Shown here: positions 1 through 64,000 of the stretch, in pieces
Position numbering within the stretch: position 1 is the first letter of the stretch
How the letters are laid out: the number at the start of each line of letters is the position of its first letter
Notes under the pieces: generated by a model
Database searches by the model: none
Told to the model about the DNA's origin: nothing
The model's input: the letters and a program-made list of their open reading frames with translations, nothing else
Source of the DNA: Terriglobia bacterium
Lineage (GTDB): Bacteria; Acidobacteriota; Terriglobia; 2-12-FULL-54-10
Length of the DNA: 64,000 nt
Direction: 5' to 3'
Assembly (NCBI GenBank): GCA_963666975.2
Contig: CAXVYR010000003.1
Location: forward strand, 736,001 to 800,000
Program-made: the position numbers and the translations under genes

Positions 1-10
1 TATTCTGATC

Positions 11-484
11 GTGGTGGCTGTCGGATACATGGGGAAAAAATTTATTGCACCGTTCCTGGCCGAGCGAGCGCAGGCGATTCGCAAAGACATGGAGGACTCG
101 GCCCGTGCCCGCCAGACGGCCGCTGCGCGGCTGGCCGGCGTAGAGAATAAACTAAAGCAGTTGGACGAGGAGATCGCCAGCTTGCGGAACAACGCCCTGC
201 AGGAAGCTGCCGCGGACCAGGCACGCATCGTGGAACAGGCCAAGACGGACTCCGGGAAGATCGCGGCGAACGCGCAGCAGGAAATTGCTGCCGCGACCAA
301 AACAGCGATCCAGGAACTCAAAGCCCATACCGCCGAGCTGGCCGTCGGACTGGCGGAAAAGAAAATTCGAGATTCCATCTCGCCGCAGGCGGAGAAAAAT
401 ATTTTCCGTTCCTTCCTGGAAGGCCTCGACTACGGGACAACCCCCGGAAGCGATTCTTCCGCCAAGACTCAGGAGAAAGGCTAA
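11..484 (+). CDS. atpF: F0F1 ATP synthase subunit b (true start probably upstream of or at the window edge)
   Basis: Long Ala/Glu/Gln-rich coiled coil (RAQAIRKDMED...AELAVGLAEKKI) immediately upstream of atpH-atpA-atpG. Confidence 0.85.
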   Translation: MVAVGYMGKKFIAPFLAERAQAIRKDMEDSARARQTAAARLAGVENKLKQLDEEIASLRNNALQEAAADQARIVEQAKTDSGKIAANAQQEIAAATKTAIQELKAHTAELAVGLAEKKIRDSISPQAEKNIFRSFLEGLDYGTTPGSDSSAKTQEKG

Positions 485-487
485 CGG

Positions 488-1045
488 ATGCCGTCTGCTG
501 TTTCATCCCGCTACGCACGCGCTCTAGTGGATATCGTCACAGGTCCCGCCGCCACGGAAGCGGGGAAAGACCCGCAGGCGGTCGCAGTTCAGTTGGCGGA
601 GTTCCACACGCTTCTTACGGAGAACCCCGAGGTGCGGATTCTGTTTTCCACGCCGGCTGTGGCGGCTGCCAAGAAGAAAGCAATCCTGGCCGAGTTGGCG
701 CCCCGGCTGGAACTGGATGCGCTGACGAAAAACTTTTTGAACGTGCTCATTGACAACGACCGCATGATCTTTTTGCGCGAGATTGCGGAGGCATTCGATT
801 CCCTGCTGCACGAGCGGTTGGGGGTGGTAGTCGCTGAGATTCTCACGGCCCGGCCACTCGAAGAAGCGGAACAGAAGCAACTGGCAAGGGCTCTCCACGC
901 CAAGACCGGCAAACAAATCCGGATGAATCTTTCTCTCGACTCCAACCTGATCGGCGGAATCGTTGCCCGTATCGGCAGCACCATCTACGACGGTTCGGTC
1001 CGCGGGCAACTGGAGCGCATTCGCGGCGAACTAACCGCCAAGTAA
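488..1045 (+). CDS. atpH: ATP synthase F1 subunit delta
   Basis: SRYARAL N-terminus; LIGGIVARIGSTIYDGSVRGQL C-terminus; operon position. Confidence 0.95.
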   Translation: MPSAVSSRYARALVDIVTGPAATEAGKDPQAVAVQLAEFHTLLTENPEVRILFSTPAVAAAKKKAILAELAPRLELDALTKNFLNVLIDNDRMIFLREIAEAFDSLLHERLGVVVAEILTARPLEEAEQKQLARALHAKTGKQIRMNLSLDSNLIGGIVARIGSTIYDGSVRGQLERIRGELTAK

Positions 1046-1074
1046 AGATTCATTGAGCCACTGAAGGAGCGTAC

Positions 1075-2628
1075 ATGGCACAGATCAAAGCGGACGAAAT
1101 CAGCAAGATGATCCGCCAGCAGATTGAGAACTATGAAACGACAGTAAACGTCGCCGAGGTAGGTTCCGTCATCTCCGTAGGAGACGGCATTGCCCGCATT
1201 TACGGACTGGAAAAGGTGATGGCGGGCGAGATGGTGGACCTGCCCCACGGCGTTACCGGCATTGCCCTGAACCTGGAGGAGGACCAAGTCGGGACGGTGC
1301 TGCTGGGCGACTACACTACGATCAAGGAAGGAGACGAGGTCCGGCGGACGGGCAAGATCATGCAGTTCCCGGTGGGCGATGCCCTGGTCGGACGTGTGGT
1401 CGATGCTCTGGGCAAGCCGCTCGACGGCAAGGGCCCTCTGGCAACCGACCGCTTCAACCCGATTGAGTGCATCGCTCCGGGAGTGGTGGCCCGCCAACCC
1501 GTGAGGGAACCGCTGCAGACCGGCCTGAAAGCGATTGATGGCATGATCCCGATCGGTCGCGGCCAGCGCGAGTTGATCATCGGGGACCGCCAGACGGGCA
1601 AGACGGCGGTTGCGATTGACGCCATCATCAATCAGAAGGGCGGCGACGTGATCGCCGTCTATGTGGCGATCGGCCAGAAGCGCTCGACGATTGCCCAGGT
1701 CGTCAAGACTCTGGAAGAGCACGGAGCCATGGACTACACCGTGGTGGTGGCGGCCTCGGCCAGCGACCCGGCTCCGATGCAATTTCTGGCCCCGTACTCC
1801 GGCTGCGCGATTGGGGAGTTCTTCCGCGACTCGGGCAGGCATGCCCTGTGCATCTATGACGACCTCTCCAAGCACGCCGCCTCCTACCGCGAAATTTCGC
1901 TTCTGCTGCGGCGTCCGCCGGGACGCGAGGCCTTTCCGGGCGACGTCTTTTACCTGCACTCCCGGCTGCTGGAGCGCGCCGCCAAGCTGAACGACGAGAA
2001 TGGCGGCGGCTCGCTGACGGCGCTGCCAATCATTGAAACCCAGGCCGGCGACGTTTCCGCCTATATTCCGACCAACGTGATCTCCATCACCGACGGGCAG
2101 ATTTATCTGGAGACGGACCTGTTCAACTCCGGCATCCGGCCGGCCATCAACGTGGGGCTTTCCGTCTCCCGCGTGGGAGGCAACGCCCAGATCGCCGCCA
2201 TGAAACAGCTCGCCGGAACATTGCGGCTGGACCTGGCGCAGTACCGCGAACTGGCGGCCTTCGCCCAGTTTGGCTCTGATCTGGACAAAGCCACGCAGGC
2301 ATTGTTGTCTCGCGGGCAACGGCTGACGGAACTGCTCAAACAGGACCAATACGTCCCCCTGCCCGTGGAGAAGCAGATTCTCTCCATATTCGCCGGGACT
2401 CAGGGGTATCTGGACGACATCCCCGTGGAGACGATCCGCTCGTTCGAGGCGGAGTTGTCACGGTTCGTCGACAACAACCACCCTTCCCTGCTCCAGAAAC
2501 TGCTGGGGAAAAAGAAACTCGACGACGCGTTGCGCCAGGAACTCGGCAACGTGATCACCCAATTCAAAGAACGCTTTCTGGCGGAACGGAAGGCGCAGAA
2601 CCCCGCGAAGACAGGAGGCGCTGCTTGA
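1075..2628 (+). CDS. atpA: ATP synthase F1 subunit alpha
   Basis: GDRQTGKT Walker [39 protein letters not shown]. Confidence 0.99.
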
Positions 2629-2700
2629 ACGCTACTCGCCGTAGGGAACCTGCTGAACCGGCTGCACCCACCGGACTAACTGTACTGGGAGCTTTCCTCC

Positions 2701-3567
2701 ATGCCTAGCTTGATTGACATGCGCCGGCGGATCCGCTCGGTGCGCAACACACAGCAGATCACCAAGGCCATGAAAATGGTTGCGGCGGCCAAGCTGCGGC
2801 GCGCACAGGAAAGCGCTTTCAATGCCCGCCCGTATGCAGGTCTCATCAAGGAAGTCCTGGGAAGCTTGGCGGTCCGTTCCGCGGTGCAGCAGCATCCCCT
2901 GCTGGCCCGCCGTCCCCAGCAGCGTCTGCTGGTTTTGGTGCTCTCCGGTGACAGGGGTCTTTGCGGAGCATTCAACACCAACATCATGCGCGCCACGGAA
3001 CGCTTCCTGCAGGAACACAGACCGCAAGAGGTGGAACTGGTCCTGATCGGCCGAAAAAGCCGGGATTACTTCCGCCGGCGGCCTGTGAAAGTTGCTCGCG
3101 AGCACGTCAACATTTTCGCCCGGCTGAGCTACCTCCACGCCCGTGAAATTGCTGCCGAAGTAATCTCTTCGTATTCGCAGGAAGAGATCGACGGGGTATT
3201 CCTGATTTACAACTCATTCAAAAGCGTTCTCTCGCAGCGGGTGCTAGTCGAGCAACTGCTGCCGCTGGCGGATTTTCAGCCAGCCGAGGGCTCGGCAGAT
3301 AATTTTTCCGGAGTGGATTACATCTACGAACAGCCGCCGCAGGAGATCTACGCCAGCCTGTTGCCGAAGTACGTTGAGGTGCAGATTTTTGGCGCTTTGC
3401 TGGAGTCGGCTGCTTCGGAACATGCCGCCCGAATGACGGCGATGGAGGCCGCCACCAACAACGCCGGTGATATGATCGACGGCCTCACGCTGAAACTGAA
3501 CCGGATTCGCCAGGCCGCCATCACCAAAGAGTTGATTGAGGTGGTCAGCGGCGCGGCCAGCTTGTAG
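2701..3567 (+). CDS. atpG: ATP synthase F1 subunit gamma
   Basis: QITKAMKMVAAAKL, DRGLCGAFN, SEHAARMTAM, RQAAITKELIEVVSGA. Confidence 0.99.
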   Translation: MPSLIDMRRRIRSVRNTQQITKAMKMVAAAKLRRAQESAFNARPYAGLIKEVLGSLAVRSAVQQHPLLARRPQQRLLVLVLSGDRGLCGAFNTNIMRATERFLQEHRPQEVELVLIGRKSRDYFRRRPVKVAREHVNIFARLSYLHAREIAAEVISSYSQEEIDGVFLIYNSFKSVLSQRVLVEQLLPLADFQPAEGSADNFSGVDYIYEQPPQEIYASLLPKYVEVQIFGALLESAASEHAARMTAMEAATNNAGDMIDGLTLKLNRIRQAAITKELIEVVSGAASL

Positions 3568-3632
3568 CGGAGAAGACCGCGTCACCGCAAGGGCTGCCGG
3601 GGAAATGCAGTCTTTCCTTCTGTACGCCTTTT

Positions 3633-4265
3633 CTACTCTCCGAGGAACTCCCGGAGTTCTTCTTCCAAAACAGCCCCCTCGCGAATCAGCCCCCACTTTG
3701 GAGTGGTCACGTCAACCGTGGTTGCAATCTGGTGGTCCCCGATGGGGCTATCCAGGATCAGAGCAAGGTTCCGGCCCAGTGTAGCGAGCACCTCGCTCGC
3801 CTGAGAGCAGGTAGGATGCCCGGAGATATTGGCGCTGGTGGCAATCAAAGGCATTCCAAAGCGGGCCAGCAACCGGCGAGCGATAGGAGAGGCAGGCTGC
3901 CGCACGGCTATCCCCCCGGTGTTTCCGGTGACTTTCAAAGGCACGCAACTGGCGGCTTTCACAATGACGCTGACCGGACCGGGTCAGTATCTGTGGGCCA
4001 GCAGATAAAAGAGAGAGGGCACATGACGGCCCAGTTCCATTGCTTGGTCCACCGATTCCACCATCAGCGGCAGAGAACGATCCCAGGCGCGGCTTTTCGT
4101 CTCGAATACTTTTTCGACCGCTGCCAGATTGAACGGATCGGCCACCAAGCTGTACAACGTATCGGTGGAAATTGCCACGATCTCGCCGCGGCGTATGGCA
4201 TTTACGGCGTAGGCGATTTTCTCTTCTTCCGGATCATCGGGCCGAATGGATACGACTTCCGGCAT
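3633..4265 (-). pseudogene. tsaC: L-threonylcarbamoyladenylate synthase (TsaC/Sua5/YrdC) with in-frame TGA at 3984-3986
   Basis: ORFs 3984..4337 and 3633..3962 share a frame; joined they read TDTLYSL...KSR...LLAHRY*PGPVSVIV...LIATSANISG. The stop replaces the W of the family W-P-G-P motif. ATG at 4265. Confidence 0.85.
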
Positions 4266-4447
4266 ACTGCGCCTCTCTTTGCGCCCGTGATGGGCACCCG
4301 TGAGGGGAGCCGAACATGGGCTGCCGAAGCGGGTCAATCAACTGTCCTGCAACGGCCCTGCATGCGGCTGCAAGACAGTTGCCCGCCCTGCACGGTATGT
4401 CCAAAGACCGTTGAATCCGCTTCGGCGCGCAGAAGTAACGGCACGGA

Positions 4448-4864
4448 CTACAAGGCCTGCAAAGCCGCCTCGGCACACTCCATATCTTCCTTCCAGTGGC
4501 CGCCGCTGACTCCGATCCCTCCGACGACTTGGTTATCGATGGTCACGGGATATCCTCCCCCGAAGACGACCAGGCGAGGCGTGTGCACGATTCCGGCCAG
4601 CAACGGAGGGTCGCCTTTGATGAAGTCAAACCACGTGTGGGTAGGGATTCCAAAACTGACGGCAGTGTAGGCCTTGTCCTGAGCAATCTGGACGCTCAGC
4701 AGCGGGGCGCTGTCCATTCGGGAAAACGCTTTTAGATTGCCGCTTTCATCGCAAACCGCAATAACCATGGGCTTTTTGAGTTCCTGCGCTTTCTTTTCTG
4801 CGGCGGCGATCAACTTTGCGGCCGCCTCCTCGGTGATCGTTTGACGCGCAATTGTATTAGCCAT
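4448..4864 (-). CDS. GlcG/HbpS-family heme-binding protein
   Basis: IAVCDESGNL, AQDKAYTAV, FGGGYPV, GGIGVSGG motifs. Confidence 0.9.
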   Translation of the reverse strand: MANTIARQTITEEAAAKLIAAAEKKAQELKKPMVIAVCDESGNLKAFSRMDSAPLLSVQIAQDKAYTAVSFGIPTHTWFDFIKGDPPLLAGIVHTPRLVVFGGGYPVTIDNQVVGGIGVSGGHWKEDMECAEAALQAL

Positions 4865-5157
4865 AATTCCTCCTGAATAGGGATGCCCCCGCTCACTCCT
4901 GAACGCCGGGGCAGCCAGAGACTATCACTCCTAAAGCAAGGCATTCAAGCGATTTGGAGAAGTGTTTTCGGCAGCGTCTTTGCCAAGCTTTCCCTTAACT
5001 CCTGCCTGCTCCAGCCTCTGGCCGCCCTCTCCCGCGCGGGTCCCAAAATGCTGCTGCCTACTCCAGTTTCCTTGACGGAACTGAGGCGTAAGTCTAAAAT
5101 AGACAATCGGGTGCATAGGTTTAGTCGTAGCCCGCGATGGCCCCCCAACAGGTGTTC

Positions 5158-6513
5158 ATGTTTGAGGACTTAACAGGAAAATTTCAGCGCGTCTTCAAAA
5201 CCCTCCGGGGCGAGGGCAAGCTGACGGAAGAGAATATCGGCGACGCCCTGCGCCAGATCCGCGTTGCTTTGCTCGAAGCTGACGTAAACTTCAAAGTCGT
5301 CAAACAACTGATTGAGAACATCCGGGCCAAGGCCGTGGGACAGGAAGTCTTGAGCAGCTTTTCCCCCACCGAGCAGGTCATCAAGATCGTACGCGATGAA
5401 CTGCTGGAGGTCTTGGGCGGTGCCACGGCACGGATGAAGTTTGCCTCCCAGCCACCCTCCGTTTTCTTTCTCACCGGCTTGCAAGGCTCGGGGAAAACCA
5501 CCACGACGGGAAAGATCGCCCGGTGGTTGCAACGGGGCGGGCATCACCCCTTGCTGGTATCGGTGGATGTCTACCGGCCTGCCGCCAAGCAGCAGTTGGC
5601 CGTGGTAGCCAAAGAGGTGGGTGTCCCGGTATTTGAAGGTTCAGCCGATGCCAAGCCCTCAGAGTTGGCTTTGGGCGCACGGCAGGCAGCCCGCGACCGG
5701 GGATGCGACGTATTAGTGGTGGACACCGCCGGACGCCTTCACGTAGATGACGAACTGATGACCGAGCTCCAGCAACTCCGGGACTTGCTCCAGCCGACGG
5801 AGCTTCTTTTTGTGGCCGATGCGATGACCGGCCAGGACGCCGTGCGCAGCGCCGAAGAGTTCCACCGCCGCTTAAGCCTGACGGGAGTGGTCCTGACCAA
5901 GCTCGACGGTGATGCACGCGGCGGAGCGGCTCTCTCGATCCGATTCGTCACCGGCCAGCCGATCCAGTTCGTCGGCACCGGGGAAAAATTTGACGCCCTG
6001 GAACAGTTTCATCCGGACCGCATGGTCTCGCGCATCCTGGGCATGGGCGATGTCCTTTCGCTGATCGAAAAGGCGGAAGAAGCCATCGACAGCAAGCAGG
6101 CTGAGCAGCTCGAGCGCAAGCTGCGGACCGACCGCTTTACTTTGGAAGACTTCCGGGAGCAGCTTCGGGCGGCGCGCCAGATGGGACCGCTGGATCAGAT
6201 TCTCTCCATGCTGCCCCAGGTGGGCCCTTTCCAGCAGTTGCAAAAGCAATCCCAGCAACAAACCGTGGACGAGGGGCAGCTGAATCGCACCGAGGCGATT
6301 ATCAACTCCATGACCGACCGGGAGCGGAGAGTGCCGCAGATATTAAACGGCAGCCGCCGCCTCCGCATCGCGCGAGGCAGCGGCACTTCGGTGCAGGAAG
6401 TAAACCAGCTTGTGAAGCAATACGACCAAGCTCGCAAGATGATGCGCAGCATGACCGGCCGCTTGCTGAAAAAACAGCGGGGCAAGGGCAAAGTTCCGGC
6501 CCTGTTCGGATAA
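5158..6513 (+). CDS. ffh: Signal recognition particle protein Ffh
   Basis: GLQGSGKTTT, DTAGR, TKLDGDARGG, RIARGSG; start set at MFEDL. Confidence 0.99.
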   Translation: MFEDLTGKFQRVFKTLRGEGKLTEENIGDALRQIRVALLEADVNFKVVKQLIENIRAKAVGQEVLSSFSPTEQVIKIVRDELLEVLGGATARMKFASQPPSVFFLTGLQGSGKTTTTGKIARWLQRGGHHPLLVSVDVYRPAAKQQLAVVAKEVGVPVFEGSADAKPSELALGARQAARDRGCDVLVVDTAGRLHVDDELMTELQQLRDLLQPTELLFVADAMTGQDAVRSAEEFHRRLSLTGVVLTKLDGDARGGAALSIRFVTGQPIQFVGTGEKFDALEQFHPDRMVSRILGMGDVLSLIEKAEEAIDSKQAEQLERKLRTDRFTLEDFREQLRAARQMGPLDQILSMLPQVGPFQQLQKQSQQQTVDEGQLNRTEAIINSMTDRERRVPQILNGSRRLRIARGSGTSVQEVNQLVKQYDQARKMMRSMTGRLLKKQRGKGKVPALFG

Positions 6514-6594
6514 CCGGACGCTCCCATGAGGAGCGGCGCATCTGCTTGCTTGCTCTTTTAGTAAGGAAGAATAGAATCATTTGGAGGTGTTTCA

Positions 6595-6864
6595 TTGTTG
6601 ATGATCCGCCTGGCCAGAACAGGCGTTAAGAAAAAGCCCCGTTATCGCGTTGTGATCATCGAGAAAGCGCGGGCCCGGGACGGCCGTTTCGTGGAAATTG
6701 TGGGCAACTACAATCCCCAGTCCGACCCGGCCCAGATCGAGCTTAAATCGGAGCGAATTGAGTACTGGTTAGGAAAAGGCGCTCAGCCGTCAGCGACCGT
6801 ACGCAGCTTCCTGCGCCGGAAAAAAACTGCGGTAAAAACGGAAGTTGCCGAGCAAGCGGAGTAA
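6595..6864 (+). CDS. rpsP: 30S ribosomal protein S16
   Basis: IRLARTG..KKPRYRVV..RDGRFVEIVGNYNP, GAQPS. Confidence 0.98.
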   Translation: MLMIRLARTGVKKKPRYRVVIIEKARARDGRFVEIVGNYNPQSDPAQIELKSERIEYWLGKGAQPSATVRSFLRRKKTAVKTEVAEQAE

Positions 6865-7022
6865 AAGCAAGTCTGTTTTTCCAAGTCTGTTTTTCAAAGA
6901 TGGATGGTTGTTTTCCCATCTGGATTCGCACAGAGACCCAGCGATTCATACACCTATTGTTGATGATCGTGATGTTGATTAGATTCGGTTCCGACCTCTT
7001 TCCTGTCCTTTAGGAGGCGCTT

Positions 7023-7253
7023 ATGAAGGAGCTGATCGAAATGATTGCGAAAGCCCTGGTGGATAATCCAGATCAAGTTGTAGTAAAACCCATAGAAGGC
7101 GAGCAAAGCACCGTATTGGAACTCCGGGTGGCGCCCGACGATCTGGGCAAGGTGATCGGCAAGCAAGGACGCACTGCCCGCTCCATCCGCACCATCCTGG
7201 GAGCAGCCGGGATGAAGCTGAAGAGGCGGTTCACCCTGGAGATATTGGAATAA
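7023..7253 (+). CDS. khpA: KH-domain RNA-binding protein KhpA
   Basis: [18 protein letters not shown], between rpsP and rimM. Confidence 0.93.
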
Positions 7254-7268
7254 AGCGATCTGCCGCCA

Positions 7269-7799
7269 GTGAAACAGCCTCGAGAATCCGAATACGTCAC
7301 CGTCGCCCGCGTGCGGAAAACCCAAGGCAGGCGGGGTGAAGTGGCGGCAGAAATCCTGACTGATTTCCTGGAGCGGTTCGAGCCCGGACAGGAATTGCTG
7401 CTTTGGGATGAAACCGCCCGCCAGCAGGTTGTTCTGGAAGAAAGCTGGCTGCACAAAGGGCTGGTCATTTTGAAATTCCGGGATGTGGAAACCATCTCGG
7501 CGGCGGAAACTCTGATTGGCTGGCAAATCCAAATTCCACGGTCCAGCCGCAGGCCGCTTCCGCCGGGAGCAGTTTACCTCTCCGACCTGGTTGGATGCTC
7601 CGTCCACGAGGGCGGCAGGCTGCTGGGCAAAGTGGAGGCCGTGGAAGAAACGGGCGCCGTACCGTTGTTGAAGGTGCCTGCCGCCGAAGGCGAACTGCTG
7701 ATCCCCTTTGCGGAATCCATTTGCAGCAGTGTGGACATCGAAAGGCAGGAAATTCAGGTGCGGTTGCCGGAAGGCCTGAAGGAGTTGAACCGGAAATGA
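7269..7799 (+). CDS. rimM: Ribosome maturation factor RimM
   Basis: TQGRRGEV, YLSDLVGC, LLIPF; synteny with trmD. Confidence 0.95.
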   Translation: MKQPRESEYVTVARVRKTQGRRGEVAAEILTDFLERFEPGQELLLWDETARQQVVLEESWLHKGLVILKFRDVETISAAETLIGWQIQIPRSSRRPLPPGAVYLSDLVGCSVHEGGRLLGKVEAVEETGAVPLLKVPAAEGELLIPFAESICSSVDIERQEIQVRLPEGLKELNRK

Positions 7800-7835
7800 A
7801 ATTCGGCCGGCAGGAAAAATGGACGGCGGGGGCCC

Positions 7836-8597
7836 ATGAAGATCGACATACTCACAATTTTTCCGGAATTTTTTGCCGGGCCCTTTCAGCATGGAATCCT
7901 CCGCCGGGCGCAAGAAACCGGCCTGGTAAGCATTGAGACACACGATCTGCGGCGATTCACAAATGACCGTCACCGCACAGTGGACGACCGCCCCTTCGGA
8001 GGGGAAGAGGGGATGCTCCTGCTTCCCGAACCTTTCTTTCGGGCGGCTGAGCACATCTGGGAGCGCGGCAGGCCGCGCGGCAGAGTGATCCTGCTTTCGG
8101 CGCAAGGCAAACTGTTTCGGCAGCCCATGGCGAGCGAGCTGGCCAAAGAAGAGTCTTTGATGCTACTCTGCGGGCGCTATGAGGGAGTGGATGAGAGAGT
8201 CGCGTCGCACTTGGCGGAGGAAGAACTCTCCATCGGCGACTTTGTGCTGAGCGGAGGAGAATTGGCCGCTGCGGTGGTGGTGGACGCGGTAACGCGGCTG
8301 CTGCCCGGAGCGCTGGGCAACGCGGCCTCGTCGGTGCGGGAATCCTTCGCGGTGACTCCCGGCACGAGAAGCGCGGGGCTGCTCGACTGTCCCCAATATA
8401 CCCGTCCGGCAAAGTTCCGGGAGATGGCCGTTCCCGACGTACTGCTCTGCGGAGATCACAAGCGCGTGGAGCAGTGGAGACGCAAAAAGGCTTTGGAGAA
8501 AACCTGGGCGAACCGGCCGGATTTGTTGTCCGGGGCTGCCCTGAATGCAGAACAGCAACAGTGGCTGGCAGAGATCGAAAAGGAAACAGAGATATGA
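7836..8597 (+). CDS. trmD: tRNA (guanine-N1)-methyltransferase TrmD
   Basis: [35 protein letters not shown]. Confidence 0.98.
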
Positions 8598-8938
8598 ATC
8601 GATTGGACAAGTTGCACAGTCTGGAGCCCCGCCGGGAGGTCGCCGAGTTTGCGCCCGGCGACACGGTGCGGGTCCAGGTAAAAATCAAAGAAGGCGAGAA
8701 GGAACGGTTGCAGGCGTTTGAAGGCACCGTCATCGCGCGCAAACACGGCGGCCCCAGCGAGACATTCACCGTCCGCAAGATCAGCTTCGGCCAGGGCGTG
8801 GAGCGGATCTTTCCGGTGCAATCGCCCGTGATCCACCGCGTGGAAGTGCTCCGCCGGGGTCGCGTGCGCCGCGCCAAGCTGTATTACCTGCGCAAACTGC
8901 GAGGCAAGGCCGCCCGCATTCGCGAGAAGCGATCCTGA
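8594..8938 (+). CDS. rplS: 50S ribosomal protein L19
   Basis: [33 protein letters not shown]; ATG overlaps trmD stop (ATGA). Confidence 0.98.
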
Positions 8939-9074
8939 ACCTTCCCTTCCCCCGCTGCTTGCCGGCAGAAAGCGCAAACGGCGGTCTCTGTCAGCGCAAA
9001 GCCCGGTTTGGAGATGCTCCGCAGAAAGGAGCGCAAAGCATATTCGCTGCGGCACGAAATTTGAGCGCCAGGGA

Positions 9075-9686
9075 TTGCAGGCAGGCTACCGCTCGATTGC
9101 CGGGGTAGATGAGGTGGGCCGCGGGGCTTTGTTTGGTCCGGTCCTGGCGGCGGCGGTCATTCTGAACCCTTCCCACCGCATTCCAGGCATTCAGGACAGC
9201 AAGAAGTTGTCACCGGGCAGGCGGGAAAAACTGGCCTGCGAGATCCGCCGTTATGCCGTCGCATGGTCGGTGGCGTCGGCGGATGCCGCCAAGATTGATG
9301 AGATCAACATCTATCAGGCATCCCGCCTAGCCATGCGGGAAGCCGTCCACCGATTAAATCTAGTTCCTGACTTGTTGCTGGTGGATGCGCTCCACTTGGA
9401 CTTGGACATCCCGCAAAACTCCATCGTCAAAGGAGACGCGCTCAGCGTCTCCATTGCTGCGGCGTCCATTCTGGCAAAGGTGGAGCGGGACGGCCTGATG
9501 CGGGAGTGGGACCGTGTTTTCCCCCAATACCAACTGGCCTCCAATAAGGGCTACCCCACCCCGGTCCACAAAGCAATGCTGCGCAAGCACGGCCCCACGC
9601 CGCTGCATCGCCGTTCGTACGCACCTGTAGCTGCCGTTGCGCACACCACCGCCCTTTCCGGCCCCTCCTCCGGCAACCAGCAATAG
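9075..9686 (+). CDS. rnhB: Ribonuclease HII (start uncertain; frame is open further upstream)
   Basis: AGVDEVGRG, DSKKL, KGD...SIAAASILAKVERD, NKGYPT. Confidence 0.96.
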   Translation: MQAGYRSIAGVDEVGRGALFGPVLAAAVILNPSHRIPGIQDSKKLSPGRREKLACEIRRYAVAWSVASADAAKIDEINIYQASRLAMREAVHRLNLVPDLLLVDALHLDLDIPQNSIVKGDALSVSIAAASILAKVERDGLMREWDRVFPQYQLASNKGYPTPVHKAMLRKHGPTPLHRRSYAPVAAVAHTTALSGPSSGNQQ

Positions 9687-9743
9687 AAAAAGCCGCGTGA
9701 GGCGCATGCCGTATCTGTTGATCGAAGGACTTTTCCGGCTTAC

Positions 9744-10004
9744 TTATTTTTGATAGTGGCTGGCGTTTTTCTCGGTGAAATCGTTCCACTTTTCCGGCAG
9801 CTCGTCCAGGACAAAAATTGCAGTGACCGGACAAACAGGAACGCAGGCTCCGCAGTCAATGCACTCCACCGGATCGATGTAGAGCTGCTCGGCAGCCTCA
9901 AACTCGGGCTCGTCCTTTTTGGGATGAATGCAGTCTACTGGGCATGCATCGACGCAAGTTGTGTCTTTCGTGCCGATGCATGGCTCGGCAATTACATAAG
10001 CCAT
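9744..10004 (-). CDS. Dicluster (FdxA-like) ferredoxin
   Basis: CIGTKDTTCVDACPVDC and CIDCGACVPVCP motifs. Confidence 0.93.
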   Translation of the reverse strand: MAYVIAEPCIGTKDTTCVDACPVDCIHPKKDEPEFEAAEQLYIDPVECIDCGACVPVCPVTAIFVLDELPEKWNDFTEKNASHYQK

Positions 10005-10266
10005 CTTGTTACTCTCCCCCGAAAACTGGAAATGGAATTTATTTCCGCTTGAGTTAATGCCGCAAACGATCGGCTATGCTACAACACGGGCGGGAAAGCT
10101 TGTAAAGAAGAAAATCGCCCGCCGGGGAGAAAAAAGCTGCGGACAAAACCCGCACGCTTCGCGGGGAGGAGCGGAAATTGTTGCGGCTAGTATGGTAATG
10201 GTAGATGAGAACTTTCCGGGAAATGCCCAGCCAGCTTGTTTGTGCGCTGGCGGCTTCTGCGGCGTG

Positions 10267-11133
10267 CTATGCCGACGTGTTCTTTGCGAAAAAGATCAGA
10301 TGCGCGCTCCCGATCTGAACTCCGTCTCCGCTGTTACAGACAACACCCTCTCTCGATGTTTCCTTTCCGTTTACCAGGACCGGAGCGTCTTCCACGGGGT
10401 ACAGAACAAACTCGGCTGATTCCTCTCGCTGCTCATAGACCACCCTGGCATGCATCGGTTCCACGGTCTTTTCATCGTCGAGAAAGATGCGCGCCCCCGC
10501 ATGTCTCCCGATTAGGGTGCAACAAGCTTGCAGCCGGAGGTAGCGAGGGATTCCCCGCATTTCTCTTACGGGAGCATGAATTTCGGTCAACAGAAAATGG
10601 GCGAACAACCCTTTCGGCAAGGGCACTTTTCTCAGCAGATCAAAGCGAAGTTCGGCTTCTTCCCTCTCGGGAATGCGGTCAGGAATGACGTCGGGAACAA
10701 CCGCACTGCCCGTCTCTTCTTCCGCTACTGCCGCTGCCGCCGAATCCTGGAGACTCTGCAAGCTGACGCCCTCGGGCTCAGGATGCCCGGCGGGCATGGA
10801 ATGTTCGGCGGGCTCTGGAACCACTGCGGGTGCGGGCTGCTGCATAGACTCCGCCGGCCAAACATCCAGATCACCGGATGCCTCCCCCAACGCAACCCCA
10901 GATTCCTGCACCCTGGATTCCTGTACAATGGATTCCTGCATAATGGATTCCCGCATAATGTCCGCCACCAGGTCCCCGGCCTGTTCCTTGACATGCTCGG
11001 CAGCTTGTTCCTCGGCACTTTCCTCTGGCTCGATAGAAGAAAGCTCGGCAAGGACCTTCTCGATCCATTCCTCCGGGTTGTCCATGGGGTCTTTTAGGGG
11101 AACATTCTCAGCGCCCATATATCTCTCCTTCAC
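10267..11133 (-). CDS. FHA-domain protein with acidic low-complexity N-terminus
   Basis: C-terminal LIGR...HARV...VLVNG...GDGVQIG; Glu/Ala-rich N-half; overlaps the upstream VWA gene. Confidence 0.65.
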   Translation of the reverse strand: MKERYMGAENVPLKDPMDNPEEWIEKVLAELSSIEPEESAEEQAAEHVKEQAGDLVADIMRESIMQESIVQESRVQESGVALGEASGDLDVWPAESMQQPAPAVVPEPAEHSMPAGHPEPEGVSLQSLQDSAAAAVAEEETGSAVVPDVIPDRIPEREEAELRFDLLRKVPLPKGLFAHFLLTEIHAPVREMRGIPRYLRLQACCTLIGRHAGARIFLDDEKTVEPMHARVVYEQREESAEFVLYPVEDAPVLVNGKETSREGVVCNSGDGVQIGSAHLIFFAKNTSA

Positions 11134-12758
11134 AGCGAGCTTCCCATGTTCGCTCTTTTGTCATAGTAGGCTAATGGAACTCCGCCCAAGGTAATCGTGT
11201 CCCCGTCTTCCAGCGGCACCACAGTATTGCAAATTGCGTCGTTCAGCTTGGTTCCCAGGTGGCTGCCCAAATCTTCCACCTGATACCTTCCTGTGGTTTT
11301 GTCCAAAAAGATTCGCGCGTGTCCGCTGGTTTTTTGGTCTGGACGATGGACTGTCGGATGCGACAGCAGGAGGTAAGTATTTCCCTTGCTGTAGGTTCTC
11401 TCGGAGTCATAGCGTGTAATGACCACGTCGGAATATTCTTTATTGTTCTTCGAATCCTTCAAAGCAAAGTAGAACGCCTCCGGCGTGAGGCCAATTTTCA
11501 AGCCTATCTCGCCCGGCGCCGGCTGCAACATGACGGTCATGGCGCTGTTGCCGTTCTTCCAGGGGCTGCCAATCGGATGAATCTCACCCTGAAACATGAC
11601 GCTGACGTGAGGTTCGTTCCCGGCAGAGGATGGAGAAGAAGAAGCTGCGGTTCGTGCCGGGCGGCGCACCGCGGCCACAATGCCGAGGATAATCGTAAAC
11701 CCCACAAGCATCAGCGTTGCAGGATGCACTGGGAACTCCTGCCACCAGGGCGGAGACTCATAGTTGGCGTGCAGAAAAGCCTTTTGCGCTTTTACCGTCA
11801 TTCCCTGGTAGCTGAGGCTCACCTCACTCTTATATTCCCCGGAGGATTGCGGGAAGTGAAATGCAACCGAATATTGATTTTGAAGCTGCTCCAGAACCGC
11901 ATTGTAGAGTTGCGGAAGATCCTCCGGTCGCGGGGTAAACAGAAAGCTGCCTCCGCTGATGTTAGCAATTCTTTTCAGGTAGTCCACCGGGGCATTGTCG
12001 CGGAAACCCAGCGTATACAGGGGCACCTGCCCTCCCCCGATCCTCCAAATCACGTCTTGCTCGGTTGTGGGACTCCCTTCGTCCTTGCCGTCGGTGAGAA
12101 GAACAACCGCGACTCGGGAGGTGGGCGCGCGGGAAGCTTTTTCCAGCGAATCACGAGTCGCTTGATAGAGCCAGGTATGCTGTTCATTGGCGGCCAGCTT
12201 TTCAATTTCCTCTCGTACGTCGGATTTGCTCCGGGTAAAGTCAGTCAGAAACCTCACCGAACTCCCAAAAGCCATCAAAGCCGTGAAATCTTCTTTTTCA
12301 AGCTGGTCCAAAAACCGGGCGGCAGCCCGTTTGGCTTCCTGGATCGGAATCCCCTTCATGCTGCCGCTGACATCGATGCCCACAATGACGGAGAGAGGCG
12401 TTTTAGCGCTCGACACAGGCCCGATCGAAAAGTCTTCTACCGCTTCCCCTTCCACCGATAGTCCGAAATTTGCCTTGCCCAGCCCCTTCACCGGAGCACC
12501 CCACTCATCGACAACAGAGAGCACCATCTGCACGTTGCCCCCCGCAGCGGACCTTGCATCCAGAATGTTCAACTCGACCGGGTTCTGCGCTTTTGCCGCA
12601 CCCTCCATCCAAAAGCAACCCAATGCCAGCAGCAGGAATGACAGAGTACAGCGGAGGATTTCTCCCCGCAACCGGCCGCACCTGTAAGATATCGCCTCGT
12701 CAACCCCACACGATTCGGTGGACAAATTCGCCTTCGGCAACCAAAGTTCCGTGTTCAT
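11130..12758 (-). CDS. Membrane protein: extracytoplasmic VWA domain, TM helix, cytoplasmic FHA domain
   Basis: Signal-like segment; MIDAS DVSGSM, LLTDG; TM LMLVGFTIILGIVAAV; HARI...EDLGSHLGTKLN...LEDGDTITLG. Confidence 0.8.
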   Translation of the reverse strand: MNTELWLPKANLSTESCGVDEAISYRCGRLRGEILRCTLSFLLLALGCFWMEGAAKAQNPVELNILDARSAAGGNVQMVLSVVDEWGAPVKGLGKANFGLSVEGEAVEDFSIGPVSSAKTPLSVIVGIDVSGSMKGIPIQEAKRAAARFLDQLEKEDFTALMAFGSSVRFLTDFTRSKSDVREEIEKLAANEQHTWLYQATRDSLEKASRAPTSRVAVVLLTDGKDEGSPTTEQDVIWRIGGGQVPLYTLGFRDNAPVDYLKRIANISGGSFLFTPRPEDLPQLYNAVLEQLQNQYSVAFHFPQSSGEYKSEVSLSYQGMTVKAQKAFLHANYESPPWWQEFPVHPATLMLVGFTIILGIVAAVRRPARTAASSSPSSAGNEPHVSVMFQGEIHPIGSPWKNGNSAMTVMLQPAPGEIGLKIGLTPEAFYFALKDSKNNKEYSDVVITRYDSERTYSKGNTYLLLSHPTVHRPDQKTSGHARIFLDKTTGRYQVEDLGSHLGTKLNDAICNTVVPLEDGDTITLGGVPLAYYDKRANMGSSL

Positions 12759-13658
12759 ATTAAGTACCCGTCACTTTCCTGCTCTGCTTTTTCACCGGAG
12801 CCGCCCAGACCGCATGCTTGGTGATGAAGCAAAATATCCTGAAGCTGTTCTGTTTCAGAGCAAATAATCGTAAATCTCTTCCCGACGCGCCCTCTGCGCC
12901 CCCCCAGCTTTCTTTACCCGTCCCAAGTTACTAGCCTTCGCCCTCTTGCGAAAATAGAACTTTGGCCTCAAATTTCGCATAGGACGATAGTACTGTCAGG
13001 AGGTTATTGGAGGTACTATCGCTCCAGCACATCTTCTCCCTGGATAGGGCGATCCAGGGAAAATATCCGTTAAAGCTCACCAGACAGGCAGAAGGAATCA
13101 TGCACAGTTCCTCTGTCACAAGAGAAAAACTCTTTGCTGCCGGAGTCGGCGGAAAAGTAAGCCGATATATTAGCTATAAGAAGTTAAATAGCTAAAGAAA
13201 AAGAAGTTAAATTGACAGGAAATATGGCGCTGGGCCGGTTTAGAGGTATCCATCTGCTATCTGCCACGCGATGCACGACAACCGGTTTTATGATCCTCTG
13301 GAGTCTTTAGAAAACAGCTTCCCGGTCAGAGATTTGGCTTTTCCGGCCAATGGCACAATCGAAAGCGATTGCTCCATCGTCGCCTTGGAATTCTTCACCA
13401 GCATTAGCGCACAAAACAACATGATGTAGGAGACCTGCTCATCCGTGCCCATGATTACCTCCGCCTCAATGTGTCGATGTCCCCAAGCAATTCCTTGCGA
13501 ACGGGTTATACTGAAACAGGTAGTTAAGCAATCGAGTAACCGAAACTGCACATCTCGCAAGCTATTAAAAATGAAGCGGGTTACGTAAAGACTTGTTGTG
13601 CTGGAATCGAAAGAAGGTAAAGTTTTCCCCATTTTGCCTCAATTTTAGAAATCTTTAG

Positions 13659-13694
13659 TAGGTAAATTCTTACTCCGTATAGGTAAATTCTTAC
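13659..13694. promoter_or_regulatory. Perfect 15-bp direct repeat TAGGTAAATTCTTAC x2 (21-bp period), candidate transcription-factor site
   Basis: 13659-13673 and 13680-13694 in an AT-rich divergent intergenic region ~290 bp upstream of the hybrid kinase. Confidence 0.45.
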
Positions 13695-13979
13695 CCCGCA
13701 GCGGCGAAGTGGGTTTGGATTGAGGTTGGGAAGGAGCATTGAGCGAGCTCATCTAGCTTCCTTTCCGCCACAAAATCTTAACAGCTCTCCCACCAACCAC
13801 TTGGCCTTGCCGACAAGGAGTACACGCTTTACTGGCCGTTCCCGAATAGCCATGGAATTTTCCACCAACCTCAGAGCACAAAGCAAAAGGTATCTTTAGT
13901 AAGACTGCTCCGCGACAGCGCAACCGCTTGCAAAGGCACCGTTTCAACTCTATAATTAGGACCGTTTCCGGCCACGCCA

Positions 13980-15908
13980 ATGAAGGAATTCGGCTCCAAC
14001 CTAAAACGGCGCATTTGGCAGCCTTTTCTTTTCATCATCTTGGCAGCCTTGGCTGCCGCTGTATTCTTCACTATTTTCCCCAGACCAAGCCCTGTTGTTT
14101 TGTGGTCGCATACCGCGCTACTCATCCTGCTAGTACTCACCGTGGGATGGCGGTTGGTACGGCGCATTGTCAAAGCGGGACAGGAACTGGCCAAAGCGGC
14201 CGAGCAGCTATCCCCGGGCACCTTAGATAAGGCCTCCGAACAATCGGGTGAGATCACGGCCTTGGTTCACACCGTGAATACGATGGCCAGCCAACTGCGG
14301 CAAAAGGAACAAACCTGGATCGGGGACTTGGAACAGCGCACTCAGGCCGTACAGGAGATGTCAAAAACCCTGCAGGAGCAGGCCACCAGTTTCGAGACCG
14401 CTCTCAACTCGGTGGATTTAGCGGTCTGCCTGTTTGATTCCAACGGCAATATCTTGCAGGTGAACCAACGATTCTGCGGTTTTTTGGGAACAGAACAGGC
14501 AAAGCTGAAATCCATGGACTTGTTACAAGTCGCCTCGGAATTGCAGAACTTTGTCTCCGCTCCCGACGAGCTGGCGGAGGTTGCCGAGGCAATCTTCCGG
14601 GAGCCTTCGGCCCCCCGTGACACGAATGTTGCCATGAAGGACCGCTCCGGAAACCTCCGAATTTACTGTGTGCCGATCTTTGGGGAGATGAGCAGCCTCG
14701 TGGGCATCGTGATTTCTCCCGGAGAGGGCGCAGACTCCTCCGCTATGGACCGCTTGAAGACCGAATTCATCTCCACCGTCTCTCACGAATTGCGGACGCC
14801 GCTGACGGCTATCAAGGGCGCTCTGGGGCTGGTGCTGGGAGGGGCAGGAGGCCCGGTATCGGCGCGGATTCGGGAATTGCTGGAGATTGCCAGCAACAAT
14901 ACCGACCGGCTGATCCGGCTGGTAAATGACATTTTGGAAGTTTTCCGCATGGAAACCGGCAAGCTGAAATTGCGGCCGGAAATTGTCGACGTTTCCGAGA
15001 TGGTCAGCCAAGCTTGCGGAAAGGTCAAACAGGAAGCCGCGGCGGCAGGGATTCTTTTGGAAGTTCATGTCGCACCGGACATGATGCCGGCCCTGGTGGA
15101 TGCGGAACAGGTGCAAATGGTCCTGGAGAACCTGCTTTCCAACGCCATCAAGTTTTCCAGCCGGGGAGGTGTCGTGCGGATTGCGGCCGAGCCGATGCAG
15201 GCAAATCCCAAATTTATGACTCTTTCCGTGCAGGATTTCGGGGCAGGAATCCCCATGGAAGCCCAGCGGCGGATATTTAAAAAGTTTGAACAGGCCGAAA
15301 GCGTAATGACGCGGCAGCATCAGGGCCCGGGGCTGGGGCTGGCCATTTGCCGGGGAATCGTGGAAGGACACGGCGGGCGCATTTGGGTAAATAGCGAACC
15401 CGGCAAAGGGAGCACCTTTTTCATCACCCTGCCGCTGGCCCAATCACAGACCATGCGCAAACCCGCCCCCGCCGCAGCACCTGCCTCCCCGCCTCAGCCG
15501 GGGGTGCACCACTTGGTTATGGTTGTCGATGATGACACCGACACCCGCAATGTTATTTCCCGGATGTTGCAATCGCAGGGACATTTCGTGCTGGAGGTGG
15601 GCAACGGCTTGGAGGCGGCCGATTTGGCGGCCCGCCACCGCCCGGAAGTCATCACCCTGGACCTTATTATGCCGGAGATTGATGGGTTGGAGGTTTTGCG
15701 GACACTCAAAGCAAACTCGCAGACGCGTCAAATTCCGGTCATCTGTGTCTCGATTTCCGATGAACTTTCTGCCCAGGCGCTCCAAACGGGGGCGGTCCAG
15801 TTCATTCGGAAACCACTGGAACCCGCTACGCTTTTGAGCGCTATCAACGCAGTCTGTAGCACCGGTTCCGGCTCAACCGGGTCAGGCTCACCAGCCGCTG
15901 CAGGATAA
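13980..15908 (+). CDS. Hybrid sensor histidine kinase (2TM-HAMP-PAS-HisKA-HATPase-REC)
   Basis: SHELRTPL H-box, NLLSNAIKF, GLGLAIC, C-terminal VVDDD...LDLIMP...KP. Confidence 0.93.
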   Translation: MKEFGSNLKRRIWQPFLFIILAALAAAVFFTIFPRPSPVVLWSHTALLILLVLTVGWRLVRRIVKAGQELAKAAEQLSPGTLDKASEQSGEITALVHTVNTMASQLRQKEQTWIGDLEQRTQAVQEMSKTLQEQATSFETALNSVDLAVCLFDSNGNILQVNQRFCGFLGTEQAKLKSMDLLQVASELQNFVSAPDELAEVAEAIFREPSAPRDTNVAMKDRSGNLRIYCVPIFGEMSSLVGIVISPGEGADSSAMDRLKTEFISTVSHELRTPLTAIKGALGLVLGGAGGPVSARIRELLEIASNNTDRLIRLVNDILEVFRMETGKLKLRPEIVDVSEMVSQACGKVKQEAAAAGILLEVHVAPDMMPALVDAEQVQMVLENLLSNAIKFSSRGGVVRIAAEPMQANPKFMTLSVQDFGAGIPMEAQRRIFKKFEQAESVMTRQHQGPGLGLAICRGIVEGHGGRIWVNSEPGKGSTFFITLPLAQSQTMRKPAPAAAPASPPQPGVHHLVMVVDDDTDTRNVISRMLQSQGHFVLEVGNGLEAADLAARHRPEVITLDLIMPEIDGLEVLRTLKANSQTRQIPVICVSISDELSAQALQTGAVQFIRKPLEPATLLSAINAVCSTGSGSTGSGSPAAAG

Positions 15909-15913
15909 AATTT

Positions 15914-16306
15914 ATGGTAATTCGCAAAGTTTTGCTGGCCGAAGATGATGAGGACATTCAAAAGGTAGCTCAGATCAGCCTCCAGTTTCGGGGAGGCTGG
16001 GAAGTGGAGCTGGCTACGAACGGCGAGGAGTGTATAGCCAAGGCACTCCAGAATCGTCCCGATCTGATCCTGCTCGACTGTATGATGCCCCAAATGGACG
16101 GTTATGAGGCTTGCCGCAGGCTCAAGCAAGACCCCTCGCTGAGGGATATCCCGGTGATCTTTCTGACGGCCAAGTCGCAGGAACGAGAAGTCAAAAAAGG
16201 CCTTTCGCTGGGCGCGATCGGCTACCTGATCAAACCCTTCAACCCCATGACCCTGGCCGAAGAAATCCGGCAGATTCTCGGAGTGGAAGAAGAGACCTCT
16301 TCATGA
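15914..16306 (+). CDS. Single-domain response regulator
   Basis: LAEDD, LLDCMMPQMDG, FLTAK, KPF. Confidence 0.93.
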   Translation: MVIRKVLLAEDDEDIQKVAQISLQFRGGWEVELATNGEECIAKALQNRPDLILLDCMMPQMDGYEACRRLKQDPSLRDIPVIFLTAKSQEREVKKGLSLGAIGYLIKPFNPMTLAEEIRQILGVEEETSS

Positions 16307-17430
16307 AGAAACCACCCCAAAAAAAACCGCCCCGGAAGATGCCCTCGCGACGCGCCCCGGCCACGGCGCCAAAACTTCCCGTGGACCCGGCCAGCATTCT
16401 CGAAGGTTTGCCGGATGGCGTTCTGGTGACCGACAGCGACTGGCAGATTTGCTATGCGAATCGGGCTTTGCTGCACGCCGTGAAATGTTCTGAAAAGGAC
16501 CTATTAGGGACACCCCTCCGCCTGCTTCCAGGCAAAACCGGCCTTGGAGATTCTTCGAGCGACCTGTTCCACTATCTAGCCCATTTGACGTCCTCCCCTC
16601 CGGAGCAAACGGAAGTAAAGACGGTCAGCGTACAAACACCCGCGCGGAAATATTTCCGCATCACCACCCAACCCTACCGCCCAACGCATTCCAAAACGGA
16701 CGGCTATATCCTCACGTTTGCCGACGCCACCCGCGAAGGAGAGATCGATGAGATGAAGAGCGAATTCATCGCCGTGGCCTCTCACGAACTGCGCACCCCC
16801 ATGACCTCCATCAAGGGTTCCCTGGAGCTTCTGCTGGGAGGGTACGCGGGCGCGATGCCTGAGGATGCGAACGAATTACTGGGGATATCCCTCACAGCCG
16901 TGGACCGGCTGATCCGGCTGGTCAACGATATGCTGGACATCGCCAAGATTGAATCCGGAAAGATGGAATTTCACCTGGCGCATCTGAATGTGACCGAGTG
17001 CATAGAGAAGTCCATGCGCAGCATCCGCTCTCTGGCAGAAGCGCACCATGTCTCCTTTCAGATTGAGCAGCCGGAGAATATCCCGGCCGTGTTTGCCGAC
17101 CGCGACCGTCTGGAGCAGATCATCACGAATCTGCTTTCCAACGCTCTAAAGTATTCCCCCGCCAACAGCGTCGTACACATTCGCACTAGCAGCCGGAATG
17201 ACACCGTCCGTGTTTCTGTAACTGACCAAGGTCCCGGAGTTCCCCCCAGCAAAATTCACAAGGTGTTTGACCGGTTTCAACAGTTGGAGGGAGCCAAAAA
17301 AGGCACCGGCCTGGGGCTCGCCATCTGCCGGGCACTCGTGGAACAGCAGCGAGGCAAGATCTGGGTGGAAAGCGTACCCGGCCAAGGAGCTGAATTCCAC
17401 TTTGAACTCCCCGCCGCTCCGGCTGACTAG
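16303..17430 (+). CDS. PAS-domain histidine kinase (cytoplasmic)
   Basis: ATG overlapping the RR stop; PAS, SHELRTPM, NLLSNALKY, GTGLGLAIC. Confidence 0.9.
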   Translation: MKKPPQKKPPRKMPSRRAPATAPKLPVDPASILEGLPDGVLVTDSDWQICYANRALLHAVKCSEKDLLGTPLRLLPGKTGLGDSSSDLFHYLAHLTSSPPEQTEVKTVSVQTPARKYFRITTQPYRPTHSKTDGYILTFADATREGEIDEMKSEFIAVASHELRTPMTSIKGSLELLLGGYAGAMPEDANELLGISLTAVDRLIRLVNDMLDIAKIESGKMEFHLAHLNVTECIEKSMRSIRSLAEAHHVSFQIEQPENIPAVFADRDRLEQIITNLLSNALKYSPANSVVHIRTSSRNDTVRVSVTDQGPGVPPSKIHKVFDRFQQLEGAKKGTGLGLAICRALVEQQRGKIWVESVPGQGAEFHFELPAAPAD

Positions 17431-17588
17431 AGCATTTCACCAATTGGTGTAGTCTGGATGATCTTCGGTAGCCACGGCGAATTGTTTTTTCGCCGTGGGC
17501 TTTTCATTGGCCCTCAACGACCCACGACGAGAAAGCGCTCGTCGTGGCTACCACTGCCCGATATACACGAACGAGAGAAATGCTCTAG
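17427..17588. mobile_element. MITE with 12-bp perfect terminal inverted repeats (IS630-like ends)
   Basis: CTAGAGCATTTC ... GAAATGCTCTAG; internal hairpins; left end overlaps the kinase TAG stop; related element at 55061-55287. Confidence 0.65.
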
Positions 17589-17681
17589 CGTTCCTGATCC
17601 TGCCTGAATCCCAAACTAGGGTGTCCCATTGATAACCGGCCAGAGGGCTGGCGGGGAAAAAGTGAAGATACCGCCGGCAGG

Positions 17682-18494
17682 CTAACCGGCTGCCAGAACG
17701 CGGAGGATAGTGCCCAGCTTGGGGTCGTTGCTCCGTTTTCCGCACAGAACCGAGCGTCGATGTTTCAAGTCAAGCACCACAATGTTGACGTGGCTGCTTC
17801 GGGAGGAATTTTCCTTCCGGTTACAATAGGCGCGGCACATTTTCAGCGCGTTCTCTCCATCGATGAGCGAATGGAACGCCAGAACAAAAACGAACGAGCT
17901 GCCTTTCCAGCCCGAACGGTGCTTGCTGATCAGGGCTTGCAACTGCACCAGAGCTTCTCGCGCCTTGCCGGGGCTGAGTGTCGGGCAAAGACGCAAACTG
18001 ACCCAGTAGTTCCTGCCCCACGTTTTCCCCAGGTAACTCCATAGCCAGTCTTTTTCCCGCTCCTCCCGCAGATTCAAGGCCTCCCCTTGCTGGCCAACTG
18101 CGACCTTCAATTTTTGCAGAAAATCCTGGGCCACCGTTTTATCTAAGTCGGGGTTGGAAGCAGCTGCGCGAACATTCGTCACCGGGGCAGAGGTCATCGT
18201 TTCCCAAGCCGCCGGGGTCATCGGACTCTGATCCTGCGAAGGTTTTTTTTCTGCTGCTGTCCTCTGGCGGTCGTGATCGGCTCTTCGCTTGCTGTCGGAG
18301 AGGACAGCAACAGCCTCGTTGATCTCGACCATCCGCTGGTAGGCTAAATCGGCATCATCTTCCGGCTGAAGGCGGTCCGGATGGTAGCGTTGGACCAGGG
18401 AGCGGTAGGCTTTCTTAATTACGTCCTGGGTGGCGTCGGGAGACACACCCAGCATGGCATAGTAGTCTTTGACTGCCGGATTACGAGACCCCAT
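17682..18494 (-). CDS. DnaJ (J-domain) protein with unknown C-terminal domain
   Basis: KDYYAMLGV, YHPD, EINEA; overlaps the 3' end of the PilB-like gene. Confidence 0.85.
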   Translation of the reverse strand: MGSRNPAVKDYYAMLGVSPDATQDVIKKAYRSLVQRYHPDRLQPEDDADLAYQRMVEINEAVAVLSDSKRRADHDRQRTAAEKKPSQDQSPMTPAAWETMTSAPVTNVRAAASNPDLDKTVAQDFLQKLKVAVGQQGEALNLREEREKDWLWSYLGKTWGRNYWVSLRLCPTLSPGKAREALVQLQALISKHRSGWKGSSFVFVLAFHSLIDGENALKMCRAYCNRKENSSRSSHVNIVVLDLKHRRSVLCGKRSNDPKLGTILRVLAAG

Positions 18495-20940
18495 AGGTGC
18501 GGCGCAACAACCGTGTTAACCGAGCGTTGAGTTCGGCGACGTTGAAGGGTTTGGAGACGTAATCATCCGTTCCCACCATGTAGCCCCGGATTCTCCCCTC
18601 TTCACTTGGGCTGGCCGTCAGCATCATGATGGGAATAAACGCCGTCGCTACCTGAGACCGCAGCTTCTCGCAGACTTCAAATCCATCCATCCCGGGCATC
18701 ATGATGTCCAGAATAATCAAGTCGGGTTGCATCGTCCCGGCCCGTTCCACGCCTTCGGCTCCATTGGCGGCAAGCTCTGTTTCAATTGCAAAAGGTAATT
18801 GTTCGAGGGATTTTTCCAGGATGGTCCGAATGGACGGGTCGTCGTCGACGATCAGAATTTTGGGCTTCTTCGAGGGGGCCTCTTCCTCGCCTGATTTGCC
18901 CGCTGCAGCCTGGCCAGCCCCACCCGGGACCGATGCCCTGCGGTCGGGAGTTTTTCTCGGCGCCGCCCGCCGGTCGAGGGTATTCCGCTGATTGGGGAGA
19001 GAGGTGACGCCCACTTCCTTTGCGGCTGTCTCAGCCTGCTCGGGCAGCATCCGCATGGGTTCTACCGTTTCCTCCGTGACCGGAGACTTGCAATAAGGAC
19101 AAACCTTCCAGCCTCTCTTCAATTGCTGGTTGCAGGTCTGACACAGCAGCTTCAAAGAAGTCAGGCAATTGGGACAAATAGCAAATTCCGCCTCAATAAA
19201 CGCTTTACAACTGGGACAACGGTTGCGGAAACTCGCCTCCTCTTCCTCAAACTGCAACACACGGAACAATTCGCTGAGAGCGGTCTTCCCGTTCCGGATA
19301 TTTTCCAGGCCTCGGTCCAGAAGGAACCGCATCCCTTGCTGGCGCATCGCCGCTTCGATCTCGAAATCGGAAGCTTTGCGGATAACCATCTCGCGGAGCA
19401 CGTTCGTCATCGGCAGCATCTCGTAAATTGCCCAGCGGCCGGTGAACCCGGTGCCCGAGCACTTAGAACACCCTACCGCTTTGTAGTAAGTCCCCTCGGA
19501 TCGGTCCGCGCCCAGCTTTTTGAGCAATCCCTCCGGAGGATCATAAGCCTCTTTGCAATCGTCGCAGAGTTTTCGGAGCAGACGCTGGGCGATGATCAGC
19601 GAGATTGAGGAAGTCAGCAGAATAGGGTCCACGCCCAGGTCCATCAACCGGCTCAAGGTGGCGGTGGCGCTGTTGGTATGCAGGGTGGAGAGGACCAAGT
19701 GGCCCGTCATGGCGGCATGGAAGCCAATATCGGTCGTCTCCGCATCGCGCATCTCGCCGACCAGAATCACATCCGGGTCCTGGCGGAGGATCGAGCGCAG
19801 TGAGTGAGCAAACGTCAGCCCCGCCTTCAGGTTCACCTGGACTTGGTTGATGCCGGCCATTTGATATTCAATCGGATCCTCTACGGTCACGATGTTCAGG
19901 TCTGGGCTCTTCCGCATGGCCAGGCAGGCATAGAGGGTAGTGCTCTTCCCGCTTCCGGTCGGTCCGGTAACGAGGATCAATCCCTGAGGTTGCATTACGG
20001 AGCGCATCAGAATATGCAGATCGTCATCTTCTAATCCCAATTGCTCCACCGTCGGCAGGTCAGTGCCCGAGGAAAGGACCCTCATAACCACTTTTTCCCC
20101 GAAGTGCGTGGGCAGGGTCGAGACACGAAGGTCGTAGGATTTGCCGACCCGCTGCACCTTCAGGCGCCCGTCCTGCGGCATGCGTCGCTCGCTGATATCC
20201 AGCCGGGCCAGAATTTTCACCCGCGAGCAGATGGGGTTCGCCAGCCATTTCGGCAACTGCATCAACGGCCGCAACACGCCGTCAATGCGAAGGCGCACCT
20301 GCACGTCATTCAACGTCGGCTCGATGTGGATATCGGTGCCGCGCTGCGCGATCCCGTCCTGGATAATCAGATTGACCACCTTGATCACAGGCGCCATCTC
20401 AGCTTGGCTGCGGCTGTCGGAGAGGTCCACATCGGCATCGTCGCCCTCGCCGCCGGTGACGATTTGAAACTCTTTGGCGTCTTCCAGGTTATCCGTGAAG
20501 GCCCGCAAAGCGTCGTCGGGTTCGTAGTATTTCTCGATGGCGTCCAGAACCTCTGTCTTCGTGCACACCACCACCTTCAGCGGTTTGCCGACGCTGAATT
20601 CGATATCCTGCATGGCGCGGTAATCGGTGGGGTTCGCCATCGCCAGCAGCAGGTGGCGGCCTTCCTGGCGGATGGGGATGCAGATGTATTTCCGGGCCGT
20701 CTCTTGCGGGAGCATTTTCACCGCTTCGGGATCGACGTTGGCCGTCGCCAGGTTGACGCGGGGGAAGCGCGCATAGGCAGCCAGAGAATCGGCCAGCCCC
20801 TCTTCGCTGACCCGCTCATCGGCCAGAATGGACTCGATCAGGGATTTATTCTCCGTCGAGCATTTGACAATGGCATTCTTGAGTTCCTCGTGTGTTACCC
20901 CTCCCGCTTGAACCAAGTGCTGCTTCGTCTTTTCGGCCAT
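18481..20940 (-). CDS. PilB/GspE-family ATPase with C-terminal double zinc ribbon and receiver domain
   Basis: GPTGSGKSTT, TVEDPIEY, LRQDPD, GHLVLSTLH, CDDC/CSKC; CPSC..CPNC..CQTC..CPYC; VDDD...LDIMMP...KPF. Confidence 0.9.
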   Translation of the reverse strand: MAEKTKQHLVQAGGVTHEELKNAIVKCSTENKSLIESILADERVSEEGLADSLAAYARFPRVNLATANVDPEAVKMLPQETARKYICIPIRQEGRHLLLAMANPTDYRAMQDIEFSVGKPLKVVVCTKTEVLDAIEKYYEPDDALRAFTDNLEDAKEFQIVTGGEGDDADVDLSDSRSQAEMAPVIKVVNLIIQDGIAQRGTDIHIEPTLNDVQVRLRIDGVLRPLMQLPKWLANPICSRVKILARLDISERRMPQDGRLKVQRVGKSYDLRVSTLPTHFGEKVVMRVLSSGTDLPTVEQLGLEDDDLHILMRSVMQPQGLILVTGPTGSGKSTTLYACLAMRKSPDLNIVTVEDPIEYQMAGINQVQVNLKAGLTFAHSLRSILRQDPDVILVGEMRDAETTDIGFHAAMTGHLVLSTLHTNSATATLSRLMDLGVDPILLTSSISLIIAQRLLRKLCDDCKEAYDPPEGLLKKLGADRSEGTYYKAVGCSKCSGTGFTGRWAIYEMLPMTNVLREMVIRKASDFEIEAAMRQQGMRFLLDRGLENIRNGKTALSELFRVLQFEEEEASFRNRCPSCKAFIEAEFAICPNCLTSLKLLCQTCNQQLKRGWKVCPYCKSPVTEETVEPMRMLPEQAETAAKEVGVTSLPNQRNTLDRRAAPRKTPDRRASVPGGAGQAAAGKSGEEEAPSKKPKILIVDDDPSIRTILEKSLEQLPFAIETELAANGAEGVERAGTMQPDLIILDIMMPGMDGFEVCEKLRSQVATAFIPIMMLTASPSEEGRIRGYMVGTDDYVSKPFNVAELNARLTRLLRRTYGVS

Positions 20941-21137
20941 AAAATATGCGCCCTCAGAGTTCTACAGACATCCCTTCTTGGGCCACGAAGCAGGAGTACG
21001 GATAATTCCGCTCCGCAATGGTCTTCTGGCAAAATTCCAGGATATGGTCCATGAATGCGTCGTCATGGGATGGGTCATGGTGGAAGATGGCCATGCGGCC
21101 GACCTCGGCCTGTGCGGCCCGCTCCAAAGCATCTAAA

Positions 21138-22604
21138 CCCGCATTTCCAGTTTGAAACTGTAGAAGCAACCTTCGACTAGCCTCCAACATCAATATTGAT
21201 GCTGGTTTCAGCATCAACATTGGCGTGCGGAGGTATACACCGAATGGGTGAGAGACAAAATCAGCCATTTCAACTCACTTTTAATGCCTCGTTGAAGGTC
21301 GCTTTCCACGGATCGAGGGTCACCTCCAACGGAGGGTTGATTCTGGTACGGGAGTTGGACGAACGATTGGGATTCGGTGAACTCATCAAGCAGCACCTAG
21401 CCGATCCTCGGGGGAAGAACACACGGTTGCCCCTCGCGGACCTGCTACGGCAGTCGGTGTACAGTCGCTTGGCTGGATACGAGGATGTGAACGATGCCGA
21501 GCAACTCTCACGAGATCCGACCTTCCGGCTGATCGGTTCCGAGAAGAATTGGGATCGAGGGGCAGCACTGCCATCCCGGTTGCAAACCTTCGAGACGGAG
21601 GTGCTGGCTGAGGAGGAGAACTTCGCAGGGCTGGCACGGCTGAACCGGGAACTGATCGGCAGGGCAGAAGCAATCGATTCGCCGTACCGGGTAGTGCTCG
21701 ACATGGACTCGACTGAGATCCCGGTCTACGGGGAGCAGGAGCAAAGCGCCTACAACGGGCACTTCGAGTCCACCTGTTATCATCCGGTGCTTCTGTTCAA
21801 TGGAGGCGGCGATTGTCTAGCGGCCAAGCTCCGTGCCGGCAACGTCCATAGTGCCGAAGGCTGGGAAGAACTTCTGTTGCCGGAGATCGAACGCCAGCAG
21901 TTGATGGGGAAAGAAGTCGTGTTTCGGGCTGACGCGGCCTTTGCCAAGCCGGAGGTTTACGAAGCGTTGGAGGAGCGGGGTGTGAAGTATGCCATCCGCA
22001 TCCCTTCCAACGAGAACCTCCAGCGGGACATCGAGGAGTTGCTGAAACGTCCGGTAGGAAGGCCGGGCCAGAAGCCGTTGGTGGAGTACAAGGGGTTTCT
22101 GTACCAAGCCGAGAGTTGGAAGACGGCCCGACGGGTGGTAGCCAAGGTAGAACATCATCCGGGGGAGTTGTTCCCGCGAGTGGGGTTCATTGTGACGAAT
22201 CTGACGCTTCCGAGTCGGGCGGTGGTGCGTTTCTATAATAAGCGAGGGACAGCAGAGCAGTGGATTAAGGAAGGCAAGCAGGCGGTGAAGATGACGCGGC
22301 TCAGTTGCCATCGGTCCGCTCCAAAGGTACGGCTGTGGCTGACCATCATTGCCTATAATCTGGGAAATCTTTGGCGGCGGCTGGTGCTGCCACAGAGAAT
22401 CGGGAACTGGTCCCTGACGAGCTTGCAGCAGCGGTTGGTGAAAACCGGAGGACGCCTGATTAAGCATGCCCGCTACTATTGGCTATTGCTGGCAGAGAGC
22501 CATCTGACGAGACGTTTATTTGCTAGCATGCTGGGGCGAATAGATGGGCTGTCGCTTCCGTCGGGATAGCCTAGCCTGCGGCGCACCCAAGAAAATGATT
22601 CCGA
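21138..22604 (+). mobile_element. IS1380-family insertion sequence
   Basis: Flanked by CTAAA repeats (21133-21137, 22605-22609) inside the MBL gene; left end CCCGCATTTCC; contains the transposase. Confidence 0.88.
21244..22569 (+). CDS. IS1380-family DDE transposase
   Basis: GYEDVNDA..L..DP, LDMDST, YNGH, RADAAF, YNKRGTAEQWIKEGK. Confidence 0.92.
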   Translation: MGERQNQPFQLTFNASLKVAFHGSRVTSNGGLILVRELDERLGFGELIKQHLADPRGKNTRLPLADLLRQSVYSRLAGYEDVNDAEQLSRDPTFRLIGSEKNWDRGAALPSRLQTFETEVLAEEENFAGLARLNRELIGRAEAIDSPYRVVLDMDSTEIPVYGEQEQSAYNGHFESTCYHPVLLFNGGGDCLAAKLRAGNVHSAEGWEELLLPEIERQQLMGKEVVFRADAAFAKPEVYEALEERGVKYAIRIPSNENLQRDIEELLKRPVGRPGQKPLVEYKGFLYQAESWKTARRVVAKVEHHPGELFPRVGFIVTNLTLPSRAVVRFYNKRGTAEQWIKEGKQAVKMTRLSCHRSAPKVRLWLTIIAYNLGNLWRRLVLPQRIGNWSLTSLQQRLVKTGGRLIKHARYYWLLLAESHLTRRLFASMLGRIDGLSLPSG

Positions 22605-24094
22605 CTAAAAACGTGCTATGCCCCCATCCCTTTTTTTGTATATTCCTCTTCCGTATATTGCGCTTCGCAGATCAACAGATCTGCTTTTTCAGCAAAACGC
22701 GCAATGGCTAAATCCATCTCATTGGGGCTATCTCCATCAGGCGATAGCTTGCCGTAGGGCTCGTGGTCGCTGAGATACACAAGTGATCGTCCATTGGAGC
22801 AGATGCGGAACCCTATTGCAAGACCTGGGTGGTTCAGGAAAGTGTACGAAACCACCGTGTCTCCAAGCTGCACATCCGACTCCAGCTCGTAAAATTGCAG
22901 TTTGGCCTTCATATCGCCCAAATGGACTGGAAAGTAATCGCTGTCCATCTGTCCCCGGAAGACCTTTTCCAGCGGCTTCCCTGCCCCGTGCAAGCTATAG
23001 ACGGTAAATTCGTTGCCTGACATGAACGCCGGCGCAAAGAAAGGGAACCCCTGGATGTGGTCCCAATGCGTGTGCCCTACAAAAATGTGTCCTTTGATGG
23101 GCTTACTCTGGAACTCTTTGAGCAAGGAGAGTCCGAACGGGCGAATGCCGGTCCCGGCATCTAAAATCAGCAATTGATCTCCACAGCGCACCTCGGTGCA
23201 GGAAGTATTGCCGCCATATTTTACCGTAGCAGACCCTGGAGTCGCGATCGAACCCCGCGTACCCCAGAAACGAACCGTAAACCGCGACTGCTTTTGTTCC
23301 GTCAGATCTTTGATAGTCTGCCAGAATTCGTCCAGGCTGTAGGGCTTGCTTAAAAAACGGTCTGCCCCCAACCGCATGGCTGTTTCCACATCCGAGGAAT
23401 AGGTTTTAGCCGAACTGACTATGACCTTGACATGGTTCAGGCTGGGATCCTTACGAATTTCCTGTATTACCGTGTAGCCATGCATCTTCGGCATCATCAC
23501 GTCCAAAACCACCAGGGTCGGGACGGGATTCGCGGATAACGAGCCGGAGCGCTTCGACCTCCATCGCTGCGCTGGTCAAGATTTGAACAGCCTCGACCTC
23601 GAGAGCCCGTTTGACGGCTATCGCCAGAATAGAAGGGTCATCGTTTCTACTAGAAGCACTTTTGTCATAAGAACTAGAAGAACGTTGCGCTATGGCAGGA
23701 ACGTGAACATAGAATGATCGAGAAGAAATCCTTAAAGCAAGTCATGGGTTGAACACATTTGTTGAATAAGCTGGATGCCGGGGATTCGTTCGTGCGGAGC
23801 GTCCAGCGAAAGGTTTTTCACACACAGAACGTCGTTATCGAAATGTCGGCCGAAGTCCGGAAAAAGACTGGCAATGTTTGCCGCTGGCGCGACGGCGAGA
23901 TGAAATTTCCTGTGTAGGAATGGCACCGGAAACAACCCCAAACATACTGGGATGGCCTCTAAATTACTTGGCTTGTTGAACGCAGGGTAAGTTGGCAGAC
24001 TGGAGTGAGCTTGTCTGCAAGCAATGAATTTGGGGACAGGCAGAAAACTTTATCACCACAAATGAGGTTTTTGAGCAACAGGAGGAGTTGAACA

Positions 24095-26005
24095 ATGGGG
24101 AAATGGAAAATGTCCCACCGCATAGCTACTGTGGGCTGTAGCGTATTCTTGCTGGCGGTCGCCACGGCGGGTGCTCAGACGGTTACGGTGCCCGCAACAC
24201 TGGTGGGATACCCCGATCTGATTGTTCATAACGCAAAGATTGCCACGATGGATGATGCTTCCCTCAATCCCACGATGGGCCGCACGTCCGAGGCCATGGC
24301 GGTCCGGGATAAGAAGGTTTTGGCTCTGGGGAACAACGCGGAGATGCTGGCGCTGGCCGGCCCGCAAACCAGGAAGATCGACCTCCGGGGCCGGACCGTC
24401 GTTCCAGGCATTATTAACACCCACTCCCACATGCATGACCACTCGATTCAACGATGGGTTCAGGCCAACGAGGACAAGATTGAAACCGTGGTACGGCGGT
24501 TTTCCGTGACCGGACAAACCTATGAAGAGTTGGCGCAAGGTATTGAGCTGGTCCTCAAGGAGCAGATGGCGCATGCCGAGCCGGACCAGTGGGCCATCAT
24601 TTCACTCCCCCGCGGGGGCAGCTCGGGAACCGGGATTGGCGTCCAGTACCTGAATGACCCCGGGAGCGGGGCGAACCGGGAAGAGCTGGATAAGCTGTCT
24701 CCCAATTCGCCTGTCATGCTGAACGCGCACCCCAACTGGATGCTGAACAAGAATGCCGAGGACTCGATTTTAGACCTGTATGGCCTGGAGAACACCCCAG
24801 AGAACCGCGAGGTCTTCGTTCCGGTCTTCAACACCACCATTAACCGCTCCTTGGTGGTAGATCGCTACTTCGCCAGCCGGATTCCGGAACTGGCCGCTAT
24901 CATCCAGGACGGCTTGGAACATCAAGCCGCCGTGGGATTCACCACCTTCAGCTCGCACATTGTAGGACTCCGGAATTTTGATGCCTACCGAATGCTGGAA
25001 CGGGAGGGCCGTTTGCCCATCCGGTTCGCATTTGCGCACCGCTACGGCCAACAGGTGGAACCCGATCCTGCCGGATTTTTCATGCGCCTGGGCGACTTGG
25101 CGGGCATGGGCACCGATTATTTCTGGAATGTGGGACCCACGATGGGCGGTCTCGATTCCGGTCCGCCCAGCATCTGCACCACGATGGAAGCTCCTGAAAA
25201 GTTCAAGTCGAAGGAAAAGTGCGTGCTGGAGCCGGGCAGCAACACGGAGAAAGCGATCATCTCAGCGCTGAACTCTTATCAACGCTATGTGGTGAACCAC
25301 GTCTATGGGGACAAGGCCTTTGGTAATTTCATGAACGTTGTGGAGCGGGTCATTGAATCCAACCCCGGCATCACGCTGGAGTATATCCGGTCCCGCAGGC
25401 TGACGGCGGATCACTGCGGTTTTTATCCCAATCCAGAGCAGTTGCCGCGGATCAAAAAGCTGGGGATTGTCCTCAGTTGCGATCCTAATTTCATGAACCG
25501 CAGCTATCCCTGGCTTAGCGTGTACGGGATGGATAAGGCGAACCGCATTGGCCCGATCAAGAGCATACTGAATGCAGGGATCATGCCCACCGCCGAAGCG
25601 GAAATGTCTGTCGAGAGCGGGACCGGCCCCACCTACTTCACCGTTCAAAGCAAATTCCTCACACGGAAAAACAGCAGAGGCGACTTGGTGGCCCCGGAAG
25701 AGGCGATAGACCGTATCACCTTGATGAAAATGATGACGACATGGGCTTCCCACTACGTAATACGGGAGGACGCCATCGGGTCCCTCGAGCCGGGCAAGCT
25801 GGCCGATTTTGTGGTCCTGAACAAAGACTACTTCACGATCTCGGAGGCTGATATCCCGACCGTCTTCCCGCTGATGGTGGTGCTGGGAGGCAAGACCACT
25901 ATTTTGCGCAAGGAACTGGCCGACGAGTGGAACGCCCAGCCGATCGGCCCCCAAATGAATTGGGAATTCAGCATGCCGTGGAGAGAGCAAGAAGTCATCA
26001 TGTAA
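24095..26005 (+). CDS. Exported amidohydrolase family 3 (YtcJ-like)
   Basis: Signal peptide; IDLRGRTVVPGIINTHSH; HVYGD; GSLEPGKLADFVVL. Confidence 0.85.
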   Translation: MGKWKMSHRIATVGCSVFLLAVATAGAQTVTVPATLVGYPDLIVHNAKIATMDDASLNPTMGRTSEAMAVRDKKVLALGNNAEMLALAGPQTRKIDLRGRTVVPGIINTHSHMHDHSIQRWVQANEDKIETVVRRFSVTGQTYEELAQGIELVLKEQMAHAEPDQWAIISLPRGGSSGTGIGVQYLNDPGSGANREELDKLSPNSPVMLNAHPNWMLNKNAEDSILDLYGLENTPENREVFVPVFNTTINRSLVVDRYFASRIPELAAIIQDGLEHQAAVGFTTFSSHIVGLRNFDAYRMLEREGRLPIRFAFAHRYGQQVEPDPAGFFMRLGDLAGMGTDYFWNVGPTMGGLDSGPPSICTTMEAPEKFKSKEKCVLEPGSNTEKAIISALNSYQRYVVNHVYGDKAFGNFMNVVERVIESNPGITLEYIRSRRLTADHCGFYPNPEQLPRIKKLGIVLSCDPNFMNRSYPWLSVYGMDKANRIGPIKSILNAGIMPTAEAEMSVESGTGPTYFTVQSKFLTRKNSRGDLVAPEEAIDRITLMKMMTTWASHYVIREDAIGSLEPGKLADFVVLNKDYFTISEADIPTVFPLMVVLGGKTTILRKELADEWNAQPIGPQMNWEFSMPWREQEVIM

Positions 26006-26174
26006 TCCACCGTTCTCTTCTTTCTCGCAACCATTGCCGGAATTTTGGGGCAGTTCCAGGGGCCTGTAACACGACACCCTGGGGTTGTCCCGCATTGGTT
26101 TCCGGCAATCATTTCTCTAGCATGATTTCCAGCATGGTTACGGCGAGCATTTGAAAACTCAAAGGAATGGCAAC

Positions 26175-26977
26175 ATGAATTCGCACGGAAAATCCTGGAC
26201 GGCACTGCTGCTTCCGGCAATGTTTCTAGGGATGGCGATTCCGTCCGCGGCACAGTCCCAGTTTCCCGATGGGAAGGGGAAAGAGATTGTCGAGATGGTG
26301 TGCAGTCAGTGTCACGGCCTGAATCACGTCTCGGACTCAAGGCGAACCCAGGAAGAATGGGAAAGCGTGGTCAGCGACATGGTTGCACGCGGAGCGCCCT
26401 TGCTGGTCGATGAAATCGATACCGTGTCGGAATATCTGGTCAAGAATTTCGGTCCGCAGAGCCCCCCAGAGCTGCTTCCCAGAAAGCTGCTAGTGCAAGC
26501 GCGGCAACCACGCTGTCGGAAAGCCAGGGAAAAGAGATTGTCGAGACGGTATGCACGCAGTGCCACGGTCTGAATACCATTTCCAGTGCCGGGTACCGTT
26601 CCAAGGAAGAATGGGAAGGTGTGATCAGCGACATGATCTCCAGGGGCGCGCCCTTGCTGGACGATGAAATGGACACTGTAGCCGAATATCTGACCGCAAA
26701 TTTTTCCCCGAAGGCATCCTCCGGCAGTTCCGCGAGCGCTTCCGGCCAAGGTGCGGCCAATACAAACTCGGCAGCCACATTGCCCGAGGGCAAGGGGAAA
26801 GAGATCGTCGAGATGGTCTGCAGCCAGTGCCACGGCCTAAATAACGTGGCCGGTTCGCGACGAACCAAGGAAGAATGGGAAAGCGTAGTCAGTGACATGG
26901 TCGCCAGAGGCGCTCCCTTGCTCATCGATGAAATTGACCTTGTCACGGAATATCTGGCCGAGCATTGGGGGCCTTAA
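26175..26977 (+). CDS. Periplasmic tri-domain cytochrome c (three CxxCH repeats), frameshift near 26460-26500
   Basis: Signal peptide; three ~65-aa repeats G.GKEIVE.VC(S/T)QCHGLN...EEWE.V.SDM..RGAP; repeat 1 is in a different frame from repeats 2-3. Confidence 0.85.
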
Positions 26978-27093
26978 GCAGCAAGCCCCAGCCGCTCTGC
27001 TCAGATTGCCATAGCGGCTCGAGCGAGGATATTCAGAAAATATCTTCTGGGAATCATGGTTCATTCGGTGGATTTGCTTTAAGGAGAGTGCGT

Positions 27094-28989
27094 ATGAGAA
27101 AACTCGTCCAGGACCTTGTAACTTCCAAGCTTTCCCGGCGCGGCTTCCTCGCCAGCATGGTGGCGGCTGGTTACACCCTTTCTGCTGCCCAATCGGCCCT
27201 GCAATCGGTCTCGCCGTTTGTTCCCGGGGCCCACGGAGCCGAGACCGCTGAGTCCTTCACCCGCTCTGTGACCGGCACAGGAGGCGACCTGATGGTCGAG
27301 CAGATCATTGAGGCGGGCGCCCGCTACCTGTTTGTCACCAACGGCTCCGGCCTCGGCCCGCTGTGCGACGCCCTGGTCACACGTCCCCAGATTCAGCTGA
27401 TCCAGGCCGTCCACGAAGGCCAGGCCGTGGCGATGGCTGACGGTTACGCCAAAGCCTCCGGCAAGATCGGCTTTGGGATGTACAGCCGCGTCGGGCTGCC
27501 CAACTCCTCCTCCAACATGTACAACGCCATGAAGGACCGCACCCCGCTGGTGCTGCTCAGCGATCACGCCGATTCGACCAGCGAAGGGACTGACAGTCAC
27601 GAGGACCTTTACGATTTCCTGGAACCGGTGAAGCAATTCACCAAGTGGCGTTGGGTGACACACGAGGCAAGCCGGATCCCGGAATGGATACGCAAAGCTT
27701 GCAAGGTATCCACGGTCCTGCCCGGAGGCCCCACCTATGTTCGTTTTCCGCGCAACCTGCTGTACCGGGAAAACGTAACGGCGCCGGTCTTTGCGGGCGA
27801 AGCTTTCCACATCCCAATGGATCTTCGGCCGGACAAAAAGCAGGTAGAGCGCGCCGCGAAAATGCTTCTGGAAGCCTCTTCGCCGCTCTTCTATGTCGGG
27901 CGGGAGGTTACACAGACCCATGCCCGCGCATCACTGGTGGAGCTGGCCGAGCTGCTGGCCATCCCGGTGGTCCAAGGCAGAAGTTACTGCGCGGATTTTC
28001 CAAACTTCCATCCGCTCCACGTCGGTGAACTGCGCACGACGCGGATTCCCAAGCAGGCCGATTGCCTCGTCAATTTCGGCGCCCGTTTCCGCCCGCGGGA
28101 AAGAAGATTCCTCAATCGGATTCCCACTGTGATCCACGCCACCGTGGAGCCAGAGGTGCTGGGCCGCAACACCGCGCTGCAGGCGGGGTTGGTCGGCAAT
28201 ATCGACATGGTGGCGCGCGACCTGATAGACGCCGTAAAAAGCATGGCAACGCCACAAAAACTGAAGGAACGTACGGCGGAGCGCCGGGCGGAGATCTCTT
28301 CCTACACAAAACGCCTGCGGGAGGCGCGCATTTCCTTGGCGCGCCGCAGCACGGGCAAGCAGATCCCCTGGCAGCGTCTCATGGTCGAACTGAACGATTT
28401 ACTCGACCCCGACGCCGTGATTATTCCCGAAATCGGCTCCGACGAAAAGTTTCTCAATTTTTTCACCTTCGCCGACGATGCGAAATTAAAGGTCGGCCGC
28501 ACCGAGGGAATGGCGCTCGGATGGGGCATGGGAGCTTCGGTGGGCGTCAAGCTCGCGCTTCCCAACCGGCAGGTCGTCACCATCCAGGGAGACGGCGGTT
28601 TCCTGTTCGGGCAGACCGATGCCTTGTGGACGATGTCCCGCTACGACGTGCCGGTGCTGACGGTCATCGCGAACAACCAATGCTACGAGGCTACGCGCCA
28701 CCGGATCATGGGCCGCGGAGGAGCCGCGGGGAAAGCTCAACGTGACTATATCTCCTACCTGGGCGACCCGGAAGTCGACTTCACCCAACTGGCGGCAGCC
28801 TACAAAATCGGCGGCGAGATCGTGCACAACACCGACCAGTTGCGCCCGGCCATCCAGCGGGGCATCCGCGCACTCCGCGACGGACGCCCCTATTTGCTGG
28901 ATGTCCGCGTTCAGACCATAGGAGTCGGCGCCGAGCTTTCCTGGTATCCCGATTTCTCGCTGGCAGAAACCCGGGAACAGAAGGTATAA
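27094..28989 (+). CDS. Thiamine-diphosphate-dependent enzyme with Tat signal (benzoylformate decarboxylase/acetolactate synthase-like), paralog 1
   Basis: SRRGFL; HEGQAVAMADGYAK; QGDGGFLFG...ANN ThDP motif; SD AAGGAG. Confidence 0.88.
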   Translation: MRKLVQDLVTSKLSRRGFLASMVAAGYTLSAAQSALQSVSPFVPGAHGAETAESFTRSVTGTGGDLMVEQIIEAGARYLFVTNGSGLGPLCDALVTRPQIQLIQAVHEGQAVAMADGYAKASGKIGFGMYSRVGLPNSSSNMYNAMKDRTPLVLLSDHADSTSEGTDSHEDLYDFLEPVKQFTKWRWVTHEASRIPEWIRKACKVSTVLPGGPTYVRFPRNLLYRENVTAPVFAGEAFHIPMDLRPDKKQVERAAKMLLEASSPLFYVGREVTQTHARASLVELAELLAIPVVQGRSYCADFPNFHPLHVGELRTTRIPKQADCLVNFGARFRPRERRFLNRIPTVIHATVEPEVLGRNTALQAGLVGNIDMVARDLIDAVKSMATPQKLKERTAERRAEISSYTKRLREARISLARRSTGKQIPWQRLMVELNDLLDPDAVIIPEIGSDEKFLNFFTFADDAKLKVGRTEGMALGWGMGASVGVKLALPNRQVVTIQGDGGFLFGQTDALWTMSRYDVPVLTVIANNQCYEATRHRIMGRGGAAGKAQRDYISYLGDPEVDFTQLAAAYKIGGEIVHNTDQLRPAIQRGIRALRDGRPYLLDVRVQTIGVGAELSWYPDFSLAETREQKV

Positions 28990-29063
28990 CCGGAACAAAT
29001 TGAATTCGGACCTGTTCGGGCGCGTTGTCAGCAGGTTCACCCCATGCGGCAAGGAGCATCTTT

Positions 29064-30947
29064 ATGAGAAAACTCGTCCAGGACCTTGTAAATTCCAAGC
29101 TTTCCCGGCGTGGCTTCCTCGCCAGCATGGTGGCGGCTGGTTACACCCTTTCCGCAGCCCAATCGGCCCTGCAATCGGTCTCACCGTTCCTTCCCGGAGC
29201 CGAAGCCGCTGAGTCCTTCACCCGCTCTGTGACCGGCACAGGAGGCGACCTGATGGCCGAGCAGATCATTGAGGCGGGCGCCCGCTACCTGTTTGCCACC
29301 AACGGCTCCGGCCTCGGCCCGCTGTGCGACGCACTGGTCACACGTCCCCAGATTCAGCTGATCCAGGCCATCCACGAAGGCCAAGCGGTCTCGATGGCCG
29401 ACGGTTACGCCAAAGCCACCGGCAAGATCGGCTTTGGGATGTACAGCCGCGTCGGGCTGCCCAACTCCTCCGCCAACATGTACAACGCCATGAAGGACCG
29501 CACCCCGCTGGTGCTGCTCAGCGATCACGCCGATTCGAGTAGCGAGGGAACCGACAGCCATGAGGACCTTTACGATTTCCTGGAACCGGTGAAGCAATAC
29601 ACCAAGTGGCGCTGGGTGGCACACGAGTCGAGCCGGATACCGGAATGGATACGCAAGGCCTGCAAGGTCTCCACGGTCCTGCCCGGAGGCCCCACCTATA
29701 TTCGCATTCCGCGCAACCTGCTGTATAAACCAAACGTAACAGCATCGGTCTTTGCGGGCGAAGCTTTTCATATCCCGATGGAGCTGCGGCCGGACAAGAA
29801 ACAGGTGGAGCGCGCCGCGAAACTGCTTCTGGAAGCCTCTTCCCCGCTCCTCTACCTCGGACCGGAGGTGAGCCAGACCAACGCCCGCGCGTCGCTGGTG
29901 GAGCTGGCTGAGTTGCTGGCCATCCCGGCGACGCAAGCGCGGAGCTTTTACGCGGATTTTCCGAACTTCCATCCGCTCCAAGTCGGGGAATACGGCCGCA
30001 CGATGCGGTATCCCAAAAATGTTGATTGCTTTGTCAATTTCGGGGCACGCTTCGGGGGCCGGAGCAGGCTTCCCGAGGGGATCTCCATCATACATGCCAG
30101 CGTGGAGCCGGAGGCGCTAGGACGCAACACCCCGGTGCAGGTGGCGCTGGTGGGCCATCTCGACCATGTGGCGCGCGACCTCGTCGAGGCTGTAAAGAGC
30201 ATGGCGTCGCCGCAGAAACTGAAGGAACGCACGGCTGAGCGCCGGGCGGAGTGCGCCTCCTACACGAAGCGCATGCGGGAGTCGCGCGTCACCCTGGCCC
30301 GCCGGGCCAGCGGCGACCCGGTGCCCTGGCAGCGGCTCATGGTCGAGTTAAACGACCAGCTCGACTCCAACGCCGTCATCGTCGAGGAGTTGGGAACGGA
30401 GGGCAAAGTCCTGAACTTTTTCTCGTTTGCCGATGATGCCAAGTTAAAGATCGGACGCACCGAGGGACGGTCTCTCGGCTGGGGCGTGGGAGCTTCGGCC
30501 GGGGTCAAGCTCGGCCTTCCCAATCGCCAGGTCGTCTCCTTGCAGGGAGACGGCGGTTTCCTGTTCGGCCAGACCGATTCCCTGTGGACCATGTCCCGCT
30601 ACGACATTCCGGTGCTGACCGTCATCACAAACAACCAGGGCTACGAGGAGCCTCGCTGGAACATGATGAACCCGCGACGACGCGCAGGAAAAGCCGGACG
30701 CGACTATATCGGCTACCTGGGAAATCCGGATATCGATTTCACGAAGCTGGCGGCGGCATACAACATCGGCGGCGAAGTCGTGCAAAACACCGATCAGTTG
30801 CGCCCGGCCATCCAGAAAGCCCTCCGCGCGCTCCGCGACGGACGACCCTACTTGCTGGATGTGCGCATCTTGAGGACCGGCACCGGCGCTGAGGTTTCTT
30901 GGTATCCCAAATTTTCGCTGGCCGAGCACCGGGAGCGAAACGTATAG
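29064..30947 (+). CDS. Thiamine-diphosphate-dependent enzyme with Tat signal, paralog 2
   Basis: SRRGFL; HEGQAVSMADGYAK; QGDGGFLFG...TNN; 5' third nearly identical to paralog 1. Confidence 0.88.
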   Translation: MRKLVQDLVNSKLSRRGFLASMVAAGYTLSAAQSALQSVSPFLPGAEAAESFTRSVTGTGGDLMAEQIIEAGARYLFATNGSGLGPLCDALVTRPQIQLIQAIHEGQAVSMADGYAKATGKIGFGMYSRVGLPNSSANMYNAMKDRTPLVLLSDHADSSSEGTDSHEDLYDFLEPVKQYTKWRWVAHESSRIPEWIRKACKVSTVLPGGPTYIRIPRNLLYKPNVTASVFAGEAFHIPMELRPDKKQVERAAKLLLEASSPLLYLGPEVSQTNARASLVELAELLAIPATQARSFYADFPNFHPLQVGEYGRTMRYPKNVDCFVNFGARFGGRSRLPEGISIIHASVEPEALGRNTPVQVALVGHLDHVARDLVEAVKSMASPQKLKERTAERRAECASYTKRMRESRVTLARRASGDPVPWQRLMVELNDQLDSNAVIVEELGTEGKVLNFFSFADDAKLKIGRTEGRSLGWGVGASAGVKLGLPNRQVVSLQGDGGFLFGQTDSLWTMSRYDIPVLTVITNNQGYEEPRWNMMNPRRRAGKAGRDYIGYLGNPDIDFTKLAAAYNIGGEVVQNTDQLRPAIQKALRALRDGRPYLLDVRILRTGTGAEVSWYPKFSLAEHRERNV

Positions 30948-31102
30948 ATTTGATTTTTCAGCAGGAAGAAAATAGCATGGTATTCTGACTGGCTTTGCTG
31001 TTCATCGCGTCTTGAGAGATGAACGCAAGGTGCCAGCAAACTGCAATCCTGAAACTTTGTCAGGCTCAAACGCAGAAAACGGCTGGGAGGTGCTGCCACA
31101 CG

Positions 31103-31789
31103 ATGAGAATTGACCCGCCCGGGAGTCTGAACAATCCACGAACTTTATTTGCCGGGAGCCTGGGAGCGCTCTGTCTTTTAGCCGCCGCCCTGGCGATAAC
31201 CGCCCCTCTGCTTTCCGAACTGCTGCAGGAGGCAAACGCCAAAAGCGCGCTGCAAACCCCGGCAGAGGAAACCCAAGATTCCTCACAAGCTGTGCCGCGC
31301 GTTTCCGTTGGGGAAATTACCGGAACACCGGGCGCCAGTTTGATGCTGCCTCTTTATTACACAGCGGACCCCAACGTCCCCTTGCGCTCTCTTACCGTCG
31401 AAATCGACTACGTCAGCAATAATTTGAAATTCAACAAAGCGTCCCGTGGCGTCGTGACCGAAAAGGCAGGCGCCGACGTGGCTGCGACCTTGACCGATGG
31501 AACCCCGAATGAAAACGGGCTCACGCGCTCCAAGCTGCAGATTGCCACTTCCTTGACTGAACAGAACCCGCAAGAAGGAATCCCATCCGGGTTGCTGGCT
31601 TTCCTCCTGTTTCGCATCAATCCGAAAGCGAAGCCTTTTGCAATTCGCCTGAACACCAGGGTCGTCTCGGCTGAAGACCTCCAATCTCCGCCACAAAAGG
31701 TGACTCAAGTCGCAGCCACGCCCGGATTAGTGGTGGTGGAGCTTGCCGATGTGCTGCCCGAAGCGACCTGCTTCTTCTTTACCCATTAA
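31103..31789 (+). CDS. Exported cohesin-like beta-sandwich protein ending CFFFTH
   Basis: N-terminal hydrophobic segment; VSVGEITGTPGASLMLPLY...GLLAFLLFRI pattern resembles cohesin domains. Confidence 0.55.
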   Translation: MRIDPPGSLNNPRTLFAGSLGALCLLAAALAITAPLLSELLQEANAKSALQTPAEETQDSSQAVPRVSVGEITGTPGASLMLPLYYTADPNVPLRSLTVEIDYVSNNLKFNKASRGVVTEKAGADVAATLTDGTPNENGLTRSKLQIATSLTEQNPQEGIPSGLLAFLLFRINPKAKPFAIRLNTRVVSAEDLQSPPQKVTQVAATPGLVVVELADVLPEATCFFFTH

Positions 31790-31850
31790 CGGCGATCGCG
31801 CCGGGGGCGGGCACGCAAGGAAAGCCTGCGGAGGAGGAACCGGCGGATTG

Positions 31851-31947
31851 CTAACGCGCGCGGCTCGGTCAGTGCAGCCCAATCAGCACGCCGATTCTGA
31901 GCCGCGACCGTGAGGGAGCGGGTAAATAGTGTTTTTCAACAACCTGC
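31851..31947. repeat. REP/MITE-like element, inverted partial copy of 34506-34633
   Basis: Shares GAGCCGCGACCGTGAGGGAGCGG and GTTTTTCAACAACCT. Confidence 0.65.
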
Positions 31948-31979
31948 TAAGAGAATACCTTCGGCATTCGTGTGTAGTC

Positions 31980-32135
31980 AGAGCCGCGCGCCTGTCCCGC
32001 CTGCCCTGAGCATAGCCGAAGGGAGTGAAGCCGAGGGATCAGCAAGCGGTCGCCGAACGCCCGGTGCGCAAACAAAGCTGGGTTGACCGCTCCATTACTG
32101 TCCCATTCGGCAAGCTCAGGGCAGGCGCGGCTCGG
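31980..32135. repeat. Nested palindromic REP-like element between convergent genes
   Basis: CCTGCCCTGAGC..GCCGAA...TTCGGCAAGCTCAGGGCAGG inverted pair inside GAGCCGCGC/GCGCGGCTC. Confidence 0.5.
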
Positions 32136-32179
32136 ATGGATTCACCAACAATACACTTTACACCAATCCAGAAACCGCC

Positions 32180-34447
32180 CTAAAAGATCTCCGGGAAATA
32201 ATAAGTCAATATGGTATTCAGCCGCATATCGGCCACAATGAGTTCCTTGTTCTTGGGATTCAAGGCCACTCCGCGCGGCTTCTTCAGCAGGCTCTTCGGC
32301 CCCCCGATCTTCCAGCGGGGCGGCACGTCGCCGCTGTCGTTGATACTCCAAACGCCAACAAAAATTTCCTCCTCCGGCTCCATACCGCTGCCGCCGGGCT
32401 GAGCCGCGACAATCCAGCCTTTCGGAGAATATATTTGGAGCTGATTAATGCGAGTAATGGCGGTCTGGGGACCATCGATCACGGTACGCGGCTTCACATT
32501 CCCTTCGTCTGTGCGGTTAAACGTAAACAGAGCCCGGCCTACGCTGGTCACAATCACATTATGGACCGGATCAACGGCCAGCGTGGAAGTCCGCAATCGG
32601 GTATCCGGCCCTTGGATCACACGGATCGGAGCCACATCGCCATTGCCTTCCCGGGGGAAAACCAGAATCCGGTCCACCGAGGGCACGAAGATTTCATTGT
32701 GCACCGGATCAACATCCACCCGGTCCGGCCGCTTCAACTGTGTACTGGGGCCTTGGATGACCCGGATCGGAGGCTCCTCGCCATCGGCTCCTCCGCGGAA
32801 AACCAGGATCGCCTGTGCAAAGGGGTTGGTTACGATGAATTCATCATGAACCGCGTCATAGCGAATGTCGTGCATGGTACGGCTTAAAAGAGTCTTTTGT
32901 CCGGCAATCAGTCTGGTGGGCACCGCATTCTCCTCCGCCATCCTGGCGAAGGCCGCAATCTGCGGGTGGGCCACTCAGTTGGGCACCAGGATTTCCTCCC
33001 GCTTGCTGTCGTAGCCCGCAGCTCCTGGGTTCCCGATAGCCAGCGCCTGTTTGCCGAGCGGCGCGCTGCGGATGGTCCGCAGCGGCGCGACATCCCCGTT
33101 AGCCGCACGCGGAAAAACGGTGGCCGAATGGTTCCCCATGTTGGATACCCACATCTCATCGTTCTTCAAGTCCACAAAAATGCCGGTGGGGTTCTTGATA
33201 CCGGTCTTGGGCCCCTTGATGACCCGGGTGGGCGCCACGTCACCGCTGTCGGTCATACGAAAGACCAGGACCGAGTCGTCGGCGTCATTGGCGACGTAGA
33301 GTTCTCCGCGCTCGGAATCGACAAACATCGCCGCCGGCCAGTTCAGCTGGGTTTCAGGACCTTCAATCACCCGTAGCGGCGGCGTATCTCCCTCCGCTTT
33401 GATCGAATAGATGGAAATCGAAGGAGGATCAGACTGGCCGGAACCGCGTAGCGCACGGTCCCGGTCGAGCGGCCAATTTTCTTTGCGCTCCCTCCTTTGG
33501 GTAGGAAGTCCCGTTACAGCAATGTCTCCCTGGTCCGGACCCACATCGGGACGAACCTGATGGACTGAACCATGATTGCTGACAAACATCCAGTTATTCT
33601 TCGAGTCCACCGCAATGCCGTGCGGGTCTTCGAGTTCCGTCCGGTCGCCTTGCAGCAACCGCAGAGGCGCTTCGTCGTCCGCGGCCATCTTGTTGTACAC
33701 CACGACTGCGTTGTCGTGCTGGATCGTGAGGAACAACTCCTGATTTTGTTCATCGACAGCGATCCCGAAGGTCCCATGCGGCGTGGCCAACTCCCTTTTG
33801 GGCGGCACGTTCCCCCGGGCTTCGCGCCCGAAGATAACCAGCGTATTGACCGTGTCGTTGTTGACCGAATAAACATCTCCCGTATTCTGGTCCAAATACA
33901 GCCCGCAGTTGAACTCAAGCTTGGTCCGCAGTCCGCCCACCATGCGCTTCGGCTCGGTCATGGTGGCGTTGGGAGGAGTATTGTCCAGCCGGTTGAACAC
34001 CTTAAAACCGAACAGGTTTTCATCCTGCAGATAGACCTCGTTCGTATTGACGTCCACTGCCACGGCGCTGTAGGTGGGATAGGTGTCCCGGATCATCCGT
34101 ATCGGTTCCCGGTCGGCATCGACGGCAGGCCTGTCCTCATCGAGCGCCGGCGCGCTCCTGTTTGCCGCCATTTGCTCCTGCTGCAGCGCGGCCACCAGCG
34201 TGGTGTTCGTGCTGGCCGGCACCCACTGGCACATCTCCCCGCCCATCATGCCGTCTGCCATGGGCATGGGGTCGGAGGAAACCAGTTGGGGATACCCTGT
34301 GGGTCTGCGCAAGGCGGCCTCGGATGCCGCGCTCCATTCCCGCTGTTTCGCCTCCCCGGTAAACAGCACCCATGCGGCAACGGCAATTACCAGAGAGATC
34401 ACCGCAGTCACGCTGATTTTTTGTACCACGCACGATGCTCGGGCCAT
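32180..34447 (-). CDS. Exported NHL-like multi-blade beta-propeller protein, putative selenoprotein (UGA 32975-32977 = residue 491 of 755)
   Basis: ORFs 32975..34477 and 32180..32974 abut in frame; TGA falls mid-blade (YDSKREEILVPN*VAHPQIAAF); downstream hairpin; same TGA in the paralog; SD GGAGG before ATG 34447. Confidence 0.85.
32932..32952 (-). promoter_or_regulatory. Putative bacterial SECIS hairpin (paralog 1)
   Basis: mRNA CCUUCGCCA-GGA-UGGCGGAGG; loop starts 32 nt after UGA and begins with GG. Confidence 0.75.
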
Positions 34448-34505
34448 ACGAATTTCGCCTCCTTCCAAATCTGCCACTAAACGGAAACAGTTCGGCTGCT
34501 ATAAC

Positions 34506-34633
34506 AGGTTGTTGAAAAACGCCATTTGCCCGCTCCCTCACGGTCGCGGCTCGGAATGGGCGTGCTGATCTGGCTGCATTTGCCGAGCCGCGCGCGTTAG
34601 CAAGCGGACCCTGCACCAGTTTTTCAACAACCT
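34506..34633. mobile_element. MITE-like element with 15-bp terminal inverted repeats and internal REP-like palindrome
   Basis: AGGTTGTTGAAAAAC ... GTTTTTCAACAACCT, between the two propeller paralogs. Confidence 0.65.
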
Positions 34634-34723
34634 CCTCAACGAAAGGCAAACAGCCGGGCTGTGGAAGCCTTGTGCCAGGCCTCCTGCCGGACTGCTTGCC
34701 AGAACAATCAAAGGACAATCAAA

Positions 34724-36949
34724 CTAAAATATTTCCGGAAAGTAATACGTTAACACGCTGTTCAACCGCATGTCGGCCACAATGACTTCTTTGTTCTTGG
34801 GGTCCAGCGCAATCCCCCGCGGCTTCTTCAGCATGCTCTTCGGCCCGCCGATCGTCCAGCGGGGCGGCACGTCGCCGCTGTCGTTAATGCTCCAAATACC
34901 GACAAAGACGTCTTCGGGCTCCTGTTCCGAGCTGAGGCCGGGCTGGGCCGCAATAATCCACCCTTTCGGCGGATAGACCCGAAGCTGGTTGATACGGATG
35001 ATGCGGGTCTTGGGGCCCGAAATTACGGCTTTCGGCTTGACGTTGCCATTGGCGGTGCGGTCGTAAATCAGCAGCGCCCCCGGAGGGCTGGTCCCGCCCC
35101 GGTGCTGGATTCCAACGATCAGCAAATCGTGGACCGGATCAATGGTCACTCCGCCGGTGTTCTTCAGCATCGTGTCAGGGCCGCGCAGCACCCGGATGGG
35201 AACCGTGTCGCCGTTCGCTTCCCGGGGATAGACCATCACCCGGTCGCTTTCGGGAATGTAGATTTCGTTGTTCACAGGATCAATCCCCAGGCGGTCCGGC
35301 CCATCCATCATGGTGCTGGGGCCCTGGATCACGCGCAGCGGAGGCTCCTCGCCGTCGGCTCCTCCCCGGAAGGTCAGCACGGCTTGCGCAAAGGGATTGG
35401 TGACGACGAACTCATCATGGATGGCGTCATAGGCGATGTCGTGCATGGTGCGCGCCAGCAGCGTCCGCTGCCCGGCCAGCAGTCGCGTAGGCTGCGTATT
35501 CTCCTTCCCCAGCCTGGGGAAGCTCGCAATCTGCGGATGGGCCACTCAGTTGGGCACCAGCACTTCTTCCCGCTTGCTGTCATAGCCCACCGCTCCCGGA
35601 TTCCCGATAGCCAGCGCCACCTTCCCTAGCGGGGCGCTGCGGATGGTGCGCAGCGGCGTCACGTCGCCGTTCGCTGTGCGGGGGTAAACCGTGGCGGAGT
35701 GGTTGCCCATGTTGGAGACCCACAGCTCATTGTTCTTGAAATCGACAAAAATCCCCGTGGGATACTTGATTCCAGTCTTCGGTCCCTTGACAATCCGCGT
35801 GGGCGCCACATTGCCGCTGTCGGTGGTGCGGAAGACCAGGATTGAATCATCGGCGTCGTTGGCGACGTACAGATCGCCGTTTTCCTCGTCCAGGTACATC
35901 GCCGCCGGCCAGTTCAACTGCGTTTGGGGACCCTCAATGATCCGAATGGGGGCCGTATCACCTTCCGCCTTCAGCGGATGAACCGTGATCGAGGGCGGCT
36001 GAAACTCGCCGGAGCCGGAAACCCTGCTGGCGTCCCAAAACCCGGTGGAGTTGTCAAAACCGGGGCTGTAGCTGACGCTGCCGTGGTTGGCCACAAACAT
36101 CCAGTTGTTCTTGGTGTCGATAGCAATGCCGTGAGCGTCTTCGAGCTGTGTACTCTTCCCTTCAAGCGTCCGAATCGGCTCTTCCCTGCCCTCGGCCATC
36201 TTGCGGTACACCACCACCTTGGGCGGGTGCTGCACGGTGAGGTACATCTCTTCGGCGCCCTCATCCACGGCGATGCCCCAGGTCCGGTGCGGAGTTCGCA
36301 ACTCGCGCTTGGGAGGCACGTTTCCGCTGGCCTCGCGCCCGAAAATCACCAAGGTGTCCACCGTGTCGTTGCTCACCGAGTAAACGTCGCCGCTTTTCGG
36401 GTCCACATAGAGTCCGCAATTAAACTCGAGCTTGGTGTTGATGCCTCCCACCATGCGCTTCGGCTCCGTCATGGTGGCGCTGGGCGGAGTGTTGTCCAGG
36501 CGGTTGAATACCTTGAAGCCGAACAGGTTCTCGTCCTGCAGATAAACCTCATCGGTGTTGGTATCGACGGCGACGGCGGCGTAGGTGGGGTAGGTGTCCC
36601 GAATAATTCGCGCCGGAGCGCGGTCCGCGTCGATGGTGGCGCCGGGGTCGACCGAGGTGCGGGCCTCGCCCTGCGGATGCCGCAGCGCGGCCAGCATAGT
36701 AATGTCGCCAGAGGTGGTATCGGCGCTGGCCGGCACCCACTGGCACATCTCCCCATTCATCCCCGGCATTTGCTCATAAGCAACCAATTGGGGATACCCT
36801 TTGGGCCTGCGCAGAGCAGCCTCGGATGCTGCGTACAACTGGGGCCGCTTTGCCTCACCGGCAAACAGCACCCAGGCAGCAGCGGCGGCCACCAAGCACA
36901 GCAAAGCCAGCAGGCTACTGCTCGGTCGCAAATGGAATCCTCGGTGCAT
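34724..36949 (-). CDS. Exported NHL-like beta-propeller paralog, putative selenoprotein (UGA 35546-35548 = residue 468 of 741)
   Basis: ORFs 35546..36964 and 34724..35545 abut in frame (REEVLVPN*VAHPQIASF); SD GGAGG before ATG 36949; both paralogs end TYYFPEIF. Confidence 0.85.
35504..35522 (-). promoter_or_regulatory. Putative bacterial SECIS hairpin (paralog 2)
   Basis: mRNA CUUCCCCA-GGC-UGGGGAAG; same +32 loop position; G-C to C-G and U-G to U-A changes versus paralog 1. Confidence 0.75.
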
Positions 36950-37010
36950 TGATACCTCCGTCAATGACGAGCATGAATACCCACAGCAGCTTCTACGGCG
37001 CGGTTTTGAT

Positions 37011-37500
37011 CCTAGGAATAAACTTTTTGGCCTCCAGGCAGTTGAAAGTGTACATCCATTTGCATCCTACCGAGCACAACTTTTCCTCCGAGAGGGCCAT
37101 CGGCTCCCAGCCTCCCTTTCCGGATCCCCCAAAACCGTCCAATCAGCATCCAGAACCAGCTTTTTCAGACAACTCTCCATACCTGGGGGATAGCGGCATC
37201 GTTTTCTTGTGTGCCGTAGCCCCGGCTATCCCGACGGGAGCGACAGCCCATCTATTCGCCCCAGCATGCTAGCAAATAAACGTCTCGTCAGATGGCTCTC
37301 TGCCAGCAATAGCCAATAGTAGCGGGCATGCTTAATCAGGCGTCCTCCTCACCAGCCGCTGCTGGAGGCTCGTCAAGGACCAGTTCCCGATTCTCTGTGG
37401 CACCACCAGCCGCCGCCAGCAGACGGCAATGATGGTCAGCCACATAGTTGGAGCGGAACCGATGGTCGCCAGACTGCTCTGCCGTCCCGGCTTATTATGG
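37011..37500 (-). mobile_element. IS1380 3' end and degraded transposase fragment
   Basis: ~37225-37345 is nearly the exact reverse complement of ~22450-22570; flanking pieces show multiple deletions. Confidence 0.75.
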
Positions 37501-37504
37501 CTCG

Positions 37505-37850
37505 ATCGGCGCTGGCCGGCACCCACTGGCACACCCGTCGGGCCGTCTTCTCCCCATTCATCCCCGGCATTTGCTCATAAGCAACCAATTGGTAAACCTC
37601 CGCTTGGCAAAGGCCGCGTCAGCCCGAAACGCGATACCCTTTGGGCCTGCGCAGAGCAGCCTCGGATGCTGCGTACAACTGGGGCCGCTTTGCCTCACCG
37701 GCAAACAGCACCCAGGCAGCAGCGGCGGCCACCAAGCACAGCAAAGCCAGCAGGCTACTGCTCGGTCGCAAATGGAATCCTCGGTGCATTGATACCTCCG
37801 TCAATGAGAGCATGAATACCCACAGCAGCTTCTACGGCGCGGTTTTGATA
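37505..37850 (-). repeat. Duplicate of the 5' end/upstream region of propeller paralog 2 (~36720-37010), interleaved with IS1380 pieces
   Basis: ~37633-37850 is nearly identical to ~36793-37010; short IS-derived inserts such as GGCAAAGGCCGCGTCAGCCCGAAAC. Confidence 0.8.
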
Positions 37851-37918
37851 GCTTTGATGCCAATTTTATCACAGGAGTTGACCCGCCCTGCGGGCTTTAT
37901 TCACTGGCCCTGCTAGCG

Positions 37919-37956
37919 AAAAAAACGGCCCCGAGGCTTGCATGCCAGGGGGCCGT
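37919..37956 (-). terminator. Rho-independent terminator after the TonB-receptor fragment
   Basis: ACGGCCCC/GGGGCCGT stem followed by a T-run on the minus strand. Confidence 0.65.
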
Positions 37957-37983
37957 GTATGGAAGTTTGAAATTCAATGCAAG

Positions 37984-38410
37984 CTAGAAGATAAACTTCA
38001 AGCCAAACTGAATCTGCCGGGCCGAGGTGCGGGTGTCAAAAATCCGGGCCGCGTCGGCGTCCACTAAGCCCTCCTTCACGAGGTCCTTCCCTGCTGCGCG
38101 CGCCGCTGCAACATCTTCGGCGCCGGCGCCGAAATCAAAAGGATCCATAAATTTTCCACTTTCCGTCCCACCGAAATTGGGCCGGTTGAACAGGTTGAAG
38201 AACTCCGCCCGGAATTGGATCCGGGTGTTTCCCGTCACCTCGAAGTCCTTGAGGAACGACAGATCGAATGTAGCTATGCCCGGGCCGGTCACAGTGTTTC
38301 TGCCCGCAGTGCCGAAAAATCCCAGCTTGGAGGGGGCGAACTGGCTGATGTCATAGTACCGGTCCGGGCCGCCCAGCACCGGGTTGTTATCACCGCCCTT
38401 GACAAAAGCA
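37984..38410 (-). pseudogene. C-terminal fragment of an Acidobacteria-type TonB-dependent receptor
   Basis: GRNTVTGPG..FDLSFLKDF...IQFRAEFFNLFNRPNF...RQIQFGLKFIF; 5' part replaced by an IS1-like fragment. Confidence 0.85.
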
Positions 38411-38808
38411 AGGCTTGGCATTGGAATGAGGTGTGGCGCGCCTCGGAGAATTCGCGGAAGCTAAATACTTCCTACATCGAACGTTTGAACCGGACCATCC
38501 GGCAGGGCCCTGCCTACCTCGGGCGTCGGACCCTCAGCCACGCTCGGCGTTCTCGGCGGCTGGAAGATCATCTCGAGCTGCTGCGACGCCATGACAACTT
38601 TCGCAGGCCTCATCGTGCTCTGAAGTTTGGACACGAAGTCAAAACCCCGGCGATGCAGGCAGGCCTGACCCAAAAGCGGCTGACGTTCCGCGATGTCTTC
38701 ACGTCCATCCCAAACTTTTTGTGCTTGGTCAGGACCGTCTGTGTGTTCATCTTCCACGCGAATTCGCCCGGCCGGGAAGACTCGCCGATTTCAGGGGCTG
38801 CTTAACAA
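38411..38808 (+). mobile_element. IS1-like transposase 3' fragment
   Basis: NTSYIERLN.TIRQ...RPH.AL...TPAMQAGL; near-identical inverted copy at ~55472-55870. Confidence 0.7.
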
Positions 38809-38902
38809 CATTTGATTGCGGAAGCATCGTTTTGAGGGAGAGGCGTCTGCGCGACCAAGCGCTTTCCAACGCCGACTTGCAGGGATGACTAGCAAATTAC
38901 AT

Positions 38903-39631
38903 TTAGTGCTGCCGGTGGACTTCCGTATGGTCGATTGTCCCGTCGCGGAACTGAAGGACGATGTCGCCTCGGGCACCGACGGCCGGATCGTGCGTCGCGA
39001 TAAGGACGGTCTTTTTGAAGCCATGTGCCAGGGAGACGAGCAAGTCGGTCAGGATCATCGCGTTCTTGCTATCCAGGTTGCCCGTCGGCTCGTCGGCGAG
39101 AATCAGCATGGGGTCGTTCACGAGGGCGAGCGCCGCCGCTACCCGTTGCTGCTCGCCGCCGCTTAATTCGTCAGGGCGCTTCAGAGCTTTCTTGTCCAAA
39201 TCGACAAGCTTCAGCAGGGCGTGGGCGCGCTCGACTCGGTCGCGATGCTTCATTCCTGATACCGTCATAGGGAGCTGTAGATTGTCCAACGCGTTGAGCC
39301 CTGGGATCAGGTTGAACGCCTGGAAAATGAAACCAACCTCCTCCAGGCGGTAGCGCGCCAAATCGCGCTCCGTGATGTTGCCGTTGAGCTGCCAGTTGCC
39401 CACCTGGATCTTTCCGGAATCAGACCGGTCGATGCCCCCCAAGAGATTCAAGAAGGTCGTCTTTCCACAACCGCTCGGCCCCTGGATAATCATCACGGCG
39501 CCTCTGTTGACGTCGCAAGTGACGCCCTGTAGGGCCTGATGTGTCTCCTCCCCAGTCCGGTACGTCTTCACAACGTTTTCTACACTGATGTCCAGGCCTT
39601 CCTGTTTGAATAAATTGGTGTGTAATGTCAT
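38903..39631 (-). CDS. ABC transporter ATP-binding protein (LolD/MacB type)
   Basis: GPSGCGKTT, LSGGEQQRV, LADEPTGNLD, ATHD. Confidence 0.93.
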   Translation of the reverse strand: MTLHTNLFKQEGLDISVENVVKTYRTGEETHQALQGVTCDVNRGAVMIIQGPSGCGKTTFLNLLGGIDRSDSGKIQVGNWQLNGNITERDLARYRLEEVGFIFQAFNLIPGLNALDNLQLPMTVSGMKHRDRVERAHALLKLVDLDKKALKRPDELSGGEQQRVAAALALVNDPMLILADEPTGNLDSKNAMILTDLLVSLAHGFKKTVLIATHDPAVGARGDIVLQFRDGTIDHTEVHRQH

Positions 39632-39638
39632 GATGCCT

Positions 39639-42600
39639 CTATCGCTCTTTAATTGCTTCCCGCGCCGTCTTGCGGACCGGCCATAAGCCGAATCCGACCG
39701 AAATCGCAGCCAGAACTACGGTGAACACGAGGACACTGGCCGCCGCCGCCAGAGTCAAAACGAGACGGTTTGAGAGTAACCCCGCCACTCCGAGGACACG
39801 GGGGAGATCCCAGATTGCCTGCGACAGCCCGTAGCCGGAGATGATGCCCAGGAGAACTCCCATCGCCAGCCCTGCCAGGACCGGTGTGAGAAACATGGCA
39901 ATGGAAATTCGCAACAACATCGAGATCGGCACGCCGCGCAAGCGCAGCAGGCCGAACGTCAGCCGATCGGCTAAAAAGTTGGCGAAGCCAATCGCGCTCA
40001 CACTCGCTAGCGCGAGGATGAGCCCGCCGAACATGAACACCTTCATATTTTCCAAAGCGAGCGAAATGAACATGTCCTTGCCGACCCGCTGGCGCTCCGC
40101 GGCTTCCCATCGGACCCCTTGCGGACGCATCGGAAGCTTTTCAGTAATGTCCGCAACGAACTGATCATCTACCTCGCCGGACCGCGTGCGGACCACGAAC
40201 ACCGATCGTGAGGGCAGCACGGCAAGTCTCGCCAGCCCGGTCCGCGCGAATTCTGCGCTGGTAATCATACGGGCATCCGACCGCAGCATGTAATTGAGAT
40301 AATCCACTTCAGCGGAGACGAATCCCTCGCGATCAGACACGCCTGTGGACGGCTGGCCGGGCAGAAACGCCACGACATCGCGGAATTGTACGGGCATCGG
40401 CGTCTCGCTGCCATAGCCCAGAATCACATCGCGGTCGAGTGGGATTTTCCGCAGTCGCAGCAATCCTTGGGAGGCCGTAACCGTGGTGTCCGTTAGGCCA
40501 TCGATAATCTGGCGGAACGGACGTGTCAGGCCGAGAGTTTCTTCGTAGTACACCGTGTTAATGTAGTCCTGGGGCATGTCCACAATGTTCAGAATGAGGC
40601 CACTCTGTCCCGGAATGTAAACGCCGGGAACGACGAACTGCTGAATGGTAGTGACGGAGGACACTCGCGGGTCGCTTTGCAGCACCTCCTTGATGGAAGC
40701 TATCGCCGTCGCCACCGTGCGTTCGTATTCGGCGATGGTCCGTACTGTCGCTTCGCCATCGCTGAGCTCGGTCATGTTGTATTCAATATGCAGGTCACCG
40801 CCAACAGACACCCGAATACCGCGAAGGACGCGACCGTAGAACGTGTCAGCGGCAACCTGTGGCAATAGCGTGATCGCCATCGCGAGCGCCGCGACGAACA
40901 GCACTGCGACGACGCGACCCCTGCGGAGCGCCATGTGCTGTCCCACGAACCAGCGCAAGCTGCCGACCAACGGCACCGTGATCGCACTCAGCCCCTCTTG
41001 GATCCACCTCACACGCCAACTGAACAGACCGGTAAGGCCGAAGAGAAATAGCGGCACAGCGATGAAGTTTAAGACGATTTCGCTGATGAACAAAACCGGC
41101 ACCAGCGATTCACGGGTTGGTCCTATCCAGCGTGCGGCCAGAGAGTAGCCCGCAATCCACGATGCCACCTTGTAACCGCCGAGAATCAGAGCGAGGAAGC
41201 TCGTTACGATGTACGCCCTCGACATTCGGGTGGCGCGCTCCTCGACGTCCGTGCCGAGCACGCGGGTCAGGGCCTCGCGTGGAGTCATCCGCCGCACATA
41301 CCGCAGAATCGTGTAGCCCGACAGCAGAGCGAAGAAGACGCCCAGGATCACAAACCCTGCGAAGAACACCAAGCCCCGCACGAAAACCGGCATCGTTGGC
41401 ATTAAGTGTCCTGCGAGACTGTATCCGATGATGGGAACGAGCGTCCCGAGAAAGAGTCCGACTAAGCTGCCGGCTAACCCTCCGGCGAGCAGGGCGAGCA
41501 GAAGTGTGCTCGACACGGCGTTCATCGGTATTCCTCGGACCAATGCGAGACCCACCATGCGACGCTCGTTCAAGATCAGCAGACCGCTCAAGTTTCGTGC
41601 CAGCACCCAGCCGAGCCACAAAAGCGGGACGGCAACGAGTACCGTCACTAGTTGAACGAGCCGGGCATTGGCGCTCATGCGCTCTAAGGCGTTTTTCAGG
41701 TCGCTATTGACATAAGCGAACGGCGTGAGCTGGTGGGCGGTCTCCTGCACCGTACTGACCAACGGCTCCACTCTGGCAAGGCTTGCATCGAGCTCCCAAG
41801 GGGAGACCCAGCGAGACCGATCGACGGCGAGTAAGTGCGATACTTCGGGAACATAAGGAGGCGGTGCTTCGCCGCCGTGGATACCTTCGGAGGAGAGAAA
41901 CATCTCGCCCATCTGATTTGCTAGATTTGCGAATACATCCAGGGGCAGGGAAATCACAATCGCTTCTTCGGGCAGGTAGGTCAGGGACCCGACTTCCCGC
42001 AGCATCCACTTGTTAAATTCCTGTCGCTCAAGCTGAACCGGCGGCGTCATTACAGAGGCCTGAAAAAGCGTCTGGCCGCCCCCGATAGGCACAAGGTGAT
42101 CCCCTGGGCCGTGATCGTGATCATGCTCTTCTTCAACTTCTCCAATCACGGCAAGGCGCACCGAACTGCCTGCCCGCACACGTTTACTGGCCTCAAATAC
42201 TTCGGTACCCCGGCCTGCGCCGCGTTGGGCTGCAACAAGAGCAAGCTGGTAAGGGACGGGCGCCGTGCCAGGGCTGGTGCGCCGCAATTCTGGTGGAAGT
42301 AATTCCGTCTGGGATGCCGCGATAAAAGCCACCCAGCGAACAGGAAACTCTGCCTGATCAATCTCGATCCGGAGCGGGCTCGTGTTGCGCACCCGCAGGA
42401 ATCCGATATTTTCAAGCCGCTGGATGCCCTCCAGCCGCTCCAGACTTTCGCGCATTTCTATAAACCGATGCGCCTCGCCTCGCTGCACAACCGAGATGTC
42501 CCACGGCATTCGCTGGAGTTGATCTGTAACGTAGCCTTCGATGGCATATCCTGATGTCAGGTACAGCGACGCCAGAATGGCAACCGACAGCATCGAGACG

Positions 42601-42656
42601 CTTCCGTAAACGAAGAAAACCCTCTTGCCTAGAACACGGAACAAAAACCAGCGCAT
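39639..42656 (-). CDS. Large duplicated FtsX-like ABC permease
   Basis: 1005 aa, two large soluble domains each followed by TM clusters; His-rich EEEHDHDHGPGDH loop; adjacent ATPase. Confidence 0.75.
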   Translation of the reverse strand: MRWFLFRVLGKRVFFVYGSVSMLSVAILASLYLTSGYAIEGYVTDQLQRMPWDISVVQRGEAHRFIEMRESLERLEGIQRLENIGFLRVRNTSPLRIEIDQAEFPVRWVAFIAASQTELLPPELRRTSPGTAPVPYQLALVAAQRGAGRGTEVFEASKRVRAGSSVRLAVIGEVEEEHDHDHGPGDHLVPIGGGQTLFQASVMTPPVQLERQEFNKWMLREVGSLTYLPEEAIVISLPLDVFANLANQMGEMFLSSEGIHGGEAPPPYVPEVSHLLAVDRSRWVSPWELDASLARVEPLVSTVQETAHQLTPFAYVNSDLKNALERMSANARLVQLVTVLVAVPLLWLGWVLARNLSGLLILNERRMVGLALVRGIPMNAVSSTLLLALLAGGLAGSLVGLFLGTLVPIIGYSLAGHLMPTMPVFVRGLVFFAGFVILGVFFALLSGYTILRYVRRMTPREALTRVLGTDVEERATRMSRAYIVTSFLALILGGYKVASWIAGYSLAARWIGPTRESLVPVLFISEIVLNFIAVPLFLFGLTGLFSWRVRWIQEGLSAITVPLVGSLRWFVGQHMALRRGRVVAVLFVAALAMAITLLPQVAADTFYGRVLRGIRVSVGGDLHIEYNMTELSDGEATVRTIAEYERTVATAIASIKEVLQSDPRVSSVTTIQQFVVPGVYIPGQSGLILNIVDMPQDYINTVYYEETLGLTRPFRQIIDGLTDTTVTASQGLLRLRKIPLDRDVILGYGSETPMPVQFRDVVAFLPGQPSTGVSDREGFVSAEVDYLNYMLRSDARMITSAEFARTGLARLAVLPSRSVFVVRTRSGEVDDQFVADITEKLPMRPQGVRWEAAERQRVGKDMFISLALENMKVFMFGGLILALASVSAIGFANFLADRLTFGLLRLRGVPISMLLRISIAMFLTPVLAGLAMGVLLGIISGYGLSQAIWDLPRVLGVAGLLSNRLVLTLAAAASVLVFTVVLAAISVGFGLWPVRKTAREAIKER

Positions 42657-42699
42657 GCGAAACCCCGCAAAGTGTCTTCTATTGAGGTTTACATAATAT

Positions 42700-44029
42700 C
42701 ACTGCTGTCCGGCTAAAATTTCAGAACAGCCAACAAGTCTCATGAGAGCAAAAGGTTACGGGCATTGGAGCATTTTTCGATTTGAAATCCGCGAGGGCGA
42801 AAAATGGCTTTGAACGTAAAGACTGGGGTAGGCGACAGAATAGTGCATGAACATCGGTCGCACCGTTTTCGCTCAGCTTATGGATCACGTGCCCTCGTAC
42901 GAGTTTCACAAATGCGTCACGCGCTACCGTGGCGACGATCACCTGCGAAGCTTTTCTTGCTGGGACCAGTTTCTGGCGATGGCGTTCGCTCAGTTGACTT
43001 ACCGCGAGAGTCTCCGCGACATCGAGGCGTGTCTGCGTTCCATGACCAGCAAACTCTACCACATCGGATTGCGCGGCAACGTGGCGCGCTCGACACTGGC
43101 CGATGCCAACGAGTCGCACGACTGGCGCATCTACGCGGACTTCGCCCAGGTGTTGATCGGCATCGCACGGCCTTTGTATGCGCGCGATCCGATCGGCGTC
43201 GATCTGGATCAGAGCCTGTACGCGCTGGACTCCACCACCATCGACCTCTGCCTCTCGCTGTTTCCGTGGGCACGATTCCGCCAACACAAGGCTGCCGTCA
43301 AACTGCATACGCTGCTGGACCTGCAGGGCAACATCCCCACGTTTCTCCGCGTCACGGCCGGTGCCGTGCACGATGTCAACATCCTCGACGAGATCGTTCC
43401 GGAAGCGGGCGCGTTCTACGTGATGGATCGCGGCTACATCGACTTCGAGCGACTCTTTGTCTTCACACTCTGCTCCGCATTTTTCGTCGTGCGGACGAAA
43501 GAGAACGTCTTGCTCCAACGCCGCTATTCTCATCCAGCAGACAGAACCAGCGGCTTGCGATCCGATCATACCGTGATCCTGACCGGGAACGCCTCGGCCA
43601 GGGCATACCCCGATCCGCTACGGCGCGTTACGTACTTCGATGCAGAAACAAACAAGCGCCTGAAGTTTCTTACCAACAATTTCGTGCTACCCGCACTCAC
43701 TATCGCTCAAATCTACAAGTGCCGCTGGCAGGTGGAACTGTTCTTCAAATGGATCAAGCAGCACCTGCGAATCAAGGCATTCTATGGCACCAGCCAAAAC
43801 GCAGTGAAGACTCAAATCTGGATCGCCGTTTCGATCTATGTACTCGTGGCCATTGTCCGGAAGCGTCTCGCTTTGGAAGCCAGCCTTTACCAAATTTTAC
43901 AGATTCTCAGTGTTACTCTTTTCGAGAAAGTGCCCATTTTACAGGCCCTGGAAGCATCGGGCTCCCAAGACGATTTAGTCAGAAATCCCAACCAGTTGAT
44001 TCTGTTCGAGTTTTAACCGGACAGCAATG
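42700..44029 (+). mobile_element. Complete IS4-family element with 9-bp target duplication
   Basis: IRL CACTGCTGTCCGGCTAAAA, IRR (rev-comp) CATTGCTGTCCGGTTAAAA; TSD ACATAATAT at 42691-42699 and 44030-44038. Confidence 0.93.
42847..44016 (+). CDS. IS4-family transposase (DUF4372-type N-terminus)
   Basis: LDSTTIDL, MDRGY, YKCRWQVELFFKWIKQ (YREK motif). Confidence 0.95.
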   Translation: MNIGRTVFAQLMDHVPSYEFHKCVTRYRGDDHLRSFSCWDQFLAMAFAQLTYRESLRDIEACLRSMTSKLYHIGLRGNVARSTLADANESHDWRIYADFAQVLIGIARPLYARDPIGVDLDQSLYALDSTTIDLCLSLFPWARFRQHKAAVKLHTLLDLQGNIPTFLRVTAGAVHDVNILDEIVPEAGAFYVMDRGYIDFERLFVFTLCSAFFVVRTKENVLLQRRYSHPADRTSGLRSDHTVILTGNASARAYPDPLRRVTYFDAETNKRLKFLTNNFVLPALTIAQIYKCRWQVELFFKWIKQHLRIKAFYGTSQNAVKTQIWIAVSIYVLVAIVRKRLALEASLYQILQILSVTLFEKVPILQALEASGSQDDLVRNPNQLILFEF

Positions 44030-44225
44030 ACATAATATAGTGACACTTAGATTCGCTGGGCGGCCTTCTATAGGGCTTTTGTAGCCTGTGGAAATGTCAC
44101 TATATTAAGAAATATTCAATAATTCTGATGCTGCCTGCCGGTCGCCGAGAAGAGCGCAGACGGCCACGGCGATTCACCTCAACACCAGGATCCAGGGGTG
44201 AGCAACTTTCCCCCGACGGAAGCCA

Positions 44226-45794
44226 TCAATCCACGTAGTATTCGTACGTGCCCGCCTGAATTTTCGCCCACTCTTTCATGATGTAGCCCCACGGGTCGGA
44301 CGCGTACTCCTTCTCATAGTCGCCCGGCACGTTGATGCCCGGAATTCCCGGAATCCAGTCGTAGCGAAGGAGTTGGTCCGGGTCGCCGTATCTTGCCGCC
44401 AGCGCTCGAACTTCGGGGTCGCTGACTGGAGCGATGATGCCTTTGTCGGTTACCGTGATCCATTCTCCTGTGTCGGCCAGTTTGTACCGCACCGTTGGGA
44501 AGTAAACATGCATGTGCATCGTGTGCTTCAGCGGCAGTCCGTTCGCCTCCGCATAGGCGACGTCCTGAGGGTCCATGCGGCGCGAGGCTGGATGGGAGTA
44601 CGCGAAGTGCTGCACACCGGCGCGGTTCCGTTCCGCCATGTTCGCCCACGTCTGCGTTCCGTTTTTCAGATACTCGACATCTCGGACCGCCTTCGGGTTG
44701 GTTCCAAATCCATCCTGCATTAGGTACCAATATCCCGGTTCAGGAGCCGTAGGGAAGTTAGCGTTCTTGAACTTGGGGTGCTCCAGGAGCATTCGGAAGA
44801 TGTCGCTGGTTTTTCCGCCACCGTCTACGCGCTCCACGCGGCCATTTTCACTCAAATAGACGGTCATGGCTGGCTGGAACCCCGTGTGGTTGGCCGCAGC
44901 GCGAATGACTCCTTTCTTCCACGTTGCCCCTGTCGCCGGCGGATAGATGTTCAGGTGTCCTTCAATGCCGGTCCGCTGACTCCAGAAACGGGTCTGCTCC
45001 GGTGTCAATGTCCAATGCAGATCAGTACCTTCCGGGTCCGTAAACGTGCCTTCCATTACATGCGGGATTGGCGCCACCATGCGGTCGTCGAGTAAGTTCC
45101 AAACGTCACCCGGGAAGCCAGCGAACTTGCTTAGCAGCTCCTGTGGCGACTCGTAAATCCAGTTGCCCAACTGAATCTTGTCCTCATGGCGTTCACCCGC
45201 ATGACGAGCGGCGGCGCCCCTTCCCCCGATTCCGGCAAAATAGAATTTAATCTCCGGATGCTCATCAAGATACTCGCCAATGTTCGGCCAGATGAAGTAG
45301 TCAGAGAGCTGCAGCCCAAACTCCTCCCGAAGGTCCGCTGGCAGAAACGGCATGTATGCGGGTTCGAAGACTCCAATCTCTTTCCACCCTTCGTTGCCAT
45401 AAATCAGGCTCGTCTTTCCCCACTCCTTGTACTCTTCTTCCGTGAGCCCTGTCAGCGTCCAGGAAGGAATCGCCACCGCAGTGACGCCTCGCTCCGCCCA
45501 CGCCTGCTTGACCGCATCCCAAACTTGAGGATCTTGTGCCCATCGGAGAAAGACGTGCACGGTCTGCCCCCTCTGGAGCTTGCCGAGCGGCGCGCGGCCA
45601 TAAACCTGCCGTACGGCAATGCGGGCCGCTTCAAGCAGTTGTTCTTGACTCAGATTTACCAAGTGGCTCGGGTAGGCCGGCTTGGGATACTGCTCGCGGG
45701 ACGGTGCTTGCGCCGTTAACGGCCTTGAGAACCCGACTCCGAGCAGGACAGCCATCCCAATCCACAAACCGATAACGTAATATCGTTTTTTCAT
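44226..45794 (-). CDS. Exported uncharacterised protein with distant M29-aminopeptidase-like C-terminus, paralog 1
   Basis: Signal peptide; TDPEGTDL, DGFGTNPKA, RNRAGVQHF, HTMHMH. Confidence 0.55.
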   Translation of the reverse strand: MKKRYYVIGLWIGMAVLLGVGFSRPLTAQAPSREQYPKPAYPSHLVNLSQEQLLEAARIAVRQVYGRAPLGKLQRGQTVHVFLRWAQDPQVWDAVKQAWAERGVTAVAIPSWTLTGLTEEEYKEWGKTSLIYGNEGWKEIGVFEPAYMPFLPADLREEFGLQLSDYFIWPNIGEYLDEHPEIKFYFAGIGGRGAAARHAGERHEDKIQLGNWIYESPQELLSKFAGFPGDVWNLLDDRMVAPIPHVMEGTFTDPEGTDLHWTLTPEQTRFWSQRTGIEGHLNIYPPATGATWKKGVIRAAANHTGFQPAMTVYLSENGRVERVDGGGKTSDIFRMLLEHPKFKNANFPTAPEPGYWYLMQDGFGTNPKAVRDVEYLKNGTQTWANMAERNRAGVQHFAYSHPASRRMDPQDVAYAEANGLPLKHTMHMHVYFPTVRYKLADTGEWITVTDKGIIAPVSDPEVRALAARYGDPDQLLRYDWIPGIPGINVPGDYEKEYASDPWGYIMKEWAKIQAGTYEYYVD

Positions 45795-45873
45795 AGTACC
45801 TCCTTAGGAATCGACTGAGTTAAATCAGCCCGCACGCCGCAGCGTTTCCGCATTAGCGCGTTCTCGTATGTGT

Positions 45874-47457
45874 CTAATAGTCGTCCAGGTAAAATTCGTA
45901 GGTGCCAGCTTGAATCTTGGCCCACTCCTTCATCAGGTACCCCCAAGGATCGCGGCCATACTCGCGCTCGTGGTCACCCGGAATATTGATGCCCGGGATG
46001 GCTGGAATCCATTCGTAACGCAGGATGTTATCCGGGTCGCCGTACCTTGACGTAAGCGCCCGGATCTCAGGGTCTTCGAACGCTTTCAGGATGCCCTTAT
46101 CCGCTATGGTGATCCATTCCCCCGTGTCCGCCAGCATCCACCGGACCGTCGAAAAGAACACGTGCATGTGCATCGTGTGTTGCAAGGGGATCCCCTGGGC
46201 TCTCGCGTAGGATTCGTCCTCGGGAGTCTTCGCCGGGTGGCTGAATGAGAAGTGCTGTACGCCTGCCCGATTCCGCTCCGCCATATTTGCCCAGCTCTGA
46301 CTTCCCTTAATCAAAAGGGGCACGTCCCGAACGGCCTTCGGATTCGTCCCAAATCCGTCAGAGTTCAAGTACCAGTAGCCCGGCACGGAGGTGGACGGGA
46401 ACTGCGCGTTCATGAACTTCGGATGCTCTATGAGCATGCGGAATAACTCGCCCGTGCGGCCGCCACCTTCAACGCGCAACACCCTTCCATGCTCGTCGAT
46501 GTGCACCCGCTGCAACTCTTGATACCCGATATGGTTCGATGCGGCTGCAACAACCCCGCCCGGCTTCCAGGTGGCGCGAGGGGGATCGGGGTATACCGAA
46601 AGATGACCCGGACTCACATCTCTGCTGGCCCACCTCCGTGTTCCCTCCGGCGTCAGGGTCCAGTGCAAATTCGTTCCCTGCGGATCGGTGAAGGTCCCTT
46701 CCGAGACGTGCGCCTTCGGCGCTACGACCCGGTCATCGACCAGACTCCACACGTCACCGGGGAAGGCCGCGAACTTACTGAGCAACTCGTGTTGGGTTTC
46801 ATAGGTCCAGTTTCCCATAAACTTACGCCCGTGCTTGCCCGCCGCCGACCGGTTACGGCCTCGTCCCCCGACGCCCATGAAGTAGCGCTCGATCTCGGGG
46901 TGCTTGTCGAGATAGGGCTCGACGTTCTTGTGTAGGAAGTACAGCGAGAGCGGCTGCCCGAAACTTTTCTGTATGTCCGGAGGGAAGAACTGGAGGTATG
47001 CCGGCTCGAAAAAAGCAAGCTCTTTCCAGCCTTCATGTCCATGGATCAGATTCGTGGGATTTTCCGTCTCCGCCCACTGCTTCATTTGGGCCTGGGTCAT
47101 CCCGGGCAGCTCCCAGGGCTGTATCCTCACTGCCGTCACGCCACGGTCCGCCCACGCCTGCTTGATCGCCTCCCAGACGGCCATGTCCTGCTGGTGTTCT
47201 TGGAATACATGCACTGTCTGCCCGCTTTGCACCTTGCCGAGCGGCGCGCGGCCATAAACCTGCCGTACGGCGATTTGCGCTGCCTGAAGGAGCTGGTTCG
47301 GGTCTGGCTTCACTAGATAGCGCGGGAAGGCGGGTCGGGGATAAGTCGCTCTTGGCGGTGCCTGCGCCACAAGGGTAACACCAACCAGGACGTAGACCAT
47401 CGCCAATACCGCACACACTTTCCACAAGCGCCCGGACCGTCTCAAGCTGGCTGTCAT
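45874..47457 (-). CDS. Exported uncharacterised protein with distant M29-like C-terminus, paralog 2
   Basis: Full-length similarity to the 44226-45794 product with the same motifs. Confidence 0.55.
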   Translation of the reverse strand: MTASLRRSGRLWKVCAVLAMVYVLVGVTLVAQAPPRATYPRPAFPRYLVKPDPNQLLQAAQIAVRQVYGRAPLGKVQSGQTVHVFQEHQQDMAVWEAIKQAWADRGVTAVRIQPWELPGMTQAQMKQWAETENPTNLIHGHEGWKELAFFEPAYLQFFPPDIQKSFGQPLSLYFLHKNVEPYLDKHPEIERYFMGVGGRGRNRSAAGKHGRKFMGNWTYETQHELLSKFAAFPGDVWSLVDDRVVAPKAHVSEGTFTDPQGTNLHWTLTPEGTRRWASRDVSPGHLSVYPDPPRATWKPGGVVAAASNHIGYQELQRVHIDEHGRVLRVEGGGRTGELFRMLIEHPKFMNAQFPSTSVPGYWYLNSDGFGTNPKAVRDVPLLIKGSQSWANMAERNRAGVQHFSFSHPAKTPEDESYARAQGIPLQHTMHMHVFFSTVRWMLADTGEWITIADKGILKAFEDPEIRALTSRYGDPDNILRYEWIPAIPGINIPGDHEREYGRDPWGYLMKEWAKIQAGTYEFYLDDY

Positions 47458-47739
47458 AGGCGTCCTCCTCCCTTGATGCCTCCTCGGTCGTCAGAACGAG
47501 GCGACGTATGGTAATTGGATTGGATGACATCTCACCACAGTGTCACCCCTCATTCAAAACAGGCTTTCCGACTGTCCGATCGTTGGAATTTCCCTGCGAG
47601 GCAATCTGAAGCCCAAAAGCTTTTTTTTACATCCTGTTCGGTTGTACCAGAATCCTTTGTCTGAGGTTTTTGGCAACGAGAGTTCGTTGTGTTGATCCTT
47701 TGCTAGCTTGCGAACGAGACCCCTTTTTTTCGCTCGATA

Positions 47740-47921
47740 CAGCCGGAATTAGTTTTGGGGCCCTTCCGCACTCGTGAGTATACGCCATTTATCTCCAACT
47801 GAACCCTTCCAGTGCAGTTTTGTTCTCCGGGGGCTCCGAGCGGTTTTCTTCGGCTCCTAAAAACCCGTCGGCCCGGCAACCAGAACCAGCTTTTTCAGAC
47901 ACCTCCCCATTCCTGGGGGAT
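47740..47921 (-). mobile_element. IS1380 right-end non-coding remnant
   Basis: CCAGAACCAGCTTTTTCAGAC...CCTGGGGGATAG shared with ~37150-37193. Confidence 0.55.
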
Positions 47922-48195
47922 AGGTGCCCGTCTTGGCTCGTACGAGGTCCTCAGCCCGCTAGGTGTGGGCGGTATGGGAGAGGTGTATAAAGCCAGGGAC
48001 ACCCGCCTGGACCGCACAGTAGCCGTCAAGGTTTTGCCCTCTCCCCTTGCAGACAAGCCCCAACTGCGCGAGCGATTCGGGCGGGAAGCCAGAACCGTCT
48101 CTAGTTTGAACCATCCGCACATCTGCACTCTGTACGACATCGGCCAGCAGGACGGGATTCACTACTTGGTCATGGAGTGCCTGTCGCGCGACTAA
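47922..48195 (+). pseudogene. Ser/Thr protein kinase N-lobe fragment
   Basis: LGVGGMGEVYKARDTRLDRTVAVKVL...LNHPHICTLYD...YLVME, truncated before the catalytic loop. Confidence 0.85.
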
Positions 48196-48327
48196 GACGG
48201 AGAATTCGAACCGTAGCGTTCCCCGATAACCTGCCCGTTAGCCTCGTTGAAGCAGACCTGCCATGTTGGTAGAATTCAAAAGAAAAAGATCCGGCTCGCG
48301 AATGATTCAGTATAGAAGGGACGGACG

Positions 48328-50115
48328 ATGATGATTTCTTGGCAAAGACATTTCTACATTCTTGCATTCTTGCTCGCCTTAACGGTGGGCCAGCAAGTTG
48401 GCTGGTCTCAGGGAAGCGCCGGAAACAAACCGCTGGTTTTGAAGGGCGCCACGTTGATTGACGGTACCGGGAAGCCGGCTGTACCAGATGCGGTGATCCT
48501 GATCGAGGGAGATAGAATCGCCGCAGTCGGCGGACGGCAGACTAATTACCCGCCAGACGCCACCGTCGTGGACCTTACCGGGAACTTTGTGATACCGGGA
48601 CTCGTAGATAGTCACGTCCATTACCGGCCCTGGCTCGGGGAGTTGTTTCTCAATCACGGGGTAACGACGGTATTCGCAATGCAACCCAGGGATACGTACG
48701 GAGAAGCTTATTACCAGCTCTCTCAAAGACCGGATGTCCGGACGCCCCGGCTCTACGATAATGGGGCCAACCTCGCGCTGTCTCCGTCCATGACCCGGGA
48801 GCAGGTTCGCGAACAGATCCAGAACTGGCTGAAGAGAGAACCGGAGTTTGCCAAGATGCCCCCCTATAATGAACGGATCAAACAGCCATACCAATGGATG
48901 GCGGAGGAAATCCACGCCGCAGGACTGCTGACCTATGGTCACGCGGAAGACTGCCGGGCGGCCGTCGAGGCGGGACTGAACGTGGTGGAGCATGTCTGGG
49001 GATGCGCCAAGTTCTTAATGTCGCGGGAGGAGTTGGAAAGCTTCGAACGGGGCGAGTCCTTGCACTGGGGTCTATTCTTGAAAGATAAGGCGCGCAGGGA
49101 CCAGTTGATCCAACAGGTGATTCAGCGCGGAGGAAACTTCCTCAATCCGACGTTCGTGTATGAATTCGGTTCGCAATCCACTATGGCTTCCCAATTCGAG
49201 GCCGACATCGACGCCATCTTTAGAAACTCAACGGTGATGGCTTACTACCCGGCCAATCTTGCGGACGGATTGCGAATTAAATTCCAACTCGCCCGAAATT
49301 ATTCGAAGAAGTTCGGCACGATGGTGCATCTCTCTCACCTGAATGACAGGGAATTGCAGCAATCGAAAGAGGCCTACCGGCTGACCGGCGAGTTTACAAA
49401 GCGGTGGATCGAATTAGGCGGCAAAGTGATCGGCGGTTCGGATTCCCCCTCAATCGGCACCGCGGGGCTCTCTCTGCATATGGAGATGGCGATGCTGGTG
49501 GAAAGCGGGCTGACGCCGATGCAGGCGCTGCAAGCGGCCGGTGTGTGGGGCGCCGAACTGCTAACGGCGAAGCGCAAGAAGACTCCGAGGCATATGGTTG
49601 GATCGGTAACGGAGGGGGCCTTTGCAGACCTCGTTGTTCTTTCCGCCAATCCCTTGGATGCGATCGGAAACACACGGAAGATCGAGCGGGTAATGAAGGG
49701 CGGGAAGTTTGTGAAGTTAGGCTATTCGCCTGATTACGCCTCTGCCCCAGCGGGCATCATCACAGCGACCCCATACATCCTGGCGCCGGAGATCAGCGCG
49801 ATTACACCCAGCCGGGTTGTCGCGGGGAATCCGGAATTCGAGTTGGTGGTGGACGGCGAGGGCTTTCTTCCGAATTCGGTTGTTCAAGCGGATGGCGCTG
49901 CCGTACCGACGGCTTTTGTGGACATACGCACCTTGAAAGCCAGGATGCCGGCCAGCATTGTCGCACAGCCCATTCCGAATCGGTTCGTGCTGTACACAAA
50001 CCCGGAACAGCGCGTAGATGTCTATGGAGATCGTACCGTGAAAATCACGGTCTTTACCGGCCCCCCGGATGGCGGGCTTTCTAACAGTGTCTCGCTGAAA
50101 GTGATTGCCAAGTGA
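48328..50115 (+). CDS. Exported amidohydrolase with C-terminal IPT/TIG-like domain
   Basis: Signal peptide; PGLVDSHVH, GHAED, EHVWG, GGSD, ADLVVL..NPL; PEISAITP...beta domain. Confidence 0.85.
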   Translation: MMISWQRHFYILAFLLALTVGQQVGWSQGSAGNKPLVLKGATLIDGTGKPAVPDAVILIEGDRIAAVGGRQTNYPPDATVVDLTGNFVIPGLVDSHVHYRPWLGELFLNHGVTTVFAMQPRDTYGEAYYQLSQRPDVRTPRLYDNGANLALSPSMTREQVREQIQNWLKREPEFAKMPPYNERIKQPYQWMAEEIHAAGLLTYGHAEDCRAAVEAGLNVVEHVWGCAKFLMSREELESFERGESLHWGLFLKDKARRDQLIQQVIQRGGNFLNPTFVYEFGSQSTMASQFEADIDAIFRNSTVMAYYPANLADGLRIKFQLARNYSKKFGTMVHLSHLNDRELQQSKEAYRLTGEFTKRWIELGGKVIGGSDSPSIGTAGLSLHMEMAMLVESGLTPMQALQAAGVWGAELLTAKRKKTPRHMVGSVTEGAFADLVVLSANPLDAIGNTRKIERVMKGGKFVKLGYSPDYASAPAGIITATPYILAPEISAITPSRVVAGNPEFELVVDGEGFLPNSVVQADGAAVPTAFVDIRTLKARMPASIVAQPIPNRFVLYTNPEQRVDVYGDRTVKITVFTGPPDGGLSNSVSLKVIAK

Positions 50116-50349
50116 CTGGCTGAAAAAAGTCAGTGAGGAAAACGCGGAATACTATTGCGGATTTCAACGCAGTGACGCAGCAGGTGCGAAACGGAGCGGG
50201 CAAAGCGGTCACACCGCCAGACCACCACAGCATCCAATCCGCGGCGCCCGATTTTGCAGCGGACTGCTGACTCAGGACACTAGTGAGAGAGCTTATATTA
50301 CAGCCTGGGGCGGGTGAGCCTGGTTTTCTTGGCAAAGGAAGGCTAAAGA

Positions 50350-50650
50350 TCCCCAAGTACCGGGGATCTATAGCCCAGTGCCGAGTGTGGCCGCACCGTG
50401 CTGAATTCCTTCCTCCATCCCTCGATCACTATTTGCGCCTCCTTCAACGAATAAAAAATCTCTCCGTTCAGACATTCATCCCGCAGCTCTGAGAGTGGAT
50501 TCCGGCTTCTTGGCATGCTTGGGGGACCGTCTTCCCGCTCGCGATCTGTACTTCGATCTGCCGTAGGCCTGTTACGATCTGTTCCGGTTAGTTCTTCTGG
50601 ATTGACATGACCTTCTTTCCTCCTTGATGAGATTCTCTCTCACTGCAGGT
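50350..50650 (-). mobile_element. Internally deleted IS3-family remnant
   Basis: Minus strand encodes OrfA start (PEQIVTGLRQIEVQIASGKTVPQAC) joined to OrfB end (LRDECLNGEIFYSLKEAQIVIE.WR...RPHSALGYRSP). Confidence 0.8.
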
Positions 50651-50834
50651 GCTGCAAAAAGAGCCGGTCAGGTCACTAATCAGCGGGCACAAAACTTTGT
50701 CCGTTTATCAGCGATGCCGGATCACGCCAGAGAAAGACATCCGGGAAGCCCTGGCACGGACACAGGCCGGGAATGCGGAAAACAGAGACCGGCGCGTTGC
50801 ATCGATTGCAAAGGCCGGAGATTCCGAAAAATGA
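50650..50834 (+). pseudogene. Tyrosine integrase C-terminal remnant facing the tRNA 3' end
   Basis: ISGHKTLSVYQR..I...DIREAL resembles integrase box II. Confidence 0.6.
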
Positions 50835-50927
50835 ACCCCACCTGCACAAATTCCGCACAATCTGCACCCCAATCGGGCAGTGCCTTTTCTGCCGAACTGC
50901 CAACTTGTTGATTTATAGGGAAAGAGT

Positions 50928-51003
<76 letters not shown>

Positions 51004-51018
51004 TTAATAAGTTACGGC

Positions 51019-51350
51019 TTATCTAGCCGTTGATGTAGCGGATATTGTAGCGGGTAGCTGTAATTTATTTTCCTTTTGAAGTCCAGTAATCGTTGTTTCA
51101 TTGAGGTCTTCCAGGCGCTCAAAGGCCCGCTCTATTGCCTCCGGGCTCGGATGAACATACCGCTGAGAAACGGTCACGGTGGAATGTCCCATGAAGTTGC
51201 TCAATCTCAAAAGCATCTGCACGCGCCTCGCCCATGCGAGTGCCGAAGATATGCCTCAGGGAGTGTACCACAAAGTCCTTTGGCAGGCGAAGCAGTGCCC
51301 TCACGCCGAGTTCGTGGCCGTTGCCCTAGCTTCGAGCCTGGCTTTTACCC
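51019..51350 (-). pseudogene. Tyrosine integrase C-terminal remnant (frameshifted) ending just 5' of the tRNA
   Basis: FVVHSLRHIFGTRMGE (box II H-x-x-R) and MGHSTVTVSQRYVH in adjacent frames. Confidence 0.8.
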
Positions 51351-51678
51351 TGGACGTTAGGCAAAGGTTACGTTTGGCAAACTTCGATTTACCTGCTCCA
51401 GTTTCCTCTGATTTACTATCTCATCTTGTGTAATCTTCCCCCATTCATTTCAATCAGACGGGATAACAAGGTGGCGGTTTCCCTGGGTATAAATCTTCCT
51501 TTTGAACCGCCATACCAAACCAAAGTAGTCCGGGCAATTTGCGCTTGACACGACAGGGTGGGAGGCATAGGTTTTCAGGTGAAGAAGCCGGTCTGTTGTA
51601 TGCTTGCAGTTGAACGGCAACCTGGAATGGAAATCCCGGTTCACACGGTTTTTTGAGTCCGAGGAGGGAATCGTTCCG

Positions 51679-52551
51679 ATGCACAGACTCGTAGTTTTTC
51701 TGTTGATTGCACCGTTGATCGTGTTGAGTTGCTCCTCACCCGGTCCGGAAGTAACCTCGCCGGAAGCAGCACCGCCGGAAGTTGCTGCGCCGAGTCCCGG
51801 GAGGGAGGTCATAAATCGAATGATCGAAGCTCACGGAGGGCTGGAGAGATGGCGATCTGCACCGACGGTGAGCTTTGATATCACTTCCGAGCCCGATGGA
51901 AAGGATTTTCGAGTGATGGTGGAGCAGGGAGCGCGCCGTGCTTACCATGATTATCGAAGGTCGGCCGCTCATCCGGCAAAGGAAGCCTGGATTTCCTGGG
52001 ACGGAAAGCAGGCTTGGAGCGAGAATTATTTAGATCCTACGTCGACACGGATAGCTCGTGGGTCGCCACGGATAGTTGCGCTGCTCAATTACTACTTCTT
52101 TAATCTTCCTTGGGTGGCGGCAGACCCGGGTGTGATCCTGAGTGCGCCGGGAACCGGCAGATTCTGGGAGGACCCGACTGAATACATCACGGTGAAAATG
52201 ACTTTTGAACCCGACGTGGGCGACTCGCCCAACGACATTTTCGTTCTGTATATTGATCCAACCAGCTACCGCCTGAGGGCGACCGAATACAACTTTACCT
52301 ACTCTGGCGTCCGTGGACCCCCGAGAATTGCGATTTACGAAGAGTTCACGACAGTAGACGGGCTTACCGTTCCGACGGTTATTTCAATTTATGGCACGGG
52401 AGAGGTCCATCATAGCGAAGACCGCGAGCTTCATTCACGCCGAGAGGCAAGAAACTGGTCATTCCATGAACTATTTGATGAATCGCGGATGGTCATGCCG
52501 CCCAATGCGGAGGTCGATACAAATCTTCCCGTGAAGGAAATTTCACAATAG
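51679..52551 (+). CDS. Putative lipoprotein of unknown function
   Basis: MHRLVVFLLIAPLIVLSC lipobox-like; MIEAHGGLERW, YYFFNLPW, VGDSP.D...LYID. Confidence 0.65.
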   Translation: MHRLVVFLLIAPLIVLSCSSPGPEVTSPEAAPPEVAAPSPGREVINRMIEAHGGLERWRSAPTVSFDITSEPDGKDFRVMVEQGARRAYHDYRRSAAHPAKEAWISWDGKQAWSENYLDPTSTRIARGSPRIVALLNYYFFNLPWVAADPGVILSAPGTGRFWEDPTEYITVKMTFEPDVGDSPNDIFVLYIDPTSYRLRATEYNFTYSGVRGPPRIAIYEEFTTVDGLTVPTVISIYGTGEVHHSEDRELHSRREARNWSFHELFDESRMVMPPNAEVDTNLPVKEISQ

Positions 52552-52789
52552 GCCTATCAGTAGTTGAAACCTCACACGGCGGCATGATCTCGGGAGGTTT
52601 GAAGGCATCAGCCGGTCAAGTTCGCTGATTACCGGAGCACAGAGTCCCTGTACGCTCCTTTGGACCCAATGGGAAACATCTCACCGTACTGGCGACAATT
52701 GCTTTCCCCTCCCCCCCCGTGAAATCTTCCTCCCATTATCTTCAATCCAGTGGGGGGGGTAATCCGTGCCCATATCCCCAGGTGCCCGT

Positions 52790-52927
52790 CTAGCAGCTTG
52801 TTGAAAAAAGAATTTTGAATGGCTCCACGAGTACGCAAATCCTTGTAACCCATTGATCCTGAGTTCGGCGAAATTCCCAAAATTCGGTTTTCAGACCGGC
52901 GAAAATGATTTTTCAACAAGCTGCTAG
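52790..52927. mobile_element. MITE with 19-bp perfect terminal inverted repeats
   Basis: CTAGCAGCTTGTTGAAAAA ... TTTTTCAACAAGCTGCTAG; ends related to the 34506-34633 element. Confidence 0.75.
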
Positions 52928-53233
52928 GTCTTGCCCGCTGGTGGAATCTGGAAATACAAACCGGCCTGTAACCGATAGAATGGAGGTAGTCTCTTGTATA
53001 CTCTCATGTGATCGGAACCTAAATAAATGAAATTCGGATTAAGATTTTGTTGATCTTCGTGGGTGGAAAAACCGTGTTCCAGGTCCCAACTTACTAAATC
53101 TGCTGAACCCCAACAGTGTTTGCGCAGATGGGGACCTCATGAGAAGACTTTTGGCCGCTCACGATCTGTACACGGCGGACAAGCCCCTCGAGTTTGTTCT
53201 CCAATCTTTTTTATCACCAACAGGAGGGACACC

Positions 53234-55063
53234 ATGGGGAGACTCACGTTTTACAGGTTCGCTTTTATCCTCTTTCTTCTTTTCGGGATCATTTCCATTC
53301 CTGCTGCTGTCCAAGCACAGCAGCCGGCCATCCTGGTGATCGAAGGGGGCACGCTGATAGATGGCAATGGAGGAGAACCCCTACGGGATGCTTTGGTCAT
53401 CCTACGGGGAAACAGGATCGAGACTGTGTCTCAAAAAGGGCAAGCGAGCTACCCGGCCGGTGCCCGGGTCCTTCGGGCCGATGGCAAGTTCATCCTTCCC
53501 GGCTTGATGGACGCGCACGTTCACTCCGCTGACTGGTTAGCGGAACTGTTCCTTGCCCACGGTGTGACGTCGATCTTCGACATCGGCGCTGGAAGCCAGT
53601 TGCAATTGGTCCGGCGCGAGGCGGTTGCGCGAGGGAAGATCCCTGGTCCTAGAATCTTTGCGGCGCTGGAGAGTTTGCTGGCTCCTGTGGGGCAAGGACA
53701 CGCAGTGTTTGGTCGCGAAGGGCGCCAGGAGCTGATGACGGTTGAGAAAGCGGTAGAAGTCGTCAAGCGCGCTATTGCCGCCGGCGCCGATCTGTTTAAT
53801 ATACACCGTGGACTCACGCTAGATGTCTGGAAGGCAACCATCGAGGAGGCCCATAAAGCAGGCTTGCCCGTGGTGGCCCAGCCGCTAGGACCCACCCTGT
53901 ATGCGAGGGAAGCGATCTTGGCTGGGGCCGACATCTTGGAGCATGCTGCGGGAATAGGGTACTCGATTGTCAAAGATCCTTCCCAGTGGGAGAGGCACGG
54001 CGAGATCGAAATCCAGGTGATCGACCCGACTCCTTTTGTCGATATGGATCAGGAGAAGGCCGCGGATTTGATCCAACTGATGGTGGAGCGAAATGTCTAT
54101 GTGGAACCGGACCTGATCGCCATAGGGCGAGGAATCTTCGACAAGCGCGAGGAGTGGAAAGCGGAGGATCAGCGGCTCATGGCAGACCCCAATCTCGCCT
54201 ATATTCCGGCGATGGCTCGTGGTAAGTGGATGGCGAACTACGGGGAGTTTGACTATCTGGAGCCTGCCGAATGGGATCGGAGAAAGAGAGGGTTCCAAAA
54301 CATGCAGCGATTTATCGGACAGTTCGTGCGGGCGGGGGGAAAGGTGATGACCGGGACGGATACCTCTGGCAACGGGGGCTGGAACGTGACTGGCATCGGG
54401 TTGCATCGCGAGATGGAACTGTTTATCGAATCGGGCCTGACCCCGATGCAGGCCATCATGGCGGCGACACGCAATGTAGCCGAGGGATACCGGGTGCTGG
54501 ACCGACTGGGAACCATCGAGGTGGGGAAGCTGGCGGATTTGATGGTCGTCAATGCCGACCCTTTACAAGACATCCGAAACACGCAAAAGATCGAGTGGGT
54601 GATCAAGGACGGTAAGGTGATCGATCGAACTTATCATCCGTCGTTTAAGGGTACTTTCACGGCCGCCGGGGTGGAAGCGCTAGAGTGGGTCGAAGCCCTT
54701 AAGCAAGTAACCCTGCAAGGGGTTCCGAGGTCCGGATTAGCGGATCCCACATGGGCCTTTGGGCAGCCCTGTCCGGGGATCGAATACATCTCTCCAAGCA
54801 TGGTGACGGAAGGGGATCCGACCCTGACCCTCACGATTCAGGGAGTGAACTTCACGCCCCAATCGCAGGTCTATTTTGACGGCGAGCCTGTGCCCACCCA
54901 ACTGGTGAGCGCAACGGAGCTGCGAGCCACTATAGACGCGGGTCTCATCCGACGGGCTAGGACATTTCCCATCACGGTGCAAAATCCGGGTCCGCCTTTT
55001 TTCCAACCGCAATGGGGGTCAACCTCTAACCGTGCTCACCTCCTGGTCAATTTTAGATACTAG
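53234..55063 (+). CDS. Exported amidohydrolase with C-terminal IPT/TIG-like domain
   Basis: SD GGAGG; signal peptide; PGLMDAHVH, EHAAG, TGTD, GKLADL; PGIEYISP...GVNF. Confidence 0.85.
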   Translation: MGRLTFYRFAFILFLLFGIISIPAAVQAQQPAILVIEGGTLIDGNGGEPLRDALVILRGNRIETVSQKGQASYPAGARVLRADGKFILPGLMDAHVHSADWLAELFLAHGVTSIFDIGAGSQLQLVRREAVARGKIPGPRIFAALESLLAPVGQGHAVFGREGRQELMTVEKAVEVVKRAIAAGADLFNIHRGLTLDVWKATIEEAHKAGLPVVAQPLGPTLYAREAILAGADILEHAAGIGYSIVKDPSQWERHGEIEIQVIDPTPFVDMDQEKAADLIQLMVERNVYVEPDLIAIGRGIFDKREEWKAEDQRLMADPNLAYIPAMARGKWMANYGEFDYLEPAEWDRRKRGFQNMQRFIGQFVRAGGKVMTGTDTSGNGGWNVTGIGLHREMELFIESGLTPMQAIMAATRNVAEGYRVLDRLGTIEVGKLADLMVVNADPLQDIRNTQKIEWVIKDGKVIDRTYHPSFKGTFTAAGVEALEWVEALKQVTLQGVPRSGLADPTWAFGQPCPGIEYISPSMVTEGDPTLTLTIQGVNFTPQSQVYFDGEPVPTQLVSATELRATIDAGLIRRARTFPITVQNPGPPFFQPQWGSTSNRAHLLVNFRY

Positions 55064-55287
55064 AGCATTTTTCAAATTGGTGTATAGAGGGGGACTGGGA
55101 TCTGCGTCAGGGCACGGTTTTAACCGTGCCGAAAAAAGCAGGGGGGTAGAGCGGCTTTAGCCGCTGAGGTTCATATGTTTCTATCGGGTCCCGTCAGGGG
55201 TTAAAACCCCTGACGGCTGGCCTCGTTGCGGCACGACTGAAGTCGTGCCCTGACGAACCCCTATACATCAATCCGTAAAATGCTGTA
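55061..55287. mobile_element. MITE (same family as 17427-17588) carrying REP-like palindromes
   Basis: TAGAGCATTTT ... AAAATGCTGTA; internal GCACGGTTTTAACCGTGC and GGCACGACTGAAGTCGTGCC; overlaps the amidohydrolase TAG stop. Confidence 0.65.
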
Positions 55288-55474
55288 AGCAAGCGTTGTA
55301 CTCGGTGGAGGAGTCAGGGTTTCAAGAAGGGGATGCACCCTGAGAACCCAGCCTCAAAAAGGGGAGTCCCCGCAGGAGATGGAACAATGACTAGAAAAAG
55401 ATCAAGGTTGGTGCTTCGGGTAGTGGTTGCCAACCTCTTTTTTATTTTTTGGGTGCTTCCGCAATCAAAGGTTG

Positions 55475-56104
55475 TTAAGCAGCCCCTGAAATCGGCGAGT
55501 CTTCCCGGCCGGGCGAATTCTCGTGGAAGATGAACACACAGACGGTCCTGACCAAGCACAAAAAGTTTGGGACGGACGTGAAGACATCGCGGAACGTCAG
55601 CCGCTTTTGGGTCAGGCCTGCCTGCATCGCCGGGGTTTTGACTTCGTGTCCAAACTGCAGAGCACGATGAGGCCTGAGAAAGTTGTCATGGCGTCGCAGC
55701 AGCTCGAGATGATCTTCCAGCCGCCGAGAACGCCGAGCGTGACTGAGGGTCCGACGCCCGAGGTAGGCAGGGCCCTGCCGGATGGTCAGGTTCAAACGTT
55801 CGATGTAGGAAGTATTTAGCTTCCGCGAATTCTCCGAGGCGCGCCACACCTCATTCCAACGCCAAGCCGCACCAAACCTTGCTTTCTGCTGCACTCTGAC
55901 CACGGGATTATTCTTTCGTTTCTTGATGACTTGGCGGTGATAGATTGTGCCACTGTTCCTGCAGAAGGTCCTGCGGCACATCTTGCATCGAAACCGGCGG
56001 CGTTTGCCCCAGCGGGTTGGGTAAAAATCAAAACAAACGATCATTTCCCAAGAAGGGTTTGTTCGCAGTAGACACTTTTCGTTTGGACAGCGGAGATTCT
56101 TCAC
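55475..56104 (-). mobile_element. Internally deleted IS1-like transposase (Zn-finger N-terminus fused to C-terminus)
   Basis: CPNEKC...RFRCKMCRRTF joined to NTSYIERLNLTIRQ...TPAMQAGL. Confidence 0.7.
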
Positions 56105-56320
56105 GGCACTTGAACCCGTTCGTCAGCAGATCTGGCGACTTCAAAAATAGGTCTTAAACCATACCACACGAACGGGTTACAAACGCCCCCAACAACAATT
56201 GTCTGCGGACGCACCTCCTGGCTTTGGAACTCGACGCAGCGGGGGAGTCGCAGAAAGACCGGCGCCATCCCGATTTCTCTCACCAGTCTCAGAGATTGCC
56301 TGGCTCGCAGTTACAGATGG

Positions 56321-58234
56321 TTATTGGCACGGATGGCCGCAAGTCACCGGAGGTGGAGGACCCCACCCTTCAGGAACTCTGCCCTCATCCCAGGTGGAGG
56401 CTCCCACCGGGCTCATGCCGACCTCCCTGGCCATCTGAGAAGTCAAGTGGACCGTCTTGCCGCCAACCACCGTCATCAACACCTGGGTCGTTGGAATCTG
56501 GTCCTCTGGAATGGTCAGTAAATCCTTGTTCAGGACGATGAAATCAGCAAACTTGCCAGGCTCCAACGAGCCCAGTAAATTCTCCCGCAACATGTAGTGG
56601 CCGCCCCATTGGGTCAGCGCTTTGAGCTGGACAATCCGATCCGTTCGCTCACCAGGTCCATAAACCATCTGATCTCGGTCGTTATACCGGTTCATCCCTT
56701 TCAGGATGAAGAAAAACGACTTGAAAGGTATCGGCCGGTCAATCTCAGAAGTGTTCATGACTTCAGCGTCCCACAAACGCTTCCGCGGAACTACCCAATT
56801 GGTGTACTCCAGCCCAAATCGCTTCGCGATTCGCGAGGCACCCCGGTGAGTCTCATATAAAATCGTGTTCAACTGGCTGACCATCATGCCCAGGTTCTTG
56901 ATGCGAGGTATCTGTTCCGGCCGGGGAGCTCCCGCGCTATGATCAAAGGCATGCCGCTTCGCGCGGATCTCTTCCAGCGTCAGCCCAGCCCGTTGGCTTC
57001 CTTCTTCAATCGCATCCATCACGTAGTCAATTCCTTTGTCGCCCGATGTATGCATTGTGGCAAATCGGAGGCCGGATTCAGCGATCGCTACATTCTGGTC
57101 CCATCCAGGTGTGCCGGGCGCATTACGGCATCCCACGCCACCCTGCTGCGGGGTCTCCCCCTGTTGCTCCGCCCACTCAGCTCTCTCTGGAACCGAGAAG
57201 CATCCGCCACTAGAACCAAAAGCCCCGACAAACCATAAGTGGTCTGTCCCGTGTCCTTGCATGCCAGCCAACAATCGCAACGTGTTCACGTCCCAAACAT
57301 GCCCCCGATAAGAATACCCAAACCGCGACGGCATCTCCCCTCTGGCATCTAGCAGATGTAATGCGTGCAGGTTACCAAAAGCATAGGGAGCCGAACCGAA
57401 GGTTGTGGTTCCATAGCTGGCCCAAATTTCCATCTCTGCTTTGAGCACCTGGGCCAGCAAGTCCGTCCTACCACGAAAGAATGCATCCGGCTCCATGGGC
57501 CGATTAAAGCCAGGCCCCCCCCTTATTTCGCTTGCGTTTATGACATCTTCCAGTCTGGGATGGACCTTCTGCAACTCGTCGAGGGCCATTTGGTTTACGT
57601 AAGCGGTAATGAATCCATTTTTCACCTTCACAGGGTTGTTTGGGGCCAACTGGTCAAGCCATTCTTTCGAGAAGGAGTTTCTAAACAGAGGTTGCATCTC
57701 CTCGGCCCATTCCTCATCCGGCCCCCAATTAAAGCTCAACAGGATAGGCTGGCCCGGCCTGGCTTTCCCAACCGCTTCCTGAAGCATAGGCTCGAACCTA
57801 GCCAACTGTTCCTTGGGCGGGAGGTCAGGCATCCACCGGTGGACCAAGAAGTCATCATTCGGGAGCACATGAGTCAGAGCCCGAGGTTCCTGGAAGGCCC
57901 AGTCCGTTGGGTGCTCGTGCGTCAGGATAAAGCTCGGGAATATCGTTCGTCCTTTCACATCAATCTGCTTGGTCTGCGGGCCTGCCAGCGCCCGCATGTC
58001 CGCACTCGTTCCCATCGCAAGAATCTTGTCGTCCCGGATCGCCATCGCCTGCACAATCGTCCCCACGTTGGACGTGAAGGAATCATCATCCATGGTCACA
58101 ATCTTTCCGTTGTAAACAACTGTCTGCGGATACGCGCCTAGGCGCGCCGCTATGTCTGCGTTCTGGGCCCATCCCCAAACACTGCACAACATAATTGCTG
58201 ACAATATTTTCACATTCACGCCTGCTGTTCTCAT
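56321..58234 (-). CDS. Exported amidohydrolase family 3 (YtcJ-like)
   Basis: Signal peptide; LTHEHPTDW, MHTSGD, AFDH, GSLEPGKFADF. Confidence 0.85.
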   Translation of the reverse strand: MRTAGVNVKILSAIMLCSVWGWAQNADIAARLGAYPQTVVYNGKIVTMDDDSFTSNVGTIVQAMAIRDDKILAMGTSADMRALAGPQTKQIDVKGRTIFPSFILTHEHPTDWAFQEPRALTHVLPNDDFLVHRWMPDLPPKEQLARFEPMLQEAVGKARPGQPILLSFNWGPDEEWAEEMQPLFRNSFSKEWLDQLAPNNPVKVKNGFITAYVNQMALDELQKVHPRLEDVINASEIRGGPGFNRPMEPDAFFRGRTDLLAQVLKAEMEIWASYGTTTFGSAPYAFGNLHALHLLDARGEMPSRFGYSYRGHVWDVNTLRLLAGMQGHGTDHLWFVGAFGSSGGCFSVPERAEWAEQQGETPQQGGVGCRNAPGTPGWDQNVAIAESGLRFATMHTSGDKGIDYVMDAIEEGSQRAGLTLEEIRAKRHAFDHSAGAPRPEQIPRIKNLGMMVSQLNTILYETHRGASRIAKRFGLEYTNWVVPRKRLWDAEVMNTSEIDRPIPFKSFFFILKGMNRYNDRDQMVYGPGERTDRIVQLKALTQWGGHYMLRENLLGSLEPGKFADFIVLNKDLLTIPEDQIPTTQVLMTVVGGKTVHLTSQMAREVGMSPVGASTWDEGRVPEGWGPPPPVTCGHPCQ

Positions 58235-58615
58235 GATTCCCCCTTTTTTTGGAAGCCGAAATGTACAACAATATCTTGGCGGCATCACTCTCCTTCGCCA
58301 GGCCGGTTCCCCAATCTGCTGCCTTTCCACCCACCACTGTCATGGGCACCAGGGTATGTGGCATTTCTGTCTCTGGGATCTTCAGGAATCCCGATCCAGG
58401 ACGATGAAATCAACATACGCGCCAAACCCCGGCATCCCCAGATGTTCTCCCCCCATCACGTAATGGCTGCGTTAACGCCTTCAACTGAACGATTCGGTCG
58501 GTTGCTCCTCCCGTCATTATACCGATATATCCGCTTAGGTGATCAAGAAAACATCTCCTGTGGGATCTCTGCAAGTGCCCAATTTTCAAATAGAAACACA
58601 AACTTTTCTTATGCC

Positions 58616-58770
58616 CCAACTCGCTGCTTGATAGAGAAAGCCCTTGTGCTCCACCAACGGCTTCACACTGGGTCTTCCCACCGGACGCGGTAACAGTTCG
58701 GCAATATCCCGTTCCAGGCTATCGTTCGCGGGTATAAGCTTGCCGGCGAAAATTCATAAAGGAAATCCGG
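58616..58770 (-). mobile_element. IS1380 transposase internal fragment plus an IR-like end
   Basis: Minus strand IPANDSLERDIAELLPRPVGRPSVKPLVEHKGFLYQAASW matches the 21244 transposase; GGAAATCCGGG nearby. Confidence 0.75.
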
Positions 58771-58772
58771 GA

Positions 58773-59777
58773 TTAAACGTTCATATAGTGTTTCATCCAG
58801 TGTTCGGCCATGTCAACGTACCGTGCAACCCAGACATCCTGGAATTTCCTGACGTGGTCGAAAAACCGTTCATGCACACCGATCCGGTCGGGAATGCAGG
58901 AGCGCATGGGATGAATCCCATAGGTCAAAGCTCCAGGATATTCTTCTTGTCCGAGTTTATAATAGGAATCAAAAAAATCTTTGACAAATGCAAAAGATTC
59001 CTGTCCGCTCCTGAAACCTTTCAGGCTGCCCGTTTCTGGGAAAACAGCGAAATCGTTGCTGGTCATGGTGCGGTGAGGAATCACCACGATTTTCTTGCCA
59101 TTGCGGGTTTTAATGCCATAGGGCAAATCATCCCCCTTCAAATCCCCATGCCAGATGTATCCTTCCTCTGCCAGGATTGCCGGAGTCTTGTCGGTGCACT
59201 TTGCGCCGGGATTGATCCAACCCGCCGGACGCTGCCCGACTACCTTCTGAATGACCGCTGTCGCCCTTTGAATCTCCCGTCGCTCCTCTGCCTCCGATAG
59301 ATGGGTGGTCGGCACGCCCTGATCGTAACTGCGAGCAACGATTTCGTGCCCTTTGCTGTGAAGCTCGCGAAACAGGTCTGGGTACCGTTCTATCATTCCC
59401 GCATTGGGGAAAATAGAAGCCTTGATGCCGAATTTGTCCAGCAGTTTGATCGCCCGCCAGATGCCCACGGTAAAGACGTATTGGTCCTGCTCCGACTCCA
59501 GCGAAAGATCCCTCTTGTAAGTTGCTCGTGAATCTTGCAACGGCCGATTCGTGTTCCATTCCGATGTTACGTATACATGCAGGCATAGAGGGCCATTATT
59601 CGGCCATCGGATTCTTCCGGCCCTCTCTCGATAGGGAATTCTAATTTCTTCAAAGGGCCAGTCCGGCCATGGTCCTGAAGTGCCACCCTGTAGCTGGGTC
59701 TGTCCGCCGACCCTCCGGATTGAGGCCATCACGGCTCCCGCCGCTGCAAACGCTCTGAAAAAGTTTCTCCGTTCCAT
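58773..59777 (-). CDS. Tat-signal polysaccharide deacetylase-family (PuuE-like) protein
   Basis: MERRNFFRAFAAAG; GIWR..LLDKFGIKASIF, GHEIVAR, GW.NPG, DDLPY, GIHP. Confidence 0.85.
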   Translation of the reverse strand: MERRNFFRAFAAAGAVMASIRRVGGQTQLQGGTSGPWPDWPFEEIRIPYRERAGRIRWPNNGPLCLHVYVTSEWNTNRPLQDSRATYKRDLSLESEQDQYVFTVGIWRAIKLLDKFGIKASIFPNAGMIERYPDLFRELHSKGHEIVARSYDQGVPTTHLSEAEERREIQRATAVIQKVVGQRPAGWINPGAKCTDKTPAILAEEGYIWHGDLKGDDLPYGIKTRNGKKIVVIPHRTMTSNDFAVFPETGSLKGFRSGQESFAFVKDFFDSYYKLGQEEYPGALTYGIHPMRSCIPDRIGVHERFFDHVRKFQDVWVARYVDMAEHWMKHYMNV

Positions 59778-60148
59778 AATTTCCTCCCCAGTTCACCTAA
59801 ATCGGAATTTCCGTTTTGAAGGCTACTTTTCCCGCATCCTACACCAACCACTCTCTTGTAACCAGTTCAGATCACCTTGGCCGTAGCGTTGCGGTTCATT
59901 CTGCCCATTCCGCCGGCCTTCTTTGGTCTCTTTGCCGCCTCCAATCAGCCTCGCAGAAATTGGAATACAGGGAGCATCACACCCTGGCTTGTCTCTTGCT
60001 GACAGGGAGGGTTTTCAGACCATCGCTGGAGCACCGGACTTGAAACCACGCGCACAGGCGAAACCCACAAGACCTCTGCTGCTTCTGCGGTCCTATTCGA
60101 CAAGGACAAGAAGGTCCTCGGGAAGGCTCCTTAAACGTGAATCAAAAC

Positions 60149-60456
60149 TTATTTCGCTTCTTGTAGGTGTTCCAAGAATGAGCGGCCTACGATATCGGGG
60201 TCGGATTCGATTTCCTGGGTCTGAATGTCGGTGAGATAGTGATCGTAAACTGTGGCCCGCTCGTGGGCCAAGGGTGTGGCGCAATAGCAAGTTTCGCACA
60301 TTCGATCATTCCCGGTGCGACGATCCTGGCCCTCCGCATCGACGCCAAGATTTCTTTCCCGTCTGGCTTTTGCCCGGCAATGGTGCCGTCACTCAGTTTC
60401 TTGAAGAAGTCTCCTTTTTTCTCCTCGATGAAATTGGCTCTAATCAAGTAACGCAT
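60149..60456 (-). pseudogene. Small hypothetical protein with a 1-nt frameshift near 60300
   Basis: MRYLIRA...DGTIAGQKPDGKEI..SMRRA continues in a shifted frame as ETCYCATPLAHERATVYDHY...EAK*. Confidence 0.55.
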
Positions 60457-60742
60457 GAAAAACTTCCTCGTCCTTGTCCTTCACAATCCCGGTCGGTGTC
60501 ATCTTTGCCAATCGTAGGAGGCAAGGCCGCCTCCCAGCAGTCCTCGGTTCGCCCTTGTTCACCCGCATGATTGGAACTGTTGCGAAGAGATTACACGAGG
60601 GGAGAGGGGAAAGCAATTGGGTCAGCCCCGGAGCCTTTGCACCCAAAGACGAAAAGAGATTGAACCGATAACGGGGGAGCGTATACTTTGTACTCGAAGC
60701 TTCTGGATTAACCTGCTAACAATCGTCGAGGGGAGGGGGATC

Positions 60743-62620
60743 ATGAAAAAGCAATGGGTTTTGGGATTGGCGGTAATGATGTGGGTAAGCTGGGCTGGAC
60801 AGGACCTCCTGCGGGCTCAACAAGCACCGGACACCATTCTCTACAATGGAAAGATCGTGACCGTGGACAACCATGAGGTCAACTCGGACTTGGGAACCAT
60901 CGCTGAGGCGATTGCGATCCGGGATGGAGAGATCGTCGCCGTGGGAAGCAACTCCCAGGTTCGTCGTCTGGCAGGTAGTAACACCCAATCCATTGACCTG
61001 ATGGGGAGAATGGTTGCTCCGGGCTTCGGTGCCACGCACGATCATCCGCCGGACTGGGACCCGCTGAATACGTATATCGTAAAGAAAGTGGTCACCGATG
61101 ATATCCATATAGAGCGGTTTTTGGAGGACCCCCCCGATCAGCAATTGGAACAGTTTCCCCGGGTTCTAGAGGAGGCGGTCCTCAAGGCCCAGCCGGGCCA
61201 ATGGATTCGGATTAGCATGTTGTTTGGGAAAGAATATCGGTGGCGTGACCAGATTATACCGATGTTGGGGCAGCAAATTAACAAGCAGATGCTGGATCTG
61301 GCCGCTCCTAATAATCCGGTTGTGGTTCGCGCTGGTTTTGTCGGAATGTTGGTAAATCAGAGAGCGATTGCCGAAGTAAAAAAGTACTACGGGGACCAAT
61401 GGAACGAGTTCCTCTACCCACTATTAGGAGACCAGGGTGGTGCTCCGACGAATTTTGATGAAAGAGGCTTCTGCGCCGTCTGCTATCGTTACGTGGAACA
61501 AGACGTGCTCTACTCACCGGAAGTGTTGCGGGAAATCTACCGCCTGGGGTTGTCCTGGATGGGAGGGTATGGGGTCACCCTCAACGGAACGTCGCTGTAC
61601 ACAGGTGGTGCGATTCGCGCCTACAACACCCTGGATCGCCGGGGGCAGATGGCTATTCGCTTTGCTTGGGGCTACTACTGGCCGTTTCGCAACGACTTCT
61701 TTGCGGACCCCTATTTTGTGCAGGCAGCCGTCAGCCGGGAAAGAACGGGCTCGAATTATTTCTGGAATACAGGCATGACTTCGATGATGGGAACGGGCTG
61801 CAGCGAGCTGCCCGGCACTTCACCGGAGGTCAAGCAACGGGAACCCAAGTGCAGATTTGACAATCCGCAGAATAGGGCTATTGAGGCTCTCTATGAATAC
61901 GTCAAGGCGGGAGGGCGGCTGACCGGGGATCACATGACGGGAGATAAGGACGTTGATATCCTCCTGGACACCATCGAGAGGGCGAGCAAAGATGCCGGCA
62001 TGACGCTGGAGGAGATTCGTTCCAAGCGCCATGTGACCGAACACATGGCCATGTATCCTCGGCCGGATCAAATCCCGCGGTTCAAAAAACTGGGCATGAT
62101 GACCAGTGGATGGGACTTCTATATTTGGGAAGGAAGCGGGCAGCAGATCCTGCGGGATTACGGCGAGCGGGGCGCGATGCAGGTGGTTCCTCGCAAGAGT
62201 CTCTATGAAGCGGGCATCATGAACAGCGTCGAGATTGACCGGCCCATTGGATACACCGACCTGACCTACTTCCAGGTTCTTTATTCTGGAATTACCCGAA
62301 AGGATCAGAACGGGATGGTGACTGCACCGCAGCAGGGAGTGGATCGGCGAGCGATGTTGAAGTCGGCGACGCTCTGGGGGGCCTATGGGACGTTGCGGGA
62401 AGATGTGCTGGGGTCGCTGGAGCCGGGCAAATGGGCGGACCTGATTGTGCTCGATAAGGACTACCTGACAGTTCCGGTGGAGGAGATTCCCAAGCTGCGG
62501 GTTTTGATGACCATGGTGGGCGGCAAGGTGGTACACCTGGTTCCGTCTCTGGCCCGCGAAATCGGGATGCAACCGACCGGGGCCCAGGTAGAACTGGGCG
62601 GACCGGCGGCGCAGTGGTAA
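60743..62620 (+). CDS. Exported amidohydrolase family 3 (YtcJ-like)
   Basis: Signal peptide MKKQW...; ATHDHPPDW, DHMTGD, VTEH, GSLEPGKWADL. Confidence 0.85.
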   Translation: MKKQWVLGLAVMMWVSWAGQDLLRAQQAPDTILYNGKIVTVDNHEVNSDLGTIAEAIAIRDGEIVAVGSNSQVRRLAGSNTQSIDLMGRMVAPGFGATHDHPPDWDPLNTYIVKKVVTDDIHIERFLEDPPDQQLEQFPRVLEEAVLKAQPGQWIRISMLFGKEYRWRDQIIPMLGQQINKQMLDLAAPNNPVVVRAGFVGMLVNQRAIAEVKKYYGDQWNEFLYPLLGDQGGAPTNFDERGFCAVCYRYVEQDVLYSPEVLREIYRLGLSWMGGYGVTLNGTSLYTGGAIRAYNTLDRRGQMAIRFAWGYYWPFRNDFFADPYFVQAAVSRERTGSNYFWNTGMTSMMGTGCSELPGTSPEVKQREPKCRFDNPQNRAIEALYEYVKAGGRLTGDHMTGDKDVDILLDTIERASKDAGMTLEEIRSKRHVTEHMAMYPRPDQIPRFKKLGMMTSGWDFYIWEGSGQQILRDYGERGAMQVVPRKSLYEAGIMNSVEIDRPIGYTDLTYFQVLYSGITRKDQNGMVTAPQQGVDRRAMLKSATLWGAYGTLREDVLGSLEPGKWADLIVLDKDYLTVPVEEIPKLRVLMTMVGGKVVHLVPSLAREIGMQPTGAQVELGGPAAQW

Positions 62621-62678
62621 TTATTTCACGGATCCGTCCAGGATTCCTGATCCATTTCTTGCTGATGAGGTAAACGAG

Positions 62679-64000
62679 ATGAGAAAAGCATCGACGATAG
62701 GTTTGATAGCGATTCTGTGCGCTGCTTGGGGATGGGCTCAGCAGGTAGATGTGGCTGCCAGGTTGGGCTATCCCCAGATGATTGTTTATAACGGCAAGAT
62801 CGTCACGATGGATGACGCCTCGTTTGAGTCCCGTGTGGGGACGATTGCGCAGGCCATGGCGATCCGGGACGGGAAGATACTGGAGATGGGGACCAATGCG
62901 GAGGTGCAGGCATTGGCAGGGCCGCAAACGAAGCAGATTGATCTGAAGGGCAGGACGGTGCTGCCGAGCTTCATCATGACCCACGAGCATCCCACGGATT
63001 GGGCCTTTCAGGAACCAAGGGCCATTACTCACGTCCTACCCAACGACGATGTGATTATCCATCGCTGGCTGCCGAATCTGCCGCCCAAGGAACAGTTGGC
63101 GCTATTTGAGCCGGCGTTTCAGGAAGCCCTCTCCAAGGCGAAGCCAGGACAATGGATTCTGCTCAGCTTCAACTGGGGACCGGAGTATGAATGGGCGATG
63201 GAGATGGGGGCGCTGTTTAAAAAGAGCATCACCAAGGAATGGCTCGATCAGTTGGCTCCTAACAACCCGGTAAAGGTGAAAAATGGGTTTATTACCTCTG
63301 TGGTAAATCAGAAGGCCATTGACGAGCTGCGCTCGGTCCATCCCACGCTTTCCGTGATGACGGGCAACGCAGGGGAACAGAGTGCCGAGCAATTTTTGCA
63401 AACGGGCGGTGGCTTCAGCCGGCCGATAGAACCGGATGCAATGTTCAAGGGTAAGACGCCGCTGCTGGCTGAACTTCTCAAGGCCGAAATGGAGTTGTGG
63501 GTGAGCTACGGGATCACGACCTACGGTTCCTCTCCCTATGCCTATCACAACTACCAGGCGCTGGATTACCTGGACAAGAAGGGGGAAATGCCAGCCCGCT
63601 TCGCATGGGGCTACACGGGGCCCGACTGGAGCACCGATATCTTGCGGTACCTGTCCGGCATGGTGGGACACGGCACCGACCATCTCTGGCTGGTGGGAGC
63701 GTGGGCGGCGGTCGGCAGTTCTTGCATGAGCGTGCCTGTGAGACCGGAGTGGGAACAACTGAGTGAGCAATTCACCGGGTCCACATGGGTAGGGGACATC
63801 GAGAGGTGCAGCTTCACTCCCGGCGCATGGGGAAGGGAGATTCTGGAACGGATACTCGAGAGCGGCATGCGGGTAGCGACGATGCATACGGGAGGGGACA
63901 AGGATATTGACTATTACATGGACGCGATCGAGGAGGTGGGCAAGAAAGCCGGATTTACTCTGGAGCAAATCCGCGCCAAGCGGCATGCCTTTGACCACGG
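62679..64000 (+). CDS. Exported amidohydrolase family 3, close paralog of 56321-58234; runs off the window (absent from the ORF track)
   Basis: Own translation MRKASTIGLIAILCAAWGWAQQVDVAARLGYPQMIVYNGKIVTMDD...MTHEHPTDW...MHTGGD...HAFDH. Confidence 0.85.
   Translation, partial: MRKASTIGLIAILCAAWGWAQQVDVAARLGYPQMIVYNGKIVTMDDASFESRVGTIAQAMAIRDGKILEMGTNAEVQALAGPQTKQIDLKGRTVLPSFIMTHEHPTDWAFQEPRAITHVLPNDDVIIHRWLPNLPPKEQLALFEPAFQEALSKAKPGQWILLSFNWGPEYEWAMEMGALFKKSITKEWLDQLAPNNPVKVKNGFITSVVNQKAIDELRSVHPTLSVMTGNAGEQSAEQFLQTGGGFSRPIEPDAMFKGKTPLLAELLKAEMELWVSYGITTYGSSPYAYHNYQALDYLDKKGEMPARFAWGYTGPDWSTDILRYLSGMVGHGTDHLWLVGAWAAVGSSCMSVPVRPEWEQLSEQFTGSTWVGDIERCSFTPGAWGREILERILESGMRVATMHTGGDKDIDYYMDAIEEVGKKAGFTLEQIRAKRHAFDH

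Follow-up and report, generated by a model that had tools for sequence, protein, structure and literature searches.

Tandem beta-propeller genes with an in-frame UGA indicate a many-copy selenoprotein family of Acidobacteria

Here, two tandem genes were analyzed in a window of 64,000 nucleotides (the whole stretch of DNA under study) from an acidobacterial genome. As shown by comparison with relatives, each apparently split pair of open reading frames (ORFs) is one gene, the internal UGA of which bears the signature of a bacterial selenocysteine (Sec) codon. Judged from the sequences compared, this UGA is very probably decoded as Sec. The overall explanation, namely single genes in which Sec insertion would be driven by a hairpin and SelB and the product of which would be an anchored double propeller, is considered highly likely. 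The genes belong to a new, many-copy selenoprotein family of Acidobacteria with a canonical recoding mechanism, new relative to Table 1 of PMC13188914 and to NCBIfam.

Gene structure and the codon at the interruption

Paralogues A and B share 69% identity. In A, the ORF 34477..32975 ends in TGA and the ORF 32974..32180 opens with GTG at the adjacent codon in the same frame; the same arrangement is found in B (36964..35546, then 35545..34724). The first-pass annotation had described this shared in-frame TGA with correct coordinates and frame, but its strand had to be corrected, as the two genes are encoded on the minus strand, plus-strand translation across them giving nonsense. The proposed read-through lengths of 755 and 741 aa are correct when counted from the first ATG (Table 1). 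Read-through gives the contexts ...EILVPN-U-VAHPQIAAFAR in A and ...EVLVPN-U-VAHPQIASFPR in B. Two DNA-type runs, which belong to two studies, gave contigs that reproduce both TGA codons with zero mismatching letters. RNA-library contigs matched the N-terminal halves only, with no contig spanning a TGA, and are uninformative on expression of the C-terminal halves; a run labelled sponge metagenome contained a small share of words only, which is no evidence of habitat. Rfam returned nothing at E <= 1 across 32000-37100 or 36900-37900.

Table 1. Coordinates of the features of paralogues A and B within the window
Feature	Position	Strand	Remarks
Paralogue A, whole gene including stop codon	32180..34477	-	765 codons from GTG 34477; 755 from ATG 34447; one in-frame TGA
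Paralogue B, whole gene including stop codon	34724..36964	-	746 codons from TTG 36964; 741 from ATG 36949; one in-frame TGA
Predicted Sec codon (UGA) of A, residue 501	32975..32977	-	
Predicted Sec codon (UGA) of B, residue 473	35546..35548	-	
Predicted SECIS hairpin of A	32932..32952	-	8-9 bp stem, loop A-GG-A-U, 30 nt past UGA
Predicted SECIS hairpin of B	35503..35523	-	loop A-GG-C-U
N-terminal hydrophobic helix of A, residues 21-39	34361..34417	-	from sequence; helix H22-56 in model
N-terminal hydrophobic helix of B, residues 18-35	36860..36913	-	from sequence
Conserved Cys83 of A (GEMCQW)	34229..34231	-	flexible linker between anchor and propellers
Conserved Cys74 of B (GEMCQW)	36743..36745	-	counterpart of Cys83 of A
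Predicted C-terminal six-bladed NHL-type propeller of A, residues 457-765	32183..33109	-	Sec in first blade

Related loci, all of them in MAGs, were found with a small alignment (A3), and the site was tabulated by a regular expression matching Cys or TGA codons only. Over 91 related loci, 111 matches were obtained (100 TGA, 10 TGC and 1 TGT), two of them unrelated by context; the genuine sites comprised TGA in 99/109 and Cys in 10/109, and two loci had no such site. The position never left the frame and its spacing was constant, and TAA, TAG or variable spacing, named beforehand as counter-evidence, were not seen in homologues by this expression, which is able to match Cys or TGA only. The 99 TGA copies do not represent as many independent events, many of them being paralogues or coming from related MAGs; other MAGs carry several family loci each. 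The genome carrying the window has nine family copies, all with TGA. One of them (C4:2004188) looks broken upstream of the TGA, with just 30 open codons before it, as might be expected if A and B were decayed copies sharing a nonsense mutation or products of sequencing errors. To this reading we assign a negligible probability: the other eight copies are otherwise open (419-500 plus 264-281 codons), the same codon recurs in the 99 copies, which come from many MAGs and in which the coding sequence is conserved to either side of it, and it is also present in the exact contigs from two studies. For practical purposes, the comparative data refute pseudogenes and errors, and the initial argument that independent errors at one codon are unlikely gains weight from the same TGA in the same context in the 99 copies as well as in 9/9 genome copies.

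In the database homologues spanning the site, Cys was found in 20/20, and in full-length database relatives (alignment A5) in 62/63, the remaining one (P0155) carrying Trp. An aligned Trp had been named as counter-evidence to Sec, and it is the one point that speaks for UGA being read as a standard amino acid (Trp or Cys) through near-cognate read-through or a reassigned code. However, the tree places P0155 within a Sec-only clade, adjoining paralogue B, where a TGA copy translated as Trp by a gene caller would be expected to fall; because of this placement the residue is read as a gene-caller artefact, most likely a TGA translated with another code. Moreover, three paralogues in the genome terminate at TGA, which indicates that TGA is not reassigned genome-wide, the ORFs neighbouring the genes are of normal length under table 11, and the hairpin described below conforms to the SECIS model, so that only a slim chance is left to a standard amino acid. 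Decoding as Sec is also in line with the tree, in which Sec and Cys forms are interleaved with 14 changes, at least 10 of them forced by starred branches. Among the best 150 representatives, 26 matches stop exactly at query residue 500 and 11 begin at 502-504, implying that gene callers cut those proteins at the TGA.

Selenocysteine machinery and the hairpin 3' of the UGA

A search of the genome for the machinery of Sec insertion, put forward as a check in the first-pass annotation, detected tRNA-Sec (selC, 72.8 bits; anticodon TCA according to ARAGORN), selA (563 bits), selB (372 bits) and selD (349 bits), every score exceeding its curated cut-off; selD itself has one in-frame TGA. The hairpin expected just 3' of the codon was found as well, its stem starting 22 nt 3' of the UGA and its apical loop lying at 30 nt. 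The published bSECIS model (PMC13188914 section 5) describes a loop of 3-9 nt, an upper stem of 4-16 bp, G in the first two loop positions, a distance of 16-37 nt from the UGA and an MFE <= -7.5 kcal/mol; with its 8-9 bp stem, loop A-GG-N-U, 30-nt spacing and a mean MFE of -13.5 kcal/mol (99 copies), the hairpin lies within all of these bounds.

Between the two paralogues, one G-C pair of the A stem is C-G in B and one G-U is A-U. In 14 aligned copies (13 distinct), 97.1% of cells are paired as compared to 36-67% in slid controls, both sides are altered in 3/8 pairs, and the covariation score of 0.292 (0.180 in shuffles) was reached by 0/500; RNAalifold recovers the identical stem. All eight pairs are retained in 76 of the 99 Sec copies (50 distinct hairpin sequences), seven in 20 and six in 3, whereas the ten Cys copies retain 2-7 pairs, with seven in one copy only. 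The loop Arg codon is AGG in 91/99 Sec copies and in 0/10 Cys copies, against a background of 10/99 Arg codons across the two genes and 10/237 in five neighbouring ORFs. The case for the hairpin rests on this comparison, since the window hairpins singly are not unusually stable relative to shuffles (63 nt; z of -1.56 and -0.32). Additionally, the amino acids encoded over the hairpin (AAFARLA) are fairly conserved in the Cys forms too, and the nucleotide conservation is therefore partly protein-level.

Following the bacterial paradigm, we propose that the hairpin 3' of the UGA would bind SelB-GTP-Sec-tRNA(Sec) and that the ribosome, in place of termination, would insert Sec at the UGA. The features shared with bacterial SelB/intragenic-SECIS genes, typified by the E. 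coli formate dehydrogenases, are the in-frame UGA, the 3' hairpin inside the coding region, the small apical loop opening with GG, the A-U closing pair, the 30-nt spacing (range 16-37), Cys in homologues and the presence of selA, selB, selC and selD in the genome.

Protein architecture and candidate function

AlphaFold modelled the read-through product of A with a mean pLDDT of 88 and a pTM of 0.83, giving twelve four-stranded repeats, the last six of which fold alone as one propeller (pLDDT 94.1, pTM 0.92). The protein is accordingly modelled as about 750 residues comprising a hydrophobic anchor, a flexible linker of about 60 residues and two six-bladed NHL-type propellers. The double propeller proposed in the first-pass annotation therefore stood in a high-confidence model of the fusion, whereas its claim of export comes down to the N-terminal hydrophobic helix, which in A is presumably a signal anchor or an uncleaved signal peptide and which makes an extracytoplasmic location probable. 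In the model, Sec would directly follow strand B, between strands B and C in the first blade of the second propeller (E495-499, U501, E507-511), within the invariant-rich stretch D490...R493...U501...P505...R522...R533...H536...D545-E546. The surrounding motif is PN-U-V-x-H-P-Q and no CxxU or UxxC occurs; the first-pass annotation had likewise described a PN-U-VAH loop in place of a CxxU motif. A Cys of the linker (Cys83 in A) is kept in 60/65 rows of alignment A5, in a region of low pLDDT, and might speculatively be a partner of Sec.

The model also bears on the reading in which translation stops at UGA and restarts at the adjacent GUG (UGAGUG), yielding two polypeptides that assemble into propellers. 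GTG directly follows TGA in both window copies and in all 14 aligned copies, and gene callers predict two proteins. Nevertheless, the break would fall between two strands of a single blade, as had been claimed from the sequence, the Cys-form relatives are continuous proteins, and direct reading upstream of the GTG found no AGGAGG-like (Shine-Dalgarno-like) stretch in A or B, in agreement with the initial reading that no properly spaced one precedes it. Furthermore, it is the TGA copies that carry the hairpin and the AGG codon, whereas the Cys copies lack them, a pattern that a restart does not predict, and the genome maintains the full Sec machinery. A split gene is thus regarded as highly improbable as compared to read-through with Sec insertion.

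Pfam assigned NHL repeats (PF01436) with 28.3 and 35.8 bits against a cut-off of 20. For the C-terminal domain, VIA gave a Z of 29.3 to the TRIM2 NHL domain (7qrv_A; rmsd 2.5 Å, 262 residues aligned) and of 26.4 to peptidyl-alpha-hydroxyglycine alpha-amidating lyase (PAL, PDB 3fw0), and Foldseek a TM of 0.72/0.81 to 7b2r_B; the full-length model matched generic tandem WD40 double propellers only (TM about 0.3). The fold of this domain is shared with TRIM2, TRIM71/Lin41, Brat and PAL at a sequence identity of 13-17%, whereas the family described here has two tandem propellers behind a membrane anchor. To our knowledge, none of these four is a selenoprotein, and the common fold does not imply a common function. 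Public databases call the relatives YncE-like, lactonase or hypothetical. The model has six-bladed units in place of the seven-bladed ones of the lactonase/YncE types; PF10282 scored 26.7 and 25.8 bits, just over its cut-off of 21.7, with a matched length of only about 90 residues, and the NCBIfam models for YncE (NF052280) and 6-phosphogluconolactonase (NF008258) reached 22.3 and 22.2 against cut-offs of 400 and 370. A sequence-profile search of the PDB returned weak NHL-repeat and 6-phosphogluconolactonase matches only (best E 1.2e-9), with no solved close relative, and the structure and profile searches gave no match to a characterized enzyme beyond the shared fold.

With a single exception, all relatives seen carry Sec or Cys at this position; on these grounds, Sec may be the residue that reacts, by redox or nucleophilic chemistry, in an enzyme or binding site outside the cytoplasm. 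The recurrent neighbours are heterogeneous and include genes for TonB-dependent receptor-like outer-membrane proteins, large Amidohydro_3 enzymes, DASS anion symporters and aldolases. As a lead only, these neighbours point to the uptake of small organic compounds from the surroundings. Genes for TonB-dependent receptor-like proteins may just be abundant in such genomes. This functional sketch of a reactive Sec acting on small organic compounds outside the cytoplasm is offered as a tentative candidate. In its fuller form, which we likewise regard as rather doubtful, the family would be a new class of extracytoplasmic selenoenzymes in which an NHL-type propeller carries the Sec and the conserved Cys in the C-x-W of the N-terminal linker might cycle with it. 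The chemistry would be one so far not associated with selenium, and the substrates would be small compounds supplied via TonB-dependent receptors or anion symporters. If true, at nine or more copies per genome, selenium would be a major, overlooked need of acidobacterial metabolism, and Acidobacteria would be among the bacteria with larger selenoproteomes. A cytochrome c partner was considered and rejected: in the 34-member cluster of neighbouring ORFs whose representative carried a cytochrome c domain, CxxCH was present in 1/34, and the members are antisense ORFs of the propeller genes.

Novelty and extent of the family

The concern that NHL-repeat proteins might already be among the listed selenoproteins turned out to be unfounded for the two compilations compared. 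The family is absent from Table 1 of PMC13188914 (2026), which covers 119 prokaryotic selenoprotein families or subfamilies and in which the families of Haft and co-workers were compared as rows, and in NCBIfam release 20 no selenoprotein model scored above its curated cut-off, only the YncE and 6-phosphogluconolactonase models matching, below threshold. Searches of the literature likewise found no bacterial propeller or NHL selenoprotein, although the family may figure under another name in the supplementary lists of BSepDB and deep-Sep. According to PMC13188914 (section 7), the catalogued bacterial selenoproteins mostly have a thioredoxin fold or a redox motif, whereas the propeller proteins have neither and are not molybdoenzymes. 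A probably extracytoplasmic beta-propeller with Sec in a PN-U-V-x-H-P motif would widen the structural range of selenium use.

Among the matches listed, the Sec forms appear only as truncated proteins of about 440-490 aa, none named selenoprotein, which implies that annotation pipelines miss the whole family and under-count selenium use in Acidobacteria. Table 2 of an older survey (PMC1794560) gives 4 selenoproteins in 3 families across all Acidobacteria, and Table 2 of the deep-Sep paper (PMC12013277) one acidobacterial test genome with 3 selenoproteins. The present family by itself would add 9 genes to a single genome of 4.2 Mb.

The gene pair and its in-frame TGA codons

Translation of the open reading frames confirmed the claim of the first-pass annotation that two tandem paralogues, here termed A and B (69% identity), each carry the same in-frame TGA with the next ORF beginning at the adjacent codon. 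The positions proposed there and the lengths of 755 and 741 residues, which apply from the first ATG, were right; both genes lie on the minus strand, and translation of the coordinates on the plus strand gives nonsense. From the first possible start the read-through products comprise 765 (A) and 746 (B) residues, and both contain LVPN-U-VAHPQIA around the proposed selenocysteine (Sec; residue 501 in A, 473 in B). In agreement with the lack of a properly spaced Shine-Dalgarno sequence noted earlier, no Shine-Dalgarno-like stretch was found before the downstream GTG in either copy. The TGA codons of A and B are very probably Sec codons.

Coordinates of the paralogue pair and of surrounding features in the window
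Feature	Position	Strand or orientation	Remark
Amidohydro_3 gene	24095-26005	convergent to the pair	
Two TPP enzymes	26965-30947	convergent to the pair	
A, C-terminal ORF	32974..32180	minus	264 codons; GTG start is the very next in-frame codon
A, N-terminal ORF	34477..32975	minus	500 codons, then TGA (plus-strand 32975-32977)
B, C-terminal ORF	35545..34724	minus	directly after the TGA, in frame
B, N-terminal ORF	36964..35546	minus	ends in TGA 35546-35548
Promoter and 5' end of B	36719-37010		
Dispersed repeat	37011-37504		between the two repeat copies
Repeat of promoter and 5' end of B	37505-37849		about 840 nt upstream
145-aa ORF	37984-38421	minus	
ABC ATPase gene	38903-39631		
1005-aa ORF	39639-42656	minus	
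282-aa ORF	42721-43569	minus	

A search for selA, selB, selC and selD in the source genome (4.23 Mb, four contigs, 98.9% complete), in which the window spans C3:736001-800000, found tRNA-Sec (Rfam RF01852, 72.8 bits; ARAGORN tRNA-SeC, anticodon TCA) and all three genes above their cut-offs, namely selA (563.5 bits, cut-off 267.9), selB (371.8 bits, cut-off 242.25) and selD (349.5 bits, cut-off 125). The selD gene (C4:1360322-1361257, L018) carries one in-frame TGA of its own and probably encodes the Sec form of selenophosphate synthetase.

Nine family members, A and B included, are present in this genome and all nine have TGA at the site; nine other regular-expression matches were set aside as unrelated in context. 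Eight of these copies are open over 419-500 codons before the TGA and 264-281 after it, and the remaining one (C4:2004188; L115, about 7285-9034), which has 30 open codons upstream of the TGA and a 290-aa ORF just before, may be frameshifted, broken or decaying. Three copies have TGA as terminator, and therefore TGA is still a stop in the source genome. Moreover, A and B, both TGA codons included, are covered without a single differing letter by contigs from two DNA-type runs, each from a different study. These contigs break at 32960-32981 and 35531-35554, where depth increases by a factor of about ten, which fits a stretch common to many paralogues. Two metatranscriptome libraries of one study yielded contigs that match A and B at places within the N-terminal halves (34019-34288, 35879-36039, 36341-36524, 36574-36727 and 36779-36996), four of the five without a differing letter and the fifth (36779-36996) with a 1-nt gap at 36968, and none of them bridges a TGA. 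Since DNA can occur in RNA libraries, these matches are a weak hint of transcription.

Probable selenocysteine, cysteine and the downstream hairpin in relatives

Related loci from other genomes (n = 91) were obtained in two scans. One, with paralogue A as query against a single genome for each species, yielded 11 loci; the other, with an alignment of Cys-form relatives, yielded 144 stretches and contributed the 80 best. According to the record titles they are nearly all Acidobacteriota MAGs (Terriglobia, Solibacteraceae, Bryobacteraceae, Sulfopaludibacter, Vicinamibacterales, Luteitalea), and one record is titled Planctomycetota. Regular-expression tabulation of these loci gave 111 matches (100 TGA, 10 TGC and 1 TGT), with no site found in two loci (L032, L097). 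After two matches of unrelated context (L100:301 and L094:6424) had been dropped, 99 TGA and 10 Cys codons remained at the site; many of the 99 TGA copies are paralogous or stem from related MAGs. Among 1.84 billion database representatives, paralogue A had 6532 matches at E <= 0.001 and 872 at E <= 1e-30. In the 150 matches listed, the best-matching stretch stops exactly at query residue 500 in 26 and starts at 502-504 in 11, which is due to gene callers stopping at the TGA. Cys occupies the site in all 20 database proteins of one alignment and in 62 of 63 full-length database proteins of a second, the other (P0155) having Trp. In a FastTree phylogeny of the C-terminal domain, P0155 falls in a clade adjoining paralogue B that is otherwise Sec in 8/8, so that its Trp is probably a TGA translated by the gene caller under another code. 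This tree held 109 rows (49 Sec, 59 Cys, 1 Trp) with the site masked, and 50 locus rows were absent since TGA read-through overran their ends. The Sec and Cys forms interleave with 14 changes, at least 10 of them forced by well-supported branches (FastTree support only, tree unrooted), compared to a mean of 36 when shuffled. Repeated exchange of Sec and Cys is the pattern of other selenoprotein families.

Furthermore, A and B contain an 8-9 bp stem starting 22 nt past the UGA with the loop A-GG-A/C-U, and between the two one G-C pair becomes C-G and one G-U pair becomes A-U. Across 14 copies (13 distinct), 97.1% of cells are paired and both sides change in 3 of 8 pairs; the covariation score of 0.292 (shuffles 0.180) was reached in 0 of 500 shuffles, and sliding the 3' arm by 1-3 columns lowers pairing to 36-67%. 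RNAalifold independently recovers the same stem. When 63-nt segments of the window were compared with shuffles, the hairpin regions taken alone were unexceptional (z -1.56 and -0.32). Consensus bacterial SECIS elements have an apical loop of 3-9 nt, a stem of 4-16 bp, a G in the first two loop positions within N1-G-[G/U]-N-N2 (N1 and N2 paired), a distance of 16-37 nt from the UGA and an MFE <= -7.5 kcal/mol (PMC13188914, section 5). The hairpin agrees with this consensus in all respects, with the loop A-G-G-N-U, 30 nt from the UGA, and a mean MFE of -13.5 kcal/mol. The 99 Sec copies (50 distinct hairpin sequences) form all 8 pairs in 76 cases, 7 in 20 and 6 in 3, whereas the 10 Cys copies form 2 to 7, the latter number being reached by one copy. 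Likewise, the GG of the loop comes from an Arg codon, which among the 99 Sec copies reads AGG in 91 and CGG or CGT in 8. None of the 10 Cys copies has AGG there (CGC 5, CGG 2, not Arg 3), and AGG makes up only 10/99 Arg codons in A and B and 10/237 in five neighbouring ORFs. The retention of pairing and AGG in Sec but not in Cys copies indicates that the hairpin is tied to the TGA and not to the protein sequence.

Predicted fold and relation to known selenoproteins

Only weak Pfam matches were obtained for A and B, namely NHL (28.3 and 35.8 bits, cut-off 20), Lactonase PF10282 (26.7 and 25.8 bits, cut-off 21.7) and Arylesterase, and no NCBIfam model came near its cut-off. Structure prediction of the read-through product of A (AlphaFold2, 65-row alignment) gave a folded protein with mean pLDDT 88 and pTM 0.83, consisting of an N-terminal helix (residues 22-56, 21-39 hydrophobic), a low-confidence linker and twelve four-stranded repeats spanning residues 119-760. 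When the C-terminal 309 residues were modelled by themselves, pLDDT was 94.1 and pTM 0.92. This C-terminal domain resembles the six-bladed NHL domain of TRIM2 (7qrv_A; Z 29.3, rmsd 2.5 Å, 262 aligned residues), with the NHL domains of Lin41, TRIM71 and Brat among the best matches, followed by PAL (3fw0; Z 26.4) and, below it, lactonases and SMP30-type enzymes (Z 21-25); Foldseek gave TM 0.72/0.81 to 7b2r_B. The full-length model matched generic tandem WD40 pairs only. Thus, of the exported double-propeller protein proposed earlier, two six-bladed propellers can be read from the model, with a domain split suggested by the repeat count and by the C-terminal half folding alone, while export would follow from the N-terminal hydrophobic helix in A, B and the other source-genome copies. 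In the model, Sec lies directly past strand B (E495-499) and ahead of strand C (E507-511) in the first blade of the second propeller. In general propeller topology, B-C loops are found on the side that usually binds ligands. Invariant residues (D490, R522, G526, R533, H536, D545 and E546) cluster about Sec. A further Cys, C83 in the GEMCQW segment of the flexible linker, is conserved in 60 of 65 alignment rows and, speculatively, could pair with Sec.

The concern that NHL-repeat proteins might already be listed as selenoproteins proved unfounded in the sources consulted. A 2026 review, by its own description the most comprehensive inventory, gives domain identifiers and motifs for 119 families and subfamilies of prokaryotic selenoproteins; its Table 1 lists neither a PN-U-V motif nor any propeller, NHL, lactonase or YncE family, and these four terms are absent from its whole text (PMC13188914). 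Propeller, NHL and lactonase are likewise absent from the main texts of the BSepDB and deep-Sep papers, and full-text literature searching found no work on such a family. Relatives bear public names such as 'DNA-binding beta-propeller fold protein YncE', 'beta-propeller fold lactonase family protein', '6-phosphogluconolactonase' and 'hypothetical protein', and none of 120 matches listed is named a selenoprotein. This is probably a new selenoprotein family, with a canonical recoding mechanism.

Genomic surroundings

Recurrent neighbours across the 91 related loci were limited to TonB-dependent receptor-like proteins (CarboxypepD_reg and OMP_b-brl_4; 26 genes in 25 loci, 15 within 400 nt and 18 on the same strand) and Amidohydro_3 proteins (9 genes in 8 loci). 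Among 20 neighbouring ORFs scanned around the seven source-genome copies other than A and B, amidohydrolases adjoin three copies and DASS-type anion symporters two; one copy adjoins a TonB-dependent receptor and a redoxin, one a DHDPS-family aldolase and a molybdopterin oxidoreductase, and another two RraA-like aldolases. Unrelated genes (AsmA, transposase, M23 peptidase, Fic) also occur there. Taken together, the neighbours offer no more than a loose hint that imported small compounds are processed.

The match of the 145-aa ORF to the OMP_b-brl_4 outer-membrane barrel model is confined to the last ~80 model positions. This ORF resembles what is left of the C-terminus of a TonB-dependent receptor-like gene, situated immediately upstream of the pair; intact genes of this type flank the family in 25 of the 91 related loci. 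The 1005-aa and 282-aa ORFs, which adjoin the ABC ATPase gene, had no Pfam match at E <= 0.001. Additionally, the promoter and 5' end of B are repeated upstream with 100% identity in four blocks of 175, 44, 42 and 29 nt, with two small insertions between them, yielding a truncated second N-terminus. One contig in each of the two DNA-type runs joins 36792 straight to 37633. The 840-nt segment is therefore missing from one form of the locus, and the duplication is either a polymorphism or an artefact of assembly. The stretch between the repeat copies had no Rfam match, no clear terminal inverted repeats and no Pfam match for its ORFs. It is one member of a family of dispersed repeats about 450 nt long, with 35 further blastn matches on contigs C2, C3 and C4 of the source genome (70-92% identity, up to 471 nt) and a summed run-contig depth of 575-1490 compared to about 9 for the genes, and may be a non-autonomous mobile element.

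Follow-up and report, generated by a model that had tools for sequence, protein, structure and literature searches.

A putative bacterial SECIS hairpin after the in-frame UGA of two paralogous beta-propeller genes and of their acidobacterial homologues

Two paralogous beta-propeller genes on the minus strand of the window analysed here (a 64,000-nt stretch of contig CAXVYR010000003.1) each carry one in-frame UGA followed, at an identical distance, by a hairpin that, judging from sequence comparison, is very probably a bacterial SECIS (bSECIS) element directing selenocysteine (Sec) insertion at that codon. An earlier note on this DNA had put the hairpin forward as RNA-level support for recoding, and this reading is now backed by synonymous constraint, by 210 UGA-containing homologues, by decay of the structure in Cys forms and by the Sec machinery of the genome. 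When the UGA occupies the ribosomal A site, the hairpin (26-46 nt downstream) would still lie outside the ribosome in its folded state. It has a G+C-rich stem of 7-9 bp and a GGN triloop with an A-U closing pair, and this triloop would be bound by the C-terminal domain of SelB. The SelB-borne Sec-tRNA(Sec) would then compete with release factor 2 and deliver Sec at the UGA, and translation would run on for about 270 codons; SelB binding and actual Sec insertion are the steps that we infer. Our comparison covers 226 homologous sites (210 with TGA, 16 with a Cys codon); alignment, covariation and codon statistics refer to 150 non-redundant sequences, with in-frame codons of the same genes as codon background.

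The two window genes and their hairpins

Paralog 1 (32180..34477, minus strand, about 765 codons) has its single in-frame UGA at codon 501 (32975..32977) and paralog 2 (34724..36964, minus strand, about 746 codons, with 70% identity to paralog 1) at codon 473 (35546..35548). Both sites translate as LVPN-U-VAHPQIA, and the Sec position aligns with Cys in 92 of the best 120 full-length database homologues, one entry (P0004) having W there. Gene callers break up the UGA propeller genes. Short contigs of two metatranscriptome runs match the window: one of 270 nt is identical to it at 34019-34288, another is identical at 34307-34477, and two 50-nt pieces span the UGA and hairpin with 4-5 differences, although such contigs are no proof of transcription and the parts they leave uncovered are uninformative.

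The paralog 1 protein starts with a hydrophobic helix, followed by a large tandem beta-propeller that AlphaFold2 models confidently as an all-beta propeller (pLDDT 87.2). Pfam scores are 28.3 and 35.8 bits for NHL (PF01436, gathering threshold 20) and 26.7 and 25.8 bits for Lactonase (PF10282, threshold 21.7), marginal matches that indicate fold class only; scores against the NCBIfam equivalogs YncE (NF052280, 22.3 against a cut-off of 400) and 6-phosphogluconolactonase (NF008258, 22.2 and 17.6 against 370) stay far below the cut-offs. Searching the PDB with Foldseek returned generic tandem WD-like propellers only (TM about 0.3) and thus gave no functional lead. The protein resembles NHL-repeat, YncE and lactonase-type propellers in its blade repeats above Pfam cut-offs and its all-beta propeller model, but differs from them as a tandem propeller of about 650 residues behind an N-terminal membrane helix.

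Counting the U of UGA as mRNA position 1, the hairpin of paralog 1 occupies positions 26-46 (32932..32952, minus strand), with the UGA at 32977-32975 and CCUUCGCCA-GGA-UGGCGGAGG at 32952-32932, a 9-bp stem under a GGA triloop. That of paralog 2 occupies positions 27-45 (35504..35522, minus strand), with the UGA at 35548-35546 and CUUCCCCA-GGC-UGGGGAAG at 35522-35504, an 8-bp stem under a GGC triloop. The minus-strand sequence thus agrees with the placement of both hairpins in the earlier note, as it does with its claim that both loops begin with GG at +32 from the UGA (position +35 in the numbering used here, a UGA-to-loop spacing of 31 nt). The pair swaps reported between the paralogs are real as well: G31-C41 becomes C31-G41 and U29-G43 becomes U29-A43, while the peptide over the hairpin changes from AAFARMAEE in paralog 1 to ASFPRLGKE in paralog 2. 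The C31-G41 pair recurs in a homologue from another genus (L227) with a near-identical local peptide.

Folding with RNAfold, a check that the note had proposed, returned the large hairpin in both the minimum-energy and the centroid structures of the two mRNAs, but the z-scores were unremarkable (-0.54 and +0.35 over 100 nt; -2.03 and -0.69 over 63 nt), so that each hairpin alone does not exceed chance and it is the comparative evidence that lifts it above. Rfam covariance models gave no match at E <= 1 across 32000-37200, a result of little weight, as Rfam may have no bacterial SECIS model.

Relation to known SECIS elements and the spacer mini-hairpin

The SECIS of E. coli fdhF is a hairpin bound by SelB via an apical loop with a G-U or G-G motif; its distance to the UGA matters, the loop lying about 20 nt after the UGA, and it has a bulged U. 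The propeller hairpin shares with it the G-U or G-G motif of the apical loop and, as proposed, binding by SelB, but has a triloop 31 nt after the UGA and no bulge that we could see.

According to the available part of PMC13188914, the bSECIS consensus model behind bSECISearch calls for 3-9 nt in the apical loop and 4-16 bp in the upper stem below it, for G at loop position 1 or 2 or at both, in most cases with G or U next, for a UGA-to-loop spacing of 16-37 nt and for a minimum free energy of at most -7.5 kcal/mol. Here we find a 3-nt loop on 9 bp (paralog 1) or 8 bp (paralog 2), a loop starting with G at all 210 TGA sites (GG at 207; one subfamily has GUU), a spacing of 31 nt that the two window genes share with all 150 aligned homologues, and a mean energy of -10.4 kcal/mol for the 21-nt hairpin (at most -7.5 at 196 of the 210 sites). 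The functional context is likewise present: an in-frame UGA, Cys in homologues, and tRNA-Sec, SelA, SelB and SelD in the genome. Written with its closing pair, the loop is A-GGN-U and matches the N1-G-[G|U]-N-N2 pattern of the model, in which N1 pairs with N2; the upper stem has 7-9 bp. Differences lie in the spacing, which is invariant here and near the top of the published range, and in a conserved 4-bp mini-hairpin in the spacer, adjoining the stem, a feature that we did not find in the available part of PMC13188914. By the model as given there, the large hairpin is an ordinary bacterial SECIS and no new kind of element.

The mini-hairpin spans positions 13-25 in both paralogs. In paralog 1 (32953..32965, minus strand) it reads CCGC-AGAUU-GCGG with 4 bp; in paralog 2 (35524..35536, minus strand) the outermost pair is C-A, leaving three G-C/C-G core pairs with a possible A17-U21 inside. 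The smaller CGCA-GAU-UGCG hairpin that the earlier note had described as common to both is indeed seen, at positions 14-24. Its codons are strongly constrained, Pro+13 being CCG in 146 of 148 sequences (99%, background 53%) and Ala+22 being GCG in 144 of 147 (98%, background 31%) among the 150 non-redundant sequences, and one homologue (L217) has a compensatory change from C16-G22 to A-U.

One could therefore ask whether SelB reads the mini-hairpin, or both hairpins as one composite, the large hairpin serving for instance ribosome pausing, a reading that we consider very unlikely. It would draw on the synonymous constraint and the compensatory change just described, on the decay of the mini-hairpin in Cys forms, on a G in second place of its AGAUU loop and on its start, which lies about where the minimal E. 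coli fdhF element sits. In 33 of 150 sequences, however, its outer positions 13 and 25 do not pair; its loop starts only 13 nt after the UGA, short of the published model's 16-37 nt, and reads GA rather than G followed by G or U (model as given in the available part of PMC13188914). Other selenoprotein genes of the genome also speak for the large hairpin. SelD (GGU loop at +24), an AhpC/TSA gene with a W-U-GAC site (GGA loop at +25) and a rhodanese gene with UGA at its active-site position (GGA loop at +21) each have, downstream of the UGA, a 7-bp stem with a GGN triloop as in the large hairpin and have no mini-hairpin. These came from a scan designed for the GGN-triloop motif, of whose 43 matches most look like chance; three further candidates were dropped as such, two (L234 and L236) having no Pfam match and one (L235) a desaturase domain that starts after the TGA.

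With the large hairpin as the element read by SelB, the mini-hairpin may serve to fold up extra spacer. Compared with the SelD, AhpC/TSA and rhodanese candidates, the propeller genes have their loop 10-14 nt further downstream of the UGA, and the 13-nt mini-hairpin adjoins the SECIS stem with zero nucleotides between; folding it up would leave an effective 9 nt plus the helix junction between UGA and stem base, similar to the 10-14 nt of the genome's other selenoprotein mRNAs.

Conservation, codon choice and Cys forms

The hairpin follows the UGA at the same offset in all 210 TGA homologues that we examined. The UGA-to-hairpin interval has zero indels in the 150 aligned sequences, and at least 6 of the 7 upper-stem pairs are intact at 207 of 210 TGA sites; 52 of the 210 have a 66-nt minimum-energy fold with none of the six tracked central stem pairs (28-44 to 33-39).

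The stem might be a mere by-product of a conserved peptide, F-A-R-L-A-(D/E), encoded in a palindromic run, the RNA having no function. In line with this, most of the 92 Cys-form proteins also have FAR[LMTSA]A after the site, and a young Cys clade (L132-L144, L158, L174) retains the stem after TGA changed to TGC or TGT; conservation of FAR[LMT]A in Cys-form proteins and the stem in that clade imply some protein-level constraint on the hairpin codons. Codon choice at paired and loop positions is so far from the background of the genes, however, that a conserved peptide cannot explain it: Arg+34 is AGG in 144 of 149 sequences (97%, against 39 of 599, or 7%, in the background), Ala+31 is GCC in 137 of 139 (99% against 48%) and Ala+40 is GCG in 140 of 146 (background 31%). 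Together with CCG, these codons stand at 96-99% against 7-53%, while the unpaired control Ala+7 stays near background (GCC 53% against 48%). The stem also outlasts peptide changes (FPRLG, FDRLS, FAGSA) through compensating bases, the synonymous position 27 covaries with 45, and diverged Cys forms with F-P-R-L-A or F-E-R-T-A use CGC and have lost the stem. The by-product explanation is largely refuted by the synonymous codon test, and we hold it to be even less probable than a mini-hairpin read by SelB.

That the hairpin covaries, as had been claimed, holds most clearly for its basal pair, and less so for the upper stem. Across the 150 non-redundant homologues 94.1% of cells pair (34.7-56.1% with partners slid) and RNAalifold recovers the same stem unaided. 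The alignment has a covariation score of 0.172 where shuffles give 0.105, and double changes occur at 8 of 13 pairs where shuffles give 2.7, with neither observed value reached in any of 500 shuffles. Pair 27-45, which joins a synonymous third position to the last base of the D/E/K/N codon that comes next, covaries strongly (CG 35, AU 29, GC 20, UA 19) and is paired in 103 of 144 clades, where permutation gives 50.6 (0 of 2000 permutations reach this) and control pairs stay near expectation. Over 60 sister pairs on the tree, 20 changes at 27-45 break the pair and 3 keep it, no better than control column pairs, so that at short range the pair seems to be under loose constraint only. Most pairs of the upper stem are uninformative because they vary so little; double changes at 30-42, 31-41, 32-40 and 34-38 are found in 1-5 sequences each, probably 1-2 events each, and independent ones are few. 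Among the compensated cases are TTC/GCG to TTT/GCA, synonymous at both sides, GCC/GCG to GAC/UCG, and, where the peptide is FAGSA and the loop GUU, A34-U38 to G-C.

The earlier note had named equal conservation in Cys-codon homologues as a finding that would speak against recoding, and the hairpin is not equally kept there. Our Cys-form DNA comprises 16 sites, 14 of one young clade and 2 single diverged forms, the metagenome loci taken being the 80 nearest P0005, and the other approximately 76 Cys-form proteins were compared as peptides only; the tree requires 4 Sec/Cys changes and, with 14 of 16 DNA sequences in one clade, three or four lineages underlie the contrasts between Sec and Cys forms. 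In the two diverged forms (L127 and L131) the hairpin is gone: the Arg codon is now CGC and the energies are -5.2 and -1.4 kcal/mol against the mean of -10.4, while the nearest Sec relatives of L127 and the Sec forms with a peptide most like that of L131 retain it. The young clade has lost the second loop G in 5 of 14 members and mini-hairpin pairs in 4 of 14. Overall, 147 of 150 Sec forms but 9 of 16 Cys forms have the loop GG; for an intact mini-hairpin core the respective counts are 143 of 150 and 10 of 16. Remnant SECIS-like structures are known from Cys homologues derived from Sec forms (PMC1794560, available part), and the stem of the young clade resembles these, but here stepwise decay can be traced through loop GG, mini-hairpin pairs and the whole hairpin.

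The Sec machinery is complete, with a tRNA-Sec (anticodon tca), SelB (371.8 bits, cut-off 242), SelA (563.5, cut-off 267.9) and SelD (349.5, cut-off 125), the last with an in-frame TGA of its own. TGA is also the commonest ordinary stop of the genome (522 of 1425 long open frames) and the terminal stop of 87 of 203 family genes, each of which has one internal TGA, at the single conserved site. That the UGAs are true stops, or are read through without selenium (split or decaying genes, a near-cognate tRNA), is the least credible reading of all: callers split the genes and P0004 has W at the site, but in more than 200 copies the frame stays open and conserved past the UGA (for a median of 274 codons), the UGA sits at one invariant site with Cys in homologues, and the machinery and stop usage just described argue against it.

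Family size and distribution

The genome of the window holds 9 UGA family units and its relatives 17-26, apparently an unusually large, undescribed selenoprotein family of uncultured acidobacteria. Taken together, we tentatively propose, as a possibility held with somewhat less than even confidence, an undescribed family of membrane-anchored tandem beta-propellers with Sec in PN-U-VAHP, expanded within one uncultured acidobacterial order to 9-26 UGA-plus-SECIS units in each genome of 3.3-4.2 Mb, which would be the largest single-family bacterial selenoprotein expansion known, and a two-hairpin SECIS whose mini-hairpin folds away an over-long spacer. For comparison, the record whole bacterial selenoproteome given in the available part of PMC12013277 has 46 genes over many families, in a deltaproteobacterium.

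No description of the family turned up in the literature searched, though the 111 families of BSepDB may list it under another name. PMC13188914 (available part), PMC13326102 and PMC9312934 do not mention propeller, NHL, lactonase or Acidobacteri, nor do the first two mention YncE; the sole match in PMC12013277 is one Acidobacteriota row in a table of test genomes. The papers searched name no NHL, YncE or lactonase-type propeller family as a selenoprotein.

If it works as proposed, the hairpin makes the two 'split' genes, along with over 200 relatives, full-length selenoproteins overlooked by automatic annotation. Should the family be undescribed, one small uncultured acidobacterial order would have 17-26 single-family selenoprotein genes per genome; this would change the picture of bacterial selenium use and point to extracytoplasmic selenium-dependent chemistry of an unspecified kind. 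The natural variants (compensated stems, the GUU-loop subfamily, decaying Cys forms) offer a data set on recognition by a non-model SelB, and the mini-hairpin a testable idea on how UGA-to-SECIS spacing is tuned. The family was not found in 27 genomes from other families of the class, which is not proof of absence; 400 genomes sampled from the phylum, each with no more than 2 candidates scored, yielded one further genome with the family.

Hairpins downstream of the in-frame UGA codons

The two propeller genes, paralog 1 (32180-34477, minus strand) and paralog 2 (34724-36964, minus strand), lie in tandem and share 70% identity. Each is a single open frame if its internal TGA, at codon 501 and codon 473 respectively, is read through, and in both the TGA falls within the motif LVPN-U-VAHPQIA. 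The earlier note had proposed that a SECIS-like hairpin follows both UGAs at an identical distance, with a smaller hairpin also shared; its coordinates, sequences, spacing and two pair differences for the large hairpin all agreed with our check of the sequence. For either mRNA, RNAfold includes the large hairpin in both its minimum-energy and its centroid fold. Taking the U of UGA as position 1, the smaller one (mini-hairpin), common to both mRNAs, occupies positions 13-25 with four pairs (C13-G25, C14-G24, G15-C23, C16-G22) and an AGAUU loop; directly 3′ of it, the large stem extends from pair 26-46 to pair 34-38 around the loop G35-G36-N37.

A collection of 226 homologous sites from genomes and metagenomes (210 TGA, 15 TGC and 1 TGT) was assembled. 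The 21-nt hairpin has a mean energy of −10.4 kcal/mol, being at or below −7.5 kcal/mol at 196 of the 210 TGA sites; the first loop base is G in all 210 and the loop begins with GG in 207. Folding energies are ordinary relative to shuffles (z-scores for paralogs 1 and 2 of −0.54 and +0.35 over 100 nt, −2.03 and −0.69 over 63 nt), and the 66-nt minimum-energy fold lacks all six tracked central pairs (28-44 to 33-39) in 52 of 210 sequences. The bSECIS model, as excerpted from PMC13188914, describes a loop of 3-9 nt on a stem of 4-16 bp, a G among the first two loop nucleotides (usually G followed by G or U), a spacing of 16-37 nt and an energy of at most −7.5 kcal/mol. Because the propeller hairpin lies within all four of these excerpted limits, the element is, as far as sequence can tell, an ordinary bSECIS with one unusual accessory, the mini-hairpin.

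Constraint on RNA and on peptide

VAHPQIA-x-FAR(L/M)A, the peptide that follows the site, is conserved, Cys-form proteins included, and the key question is therefore whether constraint on the RNA goes further than what the peptide imposes. Codon usage indicates that it is. Against in-frame codons from the same genes, and naming codons by their start position, Arg+34 is AGG in 144/149 (39/599 in the background), Ala+31 is GCC in 137/139 (48%), Ala+40 and Ala+22 are GCG in 140/146 and 144/147 (31% for both), Pro+13 is CCG in 146/148 (53%) and Phe+28 is TTC in 96% (74%), while the unpaired control Ala+7 stays at background level (53% vs 48%). As proteins, the family copies share only 50-70% identity, and codon choice at their other synonymous sites is mixed; p-values from this codon test overstate the case because the sequences are related.

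A synonymous constraint is also observed outside both hairpins: the Val codon right after the UGA (window 32972-32974 and 35543-35545) is GTG in 135 of 150 homologues vs 41% in the background, possibly reflecting an influence of codon context on the choice between termination and Sec insertion.

An alignment of 150 non-redundant TGA sequences contains zero gaps from the UGA to past the hairpin. The two-helix structure pairs 94.1% of cells, compared to 34.7-56.1% with slid partners, double changes occur at 8 of 13 pairs (2.7 in shuffles) and the covariation score is 0.172 (0.105 in shuffles); none of 500 shuffles reached the pairing, double-change or covariation measures. RNAalifold, given no structure, predicts seven pairs of the large stem. 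One partner of pair 27-45 is a purely synonymous third position and the other is the third base of a D/E/K/N codon. The pair is found as CG (35), AU (29), GC (20), UA (19) or unpaired (43), and 103 of 144 clades have it paired vs 50.6 expected by permutation (0/2000), with six control column pairs near expectation.

Individual compensations include a change from TTC/GCG to TTT/GCA that is silent on both sides and occurs in 5 of 150 aligned sequences; one from GCC/GCG to CCC/GGG, seen in paralog 2 and at a site (L227) from another genus whose local peptide is nearly identical; one from GCC/GCG to GAC/UCG, with the peptide FDRLS; and A34-U38 to G-C, with the peptide FAGSA and the loop GUU. Within the mini-hairpin, C16-G22 changes to A-U, and one site (L046) has FSRIA in place of HPQIA with the mini-hairpin pairs still kept. 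Other results weaken the covariation case: double changes in the upper stem are few and probably single events, most of its pairs being uninformative since they scarcely vary, and sister pairs lend no support. Among 60 sister pairs taken from a FastTree tree, 23 differ at 27-45 and just 3 of these keep pairing, no better than controls, so the basal pair is only loosely held.

In a DNA run that contains the whole gene, contig depth over window 32873-33026 climbs from about 8-15 to 88, and then to 427, but only across the segment with the UGA and hairpin. At 90% identity or more, these roughly 75 nt are where the many copies of the gene in that sample resemble each other most.

Comparison of Sec and Cys forms found that the hairpin is not equally kept: the loop GG is present in 9 of 16 Cys forms vs 147 of 150 Sec forms, and an intact mini-hairpin core in 10 of 16 vs 143 of 150, contrasts based on three or four lineages. 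The tree places the 16 Cys-codon sites within Sec clades and calls for four state changes. At one Cys site (L127: TTC CCC CGC CTT GCG, −5.2 kcal/mol) the stem is lost while its short-distance Sec relatives keep the full hairpin, and another (L131: TTC GAG CGC ACC GCC) folds at only −1.4 kcal/mol. The young Cys clade (14 sites) still has the stem, in agreement with the remnant SECIS structures of other families described in the Fig. 4 legend of PMC1794560; within it, AGG has become AGA or CGA in 5 of 14, and a synonymous change breaks a mini-hairpin pair in 4 of 14.

Sec decoding and other candidate elements in the genome

The window's genome encodes tRNA-Sec, SelB, SelA and SelD, the SelD gene having its own in-frame TGA. 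An altered genetic code is excluded, given that TGA is otherwise the commonest stop, terminating 522 of 1425 long open frames in the genome, and also ends 87 of 203 propeller-family genes. Taken together, codon constraint, decay in Cys forms, the Sec machinery and agreement with the four excerpted bSECIS limits argue that the earlier note was right to read the putative element as a SECIS.

We scanned the genome for GGN triloops on stems of 7 bp or more, 19-41 nt after an in-frame TGA, a design built around the propeller motif. It returned 43 matches, nine being propeller genes, and most of the remainder look like chance. The propeller hairpin's apical design recurs in three independent candidate selenoprotein genes, each with a 7-bp stem: SelD (G000:C4:1360349, plus strand), with TGA at the catalytic Cys position and GUCCAAA-GGU-UUUGGAC with the loop at +24; an AhpC/TSA-redoxin (G000:C4:1108800, plus strand), with TGA at a W-U-GAC redox site and a GGA loop at +25; and a rhodanese-domain protein (G000:C4:1884988, minus strand), with TGA at the active-site Cys position and a GGA loop at +21, the last two being recovered by the scan and Pfam-confirmed. 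The UGA lies 10-14 nt from the stem base in these three genes vs 22 nt in the propeller genes. As the 13-nt mini-hairpin fills this extra spacer and abuts the SECIS stem, we infer that it would compact the distance between UGA and stem.

The propeller family, its proteins and neighbouring elements

The interest lies in the family behind the hairpin, and in the mini-hairpin, rather than in the type of RNA element. Nine family copies with TGA at the same motif are present in the window's genome, and the family occurs in 12 of the 14 genomes searched from its order, nearly all matches having one TGA. Counting by a sequence pattern for the UGA plus both hairpins gives 9 units in the window's genome (G000) and 23, 26, 17 and 20 in related genomes G001, G003, G009 and G012, with 0 for the reversed pattern; G003 is one 3.8-Mb contig. 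Outside the order, a sample of 400 genomes from the phylum yielded the family in 1, and 7 of the 61 genomes searched around that one (itself included) have it, again mostly with TGA; it was not found in 27 genomes from other families of the class. At E ≤ 1e-20, 2954 full-length relatives are present in the protein database; the best 120 of them have Cys at the site in 92 and W in one, 27 being unmatched by the motif search.

Acidobacteria were credited in 2006 with 4 selenoproteins in 3 families (PMC1794560, Table 2), and the largest reported bacterial selenoproteome, according to an excerpt of PMC12013277, has 46 genes. Full-text literature searches and the main texts of recent reviews, databases and a methods paper (BSepDB's 111-family list excluded) yielded no account of a selenoprotein of propeller, NHL, lactonase or YncE type, nor of a selenoprotein expansion in Acidobacteria.

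Both proteins score just above the Pfam cut-offs for NHL and lactonase-type propeller repeats, a marginal result, and far under those of the NCBIfam YncE and phosphogluconolactonase equivalogs. An AlphaFold2 model built with 50 homologues is confident (pLDDT 87.2, pTM 0.83), with a long N-terminal helix of hydrophobic sequence (residues 23-56), then a linker of poor model quality, and an all-beta propeller spanning residues 119-765; Foldseek matched this model only to generic tandem propellers (TM ~0.3). The adjoining genes, an amidohydrolase, two tandem paralogous TPP-dependent enzymes (26965-28989 and 29025-30947, plus strand, just upstream of the propeller region) and an ABC ATPase, offer no functional hint.

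Across 50 Sec/Cys homologues (paralog 1 numbering), the Sec/Cys site (501), His504, Arg522, Arg533, His536, Asp545 and Glu546 are invariant, and C83, in a CxW motif of the N-terminal linker, is almost so. From conservation, C83, Sec501 and these other residues are possible active-site or resolving residues.

A short fragment at window 37490-37798 (minus strand; G000:C3:773490-773798) resembles only the family's N-terminal residues 8-96, contains an unrelated TGA and is probably what survives of a third copy in the tandem. The 8.7-kb contig C1 of G000 matches the 3′ end of paralog 1 (residues 631-765; window 31700-32400) at 99% and yields the same GGN-triloop scan match as C3:767707 on the window's contig; it looks like an unresolved assembly duplicate of this region. 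Finally, a palindromic element marks window 34506-34633 and 31931-31948: the spacer between the paralogs contains a nested palindrome with perfect 15-nt outer arms 98 nt apart and 25-nt inner arms that are 80% complementary. Allowing ≤1 mismatch, the genome has 60 occurrences of the outer arm AGGTTGTTGAAAAAC and 2 of its reversed control; the arm frequently forms inverted pairs separated by 100-230 nt. The palindrome is thus an intergenic element of the dispersed REP or MITE kind.
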